DNA from: a virus
Virus record (IMG/VR): IMGVR_UViG_3300045988_126112
Location: 96,001-160,000 of that record
DNA: 64,000 nt
Strand: one strand, 5' to 3'
The notes under the pieces were generated by a model, which was given only the letters and a program-made list of their open reading frames with translations, did no database searches and was not told where the DNA came from. Shown piece by piece: positions 1 to 64,000 of this stretch. A program made the position numbers and the translations under genes. The stretch's first letter is position 1. Each line of letters starts with the position of its first letter.

Positions 1-16
1 TCAAATATATTGGTTA

Positions 17-1252
17 ATGAATGGTAAAGACCTTAAAGGTTGCTCATTAGTTTGCGTAGACGCTTCTGCTGTAAAAAGTGCATTACAAAGAGTTAAAAGA
101 TCTAATAAATTAAATAAAGAAGCTAATACAAATTTAATAGGTAAATTATCAGATGCTTTACAATCTGCAAAAATTAATAAAGATGATGTTAGAGGTTATA
201 AAGACTTCAAAAAGGAAGTAAGAGAAGGATTAACTGAAGCTACTAAAGATAATAAAAATCCTGTATATATAATACTTGTATATACAGCATCACCATTTGG
301 AAAAATGATTAAAGAATATACACATGGAATATATACACATGCAGCTATGTCTTTAGATAATACTTTAAATAAACTTTATAGTTTTAATCTAAATAATCAA
401 TTTAATAAACTTGGTGGATTTAGTATTGAATCTATAGAGGGTTATAAAAAAGATAATAAAGATGCTATAATGTGTGTATATACTACATTCATAGATGATG
501 ATAAGAAAAGAAAACTAGACAAACAAATAAATTACTTTATAGGTAATATAGATAAAACTAAATATAGTATTATAAATGTGCTTGGCTTAATTGCAAATAA
601 GCCTATAGAATTAGCTAATGATATGATATGTAGTCAATTTGTTGATAGAATGCTTAAGTCTGTAGATATAGACGTTACTGGTATGGCTAGTTCTTTAGTA
701 ACTCCAAATGATATTTATAAATCAACTTCTAATAAAATATATAAAGTTTATGAAGGAAGAGTTGATGAATATAATCATAAGAAAATTCAAGCTAAAGTTA
801 ATAAACTTAGACGTTCTAGTATAACTGAAGCTAAATCTGCTCCAGTACAATTTGATAAAGATGGTAATCTTCTTATTATAAAAAATATAAAAGATGTACA
901 AGAAGAATATAATAAATGCCATAAGTTACTTCTATCTTATGATTCTTCAGGAAATATAGAAGGGATGAAGCATGAGTTATATAAATTATGGTATCTTAAT
1001 CTTATACTTGAAAGAAAGATATATAAGAATAAGAAACCTGAAAAAGAATATCATGATATGAGAGCAAGAATACTTAATGATTTTAATAAGTATCTTAAAA
1101 TAGTAAATAAAGCTGAACCAGACTTTGATTTCACATCTGGTTATGAAGAATCGCCATATAGTGATGCAGCTATTAAAATCCATTCTCATACTTTGAAATA
1201 TGGAGTTAAGTATTCTAAATCATTATTTAAGCTATTTGAAACTGTTTTATAA
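17..1252 (+). CDS. Hypothetical protein. The N-terminal part may be a permuted papain-fold (NlpC/P60-superfamily, YiiX-like) domain. The gene may be truncated at its 5' end by the window edge.
   Basis: 411-aa ORF. The frame stays open back to nt 2, so the true start may lie upstream. A His-then-Cys arrangement ('GIYTHAAMS' ... 'DMICSQFVD') resembles permuted papain-like amidases. The C-terminal half is K/E-rich and helical-looking. Confidence 0.35.
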   Translation: MNGKDLKGCSLVCVDASAVKSALQRVKRSNKLNKEANTNLIGKLSDALQSAKINKDDVRGYKDFKKEVREGLTEATKDNKNPVYIILVYTASPFGKMIKEYTHGIYTHAAMSLDNTLNKLYSFNLNNQFNKLGGFSIESIEGYKKDNKDAIMCVYTTFIDDDKKRKLDKQINYFIGNIDKTKYSIINVLGLIANKPIELANDMICSQFVDRMLKSVDIDVTGMASSLVTPNDIYKSTSNKIYKVYEGRVDEYNHKKIQAKVNKLRRSSITEAKSAPVQFDKDGNLLIIKNIKDVQEEYNKCHKLLLSYDSSGNIEGMKHELYKLWYLNLILERKIYKNKKPEKEYHDMRARILNDFNKYLKIVNKAEPDFDFTSGYEESPYSDAAIKIHSHTLKYGVKYSKSLFKLFETVL

Positions 1253-1270
1253 TCATATATTATAAAAGTG
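1251..1270 (+). promoter_or_regulatory. Conserved promoter-like motif, copy 1
   Basis: 'AATCATATATTATAAAAGTG', ending about 31 nt upstream of the Nudix start. Confidence 0.55.
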
Positions 1271-1301
1271 TAACAAAATAAATTATATTGGAGGTATGTA
1301 T

Positions 1302-1793
1302 ATGAACATGCATGCGATAGGACTAGTAATAATAAATGAAAAGGATGAAATATTGATATTAGATCATAATAAGTTTAATATCAAAACAGTTCCAGTAGGA
1401 AAAATAGAAGAAGGTGAATCTATATACAATGCACTTCATAGAGAAATAAAAGAAGAAATTGGTGTAGAATTCAGTAATGAAATATTATTAGCAGATAGCT
1501 ATGTAAGATATGAAAATATAGAACGTAGCTTTGAATATGTATTTGTTGTTAATACAAAAGATATAAAAGGTAAACCTAGAAATATGGAACCACAAAAACA
1601 TTCTGATATGTATTGGGTTCCAATAGATAAATTGCCTGAAATAGGTAGACTTGGAACAGCAACTCATATATTTATGGAATGCTTAAACAAGGGTTATGCG
1701 ACAAATAAAAATCATGAGTTTAAAATAATTAAGCATAATAAAGTTTGTAATCTAGAAAGAGATTATGACCCAGCACTATATATAATACAATAA
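1302..1793 (+). CDS. Nudix hydrolase
   Basis: The Nudix box GX5EX7REUXEEXGU is present as 'GKIEEGESIYNALHREIKEEIGV'. GGAGG at 1290-1294 favours ATG 1302 (7-nt spacing) over the track start at 1296. Confidence 0.85.
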   Translation: MNMHAIGLVIINEKDEILILDHNKFNIKTVPVGKIEEGESIYNALHREIKEEIGVEFSNEILLADSYVRYENIERSFEYVFVVNTKDIKGKPRNMEPQKHSDMYWVPIDKLPEIGRLGTATHIFMECLNKGYATNKNHEFKIIKHNKVCNLERDYDPALYIIQ

Positions 1794-1813
1794 AATATAT
1801 TGGGGGAATAATT

Positions 1814-2203
1814 ATGGTGGTATTAGATGCAATAAAAAATACATTACAAGCTAGACAACTAAATGAAAAAAGAATTAATAATAGAATAGAACTGGATATT
1901 TGTCCAGTTCTATTTATTCCTAAAGATGGAATGGCTAGAGAAAGATATATGCTAAAACCAGATGAGAAAGTTATAGGAATAACTGGATGGATATTTAGTA
2001 GTAATGATTCTCAAATGATACAATTAGTATCTGTGAATAAAAAAATAATTATATTGGACGATATAATATATCCAATATACAAGAAAGATGTTGAGATTAG
2101 TATAGTAAATAAAACTAAAAAAGATTTTGAGTTATCTTCAGGTCATTGTTTAGCTAAAGCAATATTACAACCTGAAGTAACTAGAATAAATATTTTAAAA
2201 TAA
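1814..2203 (+). CDS. Hypothetical protein
   Basis: 129-aa ORF with a GGGGG SD 7 nt upstream of the ATG, tightly packed in the operon. I recognised no motif. Confidence 0.7.
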   Translation: MVVLDAIKNTLQARQLNEKRINNRIELDICPVLFIPKDGMARERYMLKPDEKVIGITGWIFSSNDSQMIQLVSVNKKIIILDDIIYPIYKKDVEISIVNKTKKDFELSSGHCLAKAILQPEVTRINILK

Positions 2204-2221
2204 TTAAAGGGGGATTTTAGT

Positions 2222-2707
2222 ATGAATAATAAATTAATGATAGCAGGTGGATTAGTAGTAGCAGGTATAACAGTAGGAGGTTTAAACTCAGAAACTAATG
2301 CAATGGAATTACCTAACTACTATGTAACTTTAAGAGGATGCACAATAATGAGTCATCCTTCTAAATATAGCGAGATAATAACCAATGTTGACAAAAATGA
2401 ACTATTAGAAATAATCACTTATAGCAAATCAGGAAACTGGGCTAAAGTAAAATATAATGGTCATATAGGATGGTCAATGACTAAATACTTACATGTATAT
2501 GAAGATGATTTAGAAAGTGATGCAACAGTAAAAGCATATGCTTTAAATCTAAGAAGTAAACCATCTACTACAAATGGTAGAGTATTAAAAACTTTAAAGA
2601 AAGGAACTCCATTAGTAATACTTAAAAAATCTGGTGGATGGTATTATGTAAAACCTATAGATGGTGTAGGTATAAGAGGTTGGGTATCAGCTAAATATGT
2701 TGGATAG
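2222..2707 (+). CDS. Secreted or membrane-anchored protein with two SH3b-type (bacterial SH3) repeats and no catalytic domain
   Basis: N-terminal hydrophobic segment 'LMIAGGLVVAGITVGG'. Two SH3b-like repeats end in 'GNWAKVKYNGHIGWSMTKYL' and 'GGWYYVKPIDGVGIRGWVSAKYV'. SD is AAGGGGG. Confidence 0.7.
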   Translation: MNNKLMIAGGLVVAGITVGGLNSETNAMELPNYYVTLRGCTIMSHPSKYSEIITNVDKNELLEIITYSKSGNWAKVKYNGHIGWSMTKYLHVYEDDLESDATVKAYALNLRSKPSTTNGRVLKTLKKGTPLVILKKSGGWYYVKPIDGVGIRGWVSAKYVG

Positions 2708-2718
2708 AGGTGACAATA

Positions 2719-3630
2719 TTGAAAAATGTATTAATTGGAACAATTTACTACAATAAAAAGAAACAATTGTTTAAAGTAGTAAGTATTAAAAAGAATGACA
2801 AATATATTCTTCAAGATGAGAATAAAGAATTAAAAACAGTAACTAAAAAGCAGTTGATGCAAGGTTATACTAGATTAAAACCAGCAGGATATATTGTATT
2901 CTCTGTTGTAGAGTTTAATGATGATAAAGATGTAATCGTAGCTCTATATAGAGAAAAGCAATCTCAAAAGGAAGCTCAATATGAGCTTCCTTATTGTGTT
3001 TGTAGGCAAAATGTTATAAATATTTTTAGTAAGCAATTAGATAATATAGATAGAGTCGGAATGTCTGTATCATTAGACACTTCTGATATTGATACTGTAT
3101 TAGCTATGACAAATTGCAGTAAAATTGATACAGCAATAGCTGTATCTGTATATCTTAATAATACTTTACAAGATATATTAGCATTATTTGATAATCATTA
3201 CTTTGATGCAGCATTACAAAGTATGAGATTTAATAAACTTGGATTTATTCCAGGTTATTGTGATTTACTTGAAGAATTACTAATTCAAGAAGATTTCATG
3301 TATGATTTTTGTACAGGATTTGGAATTGAAAAAGTTGATTTTCCAATCAATATCATAAATGAAGAAACTGGATATGTAGATCCAATTCAAACAGTATTAT
3401 TAGAAAAGACTTTTTCAGTAGAAGTCTTCGATGCTTTTGCATTTGAGTTTGATTATACAATCAGACTTAAAGATATACAAAAACAATACAAATTAGTTTT
3501 CTCTGTTCCTGATAATAAACTATATGTCATAGCATTTACTGAAGGTAAATACTATAATGATTATGCTAGAAAAGAGATTAAGAATATGAGAAATACTATA
3601 TTTGAAAACTCTAAGTTGTTAAGTGATTAA
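2719..3630 (+). CDS. Hypothetical protein
   Basis: Long ORF. The track start GTG 2710 lies inside the SD (TAGAGGTG), so in-frame TTG 2719 (8 nt after GAGG) is more plausible. The start remains uncertain. Confidence 0.65.
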   Translation: MKNVLIGTIYYNKKKQLFKVVSIKKNDKYILQDENKELKTVTKKQLMQGYTRLKPAGYIVFSVVEFNDDKDVIVALYREKQSQKEAQYELPYCVCRQNVINIFSKQLDNIDRVGMSVSLDTSDIDTVLAMTNCSKIDTAIAVSVYLNNTLQDILALFDNHYFDAALQSMRFNKLGFIPGYCDLLEELLIQEDFMYDFCTGFGIEKVDFPINIINEETGYVDPIQTVLLEKTFSVEVFDAFAFEFDYTIRLKDIQKQYKLVFSVPDNKLYVIAFTEGKYYNDYARKEIKNMRNTIFENSKLLSD

Positions 3631-3668
3631 AAATAATTCAATTAACAACATTATAAAAACAATTATAA

Positions 3669-3688
3669 CCATATATTATAGTATTGAG
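3669..3688 (+). promoter_or_regulatory. Conserved promoter-like motif, copy 2
   Basis: 'CCATATATTATAGTATTGAG'. It runs straight into the 10-bp stem-loop at 3680-3709. The ATG is at 3738. Confidence 0.55.
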
Positions 3689-3737
3689 ATATATATAAGT
3701 CTCAATACTATATTAAAAAAATTAGGAGGTAATATCT

Positions 3738-4607
3738 ATGGAAAACAATTATAATAATATGAACGGTCAACAAATGCAACAAGGAGCTGGTAATATAAAT
3801 ACTGAGTTCCAACAAAAAATACAAGCTGGTACAATATCAGCAAATGGAGGACTTGACAATTATGAAATAACAACAGAAAATAATATATCAATGAAAGTTA
3901 GTTCTTATTGTGAATTAATAACAAATGTTGATTTAGCAAAAAGAATAACTTCAACATTAAAATTACTATTCTGTGATTACAAAGGAACATTTGTAGATAT
4001 GGATGGTAATGGTCAAATACAAGTTGTATTATGGTTTGATCCTAACATGAGAAATGGAGAAGGCATTAAAGCAGTAGAAAGAAATGACTTAGCTTTAAAA
4101 GGAACTGGAAGTAAAGTTGCTGAGTTAAAAAATATGAATACAATAATGTCAGGTAATGCTAGACAATATGTAGTAACTAATCAAGGTAAATCATTATTAG
4201 CTAAATTTATAGGTGGAGATCCAAATAAAATAAATTGGAGAAACCATGTAGGCTACTATGATGCCAAACCACAACAATATGCAACAAATAATAGAGAAAC
4301 ATTGGTAAAAATAACTGGATGCAATATAAGAAACATATTAAGATTCATCCATGGTTCTAAAGTTGAAGTAGATAATGATTCAAAACAACCAGAACATGCA
4401 GTATCTTATGATGTTAAGTTTGTTTCTTTTATGAAACCAAATAGAATGCCACAATATCAAATGAATCCATATGGCGTAGTTGTACAAATGAATCAACAAC
4501 AAGAATTCTTATTACAAATACTTTGTATAGACAACGTGTTAATGGATGAATTGAAAAATACAATGGGTATAAATCCAAGCTTAATGGGTTCTATACAAAT
4601 GTATTAA
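3738..4607 (+). CDS. Hypothetical protein with a Q/N-rich N-terminus. It forms its own transcription unit.
   Basis: Strong SD (AGGAGGT). It is preceded by the conserved promoter-like motif (3669-3688) and a 5' stem-loop, and followed by a strong terminator (4631-4665). Confidence 0.8.
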   Translation: MENNYNNMNGQQMQQGAGNINTEFQQKIQAGTISANGGLDNYEITTENNISMKVSSYCELITNVDLAKRITSTLKLLFCDYKGTFVDMDGNGQIQVVLWFDPNMRNGEGIKAVERNDLALKGTGSKVAELKNMNTIMSGNARQYVVTNQGKSLLAKFIGGDPNKINWRNHVGYYDAKPQQYATNNRETLVKITGCNIRNILRFIHGSKVEVDNDSKQPEHAVSYDVKFVSFMKPNRMPQYQMNPYGVVVQMNQQQEFLLQILCIDNVLMDELKNTMGINPSLMGSIQMY

Positions 4608-4630
4608 TAATCAATATAAATTCAAAAAGG

Positions 4631-4665
4631 AGAGATGCATTCAGTTGCATCTCTTTTATTTTTTT
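4631..4665 (+). terminator. Rho-independent terminator
   Basis: Stem AGAGATGCA/TGCATCTCT followed by TTTTATTTTTTT. Confidence 0.85.
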
Positions 4666-4679
4666 AGGAGGTAAATAAA

Positions 4680-5030
4680 ATGGATTATCAATTAGACACA
4701 TATGATCAATATATATTTGATGAAAAAGGAAATCAAATAACTGTATTAAGAGAAGAAAGTTGGAATGGAAGACCAGCTAAACTTACATTAAGAAAATGCA
4801 TTATAGATAAAGATGGAAATGAAAAACCACATAAAGGATTCGCATTTCTAACTGAAGAAGGTCCACATAGATTGGCTGAAGAATTAGTTAGAAGAGGATA
4901 TGGTGAAACTTCTGTGTTACTAGAGAGTATTAAAGAAAGAGAAGATGTAGAAGGAGAAGATATTAAAGATATAAAAGTGGACGAAGAAGAATATTTCGAT
5001 CCAAAAGAAATATTTGCTAAAGAGGTGTAA
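4680..5030 (+). CDS. Putative PC4/YdbC-like DNA-binding protein
   Basis: 116 aa. The pattern 'EESWNGRPAKLTLRKC...KPHKGFAFLTEEGPHRLAEELV' resembles the YdbC (PC4-like ssDNA-binding) family signature (WNG..K.D.R.W....KG..L..eE...L). The C-terminal tail is acidic. Confidence 0.45.
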   Translation: MDYQLDTYDQYIFDEKGNQITVLREESWNGRPAKLTLRKCIIDKDGNEKPHKGFAFLTEEGPHRLAEELVRRGYGETSVLLESIKEREDVEGEDIKDIKVDEEEYFDPKEIFAKEV

Positions 5031-5033
5031 TTA

Positions 5034-6098
5034 ATGGGAGTAAATACAATAAATGTAACTAGTACTATATTTGGATTAGCAATACAATATGATAGATTGG
5101 ATGCTCTATGTAATAGAGCATTCAGAAACTTTAATGGTAAAACTATCAATATATTTATAGACTTATATACAATCTTTAAAGATTTAAGAAAACAAAACTA
5201 TCTTGAAGGAAATAATGTAGATATATGTGCAGGTATAATAAACTTAGCTGGACATTATAGACGTTTCTTTCTAAAGAATAATATATATGCTAAGATATAT
5301 TTAATAAACTCATCTAATATTCCTCAATGGAATATTGAGTTATGTGAAGATTACAATAAGAAGATGGTTCATATTGTATCTACAACATTAAAGAGAACAA
5401 ATACGTTAATTGAATATAACTATGATTTATTAGATACATTAACTCCATATTTAAAAGATGTTTATCTTATACACAGTACTTATGAATCTAGTGTTGTAAT
5501 CTATAATATAATTAAAAAGAATAAAGATATTGGAAATAATACAGCTAATCTTATAATAACTAAAGATATATATCCTTTTCAATTAGCTGGAATATGTAGT
5601 AATACTTTAATATATAAAGTAAAGAAATATAAAGGACAAGATATAAGTTATTGTGTAGGAGCTGGTAATTTGTATAATGCTTTATTATATGAAAACAAAA
5701 TCAATTATAATGATTACGATTTCTATAAAATAAGTCCAAAACTATTTAGTGTATTAATAACTTTAAATGGATTTAAGAAAAGAAATATAAAATCTATATA
5801 TAATATAAAGACAGCTAAAAATCTTATAGAAAAAGCTATATATGGAGATGCTATATTATTGAATGATTATAACTCTATCATAAATTGGAGAGATATTCAA
5901 CCTAAAGTAGAACCTATAGAGTTAAAGAATAGATTTGAATGTCTTGATATAATAACTCAACATTACACATATATAAATGATTATGAGTCTAAGTATAAAT
6001 TGAATAACTTATATGATCCTGATGGATTAAGAAGTTTAAATGAAATGTATTTTAAGACATTGAATCCTATAATATTTGATGGATTACTAATGGAATAA
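5034..6098 (+). CDS. Hypothetical protein
   Basis: 354-aa ORF translationally coupled to the upstream gene (3-nt gap). There is a weak, unconvincing resemblance to PIN/FEN-type nucleases ('INIFIDLY', 'IITKDIYPFQL'). Followed by the terminator at 6103-6142. Confidence 0.7.
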   Translation: MGVNTINVTSTIFGLAIQYDRLDALCNRAFRNFNGKTINIFIDLYTIFKDLRKQNYLEGNNVDICAGIINLAGHYRRFFLKNNIYAKIYLINSSNIPQWNIELCEDYNKKMVHIVSTTLKRTNTLIEYNYDLLDTLTPYLKDVYLIHSTYESSVVIYNIIKKNKDIGNNTANLIITKDIYPFQLAGICSNTLIYKVKKYKGQDISYCVGAGNLYNALLYENKINYNDYDFYKISPKLFSVLITLNGFKKRNIKSIYNIKTAKNLIEKAIYGDAILLNDYNSIINWRDIQPKVEPIELKNRFECLDIITQHYTYINDYESKYKLNNLYDPDGLRSLNEMYFKTLNPIIFDGLLME

Positions 6099-6102
6099 AA
6101 CA

Positions 6103-6142
6103 TAGAAGTAAGGATTAACCTCCTTACTTCTATTTATTTTTT
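6103..6142 (+). terminator. Rho-independent terminator
   Basis: 12-bp stem TAGAAGTAAGGA/TCCTTACTTCTA followed by TTTATTTTTT. Confidence 0.85.
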
Positions 6143-6157
6143 GAAAGGAGAATAGTT

Positions 6158-7342
6158 ATGAAAGGTAATAGTTATAAATATAATATACAGCTTACTTATA
6201 TGAAAGATGATATTGAAATCAATCTAGATTATAAGAATATACTTACAATGGCTATTGATTATAATTATGAAAAAAAGAATATGCCTACATTGTTGATAAG
6301 GGTTGGTATAGATAAAAGTATTATAGACCATATGATTAGCAATAAAAATAATACAATAATATTATCTATAACTAAGTTTAAAGAAAGTAATGGTATACAT
6401 ATACGTAAGCCAGTTATAAAAAGTGAATTCTTTTATTTTTTAGATAATAATATGTCGTTTACAGACGATATAGATTATGGAAATAAGGAAAACAAAGAAA
6501 ATAAAGATATATATAAAATAATTTCTTTAGGATTGATACAAAAGGATATAGTATTAAATAATAAAACTTTGATAAATACAGTATATAAAGATACTCATTT
6601 ACTAGATATAATATGTGATGTGTTTAAAGAAAAGAATCTTGTAATTGAACCTTTTGTAAATAATGATGATGTTAAATGTCTTATAGTTCCTCCTATGGAA
6701 ACTGTAAGTAAGTTTTTAACATATTTAGACGATAGATATACATTTTATAATACACCATATAGATTCTTCTATGATTTTAATAAGACTTATTTACTTAGTT
6801 CTTCTGGAAGAGGTGTACCAGTTAAAAATGAAAAATATAATGCAATATTTATATATGTAGATAATACTATAACTGACAAATCTAAATTTGATGGAATGAA
6901 AGAAGATAGTGAATTAAAAGCATATATGATAAATGTCGATGCAGCAGCAATAAATATATCTGTAGATAAAGCAACTACTATAAGTTATAATCAAATCATT
7001 GGGGTAAATAGTGAAGGTGAATATCAATCTGTAAATATAAATAGTAATTTAGACGGAGATAGATATAAAGTTACTAGACTTAATAATGAAAGATTTGATG
7101 TATTAGATAACCTTAAAAATGAACTTGAATCAAATAATATTGTAATTAATATAATAAAAGGAGAATTAGACTCTACTGTATTTACATTGAACAAAGAATA
7201 CTATATTAAAAATTATAATAAACTAGCTGATAAGAATGGTAAGTTCTTATTATCTGCTAAAAAAGAAATATATATAAAAGAAAGTGAATACTTTAATATG
7301 ACTACTATACTTACATTGAAAAAATGCCCTAGTACTAATTAA
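6158..7342 (+). CDS. Hypothetical protein
   Basis: 394-aa ORF with SD AAAGGAG. It ends inside the bidirectional terminator hairpin. Confidence 0.75.
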   Translation: MKGNSYKYNIQLTYMKDDIEINLDYKNILTMAIDYNYEKKNMPTLLIRVGIDKSIIDHMISNKNNTIILSITKFKESNGIHIRKPVIKSEFFYFLDNNMSFTDDIDYGNKENKENKDIYKIISLGLIQKDIVLNNKTLINTVYKDTHLLDIICDVFKEKNLVIEPFVNNDDVKCLIVPPMETVSKFLTYLDDRYTFYNTPYRFFYDFNKTYLLSSSGRGVPVKNEKYNAIFIYVDNTITDKSKFDGMKEDSELKAYMINVDAAAINISVDKATTISYNQIIGVNSEGEYQSVNINSNLDGDRYKVTRLNNERFDVLDNLKNELESNNIVINIIKGELDSTVFTLNKEYYIKNYNKLADKNGKFLLSAKKEIYIKESEYFNMTTILTLKKCPSTN

Positions 7343-7368
7343 AGTACTAGGGTTTATTTTATTTTTTC
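7327..7368. terminator. Bidirectional terminator between convergent genes
   Basis: Stem CCCTAGTACT/AGTACTAGGG with T-runs on both strands. Confidence 0.8.
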
Positions 7369-8897
7369 TTTTCAGCTGGTTTATTTCCTTCCTCAAATCC
7401 ATCTCCGTTGTCTTCAGGTTTGCTAAGTTTTATATACATACGTTTATAAACATCTTTATTTCCATCTTTAGTTTTAAAGTGTCTACTAATTTTCCATAGT
7501 TTTGATTTACCTTCTTGAGATACAGTTATTCCACCTGGAACGAAATCTAATCCTTCTTTTTCATTTTTAGTTTCATTTGTTTGATAAGCTGAACTAACAT
7601 CTTGGAACATTACTTTATTGTCACCTTGATCATCAACATAATTAATTCTTATTATATAATTATTAGAATTGTTACATTGATCATTACCAGATTTATAACA
7701 TATATCAATACTTTGTATACCTTTTTGGTCTTTTTGTGCTTCTTTAGCAGCAGGAGTTAAATCATTATTATAATCTGTTCCTGTTTTAACTGGAGCATCT
7801 CCTTCTTTATCATCAGAAGCTTGACCACCATAACTAGCAACATGTTTCTTGATTATTTTCCAATAGAATTCGTATATTTCTTTAGCAATAGCTAATTTAG
7901 CTGTAGTTAAATACATTGCAGTATCTGTGTATTCACTACATTTTTTACTTACATCACTATGTTGAGATGTAGTTTTTATACCTTCTTTTTCTGCATCAGT
8001 AGGTCCTTTTACATCCCCTTTTTTCATAGCATTATTTTTAACTTGTGTACCAACTTTATTTACAGATTGTTTGTTAGTCATATCACCAGTAACTTGTTTA
8101 GCTCCAGCACCATCTACCATTTCTTCATCTTCAGCTTCAGTAAAATATTTTTCAAAGAATTCTGAATAAGCTGTTGTTGGAGTAAATAATACACTTTCAT
8201 TATTTGAAGCAGGAGTATCATCTTTTAAATCTTTTATAGATAACTGTTTAGCTATTTTTGCTGCTGCATCTCCTATAACTTTTTCATCATTTTCTAAAGG
8301 CTTTAATATTTTTTCTTTATAATCTACACAATAATTATAAATATTTGTCATATTAACTTGTTCAGCTGTATATGTCTTTTCATCTCCACCTCTAAAATAA
8401 TCTTTAGCAGCATCTATAAGTTCATCTTTATCACAGTTTAATTGATTCATTTTAAAATAGTCATGTAATATTTCATTAGTATAATTATCTATATTCCATT
8501 TACTTACTCTAGAATAATCAAATGGTGGTATAGGTGAATTTGCTATTCTTTTAATACCTTCATCATATGGATACATTTCTATTTCTTCTGTATATTTAAT
8601 CTTCTTACCTACAATAAGGTCTTTATTTTTTTGAAGATAATTTTCTTTAGTAGAGAAAAAGTTTTTAAATCCATTGATAGCTTTTCTAACCATTTCTTTT
8701 ATCTTTTCCCAAGCTTTTTGTAATTTTTCTTTGGCACTATCAATAACACCTTCATTTATTTTATCTAATTTTTCTATACTCATTTCTCCTGAAGTCCATA
8801 ATATAGCTTCTTGGATAAAATTATACATACGTTCTTGTTCATAAGCTTGTTCTAATAAGAAGTTTCTATACACAATATCTTGAGTTTGATAATCCAT
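7359..8897 (-). CDS. Hypothetical virion-module protein; distant fifth member of the paralog family
   Basis: 512 aa with SD AGGAGGT. It shares the family block 'KLQKAWEKIKEMVRKAINGFKNFF' (compare 'KKIWEKIK...F..F' in the other members). Its start overlaps the upstream stop (TAATG). Confidence 0.7.
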   Translation of the reverse strand: MDYQTQDIVYRNFLLEQAYEQERMYNFIQEAILWTSGEMSIEKLDKINEGVIDSAKEKLQKAWEKIKEMVRKAINGFKNFFSTKENYLQKNKDLIVGKKIKYTEEIEMYPYDEGIKRIANSPIPPFDYSRVSKWNIDNYTNEILHDYFKMNQLNCDKDELIDAAKDYFRGGDEKTYTAEQVNMTNIYNYCVDYKEKILKPLENDEKVIGDAAAKIAKQLSIKDLKDDTPASNNESVLFTPTTAYSEFFEKYFTEAEDEEMVDGAGAKQVTGDMTNKQSVNKVGTQVKNNAMKKGDVKGPTDAEKEGIKTTSQHSDVSKKCSEYTDTAMYLTTAKLAIAKEIYEFYWKIIKKHVASYGGQASDDKEGDAPVKTGTDYNNDLTPAAKEAQKDQKGIQSIDICYKSGNDQCNNSNNYIIRINYVDDQGDNKVMFQDVSSAYQTNETKNEKEGLDFVPGGITVSQEGKSKLWKISRHFKTKDGNKDVYKRMYIKLSKPEDNGDGFEEGNKPAEKKK

Positions 8898-9970
8898 TAT
8901 AGTTCACCTCCTATAAATTTTTTATCTTTTTCTATCTTAGATAATGCTATATATAATATACGTTTATCTTGTACGTATTTATCTTTTAAAGCATCAAGTT
9001 TTTGACTGAAAGCTATACTATGTATAGTACTCATTTCAGTTATTTGATTTGTAAGAGCTTTTACATAAAGATTTAATTGATTCATTGAATCATTATCTAA
9101 TGTTGCCTCAGTTCCACCAACAGCACCATCATTAGATTTAACTTTAAATCCACCTGCTGTTCTTTCACTACTAACCATTCTGTCTATTTGTTTTTCTATT
9201 TGTTTATATTGGTTTTCTAATTCTTTTTTAGTCTTTTTAACATTCTTTTCTGTTTCTTTATAGTCTTTCATATCTCTAAAGCATTCCATAACTTTAGCAT
9301 TATCTACAGTAAATATTGAAGTTGAATCCATATTATTTCTAAATAATTCAAATAATTCACTAGAGAAATCTGATTGATATATAGCTCTATCTGGTTGACC
9401 TATAACTTTTCCTCTAAGTTTATCATATTTTTCTCCATCTATTTCATCTTTTACATTTTTATATAATTCTTTTAATTTATCTTTATTTTTTCTATTATCT
9501 GCTCCTAATTGAGATAGATCTAATTTTACAAATTCTGAATTGAATTCAACCAAAGCATCACACACAGGTATATTAGGTTCTATAGTAAATTCATAACCAT
9601 CATAATCAAATTCATGATCTGAATTGAATTTCTTTAAAACGTCTTCTTTCTTTATAAGATATTTTTCAGAGTTTACTATTCTATGAAGTGTAGTTATAAA
9701 ACGTTCAAATAAACTCTTTATATATTTTATAAAACTTTTTATAATATCTTTAATCTTTTGGAAGAAATCAGAAAAGGCTTCATTTACTGCAACAAAATTA
9801 TCAGCTTCATAAATAGCTCTATACATTTCTTTATTGGCTTCTCTATAGGTAGTATTCATCTCTCTAAGATAACCTATAGTATATATAGTTAAAGATCTAT
9901 CTTCTATAGTTTGATTCATTATAGACGATATATCGTTTTCGATAATTAAAGAATTTAATCCTATTCCCAT
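8897..9970 (-). CDS. Paralog-family protein (putative virion, scaffold or internal protein; function unknown)
   Basis: 357 aa. It starts 'MGIGLNS' like the other members ('MGIYS') and has the block 'FFQKIKDIIKSFIKYIKSLFERF'. The sequence is coiled-coil-like and K/E-rich. SD is GAGGAGGT. Confidence 0.7.
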   Translation of the reverse strand: MGIGLNSLIIENDISSIMNQTIEDRSLTIYTIGYLREMNTTYREANKEMYRAIYEADNFVAVNEAFSDFFQKIKDIIKSFIKYIKSLFERFITTLHRIVNSEKYLIKKEDVLKKFNSDHEFDYDGYEFTIEPNIPVCDALVEFNSEFVKLDLSQLGADNRKNKDKLKELYKNVKDEIDGEKYDKLRGKVIGQPDRAIYQSDFSSELFELFRNNMDSTSIFTVDNAKVMECFRDMKDYKETEKNVKKTKKELENQYKQIEKQIDRMVSSERTAGGFKVKSNDGAVGGTEATLDNDSMNQLNLYVKALTNQITEMSTIHSIAFSQKLDALKDKYVQDKRILYIALSKIEKDKKFIGGEL

Positions 9971-9983
9971 TATCTTTGCACCT

Positions 9984-10031
9984 CCTCAAAAAGTAAATAA
10001 AATAGAGATTACCCAAAAGGCAATCTCTATT
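9984..10031 (-). terminator. Intra-operon terminator or attenuator between paralog genes
   Basis: Stem ATAGAGATT/AATCTCTAT, followed on the minus strand by TTTATTTACTTTTT. Confidence 0.6.
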
Positions 10032-10053
10032 TGGGATTTATTTATAAACTAAA

Positions 10054-11172
10054 TTATATTAATCTAAGGTTATCTAATGATGGTATACCATCTTCATTAT
10101 ATGAACTATAATCATCATCATATTCATAAGATTCATTTTTAGCTTTTCTACCTATAAGTTTAACACAAGTAGCTTTATATTGTTTACGTTGATCATTGAA
10201 TGCTGTCATTTTAGCAGCTTCAACTTGTTCTAATATAGTTAAACAGTTAGTAACAACTGTATTACATTTAGATATAACTTGAAGTCTCTTAGAATTAGTA
10301 TTAACTTCATCTTTATCTGTAGGTTTAGGTATTTTAGATAACTCTTTAGAGCATCTTTCTAATTCTTTAATTTGATTTTCACAAGTTTTCTTAGTTGTCT
10401 TAAAGTCATCTTTTATTGTTTTTGAACCTGTTGAAGCATTCATTAAGAATTGAACTATTTCTCCTTTATTTATGTCACTATCATCTAAAGTTATAGCTGA
10501 ATCTTCATCATTTCTTAATTTAGCTCTTAATTCTTTAGCAAATTCGCCAGCATCTAAACCACCAGAAGAACCTATAGCAGCTGCTCTTAATTCTTCTATT
10601 ATATCAGTATCTTCAGATTTTACATCTTTATCTTCTATAGTACTTAATCTATCAGATCTGTAATTAAATGCAATAGCTACAGTTGTTCCACTTAATCCTT
10701 CCATTTTAATAGATACTTTTTTCATAGCATCCAATATAGATTGTGCTCCAGCTACTTTTTCTGGTGTAAATTTATAACCTTTTATTTCAAGGTCTTTTGT
10801 ACTACCAGCCATTATTTGTTTTCTGTATTTATTTACAAAAGCTTTATCATCTTTACCAAAAGATTGCATTTTAGCAAAGAATTTAGTAAATAGAGATTTT
10901 ATTTTTTCCCATATTTTTTTTATTGCAGCTTTTAATTTTTCTATTATACCGCCTGCTCTACCAGCTTCATAAACTATTTCTTGACCAGTAGATTCTAATA
11001 CTGCTAATTCTGAAACACCTATAGTTTTCATTATAGCATTTAAATTTGAGTCTATTTCATAAGTATGTCTAAGAGCTGCTTCGTCAAAGCTATCTTCAAA
11101 TATATCTTCAACTTCTACATCTTCTAAATAAGCAGTTCCTTCATAAGCTTCTTTAACTGAGTATATTCCCAT
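10054..11172 (-). CDS. Paralog-family protein (function unknown)
   Basis: 372 aa with N-terminus 'MGIYSVKEAYEG' and the family block 'AAIKKIWEKIKSLFTKFFAKM'. SD is GGAGGAA. Confidence 0.75.
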   Translation of the reverse strand: MGIYSVKEAYEGTAYLEDVEVEDIFEDSFDEAALRHTYEIDSNLNAIMKTIGVSELAVLESTGQEIVYEAGRAGGIIEKLKAAIKKIWEKIKSLFTKFFAKMQSFGKDDKAFVNKYRKQIMAGSTKDLEIKGYKFTPEKVAGAQSILDAMKKVSIKMEGLSGTTVAIAFNYRSDRLSTIEDKDVKSEDTDIIEELRAAAIGSSGGLDAGEFAKELRAKLRNDEDSAITLDDSDINKGEIVQFLMNASTGSKTIKDDFKTTKKTCENQIKELERCSKELSKIPKPTDKDEVNTNSKRLQVISKCNTVVTNCLTILEQVEAAKMTAFNDQRKQYKATCVKLIGRKAKNESYEYDDDYSSYNEDGIPSLDNLRLI

Positions 11173-11198
11173 TATAATTTCCTCCTTTTTTATATAAA

Positions 11199-12344
11199 TT
11201 AAAATTCATAGTTTTCAAACATTTCATTTATTTCATATTCAGCTGCTTCTTCTACAGCATCTAAATATGTAGCTTCATTTTTAGCTTTATCATTATATGA
11301 TACAGCTTTAGCAAATACTCTTCTTGATTGAGATATTTTGAATTTATGTTCATTTAAGAAACAAGCAACTACTCTATTATGAACATTTTCAAGTGTACTT
11401 ATACAAGTTTGTACTACTCCACTAACATTTAATGAATCAGTTACTTGTTGAGCATCAACAATTTTCTTTTTACTACCTCCACCATCAGTATCTGTTGGTA
11501 TAGTTACCATATCACCTTTTTTAGCTTTACCTAATTCTTTAGAGTATGATTCTACTCTTTTTAATACAGCACTAAAATGTTTATCAGTTTTCTTTTGTGC
11601 ATCTGTTATTTCTTTCTTTATTTTATCACCTTGTAAATCTAATATAATAGAAGTTAATCTAGATGAATCTAATCCTTCTTCTGATTCTTCTGAATCAAAA
11701 CACAATTCATGTATTTCTTTAGCAAGATCTTTCATTTCAACATTTTTTAATTTACTACTTATGCATCCTTCTATAAAATAAGATTCCAAATCTCCATCAT
11801 CTATATGTTTCTTCCATGAATCAGCAGTAGATTCGTTATCTAACATACCTAATATAGTAAGTGCTTCTGTTTGTAAAGCAGTACCAGGATCTAAAGCATC
11901 TTTTAATTCTTTAAATCCAGCTAATTCTTGGCTATATTTGTATTTTAATTTACTAAGATTTTTAGTTCTTACTTGACGTTGATATTTTTCAACAAATTTT
12001 TTATTATCTCTTATGATAACTGTATCTAACTTCTTTAAAAAAGTTGAGAAAACACCTTTAATTTTTTCCCATATTTTCTTTATCATTGATTTAAATGCTT
12101 CAAAGAATCCACCTAATGAAGCTTCTGTAAATGCTAATAATTCTTCTTCTGATGCTCCTTCATTAACCATTACAGCTTGATTAAAATCTCTAGCTATACC
12201 AGCTTCAAATATAGCATGATTATTTCTTTCCATGTCTATAAGAGCATTATAACAACCTAATGTACCAACATAAGATTCATCTGCTACTATTTCTTCTCCT
12301 GAATAATAATTTAATCCAGTTCTATTTGATGAGTATATTCCCAT
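11199..12344 (-). CDS. Paralog-family protein (function unknown)
   Basis: 381 aa starting 'MGIYSS...'. It has long stretches identical at the nucleotide level to the next gene (11934-12166 = 13131-13363). Confidence 0.8.
   Translation of the reverse strand: MGIYSSNRTGLNYYSGEEIVADESYVGTLGCYNALIDMERNNHAIFEAGIARDFNQAVMVNEGASEEELLAFTEASLGGFFEAFKSMIKKIWEKIKGVFSTFLKKLDTVIIRDNKKFVEKYQRQVRTKNLSKLKYKYSQELAGFKELKDALDPGTALQTEALTILGMLDNESTADSWKKHIDDGDLESYFIEGCISSKLKNVEMKDLAKEIHELCFDSEESEEGLDSSRLTSIILDLQGDKIKKEITDAQKKTDKHFSAVLKRVESYSKELGKAKKGDMVTIPTDTDGGGSKKKIVDAQQVTDSLNVSGVVQTCISTLENVHNRVVACFLNEHKFKISQSRRVFAKAVSYNDKAKNEATYLDAVEEAAEYEINEMFENYEF
11934..12166 (-). repeat. 233-bp tract 100% identical to 13131-13363 (between adjacent paralogs)
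   Basis: Hand comparison of the two printed stretches found no mismatches from 'atatttgtattttaatttactaag' to 'gatgctccttcattaa'. The flanks diverge immediately. Confidence 0.9.
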
Positions 12345-12386
12345 TATAGTTTCCTCCTTTATTAAGCATAATATTTTATTTTATAG

Positions 12387-13526
12387 TTATAAACAATATT
12401 GTTCAAACATTTCATTTATTTCATATTCAGCTGCTTCTTCTACAGCATCTAAATATACTGATTCATTTTTAGCTTTATCATTATAAGATACAGCTTTAGC
12501 AAATACTTTTCTAGCTTGAGAAATTCTAAATTTATTTTCATTTAAGAAACAAGCAACGGCTCTATTATGAACATTTTCAAGATTATTTATTACAGTTTGA
12601 ATTACTCCAGCATTTTGTAAATAATTAGTAATAGTTTTATTACTAGTTATAGGAATTTTTTTAGATGCATCATCTGGTCTATCTATTTCTATTTTTTTAT
12701 TATTATCATCTATTTTACTTTTAGATAGGTCTTTACTATATCTATCTAAATCTTTTAATATACTTCTAAAGTGTTTATCTACAGATTTTTGTGCTGTTTC
12801 AATATCTTTTTTAGTTTTATCACCTTGAAGTATTATTATTATTTCTGTAAGTCTTGATGAATCTAATCCTTCTTCTGATTCTTCTGAATCGAAACAAATA
12901 TCATGGACTTCTTTTGATAAATCTTTCATTTCAACATTTTTAAGTTTACCACTTATACATTTTTCTATGAAGTATTCATTTAATTCATCTTTTTCAAGCA
13001 TATCTTTATAAAAAGTTAATGAACCAAACCAGTTAGCAAAGCCTTTCATAACATTATCTGCTTCATCTTTAAATTTATCTTTTGTTGTTAAAGAATCTTT
13101 TATATCGTTAAATCCTTCTAATTGCTTACAATATTTGTATTTTAATTTACTAAGATTTTTAGTTCTTACTTGACGTTGATATTTTTCAACAAATTTTTTA
13201 TTATCTCTTATGATAACTGTATCTAACTTCTTTAAAAAAGTTGAGAAAACACCTTTAATTTTTTCCCATATTTTCTTTATCATTGATTTAAATGCTTCAA
13301 AGAATCCACCTAATGAAGCTTCTGTAAATGCTAATAATTCTTCTTCTGATGCTCCTTCATTAATCATTGTAGCTTCTTGAAAATCTCTAGCTATATTATA
13401 CTCAAATATAGCACGATTATTTCTTTCCATATCTATAAGAGCATTATAACAACCTAATGTACCAACATAAGATTCATTAGCTTGCACATCATATTCTGAT
13501 TCCATATGTCTTGAATATATTCCCAA
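12387..13526 (-). CDS. Paralog-family protein (function unknown); probable TTG start
   Basis: The track start (GTG 13535) lies inside the SD. TTG at 13526 is 8 nt after TAGGAGG and gives 'MGIYSRHM...', which matches the N-termini of the paralogs. Confidence 0.75.
   Translation of the reverse strand: MGIYSRHMESEYDVQANESYVGTLGCYNALIDMERNNRAIFEYNIARDFQEATMINEGASEEELLAFTEASLGGFFEAFKSMIKKIWEKIKGVFSTFLKKLDTVIIRDNKKFVEKYQRQVRTKNLSKLKYKYCKQLEGFNDIKDSLTTKDKFKDEADNVMKGFANWFGSLTFYKDMLEKDELNEYFIEKCISGKLKNVEMKDLSKEVHDICFDSEESEEGLDSSRLTEIIIILQGDKTKKDIETAQKSVDKHFRSILKDLDRYSKDLSKSKIDDNNKKIEIDRPDDASKKIPITSNKTITNYLQNAGVIQTVINNLENVHNRAVACFLNENKFRISQARKVFAKAVSYNDKAKNESVYLDAVEEAAEYEINEMFEQYCL
13131..13363 (-). 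repeat. 233-bp tract 100% identical to 11934-12166
   Basis: See the partner entry. The offset is 1,197 bp, consistent with tandem duplication plus gene conversion. Confidence 0.9.
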
Positions 13527-13538
13527 TTTTAGCACCTC

Positions 13539-14564
13539 CTAAAAAATTGATGAAGCAACTGAATCTGGCATTGAATCTACCAAATCATCTGCTTTATATT
13601 TCTTTGTGTTATCACTTTTAACTTCTCTTGAAGCTTTTACTTCACTTTGTTTATTATCTATTGCTATTTTATTAGCAACTTTATCAAAGAAATTAGCAAT
13701 TGCATATTGCTTTTTAGATATTTCTTTTCTTTCTTTAGCTTTCATTCCAGGATTTGTTTCTACAGCTTGAGCATTTATTTTTAATAATTCAGATTGTATA
13801 TAGAAATAATCTGAAACTTGAGTTCTAGTATGGAAGAAGAAGTATACTAATTCTCTCATTATCGGAAGTATATTTGTAGCTAATAAAGTTAAAGCTACTA
13901 CAGCAGCAACACCTGCAACTGAAGTTGAAACACCTAAAAGATTTTTACTAGCTTGAGATATTACATATTCCATTGATTTATCAAAATCACCTTTCTTACA
14001 GCATTGATTGAATTTAGCTAAGTTATTTAAAACTAAATTATCTTTAGTTTTATTAACAGCTATTTTATCAACTACAGCTTCATATGAATCTCCATTAGGA
14101 ATTTTAATAAATTCAACACAAGTAGATATTAAATATGAATTAGCTTGTATAACAGCTAAAGTCATTGTAGAATACATTACCATCGGTAATTCGATACTTA
14201 ATTTAAAAGCTTTTTCAAACAATTCTCTTCTTGAACGTATATTATCTAAAGCTTCCAATACTGTATCTACTGGATTAGCTTTTTGACCATATTGTGATAA
14301 TAAAGATTTCATTACATCTAAACTATCAACCAATTGTTCATAATTACTAAGCTTAGTAATATCACCTTTAGTTTCTGGTATATCACCAAAATCTATATCA
14401 TCAATCTTATTGATGATATGGTCATAAAGTCTACTAGTTAATGATGCTAATATTTGAGATTGGTCTTCTTCATTTACATTAAGCATTATAGTTCTAGTAT
14501 CTTTATCATCTAAATCAAAATGCTCTTTTAATATTTGATCATATTCCTTAGTCATATAAGCCAT
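13539..14564 (-). CDS. Hypothetical protein with one internal transmembrane-like segment
   Basis: 341 aa with SD GGAGGTG. Hydrophobic stretch 'GVSTSVAGVAAVVALTLLATNILPI'. The stop TAG overlaps the SD of the downstream gene. Confidence 0.75.
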   Translation of the reverse strand: MAYMTKEYDQILKEHFDLDDKDTRTIMLNVNEEDQSQILASLTSRLYDHIINKIDDIDFGDIPETKGDITKLSNYEQLVDSLDVMKSLLSQYGQKANPVDTVLEALDNIRSRRELFEKAFKLSIELPMVMYSTMTLAVIQANSYLISTCVEFIKIPNGDSYEAVVDKIAVNKTKDNLVLNNLAKFNQCCKKGDFDKSMEYVISQASKNLLGVSTSVAGVAAVVALTLLATNILPIMRELVYFFFHTRTQVSDYFYIQSELLKINAQAVETNPGMKAKERKEISKKQYAIANFFDKVANKIAIDNKQSEVKASREVKSDNTKKYKADDLVDSMPDSVASSIF

Positions 14565-14641
14565 TTTATCACCTCCACCTTAATATTCTGTTATTATTTA
14601 TATTCCATTTCTATTTAATCAAAAAATAAACTTTCTATATA

Positions 14642-15943
14642 TTATCGCATTTTAGTCATAAGAGTTATCATTTTTCTGAAATCATTATCACTAGATTCTC
14701 TTTCTAGTGATCTAAATGAAAGTCTCTCATAAACATCATTACCAGTATCATAAATGAAGTCACATACTTCATTTAATTCATCTACTATAACAACAGACAT
14801 TAAATTGTAAGATTCCATTATAGGTCTTATTACTCTAGGATTATCTATATGAACATTGTAATTCTTTTTAAGATATTGTACTTCTTCTTGAGAAACTACT
14901 AATGTAGTTATAGCACTAGCATCATTTGGTTGACCTAAAGTTCTTCTTATTTTAGATTTCAAAGAACGTCTTTCTAATACTTTCCATAATTTAGAACTTG
15001 AACCTCTACGTGATTGAGATAAAGCATCTATTTTTGCTTTATCAATAGCAAATAAGAAATCTTTAACAAAAGATATTTCTCTTGTAGTAGCTCTTATGAA
15101 TTTTAAAAATCCATTATTATCTACATTTTTAGAGTATAATCTTTCTACTACATCCATAGAATCTATAGGATATAGTTTTGCTTTTACACCTATAACTAAT
15201 CTATTTTGTATAGGCATTCCATCAGTATTAGTAACAAAGTTTACTATCATTACAGTTGGTACTAATTCATTAGCTTTTTTAACATCTGAATCCATTAATT
15301 GATTTCTAAGAATATCAACATGATTTTTTGAACCTTTAAAATCCATATCTAAATAACGTTCTTCATCATAGTCTATAGGAGGAGCTTCATATAATATAGC
15401 ACTTTGACTACCATCATATTTTGAAGCTACTATCTTATAATTTTCTAATGAAATATTATTTACTGATTCTGGAAGTACATAACTTATATTATGTTTAAAA
15501 TCTTCTTTAAGCAAATCAAGTTTTTCTCTATATTCAATTGGATTGATATTAGCATTTTCATCTGCAGCTGACATTATTAAGTCATCCATTAAATTCATAA
15601 AACTATCAACAGACATTTTATCGTCTATTTTTAGATTAGTATGGAATTTCTTAATATAATCTAATCCATTATTAGTATTATTTACTGATATAGCAGAAAA
15701 AAGCATCTGTAACATAGATACAGCTTTACGTTCAACAGCTTTAGCTACCATTGTTGCATTTTCTACACTTATGTTTCTAACTGTCGCTACTGGAAAGACT
15801 AATGTTAATGCATCTGAAGCATGCGAAATAGATTTGAAACTGTCATTAGCAGTCATACCCTTAATGTAATCTGATTTTCTAACATCATTTATAACGTCTA
15901 TAATATCTCTTATAACTGTTTCATGTATTATATCATTTGACAT
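14642..15943 (-). CDS. Hypothetical protein (virion-module position)
   Basis: 433-aa ORF with strong SD AAAGGAGGT. I recognised no motif. Confidence 0.75.
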   Translation of the reverse strand: MSNDIIHETVIRDIIDVINDVRKSDYIKGMTANDSFKSISHASDALTLVFPVATVRNISVENATMVAKAVERKAVSMLQMLFSAISVNNTNNGLDYIKKFHTNLKIDDKMSVDSFMNLMDDLIMSAADENANINPIEYREKLDLLKEDFKHNISYVLPESVNNISLENYKIVASKYDGSQSAILYEAPPIDYDEERYLDMDFKGSKNHVDILRNQLMDSDVKKANELVPTVMIVNFVTNTDGMPIQNRLVIGVKAKLYPIDSMDVVERLYSKNVDNNGFLKFIRATTREISFVKDFLFAIDKAKIDALSQSRRGSSSKLWKVLERRSLKSKIRRTLGQPNDASAITTLVVSQEEVQYLKKNYNVHIDNPRVIRPIMESYNLMSVVIVDELNEVCDFIYDTGNDVYERLSFRSLERESSDNDFRKMITLMTKMR

Positions 15944-15997
15944 TAATCATACCTCCTTTAATAATATTTTAATATAATGTTAAAAAGACAAAAAATA

Positions 15998-16027
15998 AAA
16001 GACTTATAAGAAGACTTATTATAATAT
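15998..16027. repeat. Left arm of an imperfect inverted repeat flanking the 78-aa gene
   Basis: 'AAGACTTATAAGAAGACTTATTATAAT'. The reverse complement of the right arm (16338-16363) is 'TGAGACTTATAAGAA---CTTATTATATG', giving 22 matching nt with a 3-nt gap. Confidence 0.7.
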
Positions 16028-16031
16028 TATT

Positions 16032-16268
16032 CTAAAAGTATGTTATTACATATCTCATAGGTTTAATATCATCTTCTTCTCTTTTTGGTTCCTCAATTTT
16101 GTTACATTTATATTCTTCATGTTGTTTTACAGGTTCAACATAATTAGATGTAGTATCATAAGAATAATTACTTTCGTAACTTCTTTGTTTTCTACGTCTA
16201 TTACTTGAAACTGCACTCCTTCTTATATAAGTGTAACTACTTTCTGCACATAAGCCTCTATTATACAT
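16032..16268 (-). CDS. Small basic Ser/Tyr/Arg-rich protein
   Basis: 78 aa with good SD (AAGGGAGGA, 8 nt from the ATG). The motif-like promoter lies upstream at 16362-16379. Inverted repeats flank the gene. Confidence 0.6.
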   Translation of the reverse strand: MYNRGLCAESSYTYIRRSAVSSNRRRKQRSYESNYSYDTTSNYVEPVKQHEEYKCNKIEEPKREEDDIKPMRYVITYF

Positions 16269-16337
16269 ATTAAATTCCTCCCTTTATTCGATCGTATTTG
16301 ATATTTAAACATTAAGTTGGAGGTCGGAATTTTATTA

Positions 16338-16363
16338 CATATAATAAGTTCTTATAAGTCTCA
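16338..16363. repeat. Right arm of the inverted repeat flanking the 78-aa gene
   Basis: 'CATATAATAAGTTCTTATAAGTCTCA'. It contains the palindrome CTTATAAG, as does the left arm. Confidence 0.7.
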
Positions 16364-16379
16364 CTATTATAATATATAA
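16362..16379 (-). promoter_or_regulatory. Conserved promoter-like motif, minus-strand variant
   Basis: The reverse complement reads 'TTATATATTATAATAGTG' (C to T at position 2). It lies upstream of the 78-aa gene in the divergent region. Confidence 0.45.
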
Positions 16380-16431
16380 ATGAAATTTGATTTAATAGAA
16401 TAACACTAATATAATTTGAAAGGATGTGATT

Positions 16432-17529
16432 ATGATGGCTAAAACCAAGAAGAATAAAAAAGATGACGAATTAATTAAATTATCTAGAGAGTCTAAAATA
16501 CAATCCAGTATAGATAAAAATGGTAACGTCTTACATTTAGGGAAAAGTGGCTATCTTAAAGAGACTGGAGCTTTAGATAATAAGACATTAACAGAGATAC
16601 AGCAAGCTGATTTTATACAAAATTCTTCAGATATGAATTGGCTTACTAGATTTAATAGGTTAAGTTATTTGGACCCATATAATACTTTAACTCATAATAA
16701 AGAATATATATTTATAACTAAACCAGACTTACATTTATTTGAAGGTAAAAGTAGTAGTGCTTTAAATAGTGAAATAAAAGATAATACTTATTTTTTAGAC
16801 ATGTTTGAAAGATATAGACATGTAATGAAACAACTACAATATTCTGTAAATACTTCTAATCCTTATTTATGTATACTTTCTAATTCAGTAGCATCATCTA
16901 TTGAATTACCTTCTATAAATAGTTTGGAATCAGAATCTCCAGAGAATTTATATGGAGATAAAATATCATATAGACATGGCTCTGCAGCTGGAGATGTTGG
17001 ATTTGAATTCTCTTTAGAATTTTATGAAACTAAAAATTTGGAAATATATAATCTATTTAAAATGTGGGATAAATACTATGAATTAAAATCAAATGGAAGA
17101 ATCACTCCTCCAGATGATTCATATATTTTAAATATGGAATTACATGATCAAGTATCTATATATAAGATAATAGTAGGTGAAGATTATGAAACTATATTAT
17201 TCTATGCTAAATATTATGGTGTATATCCAAAAAGTTTACCTAGAGATAGCTTTGGTTCATTAGATGATGGGAATTTAAAACTAAGTGTAGATTTTAAATC
17301 TTCATTTGTTATAGATAATGACCCACTAATATTAGCTGATTTAAATAAGATATCTTATGGAGATAAAACTGGTAGTGTTGAATTAGAAAGTTTATGGGAT
17401 CATGAAAATGATAGAGTAAATTATAAATGGGTTGGAAAACCATATGTAATCAAATGTAAAGATATAGATAATGGTGAAAACTCAGAAGGAAGTATGGGAA
17501 AATATAAATTGAAATGGGGGAAAAAGTAG
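16432..17529 (+). CDS. Hypothetical virion-module protein
   Basis: ATG 16432 is 8 nt after AAAGGA; the track start GTG 16426 is too close to the SD. Translationally coupled to the next gene (stop TAG, then ATG 17530). Confidence 0.7.
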   Translation: MMAKTKKNKKDDELIKLSRESKIQSSIDKNGNVLHLGKSGYLKETGALDNKTLTEIQQADFIQNSSDMNWLTRFNRLSYLDPYNTLTHNKEYIFITKPDLHLFEGKSSSALNSEIKDNTYFLDMFERYRHVMKQLQYSVNTSNPYLCILSNSVASSIELPSINSLESESPENLYGDKISYRHGSAAGDVGFEFSLEFYETKNLEIYNLFKMWDKYYELKSNGRITPPDDSYILNMELHDQVSIYKIIVGEDYETILFYAKYYGVYPKSLPRDSFGSLDDGNLKLSVDFKSSFVIDNDPLILADLNKISYGDKTGSVELESLWDHENDRVNYKWVGKPYVIKCKDIDNGENSEGSMGKYKLKWGKK

Positions 17530-20178
17530 ATGGCAGATATGAATTACTTACCAGATATTTATAAAATAACCGATACAGTTCAAAGTATACAAAAAAATTA
17601 TATTGAGGAAGATGATGTTACTTTAACAATGGGTATCTATGGTTATTTAAATGAAGTCAATGCTAACGCATTACAAAACGCTATATTATTAGCAGCAGAA
17701 TATGGTAATGAAGCATTACCAATACGTGCTAAATATGAAAGAACCATTCTTACAAATGCTATAACTTATGATGTTAAAGATATAAATGCACAGCCAGCTG
17801 TAATGAAAGTTATGTTAGGATTCTTAAAATCTAATCTAGATAATTTTCTTGATTCAAATAAGCAATTAGTTATAGATAGATATTGCGATTTAGCTATTGA
17901 AGAATATAATTTTCATTTAGACTATGATTTAATAATAACAAGAAGAAAATTAATGAATGGAAATATTATATATTCAGCTAGATATGATTTATCTTTCGAT
18001 AATGGTATATCTGATATTACAAACCCATACTTACAATCTCCAATAATAACTTCAGTTCAAGGAGATGAATATTTATTTGTAATATGTGATATAAGACAAA
18101 CATCTTTAGATATACTTACTAATAAAATTATTACTAATAATATACTTGAATCAAAAACATTTGATTTTCAATTCGAAAATCAATTATGTAATTTTAATGT
18201 ATTTGTAAAAGAAAATGGAGTTACAACTAAATTAACGCCAATATATGAAGGTATGCCTTCAACAACAGAAAAATTCTGTTACTTTACTTATGTAAATGAA
18301 AATACAATAAGAGTAAAATTCGATAGAAAATCTTATCAACCAGCTTTAAACTGTGAAATTACAGTAGAAGTTTATACTACATTAGGTAGTGCTGGAAACT
18401 TTTCTTATTCTAAAATATTAATATTACCTTTAGAGTCTGAAAATTATGATTATAGAAATATAAAAGCTATAATAAGACCTATGGCTTCTTCCACTAATGG
18501 AAGAGATAGAAAATCTGTAAATGAATTAAAAAGAATAATACCAAAACGTATGTTAGCACGTGCTGGTATTATAAATACAAAAGATTTACAAAACTATTTT
18601 GATATGTTAGATGTTGATAATAGACTTGTAGTATTTAAGAAAAGAGATAATCAAATAGAAAGATTGTATTATGCATATTTATTAGCTAAAGATGAAAATA
18701 GTGATATAGTTCCTACAAATACTATTGAAATAAATCTTAATACTGAAAACTTTGATATTATCTATAAAGATAGATATATTTTAAAACCTGGTAGAGAGAT
18801 ATTCTATGATAAAAAAGAAATTGGATATTATGATAAAAAATTAATTGGAGAAGAAGAAAAATTAACTGAATGTGAATGCGGCTGTGGTTGTTTAATGGGT
18901 GAAAGACATCCAATATTTACTTATGCATCACCATTTATTACTGTTGTAAACAAATCACCTTTATCTATTTCTTATTATCTTGATGTAATTAATGATACTT
19001 ATATATTCGATTATGATTATATAAATCAACAGTCAGCAATACAATTTGTATCTACTAATATAAACTTATCTAAAAATTATTTAATTAGTGATGATTATGT
19101 ATTTAGAATGAGTTTCACACAAAACTCTACTACTAATGCTGATATAGTAATATATGAAAAAGATGAAGAAGGAAATAAAACTGGTGTTATCTCTGATATA
19201 CTATTAAAACCAGTTTTAGCTATAAGTATAAATGGAACAACTTATTATGTTAAAGGTGACATAGTAAACTTTGAAGAAAATACTTTCACTTATGAAACAG
19301 AATTTAGATTATCTACTAATAGCTGTTTAATAAATGAAAAAAATCAAATTCAAATAGTTAATCTAATAAGAAGTGGTGAATCTAGAGAAGAAAGTGTATT
19401 TGTTGATGAAATAATTCATATATCTGTATATGCTTTCTTAGAAAACTCATTAATTAGTGATAAAGATACTACTTATAATCCTGATATAGTAGTACCTGAA
19501 TATAATATAAATTATTCAGTTGTAAATAAATATCTAATAAATGAAGATATGCATTTATTTTATAATTATTCATCTACAATTAATTCAGTTTGTAAAGTTA
19601 ATAAACCTAATGAAGGTACTGAAACTGAAAGTTATAATTTCAGTTTAAAATCAATACCATTAATCAGACATGATTATATAAATAATAGCTATAAACTAAA
19701 TGAATTTATTAGTTATTTACAATATAGAAAATCGTATATTGATAAAGCACAAGAAATAATGGAAGATTCATTCAATATAGATTTAAAATTCTTTAACACA
19801 TATGGTCCATCTAAATTATTTAAGATTGGTAGAAAATCTGAAGAATTAGATAGAGTTAATTTAACTCTAAACTTCATTGTAAAATTAATATTGTCTTCAA
19901 ATGCTGAAGTTATATATTCTATTAAAGATAGTATAAAAGCATATATAGAAGATATAAATAAATTAACTAGTGTGCATATGAGTAATATCTGTTCTCATAT
20001 AAAACAACAATATGATTCTGATATAGATTTCATAGAATTTGTTGGAATGAATCATTATAATTCAAATTATCAATATCTTGAAAAGAATGAACCAGATATT
20101 TTAACTGATGTACCAGAGTTTATAAATGTTAACTTAAACGCTAATTTAGAGCCAGACATAAACATCACCATAATTTAA
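17530..20178 (+). CDS. Large hypothetical virion-module protein (882 aa)
   Basis: Long ORF coupled to the upstream gene. It contains a Cys cluster 'CECGCGC'. I cannot assign a family. Confidence 0.75.
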   Translation: MADMNYLPDIYKITDTVQSIQKNYIEEDDVTLTMGIYGYLNEVNANALQNAILLAAEYGNEALPIRAKYERTILTNAITYDVKDINAQPAVMKVMLGFLKSNLDNFLDSNKQLVIDRYCDLAIEEYNFHLDYDLIITRRKLMNGNIIYSARYDLSFDNGISDITNPYLQSPIITSVQGDEYLFVICDIRQTSLDILTNKIITNNILESKTFDFQFENQLCNFNVFVKENGVTTKLTPIYEGMPSTTEKFCYFTYVNENTIRVKFDRKSYQPALNCEITVEVYTTLGSAGNFSYSKILILPLESENYDYRNIKAIIRPMASSTNGRDRKSVNELKRIIPKRMLARAGIINTKDLQNYFDMLDVDNRLVVFKKRDNQIERLYYAYLLAKDENSDIVPTNTIEINLNTENFDIIYKDRYILKPGREIFYDKKEIGYYDKKLIGEEEKLTECECGCGCLMGERHPIFTYASPFITVVNKSPLSISYYLDVINDTYIFDYDYINQQSAIQFVSTNINLSKNYLISDDYVFRMSFTQNSTTNADIVIYEKDEEGNKTGVISDILLKPVLAISINGTTYYVKGDIVNFEENTFTYETEFRLSTNSCLINEKNQIQIVNLIRSGESREESVFVDEIIHISVYAFLENSLISDKDTTYNPDIVVPEYNINYSVVNKYLINEDMHLFYNYSSTINSVCKVNKPNEGTETESYNFSLKSIPLIRHDYINNSYKLNEFISYLQYRKSYIDKAQEIMEDSFNIDLKFFNTYGPSKLFKIGRKSEELDRVNLTLNFIVKLILSSNAEVIYSIKDSIKAYIEDINKLTSVHMSNICSHIKQQYDSDIDFIEFVGMNHYNSNYQYLEKNEPDILTDVPEFINVNLNANLEPDINITII

Positions 20179-20212
20179 CATTATATTAATATTAGTAAAG
20201 GAGGAGAATTTA

Positions 20213-21139
20213 ATGGATACATTAAATATTATAAACAATTATAATGCAGAAGATTATATTACAGCAAGTTTAATAAGTCAACTTAATGAAGGAGAAATAA
20301 AAGATAGAAATGTAGATGAAAATGATGATATAAGAAATATATTAATGGAAATGCATCTACAAGGAAATCAAGCTAGCTTAGAATTAGATAAATTTAAAAC
20401 TAAAGTAAGAGATGATTTATTATTTGAAGCTATATATTATGTATATAAACCAACATTAAAAGATAGAATTTCACCAAGAACTGAAGCTCTATCTAAAACT
20501 TTAGTAAAAGATTTTATAGCTGAAAATGGAAGTTATGAACTTTTAAAAAGATATAAACATGAATCAGCATTTTTATCTAATCTTTATTCTATAATTGAAA
20601 ATTATGCTGGTATGATATTAGAAAAAGTAGATAAAGATAATGTAAATACTTTCTCTATAGATACAGATTTAAAAGATGATTTCTTTAATACATTAGAAGC
20701 AGAAGATTTCCAATCTATATCTACATTAGTTAATCAAAGAATTGCTGGAGCTATAGATGAATTTATAATTGATAATCAACAAACTAAAGCTCAAATAAGA
20801 GATATAGTAGCTCAAACTAAAGAAAGAATAGACACTAAACAAAATATGCCTCAAGATATAGAAGAGGCTTATAATGAACAATGTAAAACTAGAATAGCTA
20901 ATTTAAAACGTAATAAAACTAAAACTGTTCTTGAAGCATTAATATACAATATAGCTGAATCAGCTATAAGAAAACCAGAATTAAGAGAAGTATATTTCTC
21001 TGGTAATAAACCAGATATGGATTTAATAGTAGATGAAGCTACTACAGTATATTCTTTATTAGAAACTCTAAACACTTATAAATTTGCTAGAGTAAATGAA
21101 GATTATATAGTTAAAACTTTAGATAGTTTTAGAATGTAA
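20213..21139 (+). CDS. Hypothetical protein
   Basis: 308 aa with SD AAAGGAGGAG. Followed by the bidirectional terminator at 21147-21180. Confidence 0.75.
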   Translation: MDTLNIINNYNAEDYITASLISQLNEGEIKDRNVDENDDIRNILMEMHLQGNQASLELDKFKTKVRDDLLFEAIYYVYKPTLKDRISPRTEALSKTLVKDFIAENGSYELLKRYKHESAFLSNLYSIIENYAGMILEKVDKDNVNTFSIDTDLKDDFFNTLEAEDFQSISTLVNQRIAGAIDEFIIDNQQTKAQIRDIVAQTKERIDTKQNMPQDIEEAYNEQCKTRIANLKRNKTKTVLEALIYNIAESAIRKPELREVYFSGNKPDMDLIVDEATTVYSLLETLNTYKFARVNEDYIVKTLDSFRM

Positions 21140-21146
21140 ATAAAAG

Positions 21147-21180
21147 CCCCATAGGTTGTTAGACCTATGGGGTATCTTTT
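21147..21180. terminator. Bidirectional terminator between convergent genes
   Basis: Stem CCCCATAGG/CCTATGGGG with T-runs on both sides. Confidence 0.8.
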
Positions 21181-21572
21181 TATAAATATATAGTAAAATC
21201 TTTTGATGAAAAATTAGTTATATTGAATAATAAATTTAAATAAGTATTATCATTAATACAATATTTAGCCTTACACTTACATGAACTAAGTATATTTTGT
21301 ACATAAGGATTATTAAAAAATCTTTTCAATATATTTGAAGTTGTACTAAACGGATCGAAATTTATATCATTTTCAAACTCTAATGAAATAGTTTTAAATC
21401 TACCGTTCATTAAAAAATTTATATTTAAGGGATTTAATGTATTAACAATCTCTTGCTCCAATATTTTCATTGCTGTATCATCTGAATATATATTATTGTG
21501 TATAAATATTAAAAATTTTTTACATTCATCTGTAAATCTCTCATCTATAAAAGGTAATTTATTTTCTACCAT
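21180..21572 (-). CDS. Hypothetical protein
   Basis: 130-aa ORF that overlaps the upstream gene by 14 nt. The SD is weak. Confidence 0.55.
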   Translation of the reverse strand: MVENKLPFIDERFTDECKKFLIFIHNNIYSDDTAMKILEQEIVNTLNPLNINFLMNGRFKTISLEFENDINFDPFSTTSNILKRFFNNPYVQNILSSCKCKAKYCINDNTYLNLLFNITNFSSKDFTIYL

Positions 21573-22278
21573 AATAACTCAACTCACTCTCTTCTGGAAA
21601 ATTTTTTCTTTTAGATACTTGATTATATTGAAATTTATTATAAAACATATTTAAGTATCTAATATTGATTTCAATTCTAGGTAATATGGAATAATACTTA
21701 TGTACTGACCCATCTATTATTAAATCATCATCAAGCCATACATTAGCATTAAACATATCTGTATATTTTTTACCAGCATTATCCCAGTCTGGTTTCTTTA
21801 TGGGTCTTATCATTCCCATTTCTGCTAAAAATGTATCAGCAGCGTTAAATCCTTTTGGTGTTTCTATATACATTGTAATATCTACAATGCATGGAGTACA
21901 TATTAAACTTTCTAACTCATCAAACTCTTCTTTTTCCATTAATCTTTTTATATACATATTATCTTCTTTTGCACATGGCATATAAACATGTATAAAATTA
22001 CTATTATTTTTTGCCATATCTGCTAAATTATATCTATTAACTAATCTAGCTCTTGGTCTTTCTGACCCTTCTGGTTCTTCATACAATACTACATTATAAT
22101 CTTTATAGTATAGATTATTAAGCATTCCATTTCTTTTTTCCAATATTTCATTTTGTTTCTTTTCATTTATATTTAATTTATCATACAAATAGCTTAATCT
22201 CTCATTATAATCTTGTGGAATATCACCATATTTATTATAATAATTGACAGCTTTTTCTATTCTACTTTTTTTACTCAC
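21559..22278 (-). CDS. rusA: RusA-family Holliday-junction resolvase-like protein
   Basis: The C-terminal block 'KKPDWDNAGKKYTDMFNANVWLDDDLIIDGSVHKYYS..PRIEINI' matches the RusA signature (PD.DN..K...D......DD..I......K.Y). GTG start 9 nt after GGAGG. Confidence 0.6.
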   Translation of the reverse strand: MSKKSRIEKAVNYYNKYGDIPQDYNERLSYLYDKLNINEKKQNEILEKRNGMLNNLYYKDYNVVLYEEPEGSERPRARLVNRYNLADMAKNNSNFIHVYMPCAKEDNMYIKRLMEKEEFDELESLICTPCIVDITMYIETPKGFNAADTFLAEMGMIRPIKKPDWDNAGKKYTDMFNANVWLDDDLIIDGSVHKYYSILPRIEINIRYLNMFYNKFQYNQVSKRKNFPEESELSYYGRK

Positions 22279-22338
22279 ATGGATATACCTCCTTTTATAT
22301 AATTTTAATAAATTGTTACCAATTTAATTATTTTTGAC

Positions 22339-24480
22339 TTATTGAGAAGGTAATAATTTATGATATAAATTTTCACCAAGAGAATCTACTTTAACTTGTA
22401 ATCCAACTAATCCATTTCCGAATAATGTTTTCTTACCAGCAGACCATAATCTATTTAAATCTAGTTCTATAGCTCTCATTATATCTGGTTTATTTACATT
22501 TATACCACATAAATTGGCTATATAATCTAATTGATCTACGTTTTTACTTAATCCAACATAATCATTTTTAGGTGACATAGATAATGATTGATATAAATCT
22601 TTTATACTAATACTTATATCAACATCTAATGGTAATGCTGATAAAGTCCATTTAGATTTTTCACCTCTTGTTATACTCAAACTTGATATAATTCCCATAT
22701 TTACATTAAATTGCCCTTTATAAAAAGCTCTAACTAAAAATGGTGATTGAATACCATTATATCCTAATTGTCTTGGTAATGTAAAAGCTAATAGATGTAT
22801 TAATGGTACACCTATATTTAAATACCAACTATATGGATCTCCATCTGGAGTTCTAAGTTTAATATTTATATCATAACTTCTACTGAAATCAGAATCATTC
22901 CATATTTCTGGGAATACTAATTGCCCACCAACTTTTATAGTATCTAATGTATTTCTTAATCTACTAGTTAATAGAGCTGGTAAAACTTGTATATATTTAT
23001 CTGTAAAAGATGTTATTTGGTCAAAAGCATCTGAAAAGTTATTAGTTAATAATTGATTATATGCTGTACCAGTTGCTCCACCCATTAAGAATCCTATTTC
23101 TCTTGATAAATTATTAACTTGATTTATTGAATTTGCAAATTCAGATTCTGCAGTACTATTACTAAAACTTTCAGACATTTGTGATTCAGCATCTACATAA
23201 AAACCTACAGCTTGAACTAATCCAGATATATTCTTTAAATATCTAGATTGATAATTTTCCCATGACATTTGACCAAGAGAAGATTTATCAAACAATGCTC
23301 TTGTTGTATAGATATATTTATTAGCTATACCTAAATATATAGCCATTTCTTGTAACATTGCATCTACATAGTTAAAATACTCAGAATAAGCATGCTGGAA
23401 AGTATAGAATTTTCCATCTCCTTCTTCACCACTTACATCAGCTAATAATGTTTCTGCAGCACTTATACCACCAGCAACTAATGCTGATAATAAATCATCT
23501 TTAGAATCGTTTGAATAGTTAGGCATATAAGTAGGTATTCCTGGTGATAATACTAATAATGGCATTTTACTTAATATTCTTTCAGCATATAGTCTACCAT
23601 AAGAGCTATCACTTGATAATTTAGGATCCACTAAACTAGAAAATTGATATGGCATACCATGTATACCTCTAACTATATCACTTGGTATACTATCTTGGTC
23701 ATAATCATTTAATTTACCTTGAAATGCAGCATAATCTATATCATCTCTAGTTAAACTATCATCTTCAGGAATAAATTTATCTGTGCTTACTGAAGAGTCT
23801 TCACCATCTCCACCTTCACCACTATCACCTGAACCGCCACTTCCTCCATTACCACTACTATTTTTATGCTTTACAATACTATTATTATTTATTTCACTTA
23901 CTTTTGCTTCACCAGATTTTACATCAGTAGCTTTTATATACGTATTACTAGTTGTCTTATAACAAACATATCCATGTTTATCTTTTTTAGGAGTTGGGTT
24001 TTGCATTGTTGGTTTCTTTGAACTATATTCAACATAACACCATCCATCAGTTATACCAACTTTACTCATACTTACTATAGTATTAACTGGTATAGTTCCT
24101 AAAGAAGTTTTACTTTCTCTAGTTTTCCATACTGTAACTTTTTTAACTACAGTTCCAGTAGCTTTTATACTACTAGCATTAAAAGTTCTTAATTGGAATC
24201 CTGTTGTTGGATCCCCTTTAACTCCACCTTGTGCTTTATATGCTTCAGTAACACCTTTACCACTAACATGAATGCTACCATTAATCATATATAAGCACCA
24301 TCCAGTACCTAATTTTGAATGTTTTACTTTACAATACCAGTTTGTTTTATTATATCTTAATACTGTAACTTTATCTCCTGCACTCATTACTCCTATTTTT
24401 TTAGAACTCTGAGATGTACCTTCTCTTAAAGTTGTAGCTATTTCTATTACAGCACTTCCACCTTTAACATAATTAGCCAT
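22339..24480 (-). CDS. Tail-associated protein candidate: N-terminal SH3-like repeats, a G/S/D-rich linker and a roughly 470-aa C-terminal domain of unknown fold
   Basis: 713 aa, immediately downstream of the tape-measure-like gene. SH3-like repeats ('TNWYCKVKHSKLGTGWCLYM', 'DGWCYVEYSS', 'HGYVCYK'). Linker 'SSGNGGSGGSGDSGEGGDGEDSS'. SD is AAGGAGAG. Confidence 0.5.
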   Translation of the reverse strand: MANYVKGGSAVIEIATTLREGTSQSSKKIGVMSAGDKVTVLRYNKTNWYCKVKHSKLGTGWCLYMINGSIHVSGKGVTEAYKAQGGVKGDPTTGFQLRTFNASSIKATGTVVKKVTVWKTRESKTSLGTIPVNTIVSMSKVGITDGWCYVEYSSKKPTMQNPTPKKDKHGYVCYKTTSNTYIKATDVKSGEAKVSEINNNSIVKHKNSSGNGGSGGSGDSGEGGDGEDSSVSTDKFIPEDDSLTRDDIDYAAFQGKLNDYDQDSIPSDIVRGIHGMPYQFSSLVDPKLSSDSSYGRLYAERILSKMPLLVLSPGIPTYMPNYSNDSKDDLLSALVAGGISAAETLLADVSGEEGDGKFYTFQHAYSEYFNYVDAMLQEMAIYLGIANKYIYTTRALFDKSSLGQMSWENYQSRYLKNISGLVQAVGFYVDAESQMSESFSNSTAESEFANSINQVNNLSREIGFLMGGATGTAYNQLLTNNFSDAFDQITSFTDKYIQVLPALLTSRLRNTLDTIKVGGQLVFPEIWNDSDFSRSYDINIKLRTPDGDPYSWYLNIGVPLIHLLAFTLPRQLGYNGIQSPFLVRAFYKGQFNVNMGIISSLSITRGEKSKWTLSALPLDVDISISIKDLYQSLSMSPKNDYVGLSKNVDQLDYIANLCGINVNKPDIMRAIELDLNRLWSAGKKTLFGNGLVGLQVKVDSLGENLYHKLLPSQ

Positions 24481-24494
24481 AATATCACTCTCCT

Positions 24495-24538
24495 TTTTTT
24501 ATAATAAAGTTCGGAAAGGATTATTCTCCTTTCCGAAC
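24495..24538 (-). terminator. Hairpin (terminator or attenuator) just after the giant gene
   Basis: 12-bp stem GTTCGGAAAGGA/TCCTTTCCGAAC, followed on the minus strand by TTTATTAT. Confidence 0.6.
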
Positions 24539-24544
24539 CTAGTT

Positions 24545-27500
24545 TTATTCAGTAGCTAATATTTCAAGTATATCTAAAATAGCTTGAGTATTACTTGTAT
24601 CACTATCAGTACTATTCATTCCTTTTTGTAATAATGAGAATATTTTTTGTGTCTTAGTTTTGTCAGTATCTGAAGATGTTTTAGTTGTTGGTTTTGTAGT
24701 TTTTGTCTTAGTTGCTGGTTTACCTGTTATTGATTTTTGTATTTCTGTTAATAAATCAACTACTTCTTTAATATTTTCAGTATTATTAGCGACTTTATTT
24801 AATACTGATACTATTATAGTAATAAGTTGTTTTAATACTTTTTCGTCAATTCCTTTATTTAAATTACTTATATTAGCATCAACTTTTTGGTCACTATCAG
24901 GGAATGATAAAGTAACTTTATCTAATGAATTCTTAGTACCACCATGAGCTGTTTTATCATAATATTTACTTGGATTTAAACTCTTACCATTATCTGTCAC
25001 TTCATAATGTAAATGTGAACCAGTACTTCTACCAGTTGAACCTACATTACCAATTATATCATTTTGTCTAACTTTTGTTCCTAATCCATAAGAAGATTGA
25101 TCTTTCATATGTGCAAATCTATGATCGATACCTTTCTTATCTCTTACAACAAGAGTATTACCAAATCCATATTTTTTATCTTTAAGATTTTCTACAACTT
25201 TTCCTGATACTGGTGATTTTATTGGTGTATTTTCTTTTGCAGCATAGTCAACACCAGTATGGAATTCATTATCTCTTATACCAAAATCAGATGATTTGAC
25301 TCCATCTAATGTATCTTGGAAATATCTATCAATATCTTTAGTAAGATCTGTATCTTCTCCTTTACCTTCAGATGTAATCTTGCTCTTAATGTCTGCTAAC
25401 CATTTTGTATAGAATTCTTTTGATATAGGATGTATATGGTCACTTCCTCTATAAGATGGTTTATCTATACTTCTTGAGTCAACTATGTTAACTGAGTTCT
25501 TAGATGCTATTCCTGGTAATGCTTTTTGTACTACTGGAACCCATTTTTTAGTTTTACCACCAGAAGGAGTAAATGTTTGTGTTAACACTATTTTACTCTT
25601 TGGAGATTCTTTCTTGATTTTGTTTATAAGTTTAGTATATTGCTTACTATACCAATCAGCATTGAAACTTCCACCGCCACTAATCCAGTCCGCATCATTT
25701 GTTCCATAATGTGTTATGATTACTGGAGGTTTTTTAGCAGCTGCTTTGGCAACATTTCCATCGCTAATACCTTTAGCAACTGTATCACCTATTGTAGCTA
25801 CTACTCTACTAGATGGTAATACTTTCATATCTTTAAAACCTTTAGCTATTGAGTCACCTAATATAACTGATTTATCAAAATCACTAGATGAAACTTTTGT
25901 TTTTACTGAACTGTAATCTGTACCACTACTTAAATCACTACCATCACTTGAACTTGAACTATCTGTTGTAGCATCACTTGCAGCTGGTGTATCAATATCA
26001 AATCCAAATAATTTCTTACTAAAGTTTATAGCAGCTGTAGCCATATCACTAAAGAATTCACCTGCTGTACTTCCAGTAGAAGTATCATCTCCACTTGAAG
26101 CTCCACCATGTGAAGCTGAGTAATTTCCAACACTAGCTTCAGGTAATGTATAGCTTCCTGTAGCTTTTTCAAATTTAGTTAACTTATTAGGATTTTTTAT
26201 AGTTGGTGATACTTTCTTATCTCCATCTATAAATCTCTTACCAGTTAACCAATGGTTTTGAGACCAACTACTTCCAAGATTAGCAACTCTTATACCACTA
26301 AATCCACTTGAATCACTTGTAGTAGATTCTATATATTTATTATCTCCTAAATATAATGATGAATGTGAAACATTATCTTTATATTTAGTAGTACCATTTC
26401 TACTAGATCTAGTATTTTTAAATAATATAATATCACCAGGTTTAAGATCACCTTTCTTAACTTTAGTACCTCTACTACTTAAATATTGTTCTTCTGTATA
26501 GCCACCTATTTCAGTACCTGCAGCTCTGTCAAATACATGGTGAGTAAAGCTTGAACAGTCAGAAGCATTTCTATTTTTATTTATATAATCTCTATTTGGT
26601 TGAGAATAATAGAATCCTTTGTTTAAGAAAGATAAAGCATATTCTATAATCTTAGAACTTAATTTAACTTTATCATCACCTTTACCATATCTTTCATCGT
26701 CACCTTTACCAGTACTAACAAAGTTTTCAAAGTTAACTAACTTACCATCTTTAAGATATTTCTTATAGATAGTTTGTGCAGTTTTAGCTCTAGTTCCTCC
26801 ACCAACTCCTCTTTCGAAGAATTTATTAAACTTAGAACCAGCTTGATATGCATCAGTTTCATTTAAGAATCCATTAAGTCCTTTCTTTGGATATTCTTGG
26901 TTAAGCCATACCTTATGAGTACTATCTTGTAATTGATCCCATAAGAATGCCATTTGAGCATCTGTATCTGACCATTCCAAATTCATAGATTTTGCTATTT
27001 TTTTCAATTTATCAAAGTTATTATATTTGCGTATCCATTGGAATAATCCAAAATAAGTACCAGTTTTATCTTTACCATCAGCTTTTGGATTAAAACTACT
27101 TTCACACCAAGCATTACCTAAAACACCTGCAGATGCAGCATCTGATGCACCTTTAGCTTTAGTAAATTTTAGTATTTTTTCTGCAACATTTTTAGCTGAT
27201 ATATTAGATTCATCACTAGATGAACTACCATATTCTGAAGAACTTGAATCATCTGTTGTAGCATCACTTGCAGCTGGTTCATCAATATTAAATCCAAATA
27301 ATTTCTTAGTAAAGTTTATAGCAGCTGTAGCCATATCTCCAAAGAAATCACCTGCTGTAGTTGTAGCAGTAGTATCTTCTGTAGCAGTTCCATCACTTGT
27401 ACCATCTGAAGTTCCATCAGAACCATCATTTACTTCAGTAATTTCTCCTCCTACTTTATCCATATATTCTTTAAATGATAATGAACTTCCTTTAAGTTTA

Positions 27501-30500
27501 TAATGTTTACCTTTAGTTTCAGTATAATAATTTAAAGGATCGACTCCATTACGACTCTTACTTGTACCACCTTTTAGAACTTCTAAATGAACATGAGGAC
27601 CACTAACATGACCAGTAGCACCAGAAATACCTAAAAGTTGACCTTGTTTAACTGAATCACCTTTCTTAACTTTTTTACTCTTCATATGAGCAACTCTATA
27701 GAATGTATTACCACTATTAGTTTTTATAGTCAATGAATTACCATAAGAACTATGTTCATTTTCACTATATACAGTTCCTGATTTAGGAGCATATAATGGT
27801 TGGAAATGAACGTTATAGTCTAATGCACCATGGTCACCTCTAGCTGTAGCATATTGAGATCTTTTTTCACTAAAGTAAGAAGTTATACTTCCTTTACTTG
27901 GATCACAGAAATAACCCCAATCTACACCTTCACCCATACCATAATAAGGATTAGTTAAATCTACTATATCTGGACCTTTACCTGCACTTCCATCTTTACC
28001 CATAAATGTAATATTACCTTTACAGTTTTGGAAGTTTTTATAATCTGATGCACTAACTAGAATATCTATTCTATATACACCATTTACAATTTTTATAGCT
28101 CCACCTCTATCTGTAACTGTATATATTTTACCATCTAATGATGTACCAGTATTTGATATCTTTATTTTAGTACCAACAGGAACATCTGCAGGAGCAGCAC
28201 AAGTTTGTTCAGCAGGGTTTAGAGGATTACCTTTACAATCATAGAATCCACCTTCCATAGAATCGTTATGAGGATAGTATGCTGTAAAAGATGCTTTAAC
28301 AGATTTACCAACTTTATAGTTAGTACCTGTATATCTAGTACATTCACTTCCAGGTGAACCAGAAGAACTACTAGATGTAGTATCTGTACTTGCTTCACTA
28401 ATATCAAATCCAAATAATTTCTTACCAAAGTTTATAGCAGCTGTAGCCATATCTCCGAAGAAATCATCACCATTGCTACCAGTAGCTTCAGCACCAGTAT
28501 CTTCACTAACACCTTCACTTGAAGATCCACTACTTTCTTGACCGTCTGTACTTCCTACTTTCTTAACTTTACTTTCATCTACTTTATAAGTTTTATCACC
28601 TATTTTGAAAGCAAATCTAAATCCAGTACTAAGTTGTGATTCAGATCTAGCACCTGAGAATCTAGAACCTCTAGGGTCATTTATTACATAACCATCTTTA
28701 GTTTTACCAAACAATGCTAAATAATGTCCATTAGGTCCATATGGAGTTAATAAACAGTTTTTAGACCAGTTTGAACTCTTAGAGCATCTACCATCTATAA
28801 TTAAAGGATAACCTTTAGCAGCTAATTCTTTAGTTTTTGATAATGAACTAATATAAGTTACACTTGTATTATATTTTTTACCATAGTAATTAAATAATCT
28901 TGAAGAATCTGTTACACCAGCAGTAGGACTCCATCCATGACTCTTTCCTTGTGCACACATATCTTTAGGATTTAAAGTTTTACCAGTTACTTGCCCAAAT
29001 GCCATTGCAGCTGAAGTTGGACCACAACCAGCTTTTAATATATTTCCTCCAAATGCTACTTGAGACCAATAAGGGAATCCATTTACATATGTTAATGTAG
29101 TAGGGTCTGAACCTTTACCAGCAAAATTTGGATCTTCTAAAGCTAAAGCTTTACTATCTTTGCTAGATAACATAACTTGTTCAGCATCTTTAATATCTTC
29201 TTTATAACCTGTATCACCAAACACCCATGCATGTTTAAATCCTTTCTTTAATTGACTTTCATCATAAGATTTAGAACCATTAATACTTGATGGGTCATTT
29301 ACTATATAACCATTTTTATTACGACCAAACATTGCAACTATATGTCCATCTGAATCAGTTCCATATAAATTACCACCTTCACCAGATATAACCATTGGAA
29401 CTCCACGACTAGCATATTGTTTTATTTGTTCGAAATTATCAATTGATTTAACTTTTATTCCATATTTGTTTCCTAAATATGGGAACATTGAATCTGTTGA
29501 ACCATTATCATCATAAACTCCTGCATTGTAAGTTTCATCTGCTACTTCATTAGGAGTTATCATTTTACCAGTAACTTTACTTAAAACCATTGCAGCTGAA
29601 GTTGGACCACAGCCAGTTTCACTAAGTTCTGGTTTCTTTTTATCTGTATTATAATCTTTATATTGGCTAAAATAAGGGAAGTTATTTACTCCTAAATAAG
29701 AATCGTCAGTTTGAGAAACCTCAGCTGGATCTTTACCTTTACCAACGTATTCTCCTTTACCAAATAATCCACCAAACCAGTTAAGACCACTAGCTACAGC
29801 ATTTTTAACAGTATTGTAAACATTACCAACAGCGTTACCAGCTTTCTTAACTACAGATTTAACACCACTTGCTACATTATGAACAACATTACTTACACCA
29901 CCAGTTACTTTACTAAATAATGATTGTGCACCATTTTTTATTTTATTAAGTATTCCACCTGAAGCAGATGTTGAACCAGTTAGATTTTCAGCTATACTAG
30001 TTATAGTATCTGTAGTGGCATTTGTAGACATAGATTTAAGATTAAATTCTTTAACTATTTTATCAGCTTGTTTCTTTAATGTATCAATATCTTGAGGACC
30101 TTCACCAAATACTGGCATTACATAATCTTGTATTAATTTTGCCCAATCTGTATTTGGAAGTAATTTATCTATTACGAATCTTCCATTTATAGTAGCTAAT
30201 ATTGCAGCACATGCTTTCATACCAGTAGTATAAGTATCATAAATACCTATATATTTAGCTGGATTATTAAATGCATTAACAAAATTAGATATTAAGAAAG
30301 ATATATTACTTACATTAGCATTAGATACTATTGCTCTAAGATATCTATTTAGGTTAATAGATTTATTCTTTTCACAATTCATTTTTAATTTCTTGATTAC
30401 TTGTGGAACAAAGTTTCCTAAAAGTACACTTGCTGCACTATATTGACTACTACTAGCATCACCAAGTAAATTAATTATAGTATCATTATTAAATATTTTA

Positions 30501-33500
30501 GTAAATATTTCTTCTAATACTTTACTAGCACTTTCAATCATACCAGTACCACTAACAGATTTTGTAATATGATTTAATGCTAAAGTACTTTTCTTACGGA
30601 ATGAAGAACTTAAAGCAGATGGAGCTACAGATTTTATAGTATTTCTTACATTGCCTATAACTCTTTCACTTGAAGGAACTGAATTAGAGCTATCATCATC
30701 GCCTTTACCGAAAGACCAAGAATCTCTAAATCCATTCATTAATTCTTCTTTACTATAAGCTTTAGAATATTTCTTACCTCTAGGGTCATTTACTAAATAA
30801 TTACCATTTTTATCTTTACCAAATACAGTAACTATATGACCAGCTTTAGTATAAGGACTATCTTCACCTTTTCCTAAAGTACCAGATACTGCTGTTGGTA
30901 TACCAGCACTAACCATTTTATCAAATTTTTCAAAGTTTCCACCTGAAGATACAGTTTTAACACCATATTTTTTAGCTTCAGTAGCAAACATATTACCTCT
31001 AGCACCTTCAGAATCCCAAGTCTTATTCTTATAAGCATCTTTAGCTATTGATTCTGGAGATATGTCTTTACCAGTTACTTTACTTAAAGCCATTGCTGTT
31101 GAAGTTGGACCACAACCAGCATCATTTATCATTTGTCCAAATTGTCCAGAAGCTTGTTTTTGTGAGAAATATGGATTACCATTAACTACGTCACCTTCAC
31201 CTTTACCAACTTTCATACCATTTACAGTTTTTATATCTGATACTTTTGCATTAGTATCTTTGCTAGGTTTTTTAGTGAATACATTTTTTACACCATTTTT
31301 AACAGTATCCCATGCATTACCAGCAGCTGATTTAGCATCATTCCATTTATCACTAACCCAATCTTTAGATTTCATAACCCAACCAAATTTATTTTTAAAC
31401 CAATCTAATAGGCTTTGGAATCCTTCACCTATAGCTTTAATTGGATCTTGTATAAATTTAGAGCACCAGTCTTTAATATCATTAAATTTCTTTCCTATTC
31501 CATCAAGTACAGGCTTGATATTTTTATCATACCAACCACTTAATTGTTTAGTAAGACCATCTAATATACCTTTACCCCAATCACTTATACTATTGTATAA
31601 TGAACCAATCATTTTTGGTGTATCTACTATACCATTAGCAGCAGCACTTAAGCCTTTAGCCATTAAGTTAGCTCCGCCTTTGACTCCACTAAGTAACATG
31701 TTTCCAGTCCAATTCTTAGCAGTATTGAACCCGTTTTCTAACATCTTACCACCAGCACCTATACCATTTATAGCTTGATTTCCTAACCATTTAGCTCCAT
31801 TCCATAATTGACCAGCACCATTACCCATAGCTGTTAAAGCTCCAGCCATTTTATCTCCAGCCCAATTAATTCCATTATCATTAACCCATTTAAGACCTTC
31901 AAGTGCTTTACCACCTACCCATTTATTTACATCTACCCATTTACCAATACCTTTAAGTGTAGCTTGATCAAGCCATTTAAGTCCTTTAATTGCTTTACCA
32001 CCAAGATTTTTAGCACCATTACCTATCCATTTACCAGTTTCACTAATTTTTCCACCTGCCCATTTAGCAGTATCTTTAGCTCTATCAAATAAACCTTTAT
32101 GACCTTTTACTTCTTTATTATATTCTTCTAAACTAAAATTAGTTCCGTTCTTTTCATTGTATTCTTTTAATTCTTGTTGTGCTTGAGCTTGTTGTTGTTT
32201 AATATTACCCATATCAACACCAATACCACTTAATACATTAATTAATATTGACATTATAGTTTTTGTAGGTAATAATGTAGCTATTATAGATAATCCTTGT
32301 ATAGTTTTAACAACACCAGAAATTATTCTGTACCCAAATGGAACATTGTCTTCGGTAATTCCCATTATATTTCTTGCATCTTTAAAACCAGATATGAAAT
32401 CATAAACAGCGAATCCTAAAGTTACTAATCCACCTGTTCCTATACCACCAACTACTCTAGCTAATGCAGTACCAGACATTTTTACAGCACCTTTAGATAT
32501 TACTTCTAACATCTTAGGAACAGCTCTTTCTAATAAAGCTTTAGCAACTGGAATATTTTTAACTTTACCTAAAAGATTTACTACTGTTGAATTAGTAAAT
32601 AATTTTGTAAATTGATTCTTAGCCCAGTTTAATAATTGACTTACTAAACCACTATTAGCAACATTAGTTAATATTTTGCCTTCCATTTTATTTGAAAGAC
32701 CACCACGTTTAGCTATACGTTTAGCATCCATTTTTAAGAATTTATTTCCTAAAATTTTACCACCAGCATTAGTAACAGTTTTAGCTCCTTTTACAGCTCC
32801 TTTTACAGAAGTCTTTACTGGATGTAATATAAAGTCTTTAGCTGTTTTAAATCCAGCTCTAGCTATATCTTTAGCTCCACCTTTAAATCCAGATTTTACA
32901 GCTCCTTCAGTTATTTCTTCAACTCCTTCTTTAGATAAAGATTTAGTTAAAGTTTTAACTTCTCCTTCTTTAGCTATATTTTTAGCTACAGAAGTTTTAA
33001 CAGCACTAGCATATCTAGCACCTTTTCTAACTGTACTTCTTACAGCAGTATTACCTATAACAGCAGCTGCTGATGTAGTACCTTTTCCACCTTTATTTAC
33101 AGGATTACCATTTTCATCATAAGTAACTTCTTGGTCATCAGTTCCTATATCCCATCCCATACCTTTAAGTATTGATGGTATTAATTCTGAACCTATAAAT
33201 TTAACAGTTCCTTTTAATAATGATGGTATTTCTTGAACTAAAAGAACTAATCCATCTTTAAGTCTTGGTAATGCTTCTTCAGTTAACCATGGTTTTATAG
33301 TAGTATCCCAGTTTTCAGATATTGCTGGACCTATTTTAGTTTTAAATAAATCAATTATTTCTGGAAGATACATTAATCCACCTATAACTAAAGCACCTTT
33401 TCCTATAGTACCAAATATCCCTCTAGTGAATAATCCTCCTATAGCACCTCTACCTAATATACCACCTAATAATCCTTTAGCTCTTCCAAGTAAGCCTTTA

Positions 33501-36500
33501 CCTATACCTAAAGCCATAAGTAATTTACTTAACCAACCACCAGATTTCTTTTCTTCATCTTCTTCTTTTTCATTTTTCTTAAATAATCCAGAGAAACTAT
33601 CATAGAATGCTTCTTGTTTTTCTCTTAATCTTTGAGCTATTCTAATTGATTTTCTAGTTGATGAATCTGTTGAATCTGTTTCATATTGACCAGTTTTACT
33701 ATCACGTTTCATTACAACTTCATTACCTTCAGCATCTAATATAGATTTCTTCATGTCATCAGATAATCCGTCTTTAACTTCACTAGTATCTACTGATTTT
33801 TTAATTTTTTCAACTGCTGTTTCATCTTGTTGTTTCTTAGCTTCTTCTTCACCAGTTTTCTTTACTTCATCTTCTTTAGCCTTTTTAGCTTCAGCTTCTT
33901 CTCTATATTGTTTCATTATATCTTTATATGAAACTGTACGATATTTCTTAACATAAGTTTGTAAATCAGCTAAAGGCATTTTTCTAACAAAATCAGGTTG
34001 ATCATCTAAAGATTTAATACCAATTCTTCTTAATAGTATTTGACGTTTCTTTTGATCTAAAGATAATACTTGTTCATCTCTATGAACAGCATCATCTAAT
34101 TCTATTTTAGAATTAGCTCTTCTTTGTTGGAATTCATCTCCAGTTTTAAAATCTCTTATTTGTTCAAGTAACTTATTAGTTTCGTCTTGTTTATCAGTAA
34201 GAGATTTATTAAGATCTGTAATACCTTTGATTATTTCAGTTATCTTCTTATTTCTCTCATCATCTTTAATATCTTCTGGAGTTATAACTTTACCTTTAAG
34301 ATTTCTAAGTCTATCTTCAGATATCGCTAATTTACCAAAAGTTTCTAAAGATAATTCTTTTCCTAATTTTGTTGAATTTCTAGCTAATTCTTTTACTTTT
34401 CTTTCATAAGCATTTTTACCTTTTTCTTTATCAAGTCTTAAATCTTCAGTTATTTTAAATTCATTCATTAAGTCCATTATCTTATTAAAGTCAGCATTAT
34501 CATCTAATTTAATTCCTTGATCTTTAGCAAGTTTTCTTAAATAATTTATAGCCATTTCAGATTGACCATAATTTAATCCACCTAAGATTATATTTCTATC
34601 TTTAATCTTTAATTTACCATTTGCACCGATATTCATATTTTTAAGTAAAGCTGTTATTTCTTTTCCAGCTTTTATTTTATTCTTTTCATATTCTTTATCA
34701 GTAACACCAAAAGCTTTATATTGATTAACAAATTCTCCAAGTTGGTCATTTGTCATTGATGCTAATATTTTATCAGCTTCATCATTATTATAACCATTAT
34801 CTTTTACCTTCTTATTATATTTATCTCCATATATATTTTGAAGGTATTCTTCACGAGTTACTTTACTATTTGGATTAGCTTTCTTATAAGCTTCAAATTG
34901 TTCATCAACTTGATTTTTTACATTATCAGCAGCTTCTTTTCTTTCATAGTAAGTATCTCTTAATATCCTAGAACCATAATATTTTTTATAATTTGAAGTG
35001 TCTTTAAGCATATTTTGCATAACTTTCTTACTTTCTTCGTCTTTAACATCTCCAAATCTTTTCTTAATTAAATCTTGAGCTTGATCATGGAAACCAGTTC
35101 TCATTAAGAATCTTAATTTATTGGCATCTTTTTTACCAAATCTTTTTTCCATTTCTTCTGCAGCATTATTAAATGAATCTCTTTTAATCTTTTGAGATTG
35201 ATCATAGAAGAAATCCATTTCATTTTGATTATTCATATAATTAAGTCTTTCTTCTGCTGTCATATCATCAGCTGTACCAACTCTTATTTGATGTCTTTGA
35301 GTTGCACGTCCTATTCCACCTAGTATTCTAGCTGGAGTAGATATAATTCTACCAACTGTTCCTAATAAACGTTTACCTAAATTCTTAAATGGACTAAATA
35401 TAGTACTTAAGAATTTACCAACTTTTTCTTTTATTGGAACAACTAAAGTTTTATTGAAGAAATTAATTATACCTTTAGCTATACCACCAAATACTGTTTT
35501 AAACATTATACCAATTTGTTTTGTTATAGGTTTAAAAGCATCTTTTAATGGTTTTAATATATCACGTTTAGCCCAATTAATAAATGGACTAAATATTTTA
35601 TCTTTCATGAAACCTATTAATCCACCTTCTTGTTCTCCAGTTTGTGGATTATAAGTACCAAATATCATTTCTTTAAATTTATCTGTAGTTGATGCATATC
35701 CTAAAGCTGAACCTATTAAGATACTACCAAGTACACCAAATGGACCACTTAGATGTAACATGTTTAATCCAAATCCTACACCAGCACCTGCTAATATATT
35801 AGGAAGATTCTTCTTAAATTTATTCCATCTATCTTCTCCTATAATACCTGTTTCTCCGAATAATCTATTTTGTATAGTTGCATTATTTTTAGCTACACCT
35901 AATGCAGATCCTATTAATAATCCAGGAACTGGACCTAAAGGATTTAAAGCAGTAAAGCCAGAAAGTAAACCAACTATACCATATTTTTTCATATCTGGGA
36001 ATGTTTTAGCAACTGTATTGACAAAGTCTTTAGGTAATAATCCTCCTTTACGTCCGATATAATTACCATCTTTATCAAATTCTTTTTCACCAAATAACAT
36101 TGCTTGTACTTTTGCACTATTTTTAGTTAATGCTATACCAGAACCTACAGCTGCTCCTAATAATGGACCACCTATAAATCCTGTAAGTAATGATGCTCCA
36201 CCACCTAATAATGCTCCAGATACAACATCTGGTCCATATAGTTTAGCTTCACCCATTACTTCTTTCATTGCATTTGCTGATACTTTTTTATCTTTCTTAC
36301 CGTCTTTATCTCCAACAATAGCTTCCATAGTTTTATTAATAGCTCTTTTATAAACTTGGAATGTTTCAGAGAATATATTAGTATAATCTCCTGCTACACC
36401 TTTATCAGTTTGATTACCAGAATTATTAATAACTCCTTCATTACGTTGATTCAAGGCTTGTTGAGTTATTTTAGCTATTTTTACAAAGTGTTTTTGTTGG

Positions 36501-39500
36501 TCTTCATTATCTAAATTAGCAAAATCATTACCAACTTCTCCACTTCTTCCAAGCATAGATATTATAATATTAGGATCTACATTATCAGCTCCCATTACAG
36601 CAGCTATATTTTGATATAAATATTTAGCTTGGTCATGCACTTTATTATCTTTCCATTTACCTGATTGAACTTTAGCCATAGCTTCTCTTATTTGATTAGC
36701 TATTTGATTACGTTTATCACCTGTAAGTGAAGGAACAACAGTTTCACCTTTACCTACTATAGCTAATTGATCTTTATCTATTACTCCACCTTTAGCAAAT
36801 CCTGGTATACCAACTCTACCAAAATATCCTTTAACTGCATTTTGTATATCAGTAGTTAATCCATCCATAAAATCATTTAATACTGCTTGTTCATTTCCTG
36901 CTTCTATATTTCTTAAAGGATTTTGCATAAATGGTGTTATTCTAGGACCAGGTTTAAATTGGTTCTTATTACCATTTCCTTGTAAAAGATTTAATATTTG
37001 TTTCAAAGTACTATCTATACTTTCAGTAGTAGAAGTTTGAGTTTGCATAGATTCTTTTATAAATTTATTATCTGTAATAAATTTAGAACCACCTTCAGTA
37101 AGATTATCAGACCAAGGTCTATCTTTATCTAATTGATCTTCAGGTCTTTCTTTAGATTGATTATATTTCTTAATTCTATCAAAAGCATCTAAAGCTTCTA
37201 TATCTTCTACACCATTACCAGTATCTAAAGTTCCATCTTCTTTTAATCCTAATGCATCAGTAATAAATTCTGTAAGTTCATTAAATGTATCTTCAACATC
37301 TTCTATTTGTCTAGATAATTCTTTTATACGTTTATTAGCTGGAGCATTTTCAGACATTTTATAACCTGTACCTTTTTTATTATATATCTTTTGTTTAGCT
37401 CTTATAGCAACATCTTTCTTATCACTTATATCTTTTATAACACTATCTTTTTGACCTAATATATCTTTAATAGTTATACCTTCAAAATTATCAGCATAAT
37501 TTGAATCTCTATCTTTAAATAATTTATCTATAGATTTAGATACAAAATCATACATATCTCCATCTTCGCTGCCTAATATTCCTGCAAATGAATCAAGTAA
37601 TTTTTGTTTAGCAGTTTTATCATATTGTAAATCTAATCCAGCTATAGATCTTGGATCATTTTTATTAAGATTAGATTCACCAGTTTCAATCATCTTTTCT
37701 ATTTCAGCTATTTGTTTATTTAAATCTTCTGATTCTCCATTAAGAGAAACTTCACTTAATAAACCTTGATATCTATTATCTAATGTAGCTAAATATCTTA
37801 ATGCTGGTAAACTCATATCATTTGAACGAATTGATTGTTCAATTTGTTTAGTCAATTTATCTATTTTTTGTTTTTCTATCTTTTGTAATAATTCGGTATT
37901 GACTTTTCTCATACCATTCTTTTTACCATCTTTAGTAACTCCATTAAAGTTTCTAAATCTACCTATCTCAGTACCGTTTTGTTTTTCTAATTCTTTAAGT
38001 CTATCTTGAGATTTCTTTAATTGATCAACAACATTCTTATCTTTACCAGTTAACATTTCTTCAGCTAATCTACGTTGTTCTTCTATTGGAAGATTTTTAA
38101 ATTCAGAGCTTTGGAAATATTCATAAGCTTGTTCATTAAGAACATTTTGTCTTTGTCCTATATCATATTTATTAAAATTATTCTTATTAATAATATTCTC
38201 TCTAGCATTATCATAATCTAATAATTCTTGTTCGATATTTTGATTACTATCTCTCATTTCTTTTAATCTTTTCATTGCTTTATCTAATCTGTCATTAAGT
38301 TTAGCTATTGTATCTTTACATTTCTTTATTTCAGCTTTGACTTTTTTAGCTTTAATTTGTTGCTGTTTATTTCTACTTTTTCTTAAAGCTAAATATTGAG
38401 TATTGTAATCATTTAAATCTTTAGTAACTGATCTAATTTGTTGTCTTAAAGTCATTACTGACATATTAAGAGATCTATATTCTTTTATATCTTTTAAATT
38501 CTTAGTTTCTTCATCTAATTCTTTTAATTCAAGTTTAATATTATTTATATCAAACATATCATTTATATTATTAGATTCACCACTTTGAACTTTTCTAGCA
38601 TGCTCAATACTTCTCTTAGTTTTATCAAATTTTTGTTTTCCATTAAGATTATCATAATTATCAAAATCATAATTTCTTAATATCTTTGTAACTGTTGTAG
38701 TTATATCATCTTCATCAAATTCTTCTTGATTATTATCTTCTTTCTTTTTATCAAAAAAGTTTTTAGATTTGAATAAATTAGTTAATGGGCTAAATACATC
38801 TTTAACAGAATCAGTTATAGAAGTACCGATACCTTTAAGAGTATCACTCATTTTTTCTCTAACTTGTTTAAAGAAATCTTTAGCTCCTTGTTTCTTTTCT
38901 TCCAATCCAAACATTTCAGATATCTTACCATATATACCTTTTATAAGTCCTTTATCTTTATCTAATCCTAATCTATCTTTTAATGGATTAAGAATCTTTT
39001 CATCCATAAATTCATTGAAATGATTAAAAGATTTTTTCATTTCAAAAAGTAAATGATCTAATATGCCTTTAATAGATTTCTTACCATTTTCTCCTTCTTT
39101 ACCATATATTAATTCAAATAATCCTTGATCTACTTTTACAGCTAAATCAGTCATTATTGAAGAAGGACGTTTAATATATTTTTGAGCTTTTTCAGCAAAC
39201 TTATCAAATTTAGAACTAAATGATTTACCACTTAATCCCATTTCTTCTTTAAGTTTATCAAATTCAGTCTTTTCTTTTTCAGCTTCTTCTCTAAGTTTAT
39301 CTTTATTTTTATTAGTTTGAACGTTGCTTCTAACAGCTCCTCTAACAGTTTCATCATCTAAATCAGATATATTAACTAATAATTCTCCTTTTTCTAATCT
39401 TCTAGCTTGTTGTCTTAAAAATGTTTTATTAGCTCTATCTCTTTCAAGTGCTTTTTTAGTACTTTCACTCATCTTTTCATTTTCACTTCTTGTATCTTTT

Positions 39501-41671
39501 ATAGCTGTTTCAGATAGTGATCTAAAACCTCTATCATATCTTTGAGTATAAGTATTACCATCAGCATCAATTATATCGTAATTTTGTACTAAATCCAAAG
39601 GCATACCTTGGATATTTCCTCCACCACCAAATCCTTGAGCTGTTATACGTCTCATATAATTTAATTCTTTATACATACTTTGCATATAGAAGAATATATT
39701 CTTACCATAATTATCTTTAGTATCTAATAAAAGATTAGTATTAAAAGAAGTCTTTTCAGCTTTTTTATTTTTCTTACCATTTAATTCTTTAGCAAATTGA
39801 TTATGATTAGCATTATTAAATAAATATGCATATTGTCCACTTTTTTCTATATCTTTAAAACGTCTAGTTTGATTGCCATATTGATCTTGCATATCTGCAT
39901 TATATTGCATCATAATATTTCTTGGTAATTCTCTTAATATAGATTGTATAGCTAATAAATTCTTTTCACTAACACCATAATCTAAATATTTTTCATTAAA
40001 ATTATTCTTTTGATAATCAATTATTTCACCTTTGTTATATGAAGTTTCAAATAGTTTTTCTAAATCTTTAAAGAATTGATCATATTCTTCTTTACTACCA
40101 AAAGCTAAATTTTTATTAGCTATTTCTCTTACTTGTTGCATAGGTTCAGATGCAGCACTTTTCCAGAAAGAATTTTTCATATTATCAAATTCTTTTTTCA
40201 TTTCATCATAAGTAACAAATTTACCTGTTTCATAATTAAATGTAGTTTCTTGACTTCCTGTAAGAGCTGATAATATTTTGCTTAATTGTTGTGGTATAAC
40301 TTCAGTTAAAGCTTTTTGAGATTTACCATTCCAATCAACTTTACCTTTGTCATATTGAGAAACATCTACACTAGTTTTTGGTGAATTTTTTATACCAAAT
40401 ACTTTTCCAAGCATTTTTTCTAGCATACTATCTTCAGAATTAGACATAGTATTTAATTTTGTAACCATAGATGCAAAGAATCCACCTATAGTTTTATTCA
40501 TATTATTAAATGCTTTTTCTAAATCTTTAGGTGTCATTCTATTAATCATAGAAGATAATAAAGCACCATATGGGTTTGCAGCAAATAATGCAAGCATATT
40601 ACTATTTTCACCAGTACCTTGCATCATCATATTCCAAGCTCCACCTGTTAATTCATTAAGATAAGAATTTGAATTTTTCATTATTGTTTTACCATATGCA
40701 ACTAAATCAGGCATACCACCAGCATCAACAACATCATTATATCCAATTTTATTTTTCTTACCTTCTTCACTATTAGTAGTAGCTTCAATCTTTCTAGTAT
40801 TCTCAGCTATTTCTCTTAATAATGAAACTTGATCTTGTAAAGCTTTACTTGTATTTGTAAAGAACTCAGTTGAATTTGATAAATGAGGTGTCAAATTTTT
40901 ATCCAAGTATTGCATTACGCTACCAATATTACTATTCATAGCATCTAAATGACCATTCATAATACCAAAAGCTTTAGTATTTTGAGTATATAAAAGATTT
41001 GTATTTTTTATATTTACTTTAGATGAGTATTCAGCACTTCTAGCAACAGCCATAGATATAGCGTTAGCATTAGCTTGTGATGTATTTTCTATACTACTAA
41101 TAGTTGCTAATGTTTCTTGAGCAGTTCCACTAGTTTTACTACCACTAGATGATGAATCAGTAGCTTCATCATCCCAATTATCGTCAAAATCAGAAAAATC
41201 ATCGTCCCAATCATCTAGATTTAAATCTCCAAGATCAGCACTAAGATTATCATCAAATCCAGAGCCCATGTCATCACTAAGCCCCATTTGTTTCATTTCC
41301 ATTTTTTCAAGACGTTCTTTATTATAAAGATTACCTGTCATTATATCTTCTTTAAGTGCTCTTAATCCTACATCAGCAGCTTCATAGAATTTAGTTTTCA
41401 TGATAGCATCTAATCCACGTCTATAAGTAGTACGATAATCCATAGCAGATTTGTATATTGTTTTAAATAAATCATTATTAGTATCAGAGAAATCTGATAT
41501 AACTGGATTCATTTGTTTCATCTTTTCAACAGCAACATATGTTATAGATTTACCTACATTATAAAGATATCCTTGTCTTTTACCTAATTTTTGTTTATTA
41601 GTTTCAACTTTAGGTTTTCTACTAGCATTCTTCTTTAATTGCTTAACAGCACTAGGACTTTTATTTGCCAT
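24545..41671 (-). CDS. Giant tape-measure-like virion protein (5,708 aa) with a C-terminal array of nine predicted peptidoglycan or cell-wall hydrolase domains
   Basis: One uninterrupted 17,127-nt ORF with SD AAAGGAGGT. The N-terminal ~2,000 aa are K/E-rich and coiled-coil-like. It has Gly-zipper hydrophobic segments and W/G repeats typical of tape-measure proteins. Recognisable catalytic motifs follow (listed as separate domain features). Confidence 0.8.
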   Translation of the reverse strand: MANKSPSAVKQLKKNASRKPKVETNKQKLGKRQGYLYNVGKSITYVAVEKMKQMNPVISDFSDTNNDLFKTIYKSAMDYRTTYRRGLDAIMKTKFYEAADVGLRALKEDIMTGNLYNKERLEKMEMKQMGLSDDMGSGFDDNLSADLGDLNLDDWDDDFSDFDDNWDDEATDSSSSGSKTSGTAQETLATISSIENTSQANANAISMAVARSAEYSSKVNIKNTNLLYTQNTKAFGIMNGHLDAMNSNIGSVMQYLDKNLTPHLSNSTEFFTNTSKALQDQVSLLREIAENTRKIEATTNSEEGKKNKIGYNDVVDAGGMPDLVAYGKTIMKNSNSYLNELTGGAWNMMMQGTGENSNMLALFAANPYGALLSSMINRMTPKDLEKAFNNMNKTIGGFFASMVTKLNTMSNSEDSMLEKMLGKVFGIKNSPKTSVDVSQYDKGKVDWNGKSQKALTEVIPQQLSKILSALTGSQETTFNYETGKFVTYDEMKKEFDNMKNSFWKSAASEPMQQVREIANKNLAFGSKEEYDQFFKDLEKLFETSYNKGEIIDYQKNNFNEKYLDYGVSEKNLLAIQSILRELPRNIMMQYNADMQDQYGNQTRRFKDIEKSGQYAYLFNNANHNQFAKELNGKKNKKAEKTSFNTNLLLDTKDNYGKNIFFYMQSMYKELNYMRRITAQGFGGGGNIQGMPLDLVQNYDIIDADGNTYTQRYDRGFRSLSETAIKDTRSENEKMSESTKKALERDRANKTFLRQQARRLEKGELLVNISDLDDETVRGAVRSNVQTNKNKDKLREEAEKEKTEFDKLKEEMGLSGKSFSSKFDKFAEKAQKYIKRPSSIMTDLAVKVDQGLFELIYGKEGENGKKSIKGILDHLLFEMKKSFNHFNEFMDEKILNPLKDRLGLDKDKGLIKGIYGKISEMFGLEEKKQGAKDFFKQVREKMSDTLKGIGTSITDSVKDVFSPLTNLFKSKNFFDKKKEDNNQEEFDEDDITTTVTKILRNYDFDNYDNLNGKQKFDKTKRSIEHARKVQSGESNNINDMFDINNIKLELKELDEETKNLKDIKEYRSLNMSVMTLRQQIRSVTKDLNDYNTQYLALRKSRNKQQQIKAKKVKAEIKKCKDTIAKLNDRLDKAMKRLKEMRDSNQNIEQELLDYDNARENIINKNNFNKYDIGQRQNVLNEQAYEYFQSSEFKNLPIEEQRRLAEEMLTGKDKNVVDQLKKSQDRLKELEKQNGTEIGRFRNFNGVTKDGKKNGMRKVNTELLQKIEKQKIDKLTKQIEQSIRSNDMSLPALRYLATLDNRYQGLLSEVSLNGESEDLNKQIAEIEKMIETGESNLNKNDPRSIAGLDLQYDKTAKQKLLDSFAGILGSEDGDMYDFVSKSIDKLFKDRDSNYADNFEGITIKDILGQKDSVIKDISDKKDVAIRAKQKIYNKKGTGYKMSENAPANKRIKELSRQIEDVEDTFNELTEFITDALGLKEDGTLDTGNGVEDIEALDAFDRIKKYNQSKERPEDQLDKDRPWSDNLTEGGSKFITDNKFIKESMQTQTSTTESIDSTLKQILNLLQGNGNKNQFKPGPRITPFMQNPLRNIEAGNEQAVLNDFMDGLTTDIQNAVKGYFGRVGIPGFAKGGVIDKDQLAIVGKGETVVPSLTGDKRNQIANQIREAMAKVQSGKWKDNKVHDQAKYLYQNIAAVMGADNVDPNIIISMLGRSGEVGNDFANLDNEDQQKHFVKIAKITQQALNQRNEGVINNSGNQTDKGVAGDYTNIFSETFQVYKRAINKTMEAIVGDKDGKKDKKVSANAMKEVMGEAKLYGPDVVSGALLGGGASLLTGFIGGPLLGAAVGSGIALTKNSAKVQAMLFGEKEFDKDGNYIGRKGGLLPKDFVNTVAKTFPDMKKYGIVGLLSGFTALNPLGPVPGLLIGSALGVAKNNATIQNRLFGETGIIGEDRWNKFKKNLPNILAGAGVGFGLNMLHLSGPFGVLGSILIGSALGYASTTDKFKEMIFGTYNPQTGEQEGGLIGFMKDKIFSPFINWAKRDILKPLKDAFKPITKQIGIMFKTVFGGIAKGIINFFNKTLVVPIKEKVGKFLSTIFSPFKNLGKRLLGTVGRIISTPARILGGIGRATQRHQIRVGTADDMTAEERLNYMNNQNEMDFFYDQSQKIKRDSFNNAAEEMEKRFGKKDANKLRFLMRTGFHDQAQDLIKKRFGDVKDEESKKVMQNMLKDTSNYKKYYGSRILRDTYYERKEAADNVKNQVDEQFEAYKKANPNSKVTREEYLQNIYGDKYNKKVKDNGYNNDEADKILASMTNDQLGEFVNQYKAFGVTDKEYEKNKIKAGKEITALLKNMNIGANGKLKIKDRNIILGGLNYGQSEMAINYLRKLAKDQGIKLDDNADFNKIMDLMNEFKITEDLRLDKEKGKNAYERKVKELARNSTKLGKELSLETFGKLAISEDRLRNLKGKVITPEDIKDDERNKKITEIIKGITDLNKSLTDKQDETNKLLEQIRDFKTGDEFQQRRANSKIELDDAVHRDEQVLSLDQKKRQILLRRIGIKSLDDQPDFVRKMPLADLQTYVKKYRTVSYKDIMKQYREEAEAKKAKEDEVKKTGEEEAKKQQDETAVEKIKKSVDTSEVKDGLSDDMKKSILDAEGNEVVMKRDSKTGQYETDSTDSSTRKSIRIAQRLREKQEAFYDSFSGLFKKNEKEEDEEKKSGGWLSKLLMALGIGKGLLGRAKGLLGGILGRGAIGGLFTRGIFGTIGKGALVIGGLMYLPEIIDLFKTKIGPAISENWDTTIKPWLTEEALPRLKDGLVLLVQEIPSLLKGTVKFIGSELIPSILKGMGWDIGTDDQEVTYDENGNPVNKGGKGTTSAAAVIGNTAVRSTVRKGARYASAVKTSVAKNIAKEGEVKTLTKSLSKEGVEEITEGAVKSGFKGGAKDIARAGFKTAKDFILHPVKTSVKGAVKGAKTVTNAGGKILGNKFLKMDAKRIAKRGGLSNKMEGKILTNVANSGLVSQLLNWAKNQFTKLFTNSTVVNLLGKVKNIPVAKALLERAVPKMLEVISKGAVKMSGTALARVVGGIGTGGLVTLGFAVYDFISGFKDARNIMGITEDNVPFGYRIISGVVKTIQGLSIIATLLPTKTIMSILINVLSGIGVDMGNIKQQQAQAQQELKEYNEKNGTNFSLEEYNKEVKGHKGLFDRAKDTAKWAGGKISETGKWIGNGAKNLGGKAIKGLKWLDQATLKGIGKWVDVNKWVGGKALEGLKWVNDNGINWAGDKMAGALTAMGNGAGQLWNGAKWLGNQAINGIGAGGKMLENGFNTAKNWTGNMLLSGVKGGANLMAKGLSAAANGIVDTPKMIGSLYNSISDWGKGILDGLTKQLSGWYDKNIKPVLDGIGKKFNDIKDWCSKFIQDPIKAIGEGFQSLLDWFKNKFGWVMKSKDWVSDKWNDAKSAAGNAWDTVKNGVKNVFTKKPSKDTNAKVSDIKTVNGMKVGKGEGDVVNGNPYFSQKQASGQFGQMINDAGCGPTSTAMALSKVTGKDISPESIAKDAYKNKTWDSEGARGNMFATEAKKYGVKTVSSGGNFEKFDKMVSAGIPTAVSGTLGKGEDSPYTKAGHIVTVFGKDKNGNYLVNDPRGKKYSKAYSKEELMNGFRDSWSFGKGDDDSSNSVPSSERVIGNVRNTIKSVAPSALSSSFRKKSTLALNHITKSVSGTGMIESASKVLEEIFTKIFNNDTIINLLGDASSSQYSAASVLLGNFVPQVIKKLKMNCEKNKSINLNRYLRAIVSNANVSNISFLISNFVNAFNNPAKYIGIYDTYTTGMKACAAILATINGRFVIDKLLPNTDWAKLIQDYVMPVFGEGPQDIDTLKKQADKIVKEFNLKSMSTNATTDTITSIAENLTGSTSASGGILNKIKNGAQSLFSKVTGGVSNVVHNVASGVKSVVKKAGNAVGNVYNTVKNAVASGLNWFGGLFGKGEYVGKGKDPAEVSQTDDSYLGVNNFPYFSQYKDYNTDKKKPELSETGCGPTSAAMVLSKVTGKMITPNEVADETYNAGVYDDNGSTDSMFPYLGNKYGIKVKSIDNFEQIKQYASRGVPMVISGEGGNLYGTDSDGHIVAMFGRNKNGYIVNDPSSINGSKSYDESQLKKGFKHAWVFGDTGYKEDIKDAEQVMLSSKDSKALALEDPNFAGKGSDPTTLTYVNGFPYWSQVAFGGNILKAGCGPTSAAMAFGQVTGKTLNPKDMCAQGKSHGWSPTAGVTDSSRLFNYYGKKYNTSVTYISSLSKTKELAAKGYPLIIDGRCSKSSNWSKNCLLTPYGPNGHYLALFGKTKDGYVINDPRGSRFSGARSESQLSTGFRFAFKIGDKTYKVDESKVKKVGSTDGQESSGSSSEGVSEDTGAEATGSNGDDFFGDMATAAINFGKKLFGFDISEASTDTTSSSSSGSPGSECTRYTGTNYKVGKSVKASFTAYYPHNDSMEGGFYDCKGNPLNPAEQTCAAPADVPVGTKIKISNTGTSLDGKIYTVTDRGGAIKIVNGVYRIDILVSASDYKNFQNCKGNITFMGKDGSAGKGPDIVDLTNPYYGMGEGVDWGYFCDPSKGSITSYFSEKRSQYATARGDHGALDYNVHFQPLYAPKSGTVYSENEHSSYGNSLTIKTNSGNTFYRVAHMKSKKVKKGDSVKQGQLLGISGATGHVSGPHVHLEVLKGGTSKSRNGVDPLNYYTETKGKHYKLKGSSLSFKEYMDKVGGEITEVNDGSDGTSDGTSDGTATEDTTATTTAGDFFGDMATAAINFTKKLFGFNIDEPAASDATTDDSSSSEYGSSSSDESNISAKNVAEKILKFTKAKGASDAASAGVLGNAWCESSFNPKADGKDKTGTYFGLFQWIRKYNNFDKLKKIAKSMNLEWSDTDAQMAFLWDQLQDSTHKVWLNQEYPKKGLNGFLNETDAYQAGSKFNKFFERGVGGGTRAKTAQTIYKKYLKDGKLVNFENFVSTGKGDDERYGKGDDKVKLSSKIIEYALSFLNKGFYYSQPNRDYINKNRNASDCSSFTHHVFDRAAGTEIGGYTEEQYLSSRGTKVKKGDLKPGDIILFKNTRSSRNGTTKYKDNVSHSSLYLGDNKYIESTTSDSSGFSGIRVANLGSSWSQNHWLTGKRFIDGDKKVSPTIKNPNKLTKFEKATGSYTLPEASVGNYSASHGGASSGDDTSTGSTAGEFFSDMATAAINFSKKLFGFDIDTPAASDATTDSSSSSDGSDLSSGTDYSSVKTKVSSSDFDKSVILGDSIAKGFKDMKVLPSSRVVATIGDTVAKGISDGNVAKAAAKKPPVIITHYGTNDADWISGGGSFNADWYSKQYTKLINKIKKESPKSKIVLTQTFTPSGGKTKKWVPVVQKALPGIASKNSVNIVDSRSIDKPSYRGSDHIHPISKEFYTKWLADIKSKITSEGKGEDTDLTKDIDRYFQDTLDGVKSSDFGIRDNEFHTGVDYAAKENTPIKSPVSGKVVENLKDKKYGFGNTLVVRDKKGIDHRFAHMKDQSSYGLGTKVRQNDIIGNVGSTGRSTGSHLHYEVTDNGKSLNPSKYYDKTAHGGTKNSLDKVTLSFPDSDQKVDANISNLNKGIDEKVLKQLITIIVSVLNKVANNTENIKEVVDLLTEIQKSITGKPATKTKTTKPTTKTSSDTDKTKTQKIFSLLQKGMNSTDSDTSNTQAILDILEILATE
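24950..25340 (-). other. M23 metallopeptidase domain, copy 2 (within the giant CDS; approximate bounds)
   Basis: 'HTGVDYAA...' and 'GSTGRSTGSHLHYEV', the HxxxD and HxH motifs of the LytM/M23 family. Confidence 0.8.
25390..25880 (-). other. SGNH/GDSL-type esterase domain (within the giant CDS; approximate bounds)
   Basis: Block I 'ILGDSIAKG', block III 'HYGTNDA', block V 'SDHIHP' (DxxH). This pattern fits SGNH hydrolases such as peptidoglycan O-acetyl-esterases. Confidence 0.7.
25961..26066 (-). repeat. Intragenic linker cassette, copy 3 (encodes 'AGEFFSDMATAAINFSKKLFGFDIDTPAASDATTD')
   Basis: About 93% nucleotide identity to copy 2 over ~107 nt by hand alignment (8 mismatches). Confidence 0.9.
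26270..26640 (-). other. NlpC/P60 cysteine peptidase domain (within the giant CDS; approximate bounds)
   Basis: 'ASDCSSFTHHVF' (catalytic Cys), 'KPGDIILF' and 'VSHSSLYLGDNKYIE' (catalytic His). Confidence 0.75.
26770..27190 (-). other. Lysozyme-like domain ('phage tail lysozyme' or transglycosylase type; within the giant CDS; approximate bounds)
   Basis: 'AGVLGNAWCESSFNP...GLFQW' resembles the G(I/V)LGN..(E)S motif of tape-measure-associated lysozyme-like domains. Confidence 0.55.
27251..27357 (-). repeat. Intragenic linker cassette, copy 2 (encodes 'AGDFFGDMATAAINFTKKLFGFNIDEPAASDATTD')
   Basis: Shares 'atctgttgtagcatcacttgcagctgg...aaatccaaataatttctta.taaagtttatagcagctgtagccatatc' with copy 3. 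Confidence 0.9.
27535..27900 (-). other. M23 metallopeptidase domain, copy 1 (within the giant CDS; approximate bounds)
   Basis: 'DHGALDYN' and 'GATGHVSGPHVHLEV' (HxxxD and HxH). Confidence 0.8.
28050..28340 (-). other. 3D (Asp-Asp-Asp, MltA/RlpA-like) domain (within the giant CDS; approximate bounds)
   Basis: 'FTAYYPHNDSMEGG...CAAPADVPVGTKIKI...GKIYTVTDRGGAIK...RIDILV' matches the typical layout of 3D domains in Firmicute cell-wall proteins. Confidence 0.6.
28385..28468 (-). repeat. Intragenic linker cassette, copy 1 (encodes 'DDFFGDMATAAINFGKKLFGFDISEASTDTT')
   Basis: Shares the core 'atatcaaatccaaataatttcttaccaaagtttatagcagctgtagccatatctcc.aagaaatca' with copies 2 and 3. Confidence 0.9.
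28600..29100 (-). other. C39-like (papain-fold) cysteine peptidase domain, copy 3 (within the giant CDS; approximate bounds)
   Basis: 'FPYWSQ...AGCGPTSAAMAF' (Cys codon about 29024-29026) and 'NGHYLALFG...YVINDPRG' (His codon about 28724-28726). Confidence 0.65.
29215..29700 (-). other. C39-like cysteine peptidase domain, copy 2 (within the giant CDS; approximate bounds)
   Basis: 'FPYFSQ...TGCGPTSAAMVL' (Cys about 29609-29611) and 'DGHIVAMFG...YIVNDP' (His about 29342-29344). Confidence 0.65.
30715..31190 (-). other. C39-like cysteine peptidase domain, copy 1 (within the giant CDS; approximate bounds)
   Basis: 'NPYFSQ...AGCGPTSTAMAL' (Cys about 31112-31114) and 'AGHIVTVFG...YLVNDPRG' (His about 30836-30838). 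Confidence 0.65.
35700..36240 (-). other. Cluster of three Gly-zipper hydrophobic segments (within the giant CDS)
   Basis: 'GALLGGGASLLTGFIGGPLLGAAVGSGIAL', 'GLLSGFTALNPLGPVPGLLIGSALGVA' and 'AGAGVGFGLNMLHLSGPFGVLGSILIGSALGYA'. Such segments are typical of tape-measure proteins. More occur near 33350-33545 and 32390-32470. Confidence 0.7.
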
Positions 41672-41714
41672 TTTGATTACCTCCTTTTACAAAAAATAAA
41701 TATTATCTTAATGT

Positions 41715-41760
41715 TAAAAAACAAATTTGAAGGAGATACAGCGTTAGCCGTATCTCCTTG
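41715..41760 (-). terminator. Terminator-like hairpin immediately upstream of the giant gene
   Basis: 10-bp stem AAGGAGATAC/GTATCTCCTT, followed on the minus strand by CAAATTTGTTTTTT. Confidence 0.6.
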
Positions 41761-41946
41761 TAGAGTGTAGAAATTATTCAATATGTTTGAATAACAATGT
41801 GGTACACTAAGTGTCGGGGAAAGTTGAACACTTAGTGATTCAAGAGTTAAAGCTTTAGTATATAGCTCATCATATAAAGTTTTTTGGGTCGGGAGTTTCT
41901 ATAAAAAACTTTTAAATATACTAGCCTACTTTTATGTTAGTTTAAT
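41761..41946 (-). other. Structured non-coding leader between the 174-aa gene and the giant gene
   Basis: No ORF on either strand. It has 10-bp stems at 41805-41814/41828-41837 and 41876-41885/41903-41912. Both loops carry GTCGGG(G)A on the + strand. Confidence 0.6.
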
Positions 41947-42471
41947 TTATTTTTTATTTTTCAAATGTTTTGGACAAGGAGAACTTGCTTTTACACCTTT
42001 ATGAGCTGGTGTTATAGATTCACCTTTGTCATAAGTTCCATCTTCATTTTTCTTAGGGAAATATGCAACTTTTTCTTCTGTTTCTTTAAGCATAAAGCTT
42101 ATATCAGAATCTGCTTTGCAGCCTAAAGATATTTTTCTTCCTGTATCTAAATATCCTAGCATGAATTCTTTAGATATATCTACTAAATTACTAGCATCTG
42201 CTTTTGTGAATTGCATGTTATTAGCTAATTCTTGAGCTTCTGCTGATGGTATTGAAGCACCTTTATTTATTATTGATGCTGCTAATTGTACTGCATTATC
42301 ATGTGGGCAACATTCTCTAACTACTTCACCTACATTATTATATTCTGCAGTCTTAAACTCTGGGTCATTTATCATTGCATGCATTACATCTCTTTCATCT
42401 TTTTTACTTTGTCCTTTTTGAGTTAATCCTTCATTAATTTCACTTATTAATTTTCTAGCGTTGAATTCCAT
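41947..42471 (-). CDS. Hypothetical protein occupying the position where a tail-assembly chaperone is usually found (upstream of the tape-measure-like gene)
   Basis: 174 aa with strong SD TAGGAGGT. The chaperone idea rests on position only; I saw no slippery site and no overlapping -1 frame. Confidence 0.6.
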   Translation of the reverse strand: MEFNARKLISEINEGLTQKGQSKKDERDVMHAMINDPEFKTAEYNNVGEVVRECCPHDNAVQLAASIINKGASIPSAEAQELANNMQFTKADASNLVDISKEFMLGYLDTGRKISLGCKADSDISFMLKETEEKVAYFPKKNEDGTYDKGESITPAHKGVKASSPCPKHLKNKK

Positions 42472-42483
42472 AATTCTTACCTC

Positions 42484-42639
42484 CTAATTATCTTTTTTAT
42501 TATTGTTAATAGATTTTATTTTATAATGATACACTATTGGGTTAAATGGCTTTCTTTTTTTCCCATTCTCCCTAATAATGTCATTTAACTGTTCTTTAGT
42601 ACAATTTGAAATCGTACTAATAAAATTTTTTTTATCCAT
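42484..42639 (-). CDS. Small basic protein (51 aa; not in the ORF track)
   Basis: Translation: MDKKNFISTISNCTKEQLNDIIRENGKKRKPFNPIVYHYKIKSINNNKKDN*. It fills an otherwise empty 188-nt gap. The stop TAG overlaps the SD (TAGGAGG) of the next gene. Its own SD is weak (AAAGGAAAAG). Confidence 0.4.
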   Translation of the reverse strand: MDKKNFISTISNCTKEQLNDIIRENGKKRKPFNPIVYHYKIKSINNNKKDN

Positions 42640-42659
42640 ATTATTTCTTTTCCTTTCTT

Positions 42660-42890
42660 TTACATGTTTTTCTTTACACTTTTCTTTTTATCTATATTAT
42701 GTGTAATTGAACAATAATGCCAATTTTCACATCTATACATTCGACCTCCATTACTATCTACATCATATAGTATCCATTCTTTCCCACAATAAGGACATAT
42801 ACCTTTATTCCATTGTTTTTTCTCTTTTCTTATATCAGATATCATTGAACCTATAAGACATACAATTACAAATACTATTAACCATTGCAT
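42660..42890 (-). CDS. Small membrane-anchored zinc-ribbon protein (paralog A)
   Basis: ATG 42890 is 9 nt after AGGGGG (the track start at 42917 is less likely). It has an N-terminal TM helix 'WLIVFVIVCLIGSMI' followed by 'KKQWNKGICPYCG...YRCENWHYC'. Confidence 0.65.
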   Translation of the reverse strand: MQWLIVFVIVCLIGSMISDIRKEKKQWNKGICPYCGKEWILYDVDSNGGRMYRCENWHYCSITHNIDKKKSVKKNM

Positions 42891-42894
42891 ATAC

Positions 42895-43155
42895 CTATAC
42901 CCCCTGTCTCTTATCAAAGTTATAAGTCATTTCACACATATGTCCTTCTTTACATAAGTATATTCTTTTTTCTGTTAAATTATAATCTTCTTCAGATGTA
43001 TGATATATCCATGCATTTCCACATTTTCTACATATACCTTTATTCCATTCTCTTTTTTCTTTTAGTATAGTATATAGTATACCACCTACTATAAAAGATA
43101 CTAAACCTCCACAAAATATTAAAGCTACAATATCTACTATTTGATCTGTATTCAT
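42895..43155 (-). CDS. Small membrane-anchored zinc-ribbon protein (paralog B)
   Basis: TM helix 'IVALIFCGGLVSFIVGGILYTIL' followed by 'KREWNKGICRKCG...YLCKEGHMC'. The 'EK(K/R)(Q/E)WNKGIC..CG' block is shared with paralog A. ATG 43155 is 9 nt after GGAGG. Confidence 0.65.
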   Translation of the reverse strand: MNTDQIVDIVALIFCGGLVSFIVGGILYTILKEKREWNKGICRKCGNAWIYHTSEEDYNLTEKRIYLCKEGHMCEMTYNFDKRQGV

Positions 43156-43168
43156 ATACATATACCTC

Positions 43169-43399
43169 CTATTTTCTTCTTTCTTCTAGATTGATTATTT
43201 TACATTCTTCTTTTATTCCCTTTCTTTTACTATCATATTTATTACATATACTAGCATGTATAATAGGATACTCTATAAGTTTCCTATTTATACTACACAT
43301 ACATGTTGCATTAAATATGTACGTATTAGAATGTTTACACTTCCTACAATCCTTTAAGTATTGATTACCTTTACACTTCTTAACTATTTTCTTTATCAT
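43169..43399 (-). CDS. Small Cys-rich protein (76 aa)
   Basis: SD AAAGGAGGA. Eight Cys residues ('CKGNQYLKDCRKCKH...CMC...C...C'). First gene of the minus-strand block, downstream of the motif at 43450-43461. Confidence 0.65.
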   Translation of the reverse strand: MIKKIVKKCKGNQYLKDCRKCKHSNTYIFNATCMCSINRKLIEYPIIHASICNKYDSKRKGIKEECKIINLEERRK

Positions 43400-43449
43400 A
43401 AGCTATGTCCTCCTTTATTTATATAAAAGTACTTATTTTATTACATTAA

Positions 43450-43461
43450 TATAATATATAA
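43450..43461 (-). promoter_or_regulatory. Conserved promoter-like motif, minus-strand variant
   Basis: The reverse complement reads 'TTATATATTATA', about 50 nt upstream of the first gene of the minus block (start 43399). Confidence 0.45.
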
Positions 43462-43510
43462 AAGAAAATAATATTAAAAAATATTTTTTTACAATGTAAC
43501 TAACATTTCG

Positions 43511-43820
43511 ATAAGAAGGAGGACATAGGGGTGGGCGGTCGGGAAAGATTGTGAATGGGATAAATGATAGAGAAGAGTGAAGGATAAGAGTGAAGACAAG
43601 GGAACAGGAAGAAAAGACCCGACCCGAGAGGGGAGGGAGATAAGCAGTAACAAGATAGATACGATAGAAAAGAGAGATAGATAAGAGAGAAAGGGAATAG
43701 AACGTGAAAATGAAAGAAAAGAGAGATACAAGGAGTGAAAGGGAGTAATGGATCCTGGGAACTAGAGAACTTAGGAACAGGGAACTTGAAGTTAAGGAAT
43801 GGGTAGAGAAGAACAGGCTT
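43511..43820 (+). other. Non-coding polypurine (GA-rich) tract of about 310 nt
   Basis: My hand count finds about 65 pyrimidines in 310 nt on the + strand (~80% purine) in a genome otherwise rich in T. The longest + strand ATG ORF is 12 codons. It lies between divergent gene blocks. Confidence 0.9.
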
Positions 43821-43873
43821 TTATCAAATAGAAAAAATAAACATTAATATAAGTAAAAAAGGAGGTAAAGGAA

Positions 43874-44149
43874 ATGTTAGTAAACAATATAAAAGATATA
43901 GAATATAAAAAAGTATATGGAATAGTCGATGATAAAGGAATAAAAAGACTATATATACTAGCAGAAGAGAATGAATGTAATATGAAATTCTCAAGAGTAT
44001 TAGTAATACAAAATAATAATAAAAATAGATTAGCAATGGAAGATAGTAGACATAGACATGGATTAAAAATCTATACTAAAAAGAAATTAAAACAAATGGT
44101 TGAAAGTGGACAAATAGAAGAATTAGTAGAATTAAAAGTTCATGAATAA
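43874..44149 (+). CDS. Hypothetical small protein (91 aa)
   Basis: Strong SD (AAAGGAGGT, 8 nt spacing). Followed by the terminator or attenuator hairpin at 44156-44191. Confidence 0.7.
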   Translation: MLVNNIKDIEYKKVYGIVDDKGIKRLYILAEENECNMKFSRVLVIQNNNKNRLAMEDSRHRHGLKIYTKKKLKQMVESGQIEELVELKVHE

Positions 44150-44155
44150 TATTAT

Positions 44156-44191
44156 AAAGGATATAGTAAATATATCCTTTATTTTTATTTT
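44156..44191 (+). terminator. Terminator or attenuator upstream of the RNAP beta-like gene
   Basis: Stem AAAGGATATA/TATATCCTTT followed by ATTTTTATTTT. Confidence 0.7.
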
Positions 44192-44211
44192 GTCAAGGAG
44201 GTGGTATACTA

Positions 44212-47200
44212 ATGATATTATTAGATGAAGTACAAAAAATGAAATTAATAAAGAAACCATTTTATTTACCTTTAAATAAAGATAAGAAACATGGTAAAGC
44301 AGTATTATTAATGACTCCAATGTATGATAGTACTATAAGATTATTAAATAATCCATTAATAATAAAGAAACATTATGAATCATATTATTTAGAAAGAGAT
44401 ATGATGTATGTAATTAATCATGAAGGACATATAGATTATGATGCTACAGATGGATTGATTAATGAATATAATGATATTCTAGATGATATTAATGAAGCTA
44501 CATTAGCTAATCCTTATATAGGAAACTATAGTAATAATCTTAAAGAAAAGAATAAAGTAAGAAAAAGAAAGATGAGAAAATCTATTCATAAAATGAATAG
44601 AATAGGAAATTATGAAAAAAATAATGTAGGAATAGAAGGAGATAAAAAAGCTATAGGTAAAGAAGTAGTTAAAGATGATCCAGATAAGATATCAGATGAT
44701 AAATCAGTAGAAGAAATTTATGTTGGATATTCTGGAGATATGTATGTAGAAGATAATAATTCTCTTATAAGATATAATATAGGAGATAATAAGAATCTAT
44801 TATATATATTAGAAGCAGATCAAATATATAATAATCAATTAAAGAAATTATTATATAATGATAGAATGAAACAAAAAGGAGAATTGTTTGATATCTATAA
44901 TATGATTAAACAAGATGTAGATTATATCAAATATTGCTATATAGATATTAATAAATATAAAGCAAGAAATATGTTTATTGATACATTCTATTATAATGAA
45001 ATATTCTTAAATAAGAATGTATGGAAAAGAGATAAAGCTATTAATTTATACTTTGATTTAATGGATAGATTCTTAGATAATCCTAAAATAGAAAAAGATT
45101 ATGGTAGAATAGAAACAGTATTAGTACCAGTATTAGAATGGGTAAGAGAAGATGATGATTTAGATTTTACAAAGAGTATAAATTTCGTATCTATGGTATT
45201 AAGATTATTAAAGAATAAAGCTCATAATTCTTTACTTAATAAATGGAGAGGAATAAACTTTGTATTTATGACTAGTAAAGGATATTTTACTTGTGATTTA
45301 GGTTCTTTAGAAGGAAAAAGAGATAAAGCTAAATTTAGAGTATTACTTAGTAAATTAATTAATGGTGATAGTATTCAAGATGAAGGTAAAGAAGATTCAC
45401 CAGGAGCTATTAAACAAGCTATTACAGATAAAATAGAAGATGATGCTAAGATAAAACTTTATAATGCAACTGGAGATGCTGATAAAAAAGAAGCTAGTAA
45501 GAAAGAATTAGAAGAAAAGATAGATAAAGCTGCTGAATTATCATCTTCAGTAGATGGAGCATTAGATAAATTAGATGATGATGAAAGAGTTAAACAAATC
45601 TTAATGGATTTAGCTGCAGAAGAAGAAAATAAAGTTAAACTTAATGCTGCTAGAACTTCAAGAATGTTAAAAGCACAAGACAAATCAATGGAAAAAGTTA
45701 TTAATGGTAGATCAATAAGAGATATATTATCAGCTCAAAAAGAAGAAGTTGAAATACCTGAAACATCAATAAATATAGATTCAGTAAATGATGAATGGAA
45801 ACATATGACATTTATGAATTTTGAAGATGCTTATAATATAGATGAAGACATAATGGCTATTATATATTCATTCTCAGAAAAATCAGATCCAATAGCTATA
45901 TTAGATGTTGATGTACAAGACACTTCAACTTCTGAAGATAAAAAAGAAACTTATACAGTTAAAATGGAAGATGCTCAAGGTAAAAGATTTACTATTAAAT
46001 TTGATATACCTAAATTTATAGATAATAAATTCATGTTACTTAGAGGTAATGAAAAGACTATGAATGGGCAATTAACTTTAATACCAATATGTAAAACAGA
46101 TGAAGATACAGTACAAATTGTTTCAAACTATAAGAAAATATTTGTTCATCCATATGGTTCATCAGTAGGAAAATCAATGCCATCAGCAGATGTATTATAT
46201 AAATACTTAAATAAATATGATGGCAAAGATATAAAAATAGTTCCAGGTGATAATACTAAAACATGTCATAAATATGATTTACCAATAGACTATATAGATT
46301 TAGCTAAAGTATATAATACTATAGAAACTGATAAATATATCATATATTTTAATCAAGATGCTATAAGAGAAAAATATAAAGTTGATGATAAAGAAGAAGG
46401 TATTCCATTAGCAGTAGAAAAAGCTACAGGTAAAGTAAGATATTATCGTGGAGCTGCTGATACAACATGTACAAGTGCTATAATAAGTTTATTATGCCAA
46501 TCTAAAAATGGTGATAAACATAGAGAAGGAATTAATAATCAAAAGATTGCTAATAAGTATATGTATAGTAAAGCTAATATACTTAATGTAAAAATACCAT
46601 TAATAGTTATAATGGCTCATTCAGAAGGATTAGAAGAATCAATGAAAAAAGGTAATATTAATTATAGTATACAAGAAAAGAGATATAAACCAAATATGTA
46701 TGAAGATGTAATTAAATTTAAAGATGCATATATTGTTTATAGAGTAGATTATAATTCATCTTTATTAATGAATGGTCTTAAAGAATGTCCAACTGAAGAA
46801 TATTCAATTAAAGAAATGAATAATAAATCAATGTATATAGATTTCTTAGAATTATATGGTGGTAGAATATTATCAGATGGTCTAGACAACTTCTATGACT
46901 TAATGATAGATCCAATAACTAAAGAAGTTCTTGAATATTATAAACTTCCAACTGATTATTGTGAATTATTAGCTTATGCTAACTTCTTATTAGCTGATAA
47001 TAAATATGTAAAACATACAGATATGCGTTCAAGAAGATATAGAACTAATGAATTAGTTGCTGGTTATGCTTATCAAGCTCTTTCAGAATCTTACGGAGCA
47101 TACAAAACTGAACTTAAAAAACGTGGTACAGCTACAATGACAATAAAACAAACTGCTATTATAGATAAAGTAATGCTTGACCCAACTTGTGCAGATTTAT

Positions 47201-48729
47201 CATCATTAAATGATTTACAAAATGCTGAAGCTATAAATTCTGCAACATATAAAGGATTAGCTGGAATGAACTATGATAGATCTTATGATTTGGATAAACG
47301 TTCTTATGACCCATCAATGCTAAATCTTATAGGAATGGCTACAGGATTTGCTGGTAATGTTGGTTTAACAAGACAAACTACTATGGATATGAATATAGAA
47401 GGTAAAAGAGGATATGTTAAAACTATAGATGGTGATACTAGTCAATTATCAGTAACCAAATCATTCTGTCCTACTGAAGGATTAACTCCATTTGGGGCTA
47501 CAAGAGATGACCCATTTAGATCTGCGATGAACTTTATTCAAACTAGTAAACATGGTATGAGAATAAAGAATGCTATGCCATTATTAATGAGTAATGGTAC
47601 TGATATGGCATTACCATATTTAACTTCAAATACATTCTCTTTCAATGCTAAAGCTAATGGCAAAGTTATTGAAATTACTAATGATTATATGATAGTAGAA
47701 TATAAACTTACTAAAGAAGAAAAAGAAAGAGGATTACCAGAAAAAGATTTTATAGATTTAAGAAATACAATCAAGAAAAACTCTAATGGTGGATTCTATC
47801 AAGCAATAAAATTAGATACAGATTTAAAAGTAGGAAATACTTTTAAGAAGAATGAAGTAATAGCATATGATAAATTATCATATTCATCTAAAGTAGGTAA
47901 TACAGGAGATTTATCATATAATTTAGGTGCATTATGTAAAGTTGCTATGCTTACAACAGATGAAGGATTTGAAGATAGTGCCATAATATCTGAATGGTTA
48001 TCAGATGCATTAGCATCTAGAGTTGTTGTTAAAAAAGAATATGTATTACCAAAGAATACTAATATATATTACATGGCTAAAAAAGGTCAAGAGATTCAAG
48101 AAGGAGAACCTTTAATGATTTTCCAAAATGCATTTGAAGATGATGATGTAAATTTATTATTAAAGAATCTTAGTGATGATGAAGAACTTATATCAGATTT
48201 AGGTCGTGTTCCAATTCGTTCTAAAGTTACAGGAAGAATAGAAGATATAAAAGTATATCGTACTGTAGAAAAAGATGAATTATCAGAATCTTTAAGAAAA
48301 GAAGTTAATAAAATAGAAAAACCTATAAATGATATTAAGAAAGCTATGAATAATACAGATACTTATGATGCTAGTAAACTTGAACCAACATATGTACTTG
48401 AAAAAAGTGGTAAATTAAAAAATGTTGATGAAGGTGTATTAGTTGAATTCTATTTATCTTATTATGATAAGATGTCTGTTGGAGATAAACTTATATATTA
48501 TTCAGCATGTAAAGGTGTTGTAAAAGATATATTCCCAGCAGGAAAAGAACCTTATTCATTATTTAGACCTGATGAAAAGATTCATACATTAGTTCCTTAT
48601 TTTGGTGTAGCAAATCGTATAGTTTGCTCAATAGTGAATACTATACCTATGAATAAAGTATTAATAGAATTAGATAGAGCAGTTAAAGATTTATGTGATA
48701 TTCCATATAAATATTTAGATGAAGAGTAA
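44212..48729 (+). CDS. Highly divergent multisubunit RNA polymerase beta-subunit homologue with a ~590-aa N-terminal extension
   Basis: These blocks align by eye with bacterial RpoB signatures. 'KFMLLRGNEKTMNGQL' matches 'F.INGaERV..SQl'. 'FCPTEGLTPFG' matches 'ICPIETPEGPNIG'. 'TRDDPFRSAMNFIQTSKHG' matches 'HDDANRALMGANMQRQA'. 'GFEDSAIIS' matches 'NFEDSILVS'. 'GDKLIYYSACKGVV' matches 'GDKMAGRHGNKGVI'. 'LVPYFGVANRI' matches 'LNPLGVPSRMN'. Confidence 0.7.
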   Translation: MILLDEVQKMKLIKKPFYLPLNKDKKHGKAVLLMTPMYDSTIRLLNNPLIIKKHYESYYLERDMMYVINHEGHIDYDATDGLINEYNDILDDINEATLANPYIGNYSNNLKEKNKVRKRKMRKSIHKMNRIGNYEKNNVGIEGDKKAIGKEVVKDDPDKISDDKSVEEIYVGYSGDMYVEDNNSLIRYNIGDNKNLLYILEADQIYNNQLKKLLYNDRMKQKGELFDIYNMIKQDVDYIKYCYIDINKYKARNMFIDTFYYNEIFLNKNVWKRDKAINLYFDLMDRFLDNPKIEKDYGRIETVLVPVLEWVREDDDLDFTKSINFVSMVLRLLKNKAHNSLLNKWRGINFVFMTSKGYFTCDLGSLEGKRDKAKFRVLLSKLINGDSIQDEGKEDSPGAIKQAITDKIEDDAKIKLYNATGDADKKEASKKELEEKIDKAAELSSSVDGALDKLDDDERVKQILMDLAAEEENKVKLNAARTSRMLKAQDKSMEKVINGRSIRDILSAQKEEVEIPETSINIDSVNDEWKHMTFMNFEDAYNIDEDIMAIIYSFSEKSDPIAILDVDVQDTSTSEDKKETYTVKMEDAQGKRFTIKFDIPKFIDNKFMLLRGNEKTMNGQLTLIPICKTDEDTVQIVSNYKKIFVHPYGSSVGKSMPSADVLYKYLNKYDGKDIKIVPGDNTKTCHKYDLPIDYIDLAKVYNTIETDKYIIYFNQDAIREKYKVDDKEEGIPLAVEKATGKVRYYRGAADTTCTSAIISLLCQSKNGDKHREGINNQKIANKYMYSKANILNVKIPLIVIMAHSEGLEESMKKGNINYSIQEKRYKPNMYEDVIKFKDAYIVYRVDYNSSLLMNGLKECPTEEYSIKEMNNKSMYIDFLELYGGRILSDGLDNFYDLMIDPITKEVLEYYKLPTDYCELLAYANFLLADNKYVKHTDMRSRRYRTNELVAGYAYQALSESYGAYKTELKKRGTATMTIKQTAIIDKVMLDPTCADLSSLNDLQNAEAINSATYKGLAGMNYDRSYDLDKRSYDPSMLNLIGMATGFAGNVGLTRQTTMDMNIEGKRGYVKTIDGDTSQLSVTKSFCPTEGLTPFGATRDDPFRSAMNFIQTSKHGMRIKNAMPLLMSNGTDMALPYLTSNTFSFNAKANGKVIEITNDYMIVEYKLTKEEKERGLPEKDFIDLRNTIKKNSNGGFYQAIKLDTDLKVGNTFKKNEVIAYDKLSYSSKVGNTGDLSYNLGALCKVAMLTTDEGFEDSAIISEWLSDALASRVVVKKEYVLPKNTNIYYMAKKGQEIQEGEPLMIFQNAFEDDDVNLLLKNLSDDEELISDLGRVPIRSKVTGRIEDIKVYRTVEKDELSESLRKEVNKIEKPINDIKKAMNNTDTYDASKLEPTYVLEKSGKLKNVDEGVLVEFYLSYYDKMSVGDKLIYYSACKGVVKDIFPAGKEPYSLFRPDEKIHTLVPYFGVANRIVCSIVNTIPMNKVLIELDRAVKDLCDIPYKYLDEE

Positions 48730-48736
48730 CAATAAT

Positions 48737-48769
48737 ACCCAAGAGTATACTCTTGGGTATATTTTTTTA
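48737..48769 (+). terminator. Rho-independent terminator
   Basis: Perfect palindrome ACCCAAGAGTA/TACTCTTGGGT followed by ATATTTTTTT. Confidence 0.85.
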
Positions 48770-48810
48770 TTATGCTCAAAACTATGAATTAAATAAAAGG
48801 AGGTATTTTA

Positions 48811-48891
48811 ATGGAGGTAATAGAATCAATTGGCATTTGTATAGTTGTATTATGTTTTATAATATTTGCTATATTCTTATTTAAAAATTAG
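48811..48891 (+). CDS. Micro-ORF encoding a 26-aa hydrophobic peptide (not in the track)
   Basis: Translation: MEVIESIGICIVVLCFIIFAIFLFKN*. SD AAAGGAGGT is 7 nt upstream. The stop TAG is fused to the SD of the next gene (TAGGAGGA). Confidence 0.5.
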   Translation: MEVIESIGICIVVLCFIIFAIFLFKN

Positions 48892-48903
48892 GAGGAAAAG
48901 AAA

Positions 48904-49377
48904 ATGGAAGAAAATAAAAGTATATTTGAAAGATTTCAAGAGTGCGTACAAAGAGATGATTTTAGTAGTGTAAGTGATGATGAATTAACTTGGATGATTG
49001 ATTATTTTACATCTTATTCATTAGGAAAAGATAAAGATGGTGATGAATTAGCTCTTCATTCATTAAGAAGACTTAGTAAAGAATATGCTAGAAGAACAGC
49101 TATGTTATTAACTATGAGTATGGAAAATTTAGAAGAATGTTTTAAAACAGCAATAGAAAATAATTCAAAATACATTGCTGTTAAAATAGAAACTAGAGGC
49201 TCAGAAGGAGCTGAAATAATAATAAATCCTAGATGTAATTTTGAATCTAAACTTGAATATTATAAGAAAGCTTATACTGATGACTTAGTACTTAAAACTT
49301 ATGATGGAATAAGAATCATAGGATTCTGTGATAGCGATACTTTTGATTTTATAGATTTCATGCTAGGGGATGATTAA
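48904..49377 (+). CDS. Hypothetical protein
   Basis: 157-aa ORF with SD TAGGAGGA. Confidence 0.75.
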   Translation: MEENKSIFERFQECVQRDDFSSVSDDELTWMIDYFTSYSLGKDKDGDELALHSLRRLSKEYARRTAMLLTMSMENLEECFKTAIENNSKYIAVKIETRGSEGAEIIINPRCNFESKLEYYKKAYTDDLVLKTYDGIRIIGFCDSDTFDFIDFMLGDD

Positions 49378-49378
49378 T

Positions 49379-49471
49379 ATGAATAAAAGAAAGAAAACTG
49401 AAAGAAATACTTGTATAGCTTGTATAGCAATATTCACAATATTGCTATTACTTTTATTAAAATATTATTAG
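49379..49471 (+). CDS. Micro-ORF encoding a 30-aa peptide with one TM-like segment (not in the track)
   Basis: Translation: MNKRKKTERNTCIACIAIFTILLLLLLKYY*. It starts 1 nt after the upstream stop. The stop TAG is fused to the SD of the next gene (TAGGAGGA). Confidence 0.45.
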   Translation: MNKRKKTERNTCIACIAIFTILLLLLLKYY

Positions 49472-49483
49472 GAGGAATGTAAT

Positions 49484-50206
49484 ATGAATAATAATAGAGA
49501 GTATTTGAGTATGTATTTTAAAGATATTGAAAAAGTTCAAAATTATGCTATAAATAATGATGTTAAAGAAACTTTTGATAAATGTTTACTATTGTTAAGT
49601 AAATTTAAAGAAGAGTTTTGTAATTATGGTTCATTGTACGGTGCTGAATCTATCTGTGAATCATATTTTTATAGAATAGGATTTATAATCATTGAAAATG
49701 AATTGAAAGGTAAAGAAAGATATGTTATAGAAAAAGTACAAAGTTGTATCGAAAGAGTAAAATGGACTATTAATATCTTATATAAACTTGAAGAGCAAGA
49801 TAAAGATATTGATGATTATTTTGACGGTATATTAAGAACTACTTTTGATGAAGAAAATGGTACATTAAAACCACTTACTGAAAATTTAAATGGGTTATTA
49901 AAAGCATATAGAGATGAATATTCAGATAGAATAAATATAGTAAGAGAAGAGACTGATTTATATGGCTCAGTTTTAAGACGAAAAAAAATATATGACTATT
50001 ATATTGGTTTTTATCAAAATATGTTAAAGAATTATGTTCCTGGAGAATATATGAATACTGTAGCAACTAGATGTATGTATGCTGTTGAACATTTACGTGA
50101 AAATAAAGTATATGTAAATGCATTACTTGATGGAAGTTGCCCAACAATTTATAAACCATATTATGGTGATAAATTTCTTGAATGCTGTAGAGTAATAGAA
50201 ATATAG
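49484..50206 (+). CDS. Hypothetical protein
   Basis: 240-aa ORF with SD TAGGAGGA. Confidence 0.75.
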   Translation: MNNNREYLSMYFKDIEKVQNYAINNDVKETFDKCLLLLSKFKEEFCNYGSLYGAESICESYFYRIGFIIIENELKGKERYVIEKVQSCIERVKWTINILYKLEEQDKDIDDYFDGILRTTFDEENGTLKPLTENLNGLLKAYRDEYSDRINIVREETDLYGSVLRRKKIYDYYIGFYQNMLKNYVPGEYMNTVATRCMYAVEHLRENKVYVNALLDGSCPTIYKPYYGDKFLECCRVIEI

Positions 50207-50216
50207 GAGTGATAAT

Positions 50217-50561
50217 ATGTATGTGGTTAAACGTAAAGAATTAATGGAATTAATAGAGAAGCAAAATAGAATTATATATTCATGCGTCTATGGTACTTCT
50301 ATAGAAGGATTATATATTGGATTCTATTTTAATTCATCTGATTTTGGTACAGTAGATTTGATTGATAATGTTGATTGTGATTCTGTTGATGATTTATATA
50401 TGATGAAAGAAACTAAACAACATTTTAAATTTGATTTAGATTGTGCTCAAAGAGAAGGAATATATGATGATAATAAAGAATATGTGGTATATGAGAAAAA
50501 TGATATAGAATCTCTTATACATGTATTAAATAATATATTGGGTGATTATGAATTTAAATAG
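50217..50561 (+). CDS. Hypothetical protein
   Basis: 114-aa ORF with SD TAGGAGTG. Confidence 0.7.
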   Translation: MYVVKRKELMELIEKQNRIIYSCVYGTSIEGLYIGFYFNSSDFGTVDLIDNVDCDSVDDLYMMKETKQHFKFDLDCAQREGIYDDNKEYVVYEKNDIESLIHVLNNILGDYEFK

Positions 50562-50572
50562 GAGGTTGCAAT

Positions 50573-51235
50573 ATGAGAGGAAAAATTATAGACTTTGAAG
50601 GATTAGATGCAAGTTTCAAAGAAACTAATGTAAAAGCTCTACATACTTATCTTTTAGGAAATGGTATAAAAGCTAATTATGTTTCTTTTCCAAGACACAA
50701 TACAGCAGAAGGAACTTTTGTAGATAAATTTCTTCAAGGTAAATATGGGAATATAGATAGAAAGATAGTTGCAACTATGTTTGCATTAGATAGATTTGAC
50801 TATATTAAATGCGAAGATGTTGTAAAAAGAGTTGAAGAAGGTGAATGGTTCATATTTGATAGATATACACCTTCAAGTGTAATATATCAAACTGCTGAAG
50901 TTTCAAATTTAAAGAAAAGAAGAAATGAGCAAATGGATATACTTGAATATGAATATGTAAAACTTGAAATACCTGAACCTGATATTGTATTAGCTATGTA
51001 TTCTGATTATGATATGATGCTTAAAGCTATAAAAGATAGAGGTGAAGATAAAGATATATTTGAAAGTAATGCTGCTTATCTAAAGAAAGTTCATGATTGT
51101 TTTACTCAAGCTATAGAAGATTATGATTGGGTAAGAATTAATACCTATTCTGATCTTTCTGAACGTATATTTAAATCAAAGATAACTTTATTTGAAGAAA
51201 TAATTCAGACTCTTAAAGCTGAAAAGATATTATAA
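50573..51235 (+). CDS. tmk: Thymidylate kinase (type I TMPK) homologue with a non-canonical Walker A / P-loop
   Basis: It is collinear with TMPKs: 'IIDFEGLDASFKET' (compare 'IVLEGVDRAGKST'), 'VSFPRH' (compare 'RFPER') and 'FDRYTPSSVIYQ' (compare 'DRYAFSGVAF'). The GK(S/T) of Walker A is replaced by FKE. Confidence 0.65.
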   Translation: MRGKIIDFEGLDASFKETNVKALHTYLLGNGIKANYVSFPRHNTAEGTFVDKFLQGKYGNIDRKIVATMFALDRFDYIKCEDVVKRVEEGEWFIFDRYTPSSVIYQTAEVSNLKKRRNEQMDILEYEYVKLEIPEPDIVLAMYSDYDMMLKAIKDRGEDKDIFESNAAYLKKVHDCFTQAIEDYDWVRINTYSDLSERIFKSKITLFEEIIQTLKAEKIL

Positions 51236-51359
51236 AAAAATATCTTAATAACAATAAAGTATATAAATCATTAGTTTTCCTTTTTTGTAGAGAGGGAATG
51301 ACTAAGACAGTCATCGACAAAATAATAAATAATTTAAACGACCTTTCAATAGTTTCAAA

Positions 51360-51396
51360 CCCATCAAGTTGTAGAGACTTGATGGGTAATTTTTTA
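51360..51396 (+). terminator. Rho-independent terminator
   Basis: Stem CCCATCAAGT/ACTTGATGGG followed by TAATTTTTT. Confidence 0.8.
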
Positions 51397-51412
51397 TAGG
51401 AGGTATAAGGTT

Positions 51413-51895
51413 ATGGAAGATTTACATGTTAGAATTAAATATTTTGAAGGAGCTACACACTTAGAAGGAATATCAATAGGAGATTGGATTGATGTATATA
51501 GTAACGAAACAGTATATTTACATGAAGGACAATTTGCTTTAATCCCACTAGGATTTGCAATGGAATTACCAAAAGGATATGAAGCATATTTAATGCCTAG
51601 AAGTTCAACTTTTAAAAATTGGGGTGTAATACAAACTAATTCAGTTGGACTAATAGATGAAAGTTATTGTGGTGATGGTGATGAATGGAAACTGCCAGTA
51701 TATTGTTTAGAGCCTAGACATAGTATCAGAGGAAGTGAATATCCATGTACTATAATTAAAAAAGGTGATAAAATAGCACAATTTAGAATTCAAAAGAAAC
51801 AACCTAAATTAGCATTTGATGTAGTTGAAACTTTAGGTAATGAAGATAGAGGTGGATTTGGTTCTACTGGAACAACTAAATATGAAGAAAAATAG
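51413..51895 (+). CDS. dut: dUTP pyrophosphatase (trimeric dUTPase)
   Basis: dUTPase motifs present: 'LMPRSS', 'GLIDESYCG', 'GDKIAQ' and C-terminal 'RGGFGSTG'. Confidence 0.9.
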   Translation: MEDLHVRIKYFEGATHLEGISIGDWIDVYSNETVYLHEGQFALIPLGFAMELPKGYEAYLMPRSSTFKNWGVIQTNSVGLIDESYCGDGDEWKLPVYCLEPRHSIRGSEYPCTIIKKGDKIAQFRIQKKQPKLAFDVVETLGNEDRGGFGSTGTTKYEEK

Positions 51896-51911
51896 ACATA
51901 GTTATATTACT

Positions 51912-51950
51912 GGTCAAGGGTAGAAATATCCTTGACTAATTTTTATTTTT
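51912..51950 (+). terminator. Rho-independent terminator
   Basis: Stem GTCAAGG/CCTTGAC followed by TAATTTTTATTTTT. Confidence 0.7.
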
Positions 51951-52023
51951 AATTTTAAGCAAACAATATAAATAAAATATAAGGTATACTGAAAGTTTTC
52001 AGTAAGATATGGAGGTATGTATT

Positions 52024-54066
52024 ATGAGTAAAAATTTTGTAGAATTTAGAAATGCTGTTATGGATAAATTTTATGAATTATCAGATGTATGTGGTAATGC
52101 AATATTTGAAATGGAAGTAGGAGATAAATCTCAACTATGGGATGCTTATATAAATAATTTCCCAGAAGGAACAAATCCAATATTTAGAACTAATAGAGTT
52201 CATGATTGTAATTGTTGTCGACATTTTATAAAAGCAGTAGGTGCATTAGTAGGTATAAAAAATGGAGACTTAATATCAATATGGGATGTTAATCTTCCAG
52301 ATGATTCTGAATTTAAGGAACCAGCAAAAGCTTTATCTGACTTTGTTAAATCACAAGTTAAGATAAAAGATATATTCTGTACTAAATTTGATAGTTATGG
52401 AATAGCTCATAATTATAAAGAAATTGATGGAGAATCAGTTAAATTTAATCATTTTTATTTAGAAATTCCAGAAATGTACAAATCTAATAATTGTGACACA
52501 TTTAGAGGTGAATTTAGAAGTTCAGTAGCTGTATTTAAACGTGGCTTAGATGAATTTACACTAGAAGCATTAGATAATGTATTAGATTTAATAAATGATA
52601 ATAATTTATATAGAGGTGAGCAATATTTAAGAGCTTTAAAATCATTTAGAGCTTATAAAATTTTGTATGATACTATAGAAGATAGTAGAAGTAAAGAATT
52701 TTTCGCTTGGGAAAGAGCTACACATGAAGGTTCATCTGTAGTAAGATTAAGAAATACATCAATAGGTACATTACTTACTGATATATCTACAGGAATGGAT
52801 ATAGAAGAAGCAGTAAGAAAATATGAAATTATAGTTGCACCTAGTAATTACAAAAGACCTAAAGCTATATTTACTAAAAAAATGCTAGATGAAGCAAAAG
52901 AAACTATAACTGAATTAGGATATATGGATTCAATAGGTAGAAAGTTTGCTACTATAGATGATATGAATGTAAATAATGTTTTATTTATAGACAGAAATAC
53001 TAAGAGTAAACTTGATACCACAGAAGATATATTTGAACAAATGTCAAAAGAATGCGTTGTAAAACGTAAATCTTTTGATAGAGCTCAAGAAATATCAATA
53101 GAAGACTTTATAAATTTAGCACCACAAGCTAAATCTATAGAAGCTTTATTTGTACCTAATTTAGAAAGAAACTTAGTATCTTTGATAGCACCAAAAGTTA
53201 AAGATTCAAAATCTATGTTTAAATGGAATAATAATTTCTCTTGGGCATATAAAGGAAATATAGCTGATTCAGCTATAAAAGAAAATGTTAAGAGTGCTGG
53301 AGGTAATGTAACTGGTGTTCTTAGATTTTCAATACAATGGAATGATATAGATAGAGATATGAATGATTTAGATGCACATTGTATAGAACCTAATAGATTC
53401 CATATAAGTTTCTCTGATAAGAAAAGTCCATATACAAAAGGAGCTTTAGATATAGATATAATGAATCCATATCCAAATAGACCAGCTGTAGAAAATATCA
53501 TATATCCAAATAAAGAAATTATGATGGAAGGTAGATACTTATTCTTTGTTCATAATTATGCTTTTAGAGGTGGTAGAAATGGATTTAGAGCAGAAATAGA
53601 ATGTGATGGAGAAATATATCAATTTGATTATAGAAAACCATTGCAAGAAAAAGAAATAGTAAATGTTGCTGCTGTAACATTTGATAAAGAAAAGGGATTT
53701 ACAGTTGAAACTTTATTACCTGCTGATGTTATTAATAGAGAAGTTTGGGGATTGAAAACAAACACATTTGTTCCTGTGAGAGCTATATGCTTATCTCCAA
53801 ACTATTGGGATAACAATCAAGTAGGAGCTAAACATTATATGTTTATGCTACAAGATTGTGTGAATGAAGAACAACCAAATGGATTCTTTAATGAATACTT
53901 AAATGAAGAACTTATGAAACACAAAAGAGTATTTGAAGCATTAGGACATAATGCTAAAGTAGATGATTGCCCAAATCAATTATCTGGTTTAGGATTTAGT
54001 GCTTCAAGAAGAAATGAAGTTATAGTAAAAATAGATGGTAAGAAAGTTTATAAAATTAAATTTTAA
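52024..54066 (+). CDS. Large conserved-looking hypothetical protein (680 aa) embedded in the nucleotide-metabolism cluster
   Basis: ATG 52024 is 8 nt after GGAGG; the track ATG at 52009 lies inside the SD. It has a Cys/His patch 'HDCNCCRH'. I cannot assign a family. Confidence 0.75.
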   Translation: MSKNFVEFRNAVMDKFYELSDVCGNAIFEMEVGDKSQLWDAYINNFPEGTNPIFRTNRVHDCNCCRHFIKAVGALVGIKNGDLISIWDVNLPDDSEFKEPAKALSDFVKSQVKIKDIFCTKFDSYGIAHNYKEIDGESVKFNHFYLEIPEMYKSNNCDTFRGEFRSSVAVFKRGLDEFTLEALDNVLDLINDNNLYRGEQYLRALKSFRAYKILYDTIEDSRSKEFFAWERATHEGSSVVRLRNTSIGTLLTDISTGMDIEEAVRKYEIIVAPSNYKRPKAIFTKKMLDEAKETITELGYMDSIGRKFATIDDMNVNNVLFIDRNTKSKLDTTEDIFEQMSKECVVKRKSFDRAQEISIEDFINLAPQAKSIEALFVPNLERNLVSLIAPKVKDSKSMFKWNNNFSWAYKGNIADSAIKENVKSAGGNVTGVLRFSIQWNDIDRDMNDLDAHCIEPNRFHISFSDKKSPYTKGALDIDIMNPYPNRPAVENIIYPNKEIMMEGRYLFFVHNYAFRGGRNGFRAEIECDGEIYQFDYRKPLQEKEIVNVAAVTFDKEKGFTVETLLPADVINREVWGLKTNTFVPVRAICLSPNYWDNNQVGAKHYMFMLQDCVNEEQPNGFFNEYLNEELMKHKRVFEALGHNAKVDDCPNQLSGLGFSASRRNEVIVKIDGKKVYKIKF

Positions 54067-54084
54067 TAAATGGAGGTAAATACA

Positions 54085-54480
54085 ATGGAAAAAGTTAATA
54101 ATTTATTCTTAAAAGCTACAAAGGAAAAATTTAGATTCCCATATATGGGACAAATATCAACAGAAGATTTATGGGATTTATCTATCGAAAATCTAGATTC
54201 CATATATGGAAAACTAGATGAAGATTTAACTAGACTAAGTACAAAGACTTTAATAAAAGATAAAAAGACTGATATAGAAAAAGAATTAGAAGATAAAATA
54301 GAAATAGTTAAATTTATAGTTGAATTCAAACAAGCAGAAATAGAAGCTGCAAAAGAAAACGCAATGAAATCAGTTAAGAAACAAAAAATACTTGCATTGA
54401 TACATGAAAAAGAAAATGAATCACTAAAAGAAAAATCTGTTGATGAATTGAAAGAAATGTATGACGCATTAAATGACTAA
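54085..54480 (+). CDS. Hypothetical K/E-rich coiled-coil protein
   Basis: ATG 54085 is 8 nt after GGAGG; the track ATG at 54070 is inside the SD. The terminator at 54487-54535 follows. Confidence 0.7.
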   Translation: MEKVNNLFLKATKEKFRFPYMGQISTEDLWDLSIENLDSIYGKLDEDLTRLSTKTLIKDKKTDIEKELEDKIEIVKFIVEFKQAEIEAAKENAMKSVKKQKILALIHEKENESLKEKSVDELKEMYDALND

Positions 54481-54486
54481 TCAAAA

Positions 54487-54535
54487 AGCAATACGAGAGT
54501 AATCTCGTATTGCTATTATATAAATTTATTTTTTG
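54487..54535 (+). terminator. Probable terminator
   Basis: 12-bp stem AGCAATACGAGA/TCTCGTATTGCT. The T-run is about 12 nt distal. Confidence 0.55.
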
Positions 54536-54553
54536 TAAGGAGGAGTATGTAAA

Positions 54554-55735
54554 ATGTTATTTAAGAAGAAAAAGAAAAAACTAAAAGAAATTATAAGTAG
54601 TGCTGATATAGGGTTTACTCCTATATATCATAATGATGCTATAGCTATAGTACATGATGCTTGTATAGTTTGTGTAGATGGTAAAAAAGAAAGAACTTTA
54701 GATGAAAAAGTTAAGTTCATATCTGATAAAGTAAAAATAGGACATGAGTCTATATTAGAACATTCAAACTATATTGTTTTATTAAACTTTACTGGCAATC
54801 CAGATAATCTTGAAGCTTATATGGATATACTAGAATGCTTTAAATATCTTAATGTAAAAGCAAAAATATATCAATCTGATGGAGAACCTTATGGACAAGT
54901 AAAACTTCTTATAGGTGGTTCAGCAAGAGCATATAAACATTTAATAAGAACTTGCAATAATCATAATAATCCTATATATAAAACTTTATTGGAATATATT
55001 CAATATGCAATACCATCTTGTTTCTTTAGTGATTTAATCCAAGATAATGTATTAAAAGAACTAGATTTCTTAAATCTTTATTTCGATGATGATTATAAGA
55101 ATATAGATTATAAATGCAATACTAAAACTACAACTATAGATGATGGAATAATATTATATGTAGATAATATATATGATATTTATAAAAGACTAGATGGTGT
55201 ATTTGACTCTTATGAACTTATGGATTTCTGTATGGTAAATACTTTATTCCATAATGTATCAAGAGCTTGTTCACATCAAATAGTTAGACATAGAAATGGT
55301 GTTACACAATTATCTCAAAGATATGTAGATATGAAAAATGCTCCAATGATATTACCACCATTAGACATACCATCACAAGCTAAAAATGAAATGGTAATAT
55401 TATTAGACCAAATAGTTAATAAGTATACAGAATTAGTAGATAAATATGAAATGAAGAAAGAAGACGCTAGATATCTTTTACCTAATGCATGTGCTACTAC
55501 ATTATATATGACATTTACATTTAGAAACTTCTTAAAAGCATATCAACTTAGAACAGGTAAAGGAGCTCAAAGAGAAATCCATATAGTATTCGATAAACTA
55601 TATTCAGGATTAGAAAAATATTGGGAAACTCAATTTGATAAAGACTTAGAATCTTGTCATCCAATGTTATATTTAGAACCTAAATTAGTATTTGATGGAA
55701 TTGAAGCTGATAAAAATCTAGAATCAAAAAAATAA
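54554..55735 (+). CDS. thyX: Flavin-dependent thymidylate synthase ThyX (long form)
   Basis: 'GHESILEH' and the ThyX signature 'RHRNGVTQLSQRY' (RHR...SQRY). At 393 aa it is longer than typical ThyX, with extra N-terminal and internal sequence. Confidence 0.8.
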   Translation: MLFKKKKKKLKEIISSADIGFTPIYHNDAIAIVHDACIVCVDGKKERTLDEKVKFISDKVKIGHESILEHSNYIVLLNFTGNPDNLEAYMDILECFKYLNVKAKIYQSDGEPYGQVKLLIGGSARAYKHLIRTCNNHNNPIYKTLLEYIQYAIPSCFFSDLIQDNVLKELDFLNLYFDDDYKNIDYKCNTKTTTIDDGIILYVDNIYDIYKRLDGVFDSYELMDFCMVNTLFHNVSRACSHQIVRHRNGVTQLSQRYVDMKNAPMILPPLDIPSQAKNEMVILLDQIVNKYTELVDKYEMKKEDARYLLPNACATTLYMTFTFRNFLKAYQLRTGKGAQREIHIVFDKLYSGLEKYWETQFDKDLESCHPMLYLEPKLVFDGIEADKNLESKK

Positions 55736-55742
55736 AAATGTT

Positions 55743-55772
55743 ATGGGGATAAGCTTAATTGCTTATCCCCAT
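55743..55772 (+). terminator. Possible terminator after thyX
   Basis: 12-bp stem ATGGGGATAAGC/GCTTATCCCCAT with a weak U-tract. Confidence 0.45.
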
Positions 55773-56159
55773 TGGAAACGTTTTAGGTTAAAATAATAAT
55801 ACGAAAGTTTGATGAGTAATATTTAGTATTGAAATCAAAATAATTAAAAGAGTTATATTTTTATATCGAAAAATAATATATTGGATTACTATATAGTTAG
55901 GAAAATTTTAAGCCCAATCATAATTATGATTGGGCAAATACTTAAATACATATTATTATATAAATTTGAAGGTACTTTGTTATGTGGTAATATAATAATT
56001 TCTACTATTATATTATATTATAGTTACTTAGAAATATTTTAAAATTAAAAATTTATGATTGTATTTTTTATGAGTATGATTTTTTTCTTTTTCAAATTTT
56101 ACAAAACAATTTAGTAATCAAAATTATATATAGAAATTTTTTTTTGGAGGGATAGAATT

Positions 56160-58238
56160 ATGAAAGATACTATAATAAAAAGAGATGGAACTAGAGAAGC
56201 TTATAATGAAGCTAAAATTTTAAATGCTGTTTTAAGAGCAGCTTATGATACAACTGGAGTAAATAATGGACCAGATTTAGCAATAGAAGTTACAAATAAT
56301 GTACGTAATGAAATGGAACAAAATCCAGATAAAGAGTACAATGTAGAAGAAATACAAGATTTAGTTGAAAAATATTTAATGTTATCAGGAAAAACTGATA
56401 TTGCTAAACAATATATTTTATATAGAGATAAAAGAACTAAAGCAAGAGAAAAAGGATGGGACTTAGATGAAGTAGGAAAGAAATCTTATGAAGAAAAATA
56501 TAGACATGCTGGAGAAAACTTTGACGAATTCATAGACAGAATATCTAATGGAAATAAAAAGATAGCTAAGCTATTAAGAGAAAAGAAATTTGTATTTGGA
56601 GGAAGAATACTTTCAAATAGAGGATTACAAAATGATGGATATAAAATTACTTATAGTAACTGCTATGTATTAAAAGGACCAGAAGATAATCTAGAATCTA
56701 TATTTGATGTAAATAGAGATATGGCTATTACTTTTAGTAGAGGTGGTGGAGTAGGTTTTGATTTATCAAGATTAAGACCTAAAGATGAACCAGTTCATAA
56801 TAATGCAAGAACTACATCAGGACCTTGTTCATTTATGGATATATATAATAAAACAACTCAAACTATTGGTCAAAAAGGAAGACGTGGAGCTTTAATGTTA
56901 GCAATGAGAGTATCTCATCCAGATATACAAGAATTTATAGATTTAAAAAGACAACTAGGAGAAATTGAATGTGCAAATCTTTCTGTAATGATTGATGATA
57001 AATTTATGGAAGCTGTTATAGGAGGAAAATCATATTTATGCAAATTTAAATATGATGATGGACGTGAAGTTCTTAAAATGGTTAATGCTAATGAATTATT
57101 TACAAGAATGTGTGAAAATTCTTGTGACTATGCAGAACCAGGATTATTATTCTGGGATACAGTAGATAGAGGAGGACTTTTAGCAAAAGACCCAGAATTT
57201 TCGTATGAGTGCGTAAACCCATGCGCTGAAGAGGTTTTACCAGCTGGAGGTTCTTGTTTACTTGGGCATATGAATCTATCTGAATTTGTAGTACATCCAT
57301 TTACAGAAGGAGCTTATTTTGATTATGATAAATATGAAGAAGCTGTAAAACAAGCTGTAATAGCTTTAAATGAAGTTTTAGATGAAGGTGAAACATTCCA
57401 CCCATTAGATTATCAAATAGAAGCTGTTAGAAAATATAGACAAATTGGATTAGGATATTTAGGAATAGCAGATATGCTTATAAAATTAGGAATTAAATAT
57501 GGTTCAATAGAATCATTACAAATTTGTGATAGAATAGGATTTAAAACTGCAGATATGGCTATAAGAACTTCAGCTGAAATAGCTAAAGACAAAGGAACTT
57601 ATGAAACTTATAATAAAGAATATGTATTTGCATCACCATTCTTTAAATCAAACACAACTGCATTAACAAGAGAAATGGTTAGAAAATATGGATTAAGAAA
57701 CTCTCAATTATTAACTTGTGCACCTACAGGAACTGTATCATTATTATATAGAACTTCTGGTGGTATAGAACCTATATTTGCATTAAAGACTGAAAGAAAA
57801 ACACTTAGCTTAAATAATGGTGAAGAAGTAAAATATGAAGTAAATGCTAAGATAGTACAAGACTTTATGGATATATATGGTGAAATGGATATAGAAGATT
57901 TACCAGATTATTTTGTAACTGCTGCTGATATAGATTATAAAGATAGAGTTAGATTCCAAGCTATATGGCAAAAACATATAGATGCTTCAATATCTTCTAC
58001 TGTTAATCTACCTCATGAAACTTCTATTGAAGATATAAAACAATTATTTATATTTGCTTGGGAATCAGGTCTTAAAGGAATAACTGTATATAGAGCTGGT
58101 TGTGCAAGAGAAGGAATATTAGTTAATAAAGATGGTGAAAAGGATGAAAGTAATATATGTCCAGAATGTGGAGCAGAATTACAACATGTAGAAGGATGTG
58201 TTACTTGTATGAATTGTGGATATAGTAAATGTAGTTAA
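56160..58238 (+). CDS. nrdJ: Class II (adenosylcobalamin-dependent) ribonucleotide reductase with an N-terminal ATP-cone
   Basis: ATP-cone 'IIKRDGTREAYNEAKILNAV'. Catalytic block 'NPCAEEVLPAGGSCLLGHMNL'. Also 'SSTVNLP' and a C-terminal Cys cluster 'CPECG...CVTCMNCGYSKC' typical of NrdJ. No NrdB/NrdF or NrdG partner lies nearby. Confidence 0.85.
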   Translation: MKDTIIKRDGTREAYNEAKILNAVLRAAYDTTGVNNGPDLAIEVTNNVRNEMEQNPDKEYNVEEIQDLVEKYLMLSGKTDIAKQYILYRDKRTKAREKGWDLDEVGKKSYEEKYRHAGENFDEFIDRISNGNKKIAKLLREKKFVFGGRILSNRGLQNDGYKITYSNCYVLKGPEDNLESIFDVNRDMAITFSRGGGVGFDLSRLRPKDEPVHNNARTTSGPCSFMDIYNKTTQTIGQKGRRGALMLAMRVSHPDIQEFIDLKRQLGEIECANLSVMIDDKFMEAVIGGKSYLCKFKYDDGREVLKMVNANELFTRMCENSCDYAEPGLLFWDTVDRGGLLAKDPEFSYECVNPCAEEVLPAGGSCLLGHMNLSEFVVHPFTEGAYFDYDKYEEAVKQAVIALNEVLDEGETFHPLDYQIEAVRKYRQIGLGYLGIADMLIKLGIKYGSIESLQICDRIGFKTADMAIRTSAEIAKDKGTYETYNKEYVFASPFFKSNTTALTREMVRKYGLRNSQLLTCAPTGTVSLLYRTSGGIEPIFALKTERKTLSLNNGEEVKYEVNAKIVQDFMDIYGEMDIEDLPDYFVTAADIDYKDRVRFQAIWQKHIDASISSTVNLPHETSIEDIKQLFIFAWESGLKGITVYRAGCAREGILVNKDGEKDESNICPECGAELQHVEGCVTCMNCGYSKCS

Positions 58239-58359
58239 TAAAAAAATATTCACATCTAACTATATAATAGCACAATAATTTTCAGATTTTGTGTTAATTG
58301 TAAAATATTTCTCTGCCTTTGATTTTTATTGTTTATTTTTGAATTGATCTTTTTAACCC

Positions 58360-58395
58360 GCTGGAAGGAAAATTTTCCTTCCAGCAAAATTTTTG
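58360..58395 (+). terminator. Rho-independent terminator after nrdJ
   Basis: Perfect 13-bp palindrome GCTGGAAGGAAAA/TTTTCCTTCCAGC followed by AAAATTTTT. Confidence 0.75.
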
Positions 58396-58526
58396 ATAAC
58401 TATAAAATAATCCTTTGATTTGTTTTTGATTTTTATATAATAACTTGCTGCAACTTAAACCAGATAGCTTAGTCGGCTATCTGGTTTAAAATTTGCCTTA
58501 ACATTTTAATTAAGGGGGTGTTAAGA

Positions 58527-59324
58527 ATGAGAAATTCAGATATAATAACAGATAATTTTGATTCTGAACCAGAAGTGGTAAAAATTAATGATTTACCTGA
58601 ATGTAATCAATTCGAATATGATTTGATGGACGAAAAAGATTTTAAAAAATATATGAAAGATGTTGAGAGAATGGTACGTAATTCTATGGAATATAGACTT
58701 ATGGTTAAATTTCTAAGAGAGAATATGGATATGAATAAATGTAGTTTCTATGAAAATGTAAATAATATAGATACATTTAAGATTAAGATTCATTTACATC
58801 ATCATCCATTTACTCTTTATGATATATGCTATATAGTTTATAAGAAACGTTGTGCTTATGGAGAACCTGTTGATGTTGAAGATGTTGCTAAAGAAGTTAT
58901 GCATATTCATTATAATATGATGGTTGGATTAATACCATTAGCAGAAACTCCTCATGAGCTAGTACACAATAAATATTTGTTTGTTCCTTTGGATAGAGTA
59001 TATGGTGCTTGGAGTGCATTTTATGATATGTATTTTCCATTTATGGATTTAGATTATATAGAAAATATAAGAGAAAATGTAGAACGTACAAAAGCATATA
59101 AAGAATCTCAAGAAGAATTAGGTGTATTAGCTAAGAAATATGTATATGTCGATGTGGATAGTGGTATATATGATATTCCTGATTATGCTACTGTAATACA
59201 AGCTATGGAAAAAAGAATAGCTACTATTAATGAAGAAGAAAGACTTAATCATCAACCTATGAGAAAAGTTATACATTTTATAAAAGCTAATGGGGAAAAA
59301 GAAACAAACAATAGTATTTTTTAA
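58527..59324 (+). CDS. Hypothetical protein (His-rich patch 'HLHHHP')
   Basis: ATG 58527 is 8 nt after AAGGGGG; the track GTG at 58518 lies inside the SD. I recognised no family. Confidence 0.7.
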   Translation: MRNSDIITDNFDSEPEVVKINDLPECNQFEYDLMDEKDFKKYMKDVERMVRNSMEYRLMVKFLRENMDMNKCSFYENVNNIDTFKIKIHLHHHPFTLYDICYIVYKKRCAYGEPVDVEDVAKEVMHIHYNMMVGLIPLAETPHELVHNKYLFVPLDRVYGAWSAFYDMYFPFMDLDYIENIRENVERTKAYKESQEELGVLAKKYVYVDVDSGIYDIPDYATVIQAMEKRIATINEEERLNHQPMRKVIHFIKANGEKETNNSIF

Positions 59325-59343
59325 TCATATATTATAGTATTGA
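59323..59343 (+). promoter_or_regulatory. Conserved promoter-like motif, copy 3
   Basis: 'AATCATATATTATAGTATTGA', which is 19/19 identical to copy 2 over CATATATTATAGTATTGA. The ATG is at 59370. Confidence 0.55.
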
Positions 59344-59369
59344 ATAAAAATATTAGGGGGTTTGATATT

Positions 59370-60212
59370 ATGAATATTGGAGAAATGGGAATACCAACTA
59401 CACACAGAAATGTAACAACTAAAAACGATATAAAGTTTATGGAAAAATTTGAATTACTTAAAGAGTTTAAAAAGGAATTTAACAGATTTCCAAAAGCAAG
59501 AGAAACTTATAAAGGTGTCAAATTAGGTATGTGGTGTGCAGATTTAAGAGCTAAAAGATGGAGACATTCTAAAGATAGAATAGCTTTATTAGATTCAATT
59601 GGATTTGTTTGGGATGTGCATAAACACAGCTGGGATACTAATTTTAAACTAGTTAAAGAATTTAAAGAAGAATTTGGAAAAATGCCATCTAGTACTGAAG
59701 TATATAAAGGTGTTAAATTAGGTATGTGGTGTGATATCCAAAGACATTATTATAATAATAATATAGATTATATATCTAAAGAAAGAATAGATTTATTAGA
59801 TTCAATTGGATTTGTTTGGAGTATACAAGATGATAGATATAATAATAACTTTGAATTACTTAAAGAGTTTAAAGAAGAGTTTGGTAAAATGCCAACAACA
59901 ACAGATGAATATAAAGGTGTTAAATTAGGAGCTTGGTGTTCAAACGTAAGAGTCTTATATAAATGCAACAGCTTATCTGAAGACCTTTATAAGAAACTTA
60001 GAGACATTGGATTCATGTTTGACTACAATAAAGAAAAATGGGAATACAATTTCAATCTACTTAAAGAATTTAAAGAAGAGTTTAACAGATTACCTAAACA
60101 ATATGAAAAATATAAAAATATTGAATTAGGCTTTTGGGTGTATAATAATATGAGTAGATGTATAGATGACAGAAAGAAAGAATTACTTAGAAGTGTTGGA
60201 GTAAATATATAG
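59370..60212 (+). CDS. Protein made of four tandem helicase-associated (HA) domain repeats
   Basis: Four units of ~65-70 aa: 'F.LLKEFK(K/E)EF(G/N)(K/R).P....YKGVKLG.WC...R........L.SIGF.W'. This matches the HA-domain consensus (W..f..L..f....G...vp.....LG.W...qR...L..lGF.W). ATG 59370 follows AGGGGG. Confidence 0.7.
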   Translation: MNIGEMGIPTTHRNVTTKNDIKFMEKFELLKEFKKEFNRFPKARETYKGVKLGMWCADLRAKRWRHSKDRIALLDSIGFVWDVHKHSWDTNFKLVKEFKEEFGKMPSSTEVYKGVKLGMWCDIQRHYYNNNIDYISKERIDLLDSIGFVWSIQDDRYNNNFELLKEFKEEFGKMPTTTDEYKGVKLGAWCSNVRVLYKCNSLSEDLYKKLRDIGFMFDYNKEKWEYNFNLLKEFKEEFNRLPKQYEKYKNIELGFWVYNNMSRCIDDRKKELLRSVGVNI

Positions 60213-60224
60213 GGGGCAATATTT

Positions 60225-60383
60225 ATGGATTTTTATAATGAAGAATACGGAAAGTATATTGATCTTGTAGGATATTTATATCCAGAGTTAGATTTAAAAT
60301 TTACAGAAGAAGATGCTATTGAAGTAGATTTTAAAGTAGTTGATGATGAGGAAAATAATGAAGGGGGATTATTGAATGAATAA
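60225..60383 (+). CDS. Small acidic protein (52 aa; not in the track)
   Basis: Translation: MDFYNEEYGKYIDLVGYLYPELDLKFTEEDAIEVDFKVVDDEENNEGGLLNE*. SD AGGGGG is 8 nt upstream. Its 3' end overlaps the start of the next gene by 8 nt. Confidence 0.5.
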   Translation: MDFYNEEYGKYIDLVGYLYPELDLKFTEEDAIEVDFKVVDDEENNEGGLLNE

Positions 60384-60984
60384 TATATGGTTTAGTGCAG
60401 ATTGGCATTTTTCTAAATGGAGCAGAAGAAAAGAAGAGTTGCAATATGACATAAAGAAAGATAGAGATATATTAAGAAAGTATGCATCATCTGTAGATAA
60501 AGATGATATCTTTATATTTCTAGGTGACCTTACTGAAGTAAGAGATGACAATCCTAGATTAGTAAAGAGATGCATTGAACAAATAAAAGAATTACCTGGA
60601 AATAAAATATTTATTAGAGGAAATAATGACCAAGAAAGTGATGACTATTATATTAATCATTTGGGATTTCTAGCTTGTTACGACAAGCTAGAAGTTGATA
60701 ACTTTGTATTTACACATGAACCAGTTCAAATCAATGAGGGGCAAATAAACATCCATGGACATATCCATGGGTGTAGAACTTATTGGTATTGCGATGCAAA
60801 AAATCATGTGGACACATATATAAAACTATTCAACAACTATCCAATTAAAATTGGTCCTTTATTATATAAAGGAAATTGTATTGATAAAGACTTAATAGAA
60901 GATGGATTAATGGTTGAAAAACTTAAATCATCTTTATTTGGATATGTAAATAGATTAAAGGAGATAGAAAAGGGTAATTTATAA
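60376..60984 (+). CDS. Calcineurin-like metallophosphoesterase
   Basis: Motifs appear in the canonical order: 'SADWHF' (DxH), 'LGDL' (GD), 'RGNND' (GNH/D-type) and 'HGHIHG'. Confidence 0.75.
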   Translation: MNNIWFSADWHFSKWSRRKEELQYDIKKDRDILRKYASSVDKDDIFIFLGDLTEVRDDNPRLVKRCIEQIKELPGNKIFIRGNNDQESDDYYINHLGFLACYDKLEVDNFVFTHEPVQINEGQINIHGHIHGCRTYWYCDAKNHVDTYIKLFNNYPIKIGPLLYKGNCIDKDLIEDGLMVEKLKSSLFGYVNRLKEIEKGNL

Positions 60985-61011
60985 AAATCTGAAATGTATT
61001 CAAATGTATTA

Positions 61012-61050
61012 AAATAGCTAGGTTCGCCTAGCTATTTATTTTTTATTTTT
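61012..61050 (+). terminator. Rho-independent terminator
   Basis: Stem AAATAGCTAGG/CCTAGCTATTT followed by a long T-run. Confidence 0.85.
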
Positions 61051-61087
61051 TAACATGTATATAATAAATATAAAAGGAGGAAATAGA

Positions 61088-61651
61088 ATGATAAACGATA
61101 TTCTTATAAAAAACAAACTAGATATCTTAACTGAAGCTGCATCAACTGAAGATTTTGCAGTTAATAGTACTCAAGATGATATGAATGCATCTGATTTAGA
61201 ATTTGCATTAGAAGATGGTGTTGCAACATTAGCTTATGATTTAACATATCCAGTACAATCAATTCCAGTAATAGAACAAGAAAGTGCATATGACAATGGA
61301 AAAATATATGTTGTTGAATATGATATGTTAGATAAATTAATGGAATCATATGATGTTGATGAAGTTGAAGCAATGCATATGCTATGTGAAGCTAATCAAA
61401 TAGATTATGATGATTTATATTTAGCTATAGAATCAACAGAATATTTCTTAGAAAAAATGGAAGAAATAGGTGGTTCTCAACTTAAAGGAAGAAAGACAAG
61501 AAATTTAGTTAAATCTATATCTGATCTAAAAGATAAAGGTATTAAGATGACTAAGAAACCATCTGGAAAGAAGAAAAAGAAAAAAGGTAAAAGAGGTATA
61601 GAAATTACTATAAAGACTGAAGGTAAAAAGAAAAAAAAGAAAAACTGCTAG
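61088..61651 (+). CDS. Acidic hypothetical protein with a poly-lysine C-terminal tail
   Basis: ATG 61088 is 7 nt after AAGGAGGA; the track start at 61055 lies upstream of the SD. The C-terminus is 'KKPSGKKKKKKGKRGIEITIKTEGKKKKKKNC'. Confidence 0.7.
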   Translation: MINDILIKNKLDILTEAASTEDFAVNSTQDDMNASDLEFALEDGVATLAYDLTYPVQSIPVIEQESAYDNGKIYVVEYDMLDKLMESYDVDEVEAMHMLCEANQIDYDDLYLAIESTEYFLEKMEEIGGSQLKGRKTRNLVKSISDLKDKGIKMTKKPSGKKKKKKGKRGIEITIKTEGKKKKKKNC

Positions 61652-61694
61652 GGATGAAAGATTAACTAGAGATAAACATTGGAAACTATAATAT

Positions 61695-61712
61695 AATCAT
61701 ATATTATAATCA
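61695..61712 (+). promoter_or_regulatory. Conserved promoter-like motif, copy 4
   Basis: 'AATCATATATTATAATCA'. Two further ATATTATAAT copies follow within 50 nt. Confidence 0.5.
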
Positions 61713-61854
61713 TGATGTAAATAAATATTATAATATAACTATATTATAATTGTATATTCATAATAAACCTTTTTAATAATTAATAACTTATTACTTTGGA
61801 CTATGGGTGAGGATCCATAGTCCAATAAACTCTTTTTTGAAAGGTGGGGAACTT

Positions 61855-62523
61855 ATGAGAAGTTTATTTAATATAGGTACATTAAATATATTTACAGATG
61901 CATCAGTAAAAAGTAAAGCTGATGGAAATTATATATCTTGTTATGGTGCAGTATGTGTCATAACAAATCAAGATGGAAGTACGACAGTAATAGAAGAACA
62001 ATATGAAGTAATGGATAATGCCACAAATAATAGAGGAGAATTATGTGGTATATATTTAGGATTATTATTAGCTATTAAATATAGAAACCAATTTAATAGA
62101 ATAAACATCCTATCTGACTCACAATTTAGTATATTCAGTTTAACTAAATGGATATATGGATGGGTTAGAAATATAAAAGACAATATGTATATATCTAGTA
62201 GTGATGCAGAAGTAGCTAATCAAGATATGATTAAACTTATAATCAATACTGTATTACTTAATAATATACATGTAAACTTTTATCATCAAAAAGGTCATGC
62301 AAATACTAATAAGATGATAAAGAAAGCAAGACAAGTTTTTTATAATTCAAATGGAATCTGGTTAGATGACTTTGAATTAAAAAGTGTATGTTACTACAAT
62401 GATAGAGTAGACATATATACTGGATATAAGTTAAATGAAATACCAGTAGATTATAAAGTAGCAATAAATTATAATGCACAATTCAATGTGCAAAAATATA
62501 AAAACTTGATTAATAATGGGTAG
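61855..62523 (+). CDS. rnhA: Ribonuclease H (type 1)
   Basis: DEDD-type layout: 'IFTDASV', 'NNRGELCGIYLGL', 'ILSDSQF' and 'HQKGH'. ATG 61855 follows AAAGGTGGGG; the track GTG at 61807 lies inside a hairpin. Confidence 0.75.
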   Translation: MRSLFNIGTLNIFTDASVKSKADGNYISCYGAVCVITNQDGSTTVIEEQYEVMDNATNNRGELCGIYLGLLLAIKYRNQFNRINILSDSQFSIFSLTKWIYGWVRNIKDNMYISSSDAEVANQDMIKLIINTVLLNNIHVNFYHQKGHANTNKMIKKARQVFYNSNGIWLDDFELKSVCYYNDRVDIYTGYKLNEIPVDYKVAINYNAQFNVQKYKNLINNG

Positions 62524-62558
62524 AGGATAGTTTTTAACTATCCTCTTAACATTTTTAA
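62522..62558 (+). terminator. Rho-independent terminator
   Basis: Stem AGAGGATAGTT/AACTATCCTCT followed by TAACATTTTT. Confidence 0.7.
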
Positions 62559-62594
62559 TAAATTTATAATATAATAAACGGAGGTAATAAGATT

Positions 62595-63554
62595 ATGAAA
62601 AATGAAGTAATGCAAGGAAGAGAAATAAGAGATTTAGATTTTAAAGATTTCAAAAATGTGATAACACCAATATATAGAGATGGTGTTAAAGAAGTTCAAT
62701 CTATGAGTGTTCCAACATATACTTGCTGTGATAAATGTTGGAATGTTAGCAATCCTTCTATAGATAGAATAGCAGAAGGGGTAGAAGAATATGCAGATAT
62801 AGCAAAGAAACAAATAGTAATGACAGAAGTATTTAAAACTAGATTTTATACACTAATGAAAACAAATGTTGAATCATTATTTGCTTCATATTCAAATATG
62901 ATGGTAAATGATAAAAGACTTTTAGATTTAAATAATGAAATTGGTAAAGTAGATTTCTATCCTGCATCAACTTTTTCTAGAAACTTAGATAAAGTATTAG
63001 AAGATGAAAGTGGTAAAAATGATTTCATTAAAGAATTACTTTATAATTTTAGACCAGCTAATATATGTAATATCTTTTATGATAAAAGAGATAGTACAGG
63101 TTTACATGATTATGAAGTGTATAGAAACGCATTTGAAATAACAACTTATTTTACAACTGATCGTTCAATTGTATTTGATTTTACTAATTTATTTGCTACA
63201 TTCTTTATGACAACTGTTTTAGAATCAATGAAATTAGTAATAAATGAAAAAGAATTATATGATATATTCAATTCATATATAGTAGACTTATCTTCAGATT
63301 TATTTGATATCTTATCAATGATATTTATAACAATGTATGAAACAGCTCAAGAATATTTAAAATACACATCATATCTATGCCATACAATTGATGATAGAGA
63401 GTTAATGATAGAAATGGATGAAGAATATTCAAAAGCTCAAGCTGAAGCTATGGAAGAAAAAGATGATACAGATAATAGTAAAATTGTTGATGGTTTAAAT
63501 TCTATAATTAATGCAGCTACAGCTAAATTAGAAGCTTTAAAAAATAATAAATAG
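62595..63554 (+). CDS. Hypothetical protein
   Basis: 319-aa ORF with SD ACGGAGGT. Confidence 0.75.
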   Translation: MKNEVMQGREIRDLDFKDFKNVITPIYRDGVKEVQSMSVPTYTCCDKCWNVSNPSIDRIAEGVEEYADIAKKQIVMTEVFKTRFYTLMKTNVESLFASYSNMMVNDKRLLDLNNEIGKVDFYPASTFSRNLDKVLEDESGKNDFIKELLYNFRPANICNIFYDKRDSTGLHDYEVYRNAFEITTYFTTDRSIVFDFTNLFATFFMTTVLESMKLVINEKELYDIFNSYIVDLSSDLFDILSMIFITMYETAQEYLKYTSYLCHTIDDRELMIEMDEEYSKAQAEAMEEKDDTDNSKIVDGLNSIINAATAKLEALKNNK

Positions 63555-63566
63555 GGGGTAATTAAT

Positions 63567-63860
63567 ATGGAAGATACTAACATGAAAGATTTTGATGTAA
63601 AAGAAATGGAAGAAGACATAAATAATTTTTCAGATGATGAAAAATACTTATTTGATTGTCTTCAAGACTCTAGAAAGTTTAGAGAAAGAATTTATAAAAA
63701 GAGAAAAGAATTAGGGTTTAGTGAAAGAGAGTTAGCTAATAAAGCTGATGTAAAAGCTTTTGAAGTTAAAGCTGTTGAAGGTGGAAAATCAATAGCTATA
63801 CTTTCATTAGTAAAAATATTAAAATCATTAGATTTAGATATCAATAAAATATTTGAATAA
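63567..63860 (+). CDS. XRE-family helix-turn-helix protein
   Basis: 'RKELGFSERELANKADVKAFEVKAVEGGKSIAILSLVKILKSLDLDINKIF' fits the HTH_3/Cro-C1 pattern. The N-terminus is acidic. Confidence 0.7.
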   Translation: MEDTNMKDFDVKEMEEDINNFSDDEKYLFDCLQDSRKFRERIYKKRKELGFSERELANKADVKAFEVKAVEGGKSIAILSLVKILKSLDLDINKIFE

Positions 63861-63871
63861 TCATTAGAGAT

Positions 63872-63903
63872 AAACATGCGTTCATTCGCATGTTTATTTT
63901 TTT
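63872..63903 (+). terminator. Rho-independent terminator
   Basis: Stem AAACATGCG/CGCATGTTT followed by ATTTTTTT. Confidence 0.85.
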
Positions 63904-63907
63904 ATAT

Positions 63908-63927
63908 AATCATATATTATAGAAGTG
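63908..63927 (+). promoter_or_regulatory. Conserved promoter-like motif, copy 5
   Basis: 'AATCATATATTATAGAAGTG', directly after terminator 63872-63903 and 30 nt before the ATG at 63957. Confidence 0.55.
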
Positions 63928-63956
63928 AATGAATATACAAGGAGGTAGATATTATT

Positions 63957-64000
63957 ATGTATGAATATAATAATATGTGGGACCCTAATGTGGTAAATGC
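63957..64000 (+). CDS. 5' end of a further ORF (truncated by the window end)
   Basis: ATG is 9 nt after AAGGAGGT, downstream of motif copy 63910-63921. Only 14 codons are visible. Confidence 0.4.
   Translation, partial: MYEYNNMWDPNVVN

Follow-up and report, generated by a model that had tools for sequence, protein, structure and literature searches.

The window, a 64-kb stretch of DNA, is part of a human-gut metagenome contig of ~244 kb with 26% GC. According to the ORF list and its translation, an ORF on the plus strand (44212–48729) starts with ATG and encodes a 1505-aa protein, here called βN. Features of the ORF and its surroundings are listed by window position, followed by five β blocks given by residue.

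43444..43459, minus strand: putative AR9-like early, virion-RNAP-type promoter motif, ATATATTATA-N4-TG (motif scan)
44154..44191, plus strand: hairpin and U-tract between βN and a 91-aa ORF that ends upstream of it, at 44149 (folding)
44195..44201, plus strand: ribosome-binding site AAGGAGG, 10 nt 5′ of the ATG (read from the sequence)
44212..48729, plus strand: whole ORF, very probably βN of a virion-type multisubunit RNAP (PHROG 3148, tblastn, SPFM17 cluster)
44212..44421, plus strand: N-terminal module A, aa 1–70 (conserved columns in alignment A1; AF2 pLDDT 90–97)
44434..44820, plus strand: disordered hypervariable insertion site, aa 75–203 (pLDDT < 50; segment lengths across A1)
44824..45381, plus strand: N-terminal module B, mixed α/β, aa 205–390 (conserved; pLDDT 84–97)
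45382..45891, plus strand: charged helical linker, aa 391–560, the 'coiled segment' of the preliminary description (composition, predicted helices)
45892..47436, plus strand: predicted β N-terminal lobes (protrusion and lobe), aa 561–1075, including the LRGNEK block at 46030–46075 (Foldseek)
47437..48630, plus strand: predicted fork, flap (SBHM), and double-psi β-barrel (DPBB), aa 1076–1473, equivalent to E. coli β 652–1110 (hhalign, PDB profile)
47518..47520, plus strand: R1103, equivalent to E. coli β R678 (RDDPFR vs HDDANR); 92/92 in family alignment A3
47971..47976, plus strand: E1254–D1255, equivalent to E. coli β E813–D814 (GFEDS vs NFEDS); 92/92 each
48481..48516, plus strand: DPBB motif GDKLIYYSACKG, aa 1424–1435, with K1426 equivalent to K1065, K1434 to K1073, and RHGN changed to YSAC
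48616..48618, plus strand: R1469, equivalent to E. coli β R1106 (GVANRI vs VPSRMN); 91/92
48735..48760, both strands: strong bidirectional terminator-like hairpin 6 nt past the stop, with an 11-bp stem, 5 G-C pairs, and a plus-strand T-run
aa 607–622: β block FMLLRGNEKTMNGQLT
aa 1087–1115: β block PTEGLTPFGATRDDPFRSAMNFIQTSKHG
aa 1252–1260: β block GFEDSAIIS
aa 1424–1437: β block GDKLIYYSACKGVV
aa 1460–1472: β block LVPYFGVANRIVC

We compared the protein with known RNAP β subunits at the level of sequence, profile, and predicted structure. The ORF matched PHROG 'RNA polymerase beta subunit' families with E values of 7e-141 and 3e-129; the families matched were 3148 (E 7e-141), 14872, and 38251, and the PHROG alignment on βN began at aa 395. 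Searched against the PDB, the family profile returned bacterial RpoB chains (E 2.7e-5), and hhalign paired βN aa 1076–1473 with E. coli β 652–1110 (probability 90%, E 1.6e-6). An AF2 model of aa 540–1505 (pLDDT 83, pTM 0.80) also returned RpoB chains in Foldseek (E 3.6e-26), with matches reported as ~1100–1200 alignment columns and without aligned ranges. Identity between βN and bacterial RpoB was 11–13%. A Pfam search of the βN protein gave 0 matches, and RNA_pol_Rpb2_6 was above threshold in two relatives (P0012 and P0022). Judged from the profiles and the model, the resemblance to RpoB is far beyond chance. The ORF is a true, highly divergent RNAP β homolog of the jumbo-phage multisubunit type, as the preliminary description had proposed; the HHpred- and Foldseek-type comparisons with RpoB bear this out, as do the jumbo-phage homologs described below, and the five RpoB-like blocks all lie where that description had put them.

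A tblastn search identified 313 jumbo phages with a βN homolog, each with one matching place. The closest cultured group comprises AR9 gp078/PBS1 gp80+gp78, phiR1-37 g099, Staphylococcus SA1 (QPI17140), and Listeria LPJP1 (QXN67858), with a GDKxxYYxAxK motif common to all; identity to SA1, LPJP1, PBS1, and phiR1-37 was 28–32% (about 31%) over ~1000 aa, and hhalign against the SA1 protein gave a probability of 100% (E 1e-119). The PBS1 gene is broken by an HNH endonuclease insertion, whereas the βN ORF is intact. Cultured homologs are 1393–1484 aa long and have the same layout as βN. Several have been linked to the virion: the vRNAP subunits of AR9 include gp078, g099 of phiR1-37 carries the annotation 'phage structural protein', and the Klebsiella N1M2 and Serratia BUCT660 homologs are annotated 'virion-associated'. 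The homologous gene of the SPN3US-like phage SPFM17 encodes 1401 aa, a length similar to that of βN; the sizes of the genes in its cluster correspond to those of SPN3US gp240, gp241, gp243, gp244, and gp245. In SPN3US, the vRNAP βN is gp241, a 159-kDa protein ejected from the head (PMC5694885). Proteins of the gp241 type share the order of long N-terminal region, β-like lobes, barrel, and then end; homology of gp241 (via its SPFM17 counterpart) and of phiKZ-like βN with our protein lies in the barrel region, at a very low identity of about 23%. Head ejection of gp241 was shown experimentally (PMC5694885).

The ORF is a member of the virion RNAP 'βN' family of jumbo phages, which also includes SPN3US gp241, PBS1 gp80+gp78, phiR1-37 g099, and the Staphylococcus phage SA1 protein. 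We conclude that it very probably encodes the large β-like subunit (βN) of a virion-packaged multisubunit RNAP from an uncultured human-gut jumbo phage with a genome of ~244 kb and 26% GC; the virion location, activity, and promoter specificity of the subunit in this phage are predictions by analogy. It adds a new, uncultured representative from the human gut to an already described protein family, in which its odd features are normal.

We regard it as very unlikely that βN is instead the β of a second, non-virion RNAP (nvRNAP), made after infection for middle and late genes, even though this group of jumbo phages has genes for both RNAPs (PMC7598289) and most homolog records are annotated just 'RNA polymerase beta subunit'. 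The characterized βN homologs are virion proteins, which argues against an nvRNAP. The AR9 and phiKZ nvRNAPs have PDB entries, and PDB chain sequence and profile searches with βN returned no phage RNAP chain; the β pieces in these solved structures belong to the same superfamily and phage group as βN but have a different split point and are too divergent for such searches. Moreover, nvRNAP β is split elsewhere, into an N-terminal piece and a piece with the barrel and C-terminal extension (PMC7824862), whereas βN combines lobes and barrel and lacks that extension.

From aa ~560 to 1505, βN is predicted to have the bacterial β architecture of lobes, fork, flap, and double-psi β-barrel. The segment at aa 561–1075 is the modeled equivalent of the β lobes, where the sequence alignment is not significant: the best hhalign path is collinear, running from aa ~582–1071 to E. 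coli β 104–589 with DIPKFIDNKFMLLRGNEKTMNGQL paired, at an E value of 0.07. In common with bacterial RpoB, βN has the overall fold and the equivalents of R678, E813–D814, K1065, K1073, and R1106; it differs in having RHGN replaced, no C-terminal ~200 aa, and an extra N-terminus of ~560 aa with no PDB counterpart. Conservation was counted over 92 relatives (A3). Both DPBB lysines (K1426 and K1434) are K in 91/92 of these, and the four positions replacing RHGN hold Y/F, S, A, and L/N/C. The preliminary description treated the RHGN substitution as a peculiarity, but GDKxxYYSAxKG stands in place of GDKxAGRHGNKG in every relative examined, and GDK-x-x-Y/F-Y/F-S-A-x-K is the consensus of the 92 metagenomic relatives and the Staphylococcus SA1, Listeria LPJP1, phiR1-37, and Fusobacterium phage homologs.

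The catalysis-relevant residues (both DPBB lysines, the E–D pair, and two arginines) are retained, and they make up the full set lining the active site from the β side. The replacement of active-site-adjacent RHGN and the lack of an above-threshold Pfam RpoB domain on βN would fit a catalytically dead β-like protein that persists only as a component of the head, structural or ejected, a reading even more doubtful than an nvRNAP. The replacement motif is conserved family-wide, including in SPN3US-type phages, in which vRNAP subunit genes including that for β are essential (PMC5694885); K1426, K1434, E1254, D1255, R1103, and R1469 are kept in 91–92 of 92 sequences; and the purifying selection evident on >1600 homologs argues against a dead protein.

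The βN chain ends ~35 aa past the equivalent of E. coli PSRMN (1104–1108), at E. coli β ~1140 of 1342, and because of this stop it lacks the last ~200 aa of β, including GEMEVWALE (1271–1279). All homologs aligned have the same end point. SPN3US vRNAP consists in part of a ~159-kDa βN and a separate ~25-kDa βC (PMC5694885), and a break after the barrel is the norm for the β of virion RNAPs. The preliminary description saw a complete, unsplit β in one polypeptide and hence an unusual phage RNAP architecture; one chain does hold lobes and barrel, and phiKZ and AR9 nvRNAP β are split between the two, but we give this view less credence again, as the chain stops after the barrel and βC is a separate protein in SPN3US.

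By inference from SPN3US, phiKZ, and AR9, a virion βN would pair with a separate small βC and three β′ pieces (N, middle, and C) encoded tens of kb away, and the complex would assemble late in infection, be packed into the head, and be ejected with the DNA. RNAPs of this phage group lack α, ω, and σ (PMC7598289). The ejected enzyme may then read early genes from AT-rich promoters without α or σ subunits, and its transcription would be independent of the rifampicin-sensitive host RNA polymerase, as in relatives. As the preliminary description had stated, the 64-kb window contains no β′ gene; nor does it contain a DFDGD-type motif or another RNAP subunit. Extending the search by 10 kb on either side (84 kb in all) yielded no β′, βC, or nvRNAP gene; no partner lies within 44 kb of βN on one side or 25 kb on the other, and the partner set therefore derives from relatives only. 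In relatives, β′N (PHROG 2986, GDYDGD) is on the same contig as βN, 0.5–90 kb away: it adjoins βN in locus L050, lies 9 kb away in L158, and shares a contig with βN in at least six IMG/VR relatives; in the closest of the IMG/VR relatives the distance is ~45 kb. The SPN3US βN gene clusters with those for β′N, β′C, and the prohead protease, whereas no RNAP partner is near our ORF.

βN is flanked by phage structural (virion) genes and a giant tape-measure-like gene, with RusA, homing endonuclease, and nucleotide-metabolism genes among its other neighbors. These neighbors make it hardly credible that βN is the cellular rpoB of a small low-GC bacterium: six relatives fall in genome bins with bacterial names (labels Izemoplasmatales, Tenericutes, and Bacilli), but βN homologs are jumbo-phage genes, contigs cluster at 200–280 kb, and mis-binned phage contigs are the simplest reading of those bins. 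The phage encodes ThyX, dTMP kinase, and dUTPase and therefore probably uses thymine, whereas AR9, PBS1, and phiR1-37 have uracil DNA.

The first ~560 aa of βN had no Pfam match, and no PDB fold matched (best E 0.12), in line with the ~590-aa unrelated N-terminus reported in the preliminary description; this extension is no oddity, however, as the model of aa 1–600 matched PBS1 gp80 (Foldseek E 8.6e-18) and phiR1-37 g099 (E 8e-8) in BFVD, and cultured homologs share the layout. A unique N-terminal region of vRNAP βN is already in the literature (PMC7824862; PMC5694885). We interpret aa 1–560, from the models, as a phage-specific region common to the PBS1 and phiR1-37 homologs, in which two modules are folded, a variable loop is disordered, and the linker is helical and charged. 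The own-clade HMM matched module A (E 2e-29) and found no paralogue of it in the 84 kb examined. The insertion site is 115 aa long and domain-free in βN; in relatives it spans 58–760 aa with enzyme domains (DUF6582, NUDIX, HAD, Metallophos phosphoesterase, and GNAT in Pfam). Invariant residues of module B include R218, N253, D257, and Y261. The linker has predicted helices at 397–412, 424–443, 447–471, and 479–493, and aa 390–520 contain 14.5% K, 13% E, and 12.2% D, consistent with the charged coil described earlier. The K/E/D/N-rich character ascribed to the whole N-terminus held less well: its K/D/N content barely exceeds that of the remaining protein and therefore mostly reflects the 26% GC genome. 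The SA1 protein has no detectable similarity before aa ~520 of βN, and the N-terminus is cleaved in 201phi2-1 (at TFE-275) but retained in SPN3US. Our best guess for this region is a role not in catalysis but in assembly, docking, or targeting to the head.

The hairpin noted earlier just upstream of βN is present, with a 12-bp stem (44154–44165/44171–44182), a 5-nt loop, and then AUUUUUAUUUU. Its folding energy was −12.3 kcal/mol (z = −4.4), and 0/200 shuffles were as stable; with only 2 G-C pairs in its stem, the hairpin escaped a pattern scan. It is probably an intrinsic terminator, possibly a leaky one. The promoter motif at 43444..43459 faces leftward small genes, away from βN, and no copy lies directly upstream of βN, as would be expected for a late gene. 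The motif ATATATTAT-(6N)-G, defined after inspection of the data, occurs in 7 copies in the window compared to 0.36 expected. The AR9 early promoter consensus is AAATATATATTAT-(6N)-G (PMC5312081), with core and spacing equal to those of the window motif, and several related loci have the motif at a similar position. By this analogy, the seven window motifs are probable, putative targets of the βN-containing enzyme.

The betaN ORF (44212-48729, + strand), named for the beta-like large subunit of the jumbo-phage virion RNA polymerase (vRNAP), begins at an ATG and has a product of 1505 aa, in a window with a GC content of 26% throughout. An identical protein is encoded by contig ERZ918339 k127_120508 of a human-gut metagenome (244,046 bp) and by four further contigs, and the corresponding cluster at 98% identity has 102 member sequences. 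We found no near-identical DNA to this region in cultured phages, and a search of IMG/VR did not retrieve the same phage. The gene is bounded as follows.

10 nt upstream of the betaN ATG, + strand: ribosome-binding site AAGGAGG
Directly after the betaN gene: strong bidirectional terminator

The preliminary description had proposed, from five sequence blocks that we found at their coordinates in the ORF, that the protein is a divergent homologue of the RNAP beta subunit. A Pfam search with betaN returned 0 families at E ≤ 1, and a single-sequence PDB search gave chance matches only, to MS2 coat protein. Three PHROG families annotated as "RNA polymerase beta subunit" matched betaN (E values of 7e-141, 3e-129, and 1e-61), and tblastn matched 313 jumbo-phage records, with the best matches having ~31% identity across aa ~450-1495. 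These best matches were to Staphylococcus phage SA1 (E 8e-128 by tblastn and 1e-119 by hhalign), Listeria phage LPJP1, PBS1 (gp80 and gp78), phiR1-37 (g099), and Fusobacterium phages. A profile built from 21 metagenomic homologues reached bacterial RpoB chains in the PDB (E 2.7e-5) via the HDDANR and GDK regions, and hhalign placed aa 1076-1473 of the betaN family on residues 652-1110 of E. coli beta with a probability of 90%. We modelled aa 540-1505 with AlphaFold2 from 51 aligned sequences (pLDDT 83.1, pTM 0.80) and compared the model with known structures by Foldseek; bacterial beta chains matched with E ~1e-26, in alignments of about 1100-1200 columns. For aa 561-1075, sequence alignment to the beta lobes alone was not significant (E 0.07); the best alignment path was collinear with beta 104-589 and paired the LRGNEK block, one of the original five, with INGTERV. 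Thus, the PHROG, tblastn, profile, hhalign, and Foldseek results establish betaN as a divergent RNAP beta homologue.

The single long polypeptide had also been taken to represent an unsplit beta subunit, a reading that our alignments contradict. The ORF stops 32 aa past the arginine of the PSRMN equivalent, which corresponds by hhalign to E. coli beta ~1140, and hence beta's final ~200 aa, with GEMEVWALE among them, are absent. All aligned betaN homologues share this end point, no ORF in the window matched a beta 1100-1342 query, and in phage SPN3US betaC is encoded apart, as the 25-kDa protein gp218 (PMC5694885). Foldseek matches to RpoB together with hhalign place the lobes, flap, and double-psi beta-barrel (DPBB) on a single chain, whose end lies shortly past the barrel. 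We considered the 157-, 240-, and 114-aa ORFs downstream of betaN as betaC candidates and rejected them, as they do not resemble the beta C-terminus; they are conserved only in near-identical genomes.

This division of the chain bears on which polymerase the gene serves. In the beta subunit of jumbo-phage non-virion RNAPs (nvRNAP), the N-terminal lobes form one piece and the barrel plus C-terminal region another, whereas here lobes and barrel share a chain, which argues against an nvRNAP assignment; PDB sequence and profile searches with betaN returned no solved nvRNAP chains, and our PDB searches returned no experimental structures of a virion-type jumbo-phage RNAP. A cellular (bacterial) RpoB can be dismissed, as betaN has no C-terminal region (E. 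coli 1140-1342), no GDKxxGRHGNKG, and no Pfam RpoB domain. Each cultured betaN homologue is one gene, of 1393-1484 aa, with only one matching place per phage record; phiR1-37 g099 carries the annotation of a structural protein, and the homologue is labelled "virion-associated" in two records. In SPFM17, an SPN3US-like phage, the homologous gene encodes 1401 aa and its neighbours 537, 491, 240, and 267 aa, sizes that reproduce the masses of SPN3US gp240 (59.6 kDa), gp241 (159.1 kDa), gp243, gp244 (27 kDa), and gp245. SPN3US gp241 is listed as the vRNAP betaN subunit in a mutant table (Table 2) and as a head ejection protein in a virion-protein table (PMC5694885), and AR9 gp078 is among the listed AR9 vRNAP subunits (PMC5312081). 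Gp241 is an ejected virion protein in SPN3US and g099 is annotated as a virion protein in phiR1-37; the protein described here is a predicted virion protein that would likewise be ejected into the host. We conclude that the ORF is an ordinary virion-type betaN piece rather than a complete beta, and a new member, from an uncultured phage, of the known jumbo-phage vRNAP betaN family (SPN3US gp241 / AR9 gp078 / phiR1-37 g099). The preliminary description had spotted the feature correctly and over-interpreted it.

The two DPBB lysines and the remaining beta-side active-site residues are kept in betaN. Conservation was counted in a 92-sequence alignment.

Active-site residues of betaN, their E. coli beta equivalents, and conservation
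R1103, equivalent to R678: 92/92
E1254-D1255, equivalent to E813-D814: 92/92
K1426, equivalent to K1065: 91/92
K1434, equivalent to K1073: 91/92
R1469, equivalent to R1106: 91/92

In place of the bacterial GDKxxGRHGNKG, betaN has GDKLIYYSACKG. Across the family, the four positions of the bacterial RHGN are occupied by Y/F, S, A, and L/N/C, respectively, and the same replacement pattern occurs in SA1, LPJP1, phiR1-37, and the Fusobacterium phages. The RHGN substitution noted previously is real, but it is a conserved signature of the family and not peculiar to this protein.

A similar correction applies to the N-terminal extension, which is long, as first described, and has no PDB match, but is not peculiar to this betaN, since PBS1 gp80 and phiR1-37 g099 share its fold. 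Modelled with AlphaFold2 (pLDDT 76), aa 1-600 showed confident folds at aa 1-70 and 205-600, with aa 75-203 disordered. Compared with the PDB, this model gave no significant match (best E 0.12); compared with predicted structures by Foldseek, it matched PBS1 gp80 (E 8.6e-18), phiR1-37 g099 (E 8e-8), the beta subunit of Photobacterium phage PDCC-1 (E 1.6e-5), and others, over spans of 400-700 columns. Sequence similarity to SA1 begins only near aa 520, and the 84 kb around the betaN gene contained no paralogues of the N-terminal modules. The vRNAP betaN subunit has been noted before to have a unique N-terminal region (PMC7824862), and this region is cut off as a propeptide in 201phi2-1, at TFE-275, and retained in SPN3US (PMC5694885). 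We suggest that it may serve assembly or incorporation into the head.

The stretch corresponding to aa 90-205 is between 58 and 760 aa long across relatives, whose loops carry inserted DUF6582, NUDIX, HAD, calcineurin-like phosphoesterase, or GNAT domains. In the betaN of the window, this loop (aa ~75-203) is empty, with no enzyme domain. Two free-standing genes related to such inserts lie ~43 kb from betaN.

1302-1793, + strand: free-standing NUDIX protein, 163 aa
6824-9439 of L099 (the locus that includes sequence just left of the window), + strand, C-terminus at 17-1252 of the window: free-standing GNAT protein, 871 aa

By BLASTP, these proteins are ~28-34% identical to loop inserts of four homologous betaN proteins of relatives (P0012, P0014, P0020, and P0023), and Bacillus phages carry an HD phosphohydrolase as a fusion to betaC (PMC7598289). 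The loop inserts and their free-standing homologues are the basis for a tentative and rather doubtful proposal, namely that the aa ~75-203 loop is an evolutionary docking site that would load enzymes into the head for delivery with the injected polymerase. If this were true, the virion polymerase would also be a carrier of effectors that modify nucleotides or RNA ends or that acetylate, acting in the first seconds of infection. The insert pattern bears on the relatives more than on the betaN gene of the window.

No beta' gene had been noticed in the window, and our searches agree: the window and 10 kb beyond each end contained no D[FYW]DGD motif and no other RNAP piece detectable by PHROG or phmmer. 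In related loci, a 601-aa beta'N (PHROG 2986, E 6e-66, with GDYDGD) lies just upstream of betaN in one case (L050), and 9 kb separate betaN from beta'N in another (L158). The two genes occur together on at least 6 IMG/VR contigs at distances of 40-90 kb, and the distance is about 45 kb in the closest IMG/VR relative (53% betaN identity). In phiKZ, RNAP subunit genes can be >100 kb apart (2026 review, PMC13282480). For the genome of the window, where 84 kb of the ~244-kb contig was read, these relatives suggest that the partner genes (beta'N, beta'M, beta'C, and betaC) are present; going by synteny with the closest IMG/VR relative, beta'N would lie near position ~50 kb of the contig. Candidates retrieved from the protein database with a beta'N profile belong to other phages (best 120 of 2312 matches).

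The hairpin described upstream of betaN is real as judged by its folding energy (12-bp stem followed by a U-tract, -12.3 kcal/mol, z = -4.4) and lies between a 91-aa ORF and the betaN ribosome-binding site. This hairpin resembles an intrinsic terminator, from which read-through may feed betaN. The window also contains a recurring motif, ATATATTATA-N4-TG, which was defined post hoc, after inspection, and occurs in 7 copies compared to 0.36 expected.

Sites of ATATATTATA-N4-TG in the window
1255
3671
16362-16377, - strand
43444-43459, - strand
59327
61699
63912

All seven copies are intergenic and directed at the downstream gene, and TATAATC often precedes them. The core and its 6-nt spacing to G are those of the AR9 early (virion RNAP) promoter, AAATATATATTAT-(6N)-G (PMC5312081). 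These sites are predicted promoters of the kind expected for a vRNAP, namely AT-rich extended early promoters with a start site 6 nt downstream. A short form, ATATATTAT-N6-G, occurs in 87/162 fetched loci, most of them from related phages, a count made without a chance estimate. The 43444-43459 copy is directed away from betaN, and no copy lies upstream of betaN, in keeping with vRNAP genes being expressed late in AR9 (PMC5312081). An AACA-N6-TR sequence resembling an AR9 late promoter lies ~115 nt before the betaN start; we gave it no weight, as so short a pattern is expected by chance.

The betaN protein is ordinary for its family, and the chief value of this analysis is therefore correct annotation: a 1505-aa "hypothetical" gene without a Pfam match can now be named, and an abundant uncultured lineage of human-gut jumbo phages (>1600 homologue clusters) joins those that bring their own transcription machinery. 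The well-predicted model, the conserved replacement motif of the barrel, the promoter motif resembling that of AR9, and the variable insertion site in the N-terminal region offer handles on how a vRNAP assembles without alpha, locates promoters without sigma, and travels through the tail.

Several neighbouring genes merit description. Adjoining betaN is a single 5708-aa ORF (24545-41671, - strand), of exceptional length for a tape-measure or ejection protein; its C-terminal half matches lysozyme/endolysin-like and M23 metallopeptidase PHROGs as well as tape-measure families, and its first 2875 aa gave no match. A divergently encoded 174-aa ORF upstream of betaN (41947-42471, - strand) sits downstream of the early-promoter-like site at 43444-43459 and is found near betaN in 63 related loci; we rejected it as an RNAP piece, given no RpoB/RpoC similarity and no PDB or PHROG match. 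The cluster at 50573-58238 (+ strand) encodes dTMP kinase, dUTPase, ThyX, and a class I ribonucleotide reductase, a gene content that suggests thymine DNA, in contrast to the uracil DNA of AR9, PBS1, and phiR1-37. The reductase (56160-58238) is 692 aa in the window, compared to 927 aa with an intein and HNH domain in a 98%-related genome (L001, 22748-24518), a mobile-element polymorphism between near-identical phages. Also encoded here (52009-54066, + strand) is a 685-aa protein of PHROG 1735 (unknown function; E 2e-231), a highly conserved jumbo-phage protein. Pfam DUF8224 matches the product of the overlapping gene call in locus L002; sequence searches found no relative of this neighbour with a solved structure.

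Six loci from relatives (L149-L154) come from MAGs that bear the names Izemoplasmatales, Tenericutes, Bacilli, Solobacterium, Clostridia, and Succinivibrionaceae, and one is a single 246-kb contig. The probable explanation is mis-binning of phage genomes as small bacteria of low GC content, and the MAG names thus give no reliable host assignment. In a related phage (L155), genes whose products match the Pfam families Tad2-like (9759-9962) and Tad8 (13666-13941), both anti-Thoris anti-defence proteins, flank beta'N. Just left of the window, L099 encodes a 468-aa endonuclease (4214-5620; PHROG 15137), probably a mobile homing endonuclease, which has a 334-nt stretch, at 69% identity, in common with an unrelated region of phage L155.
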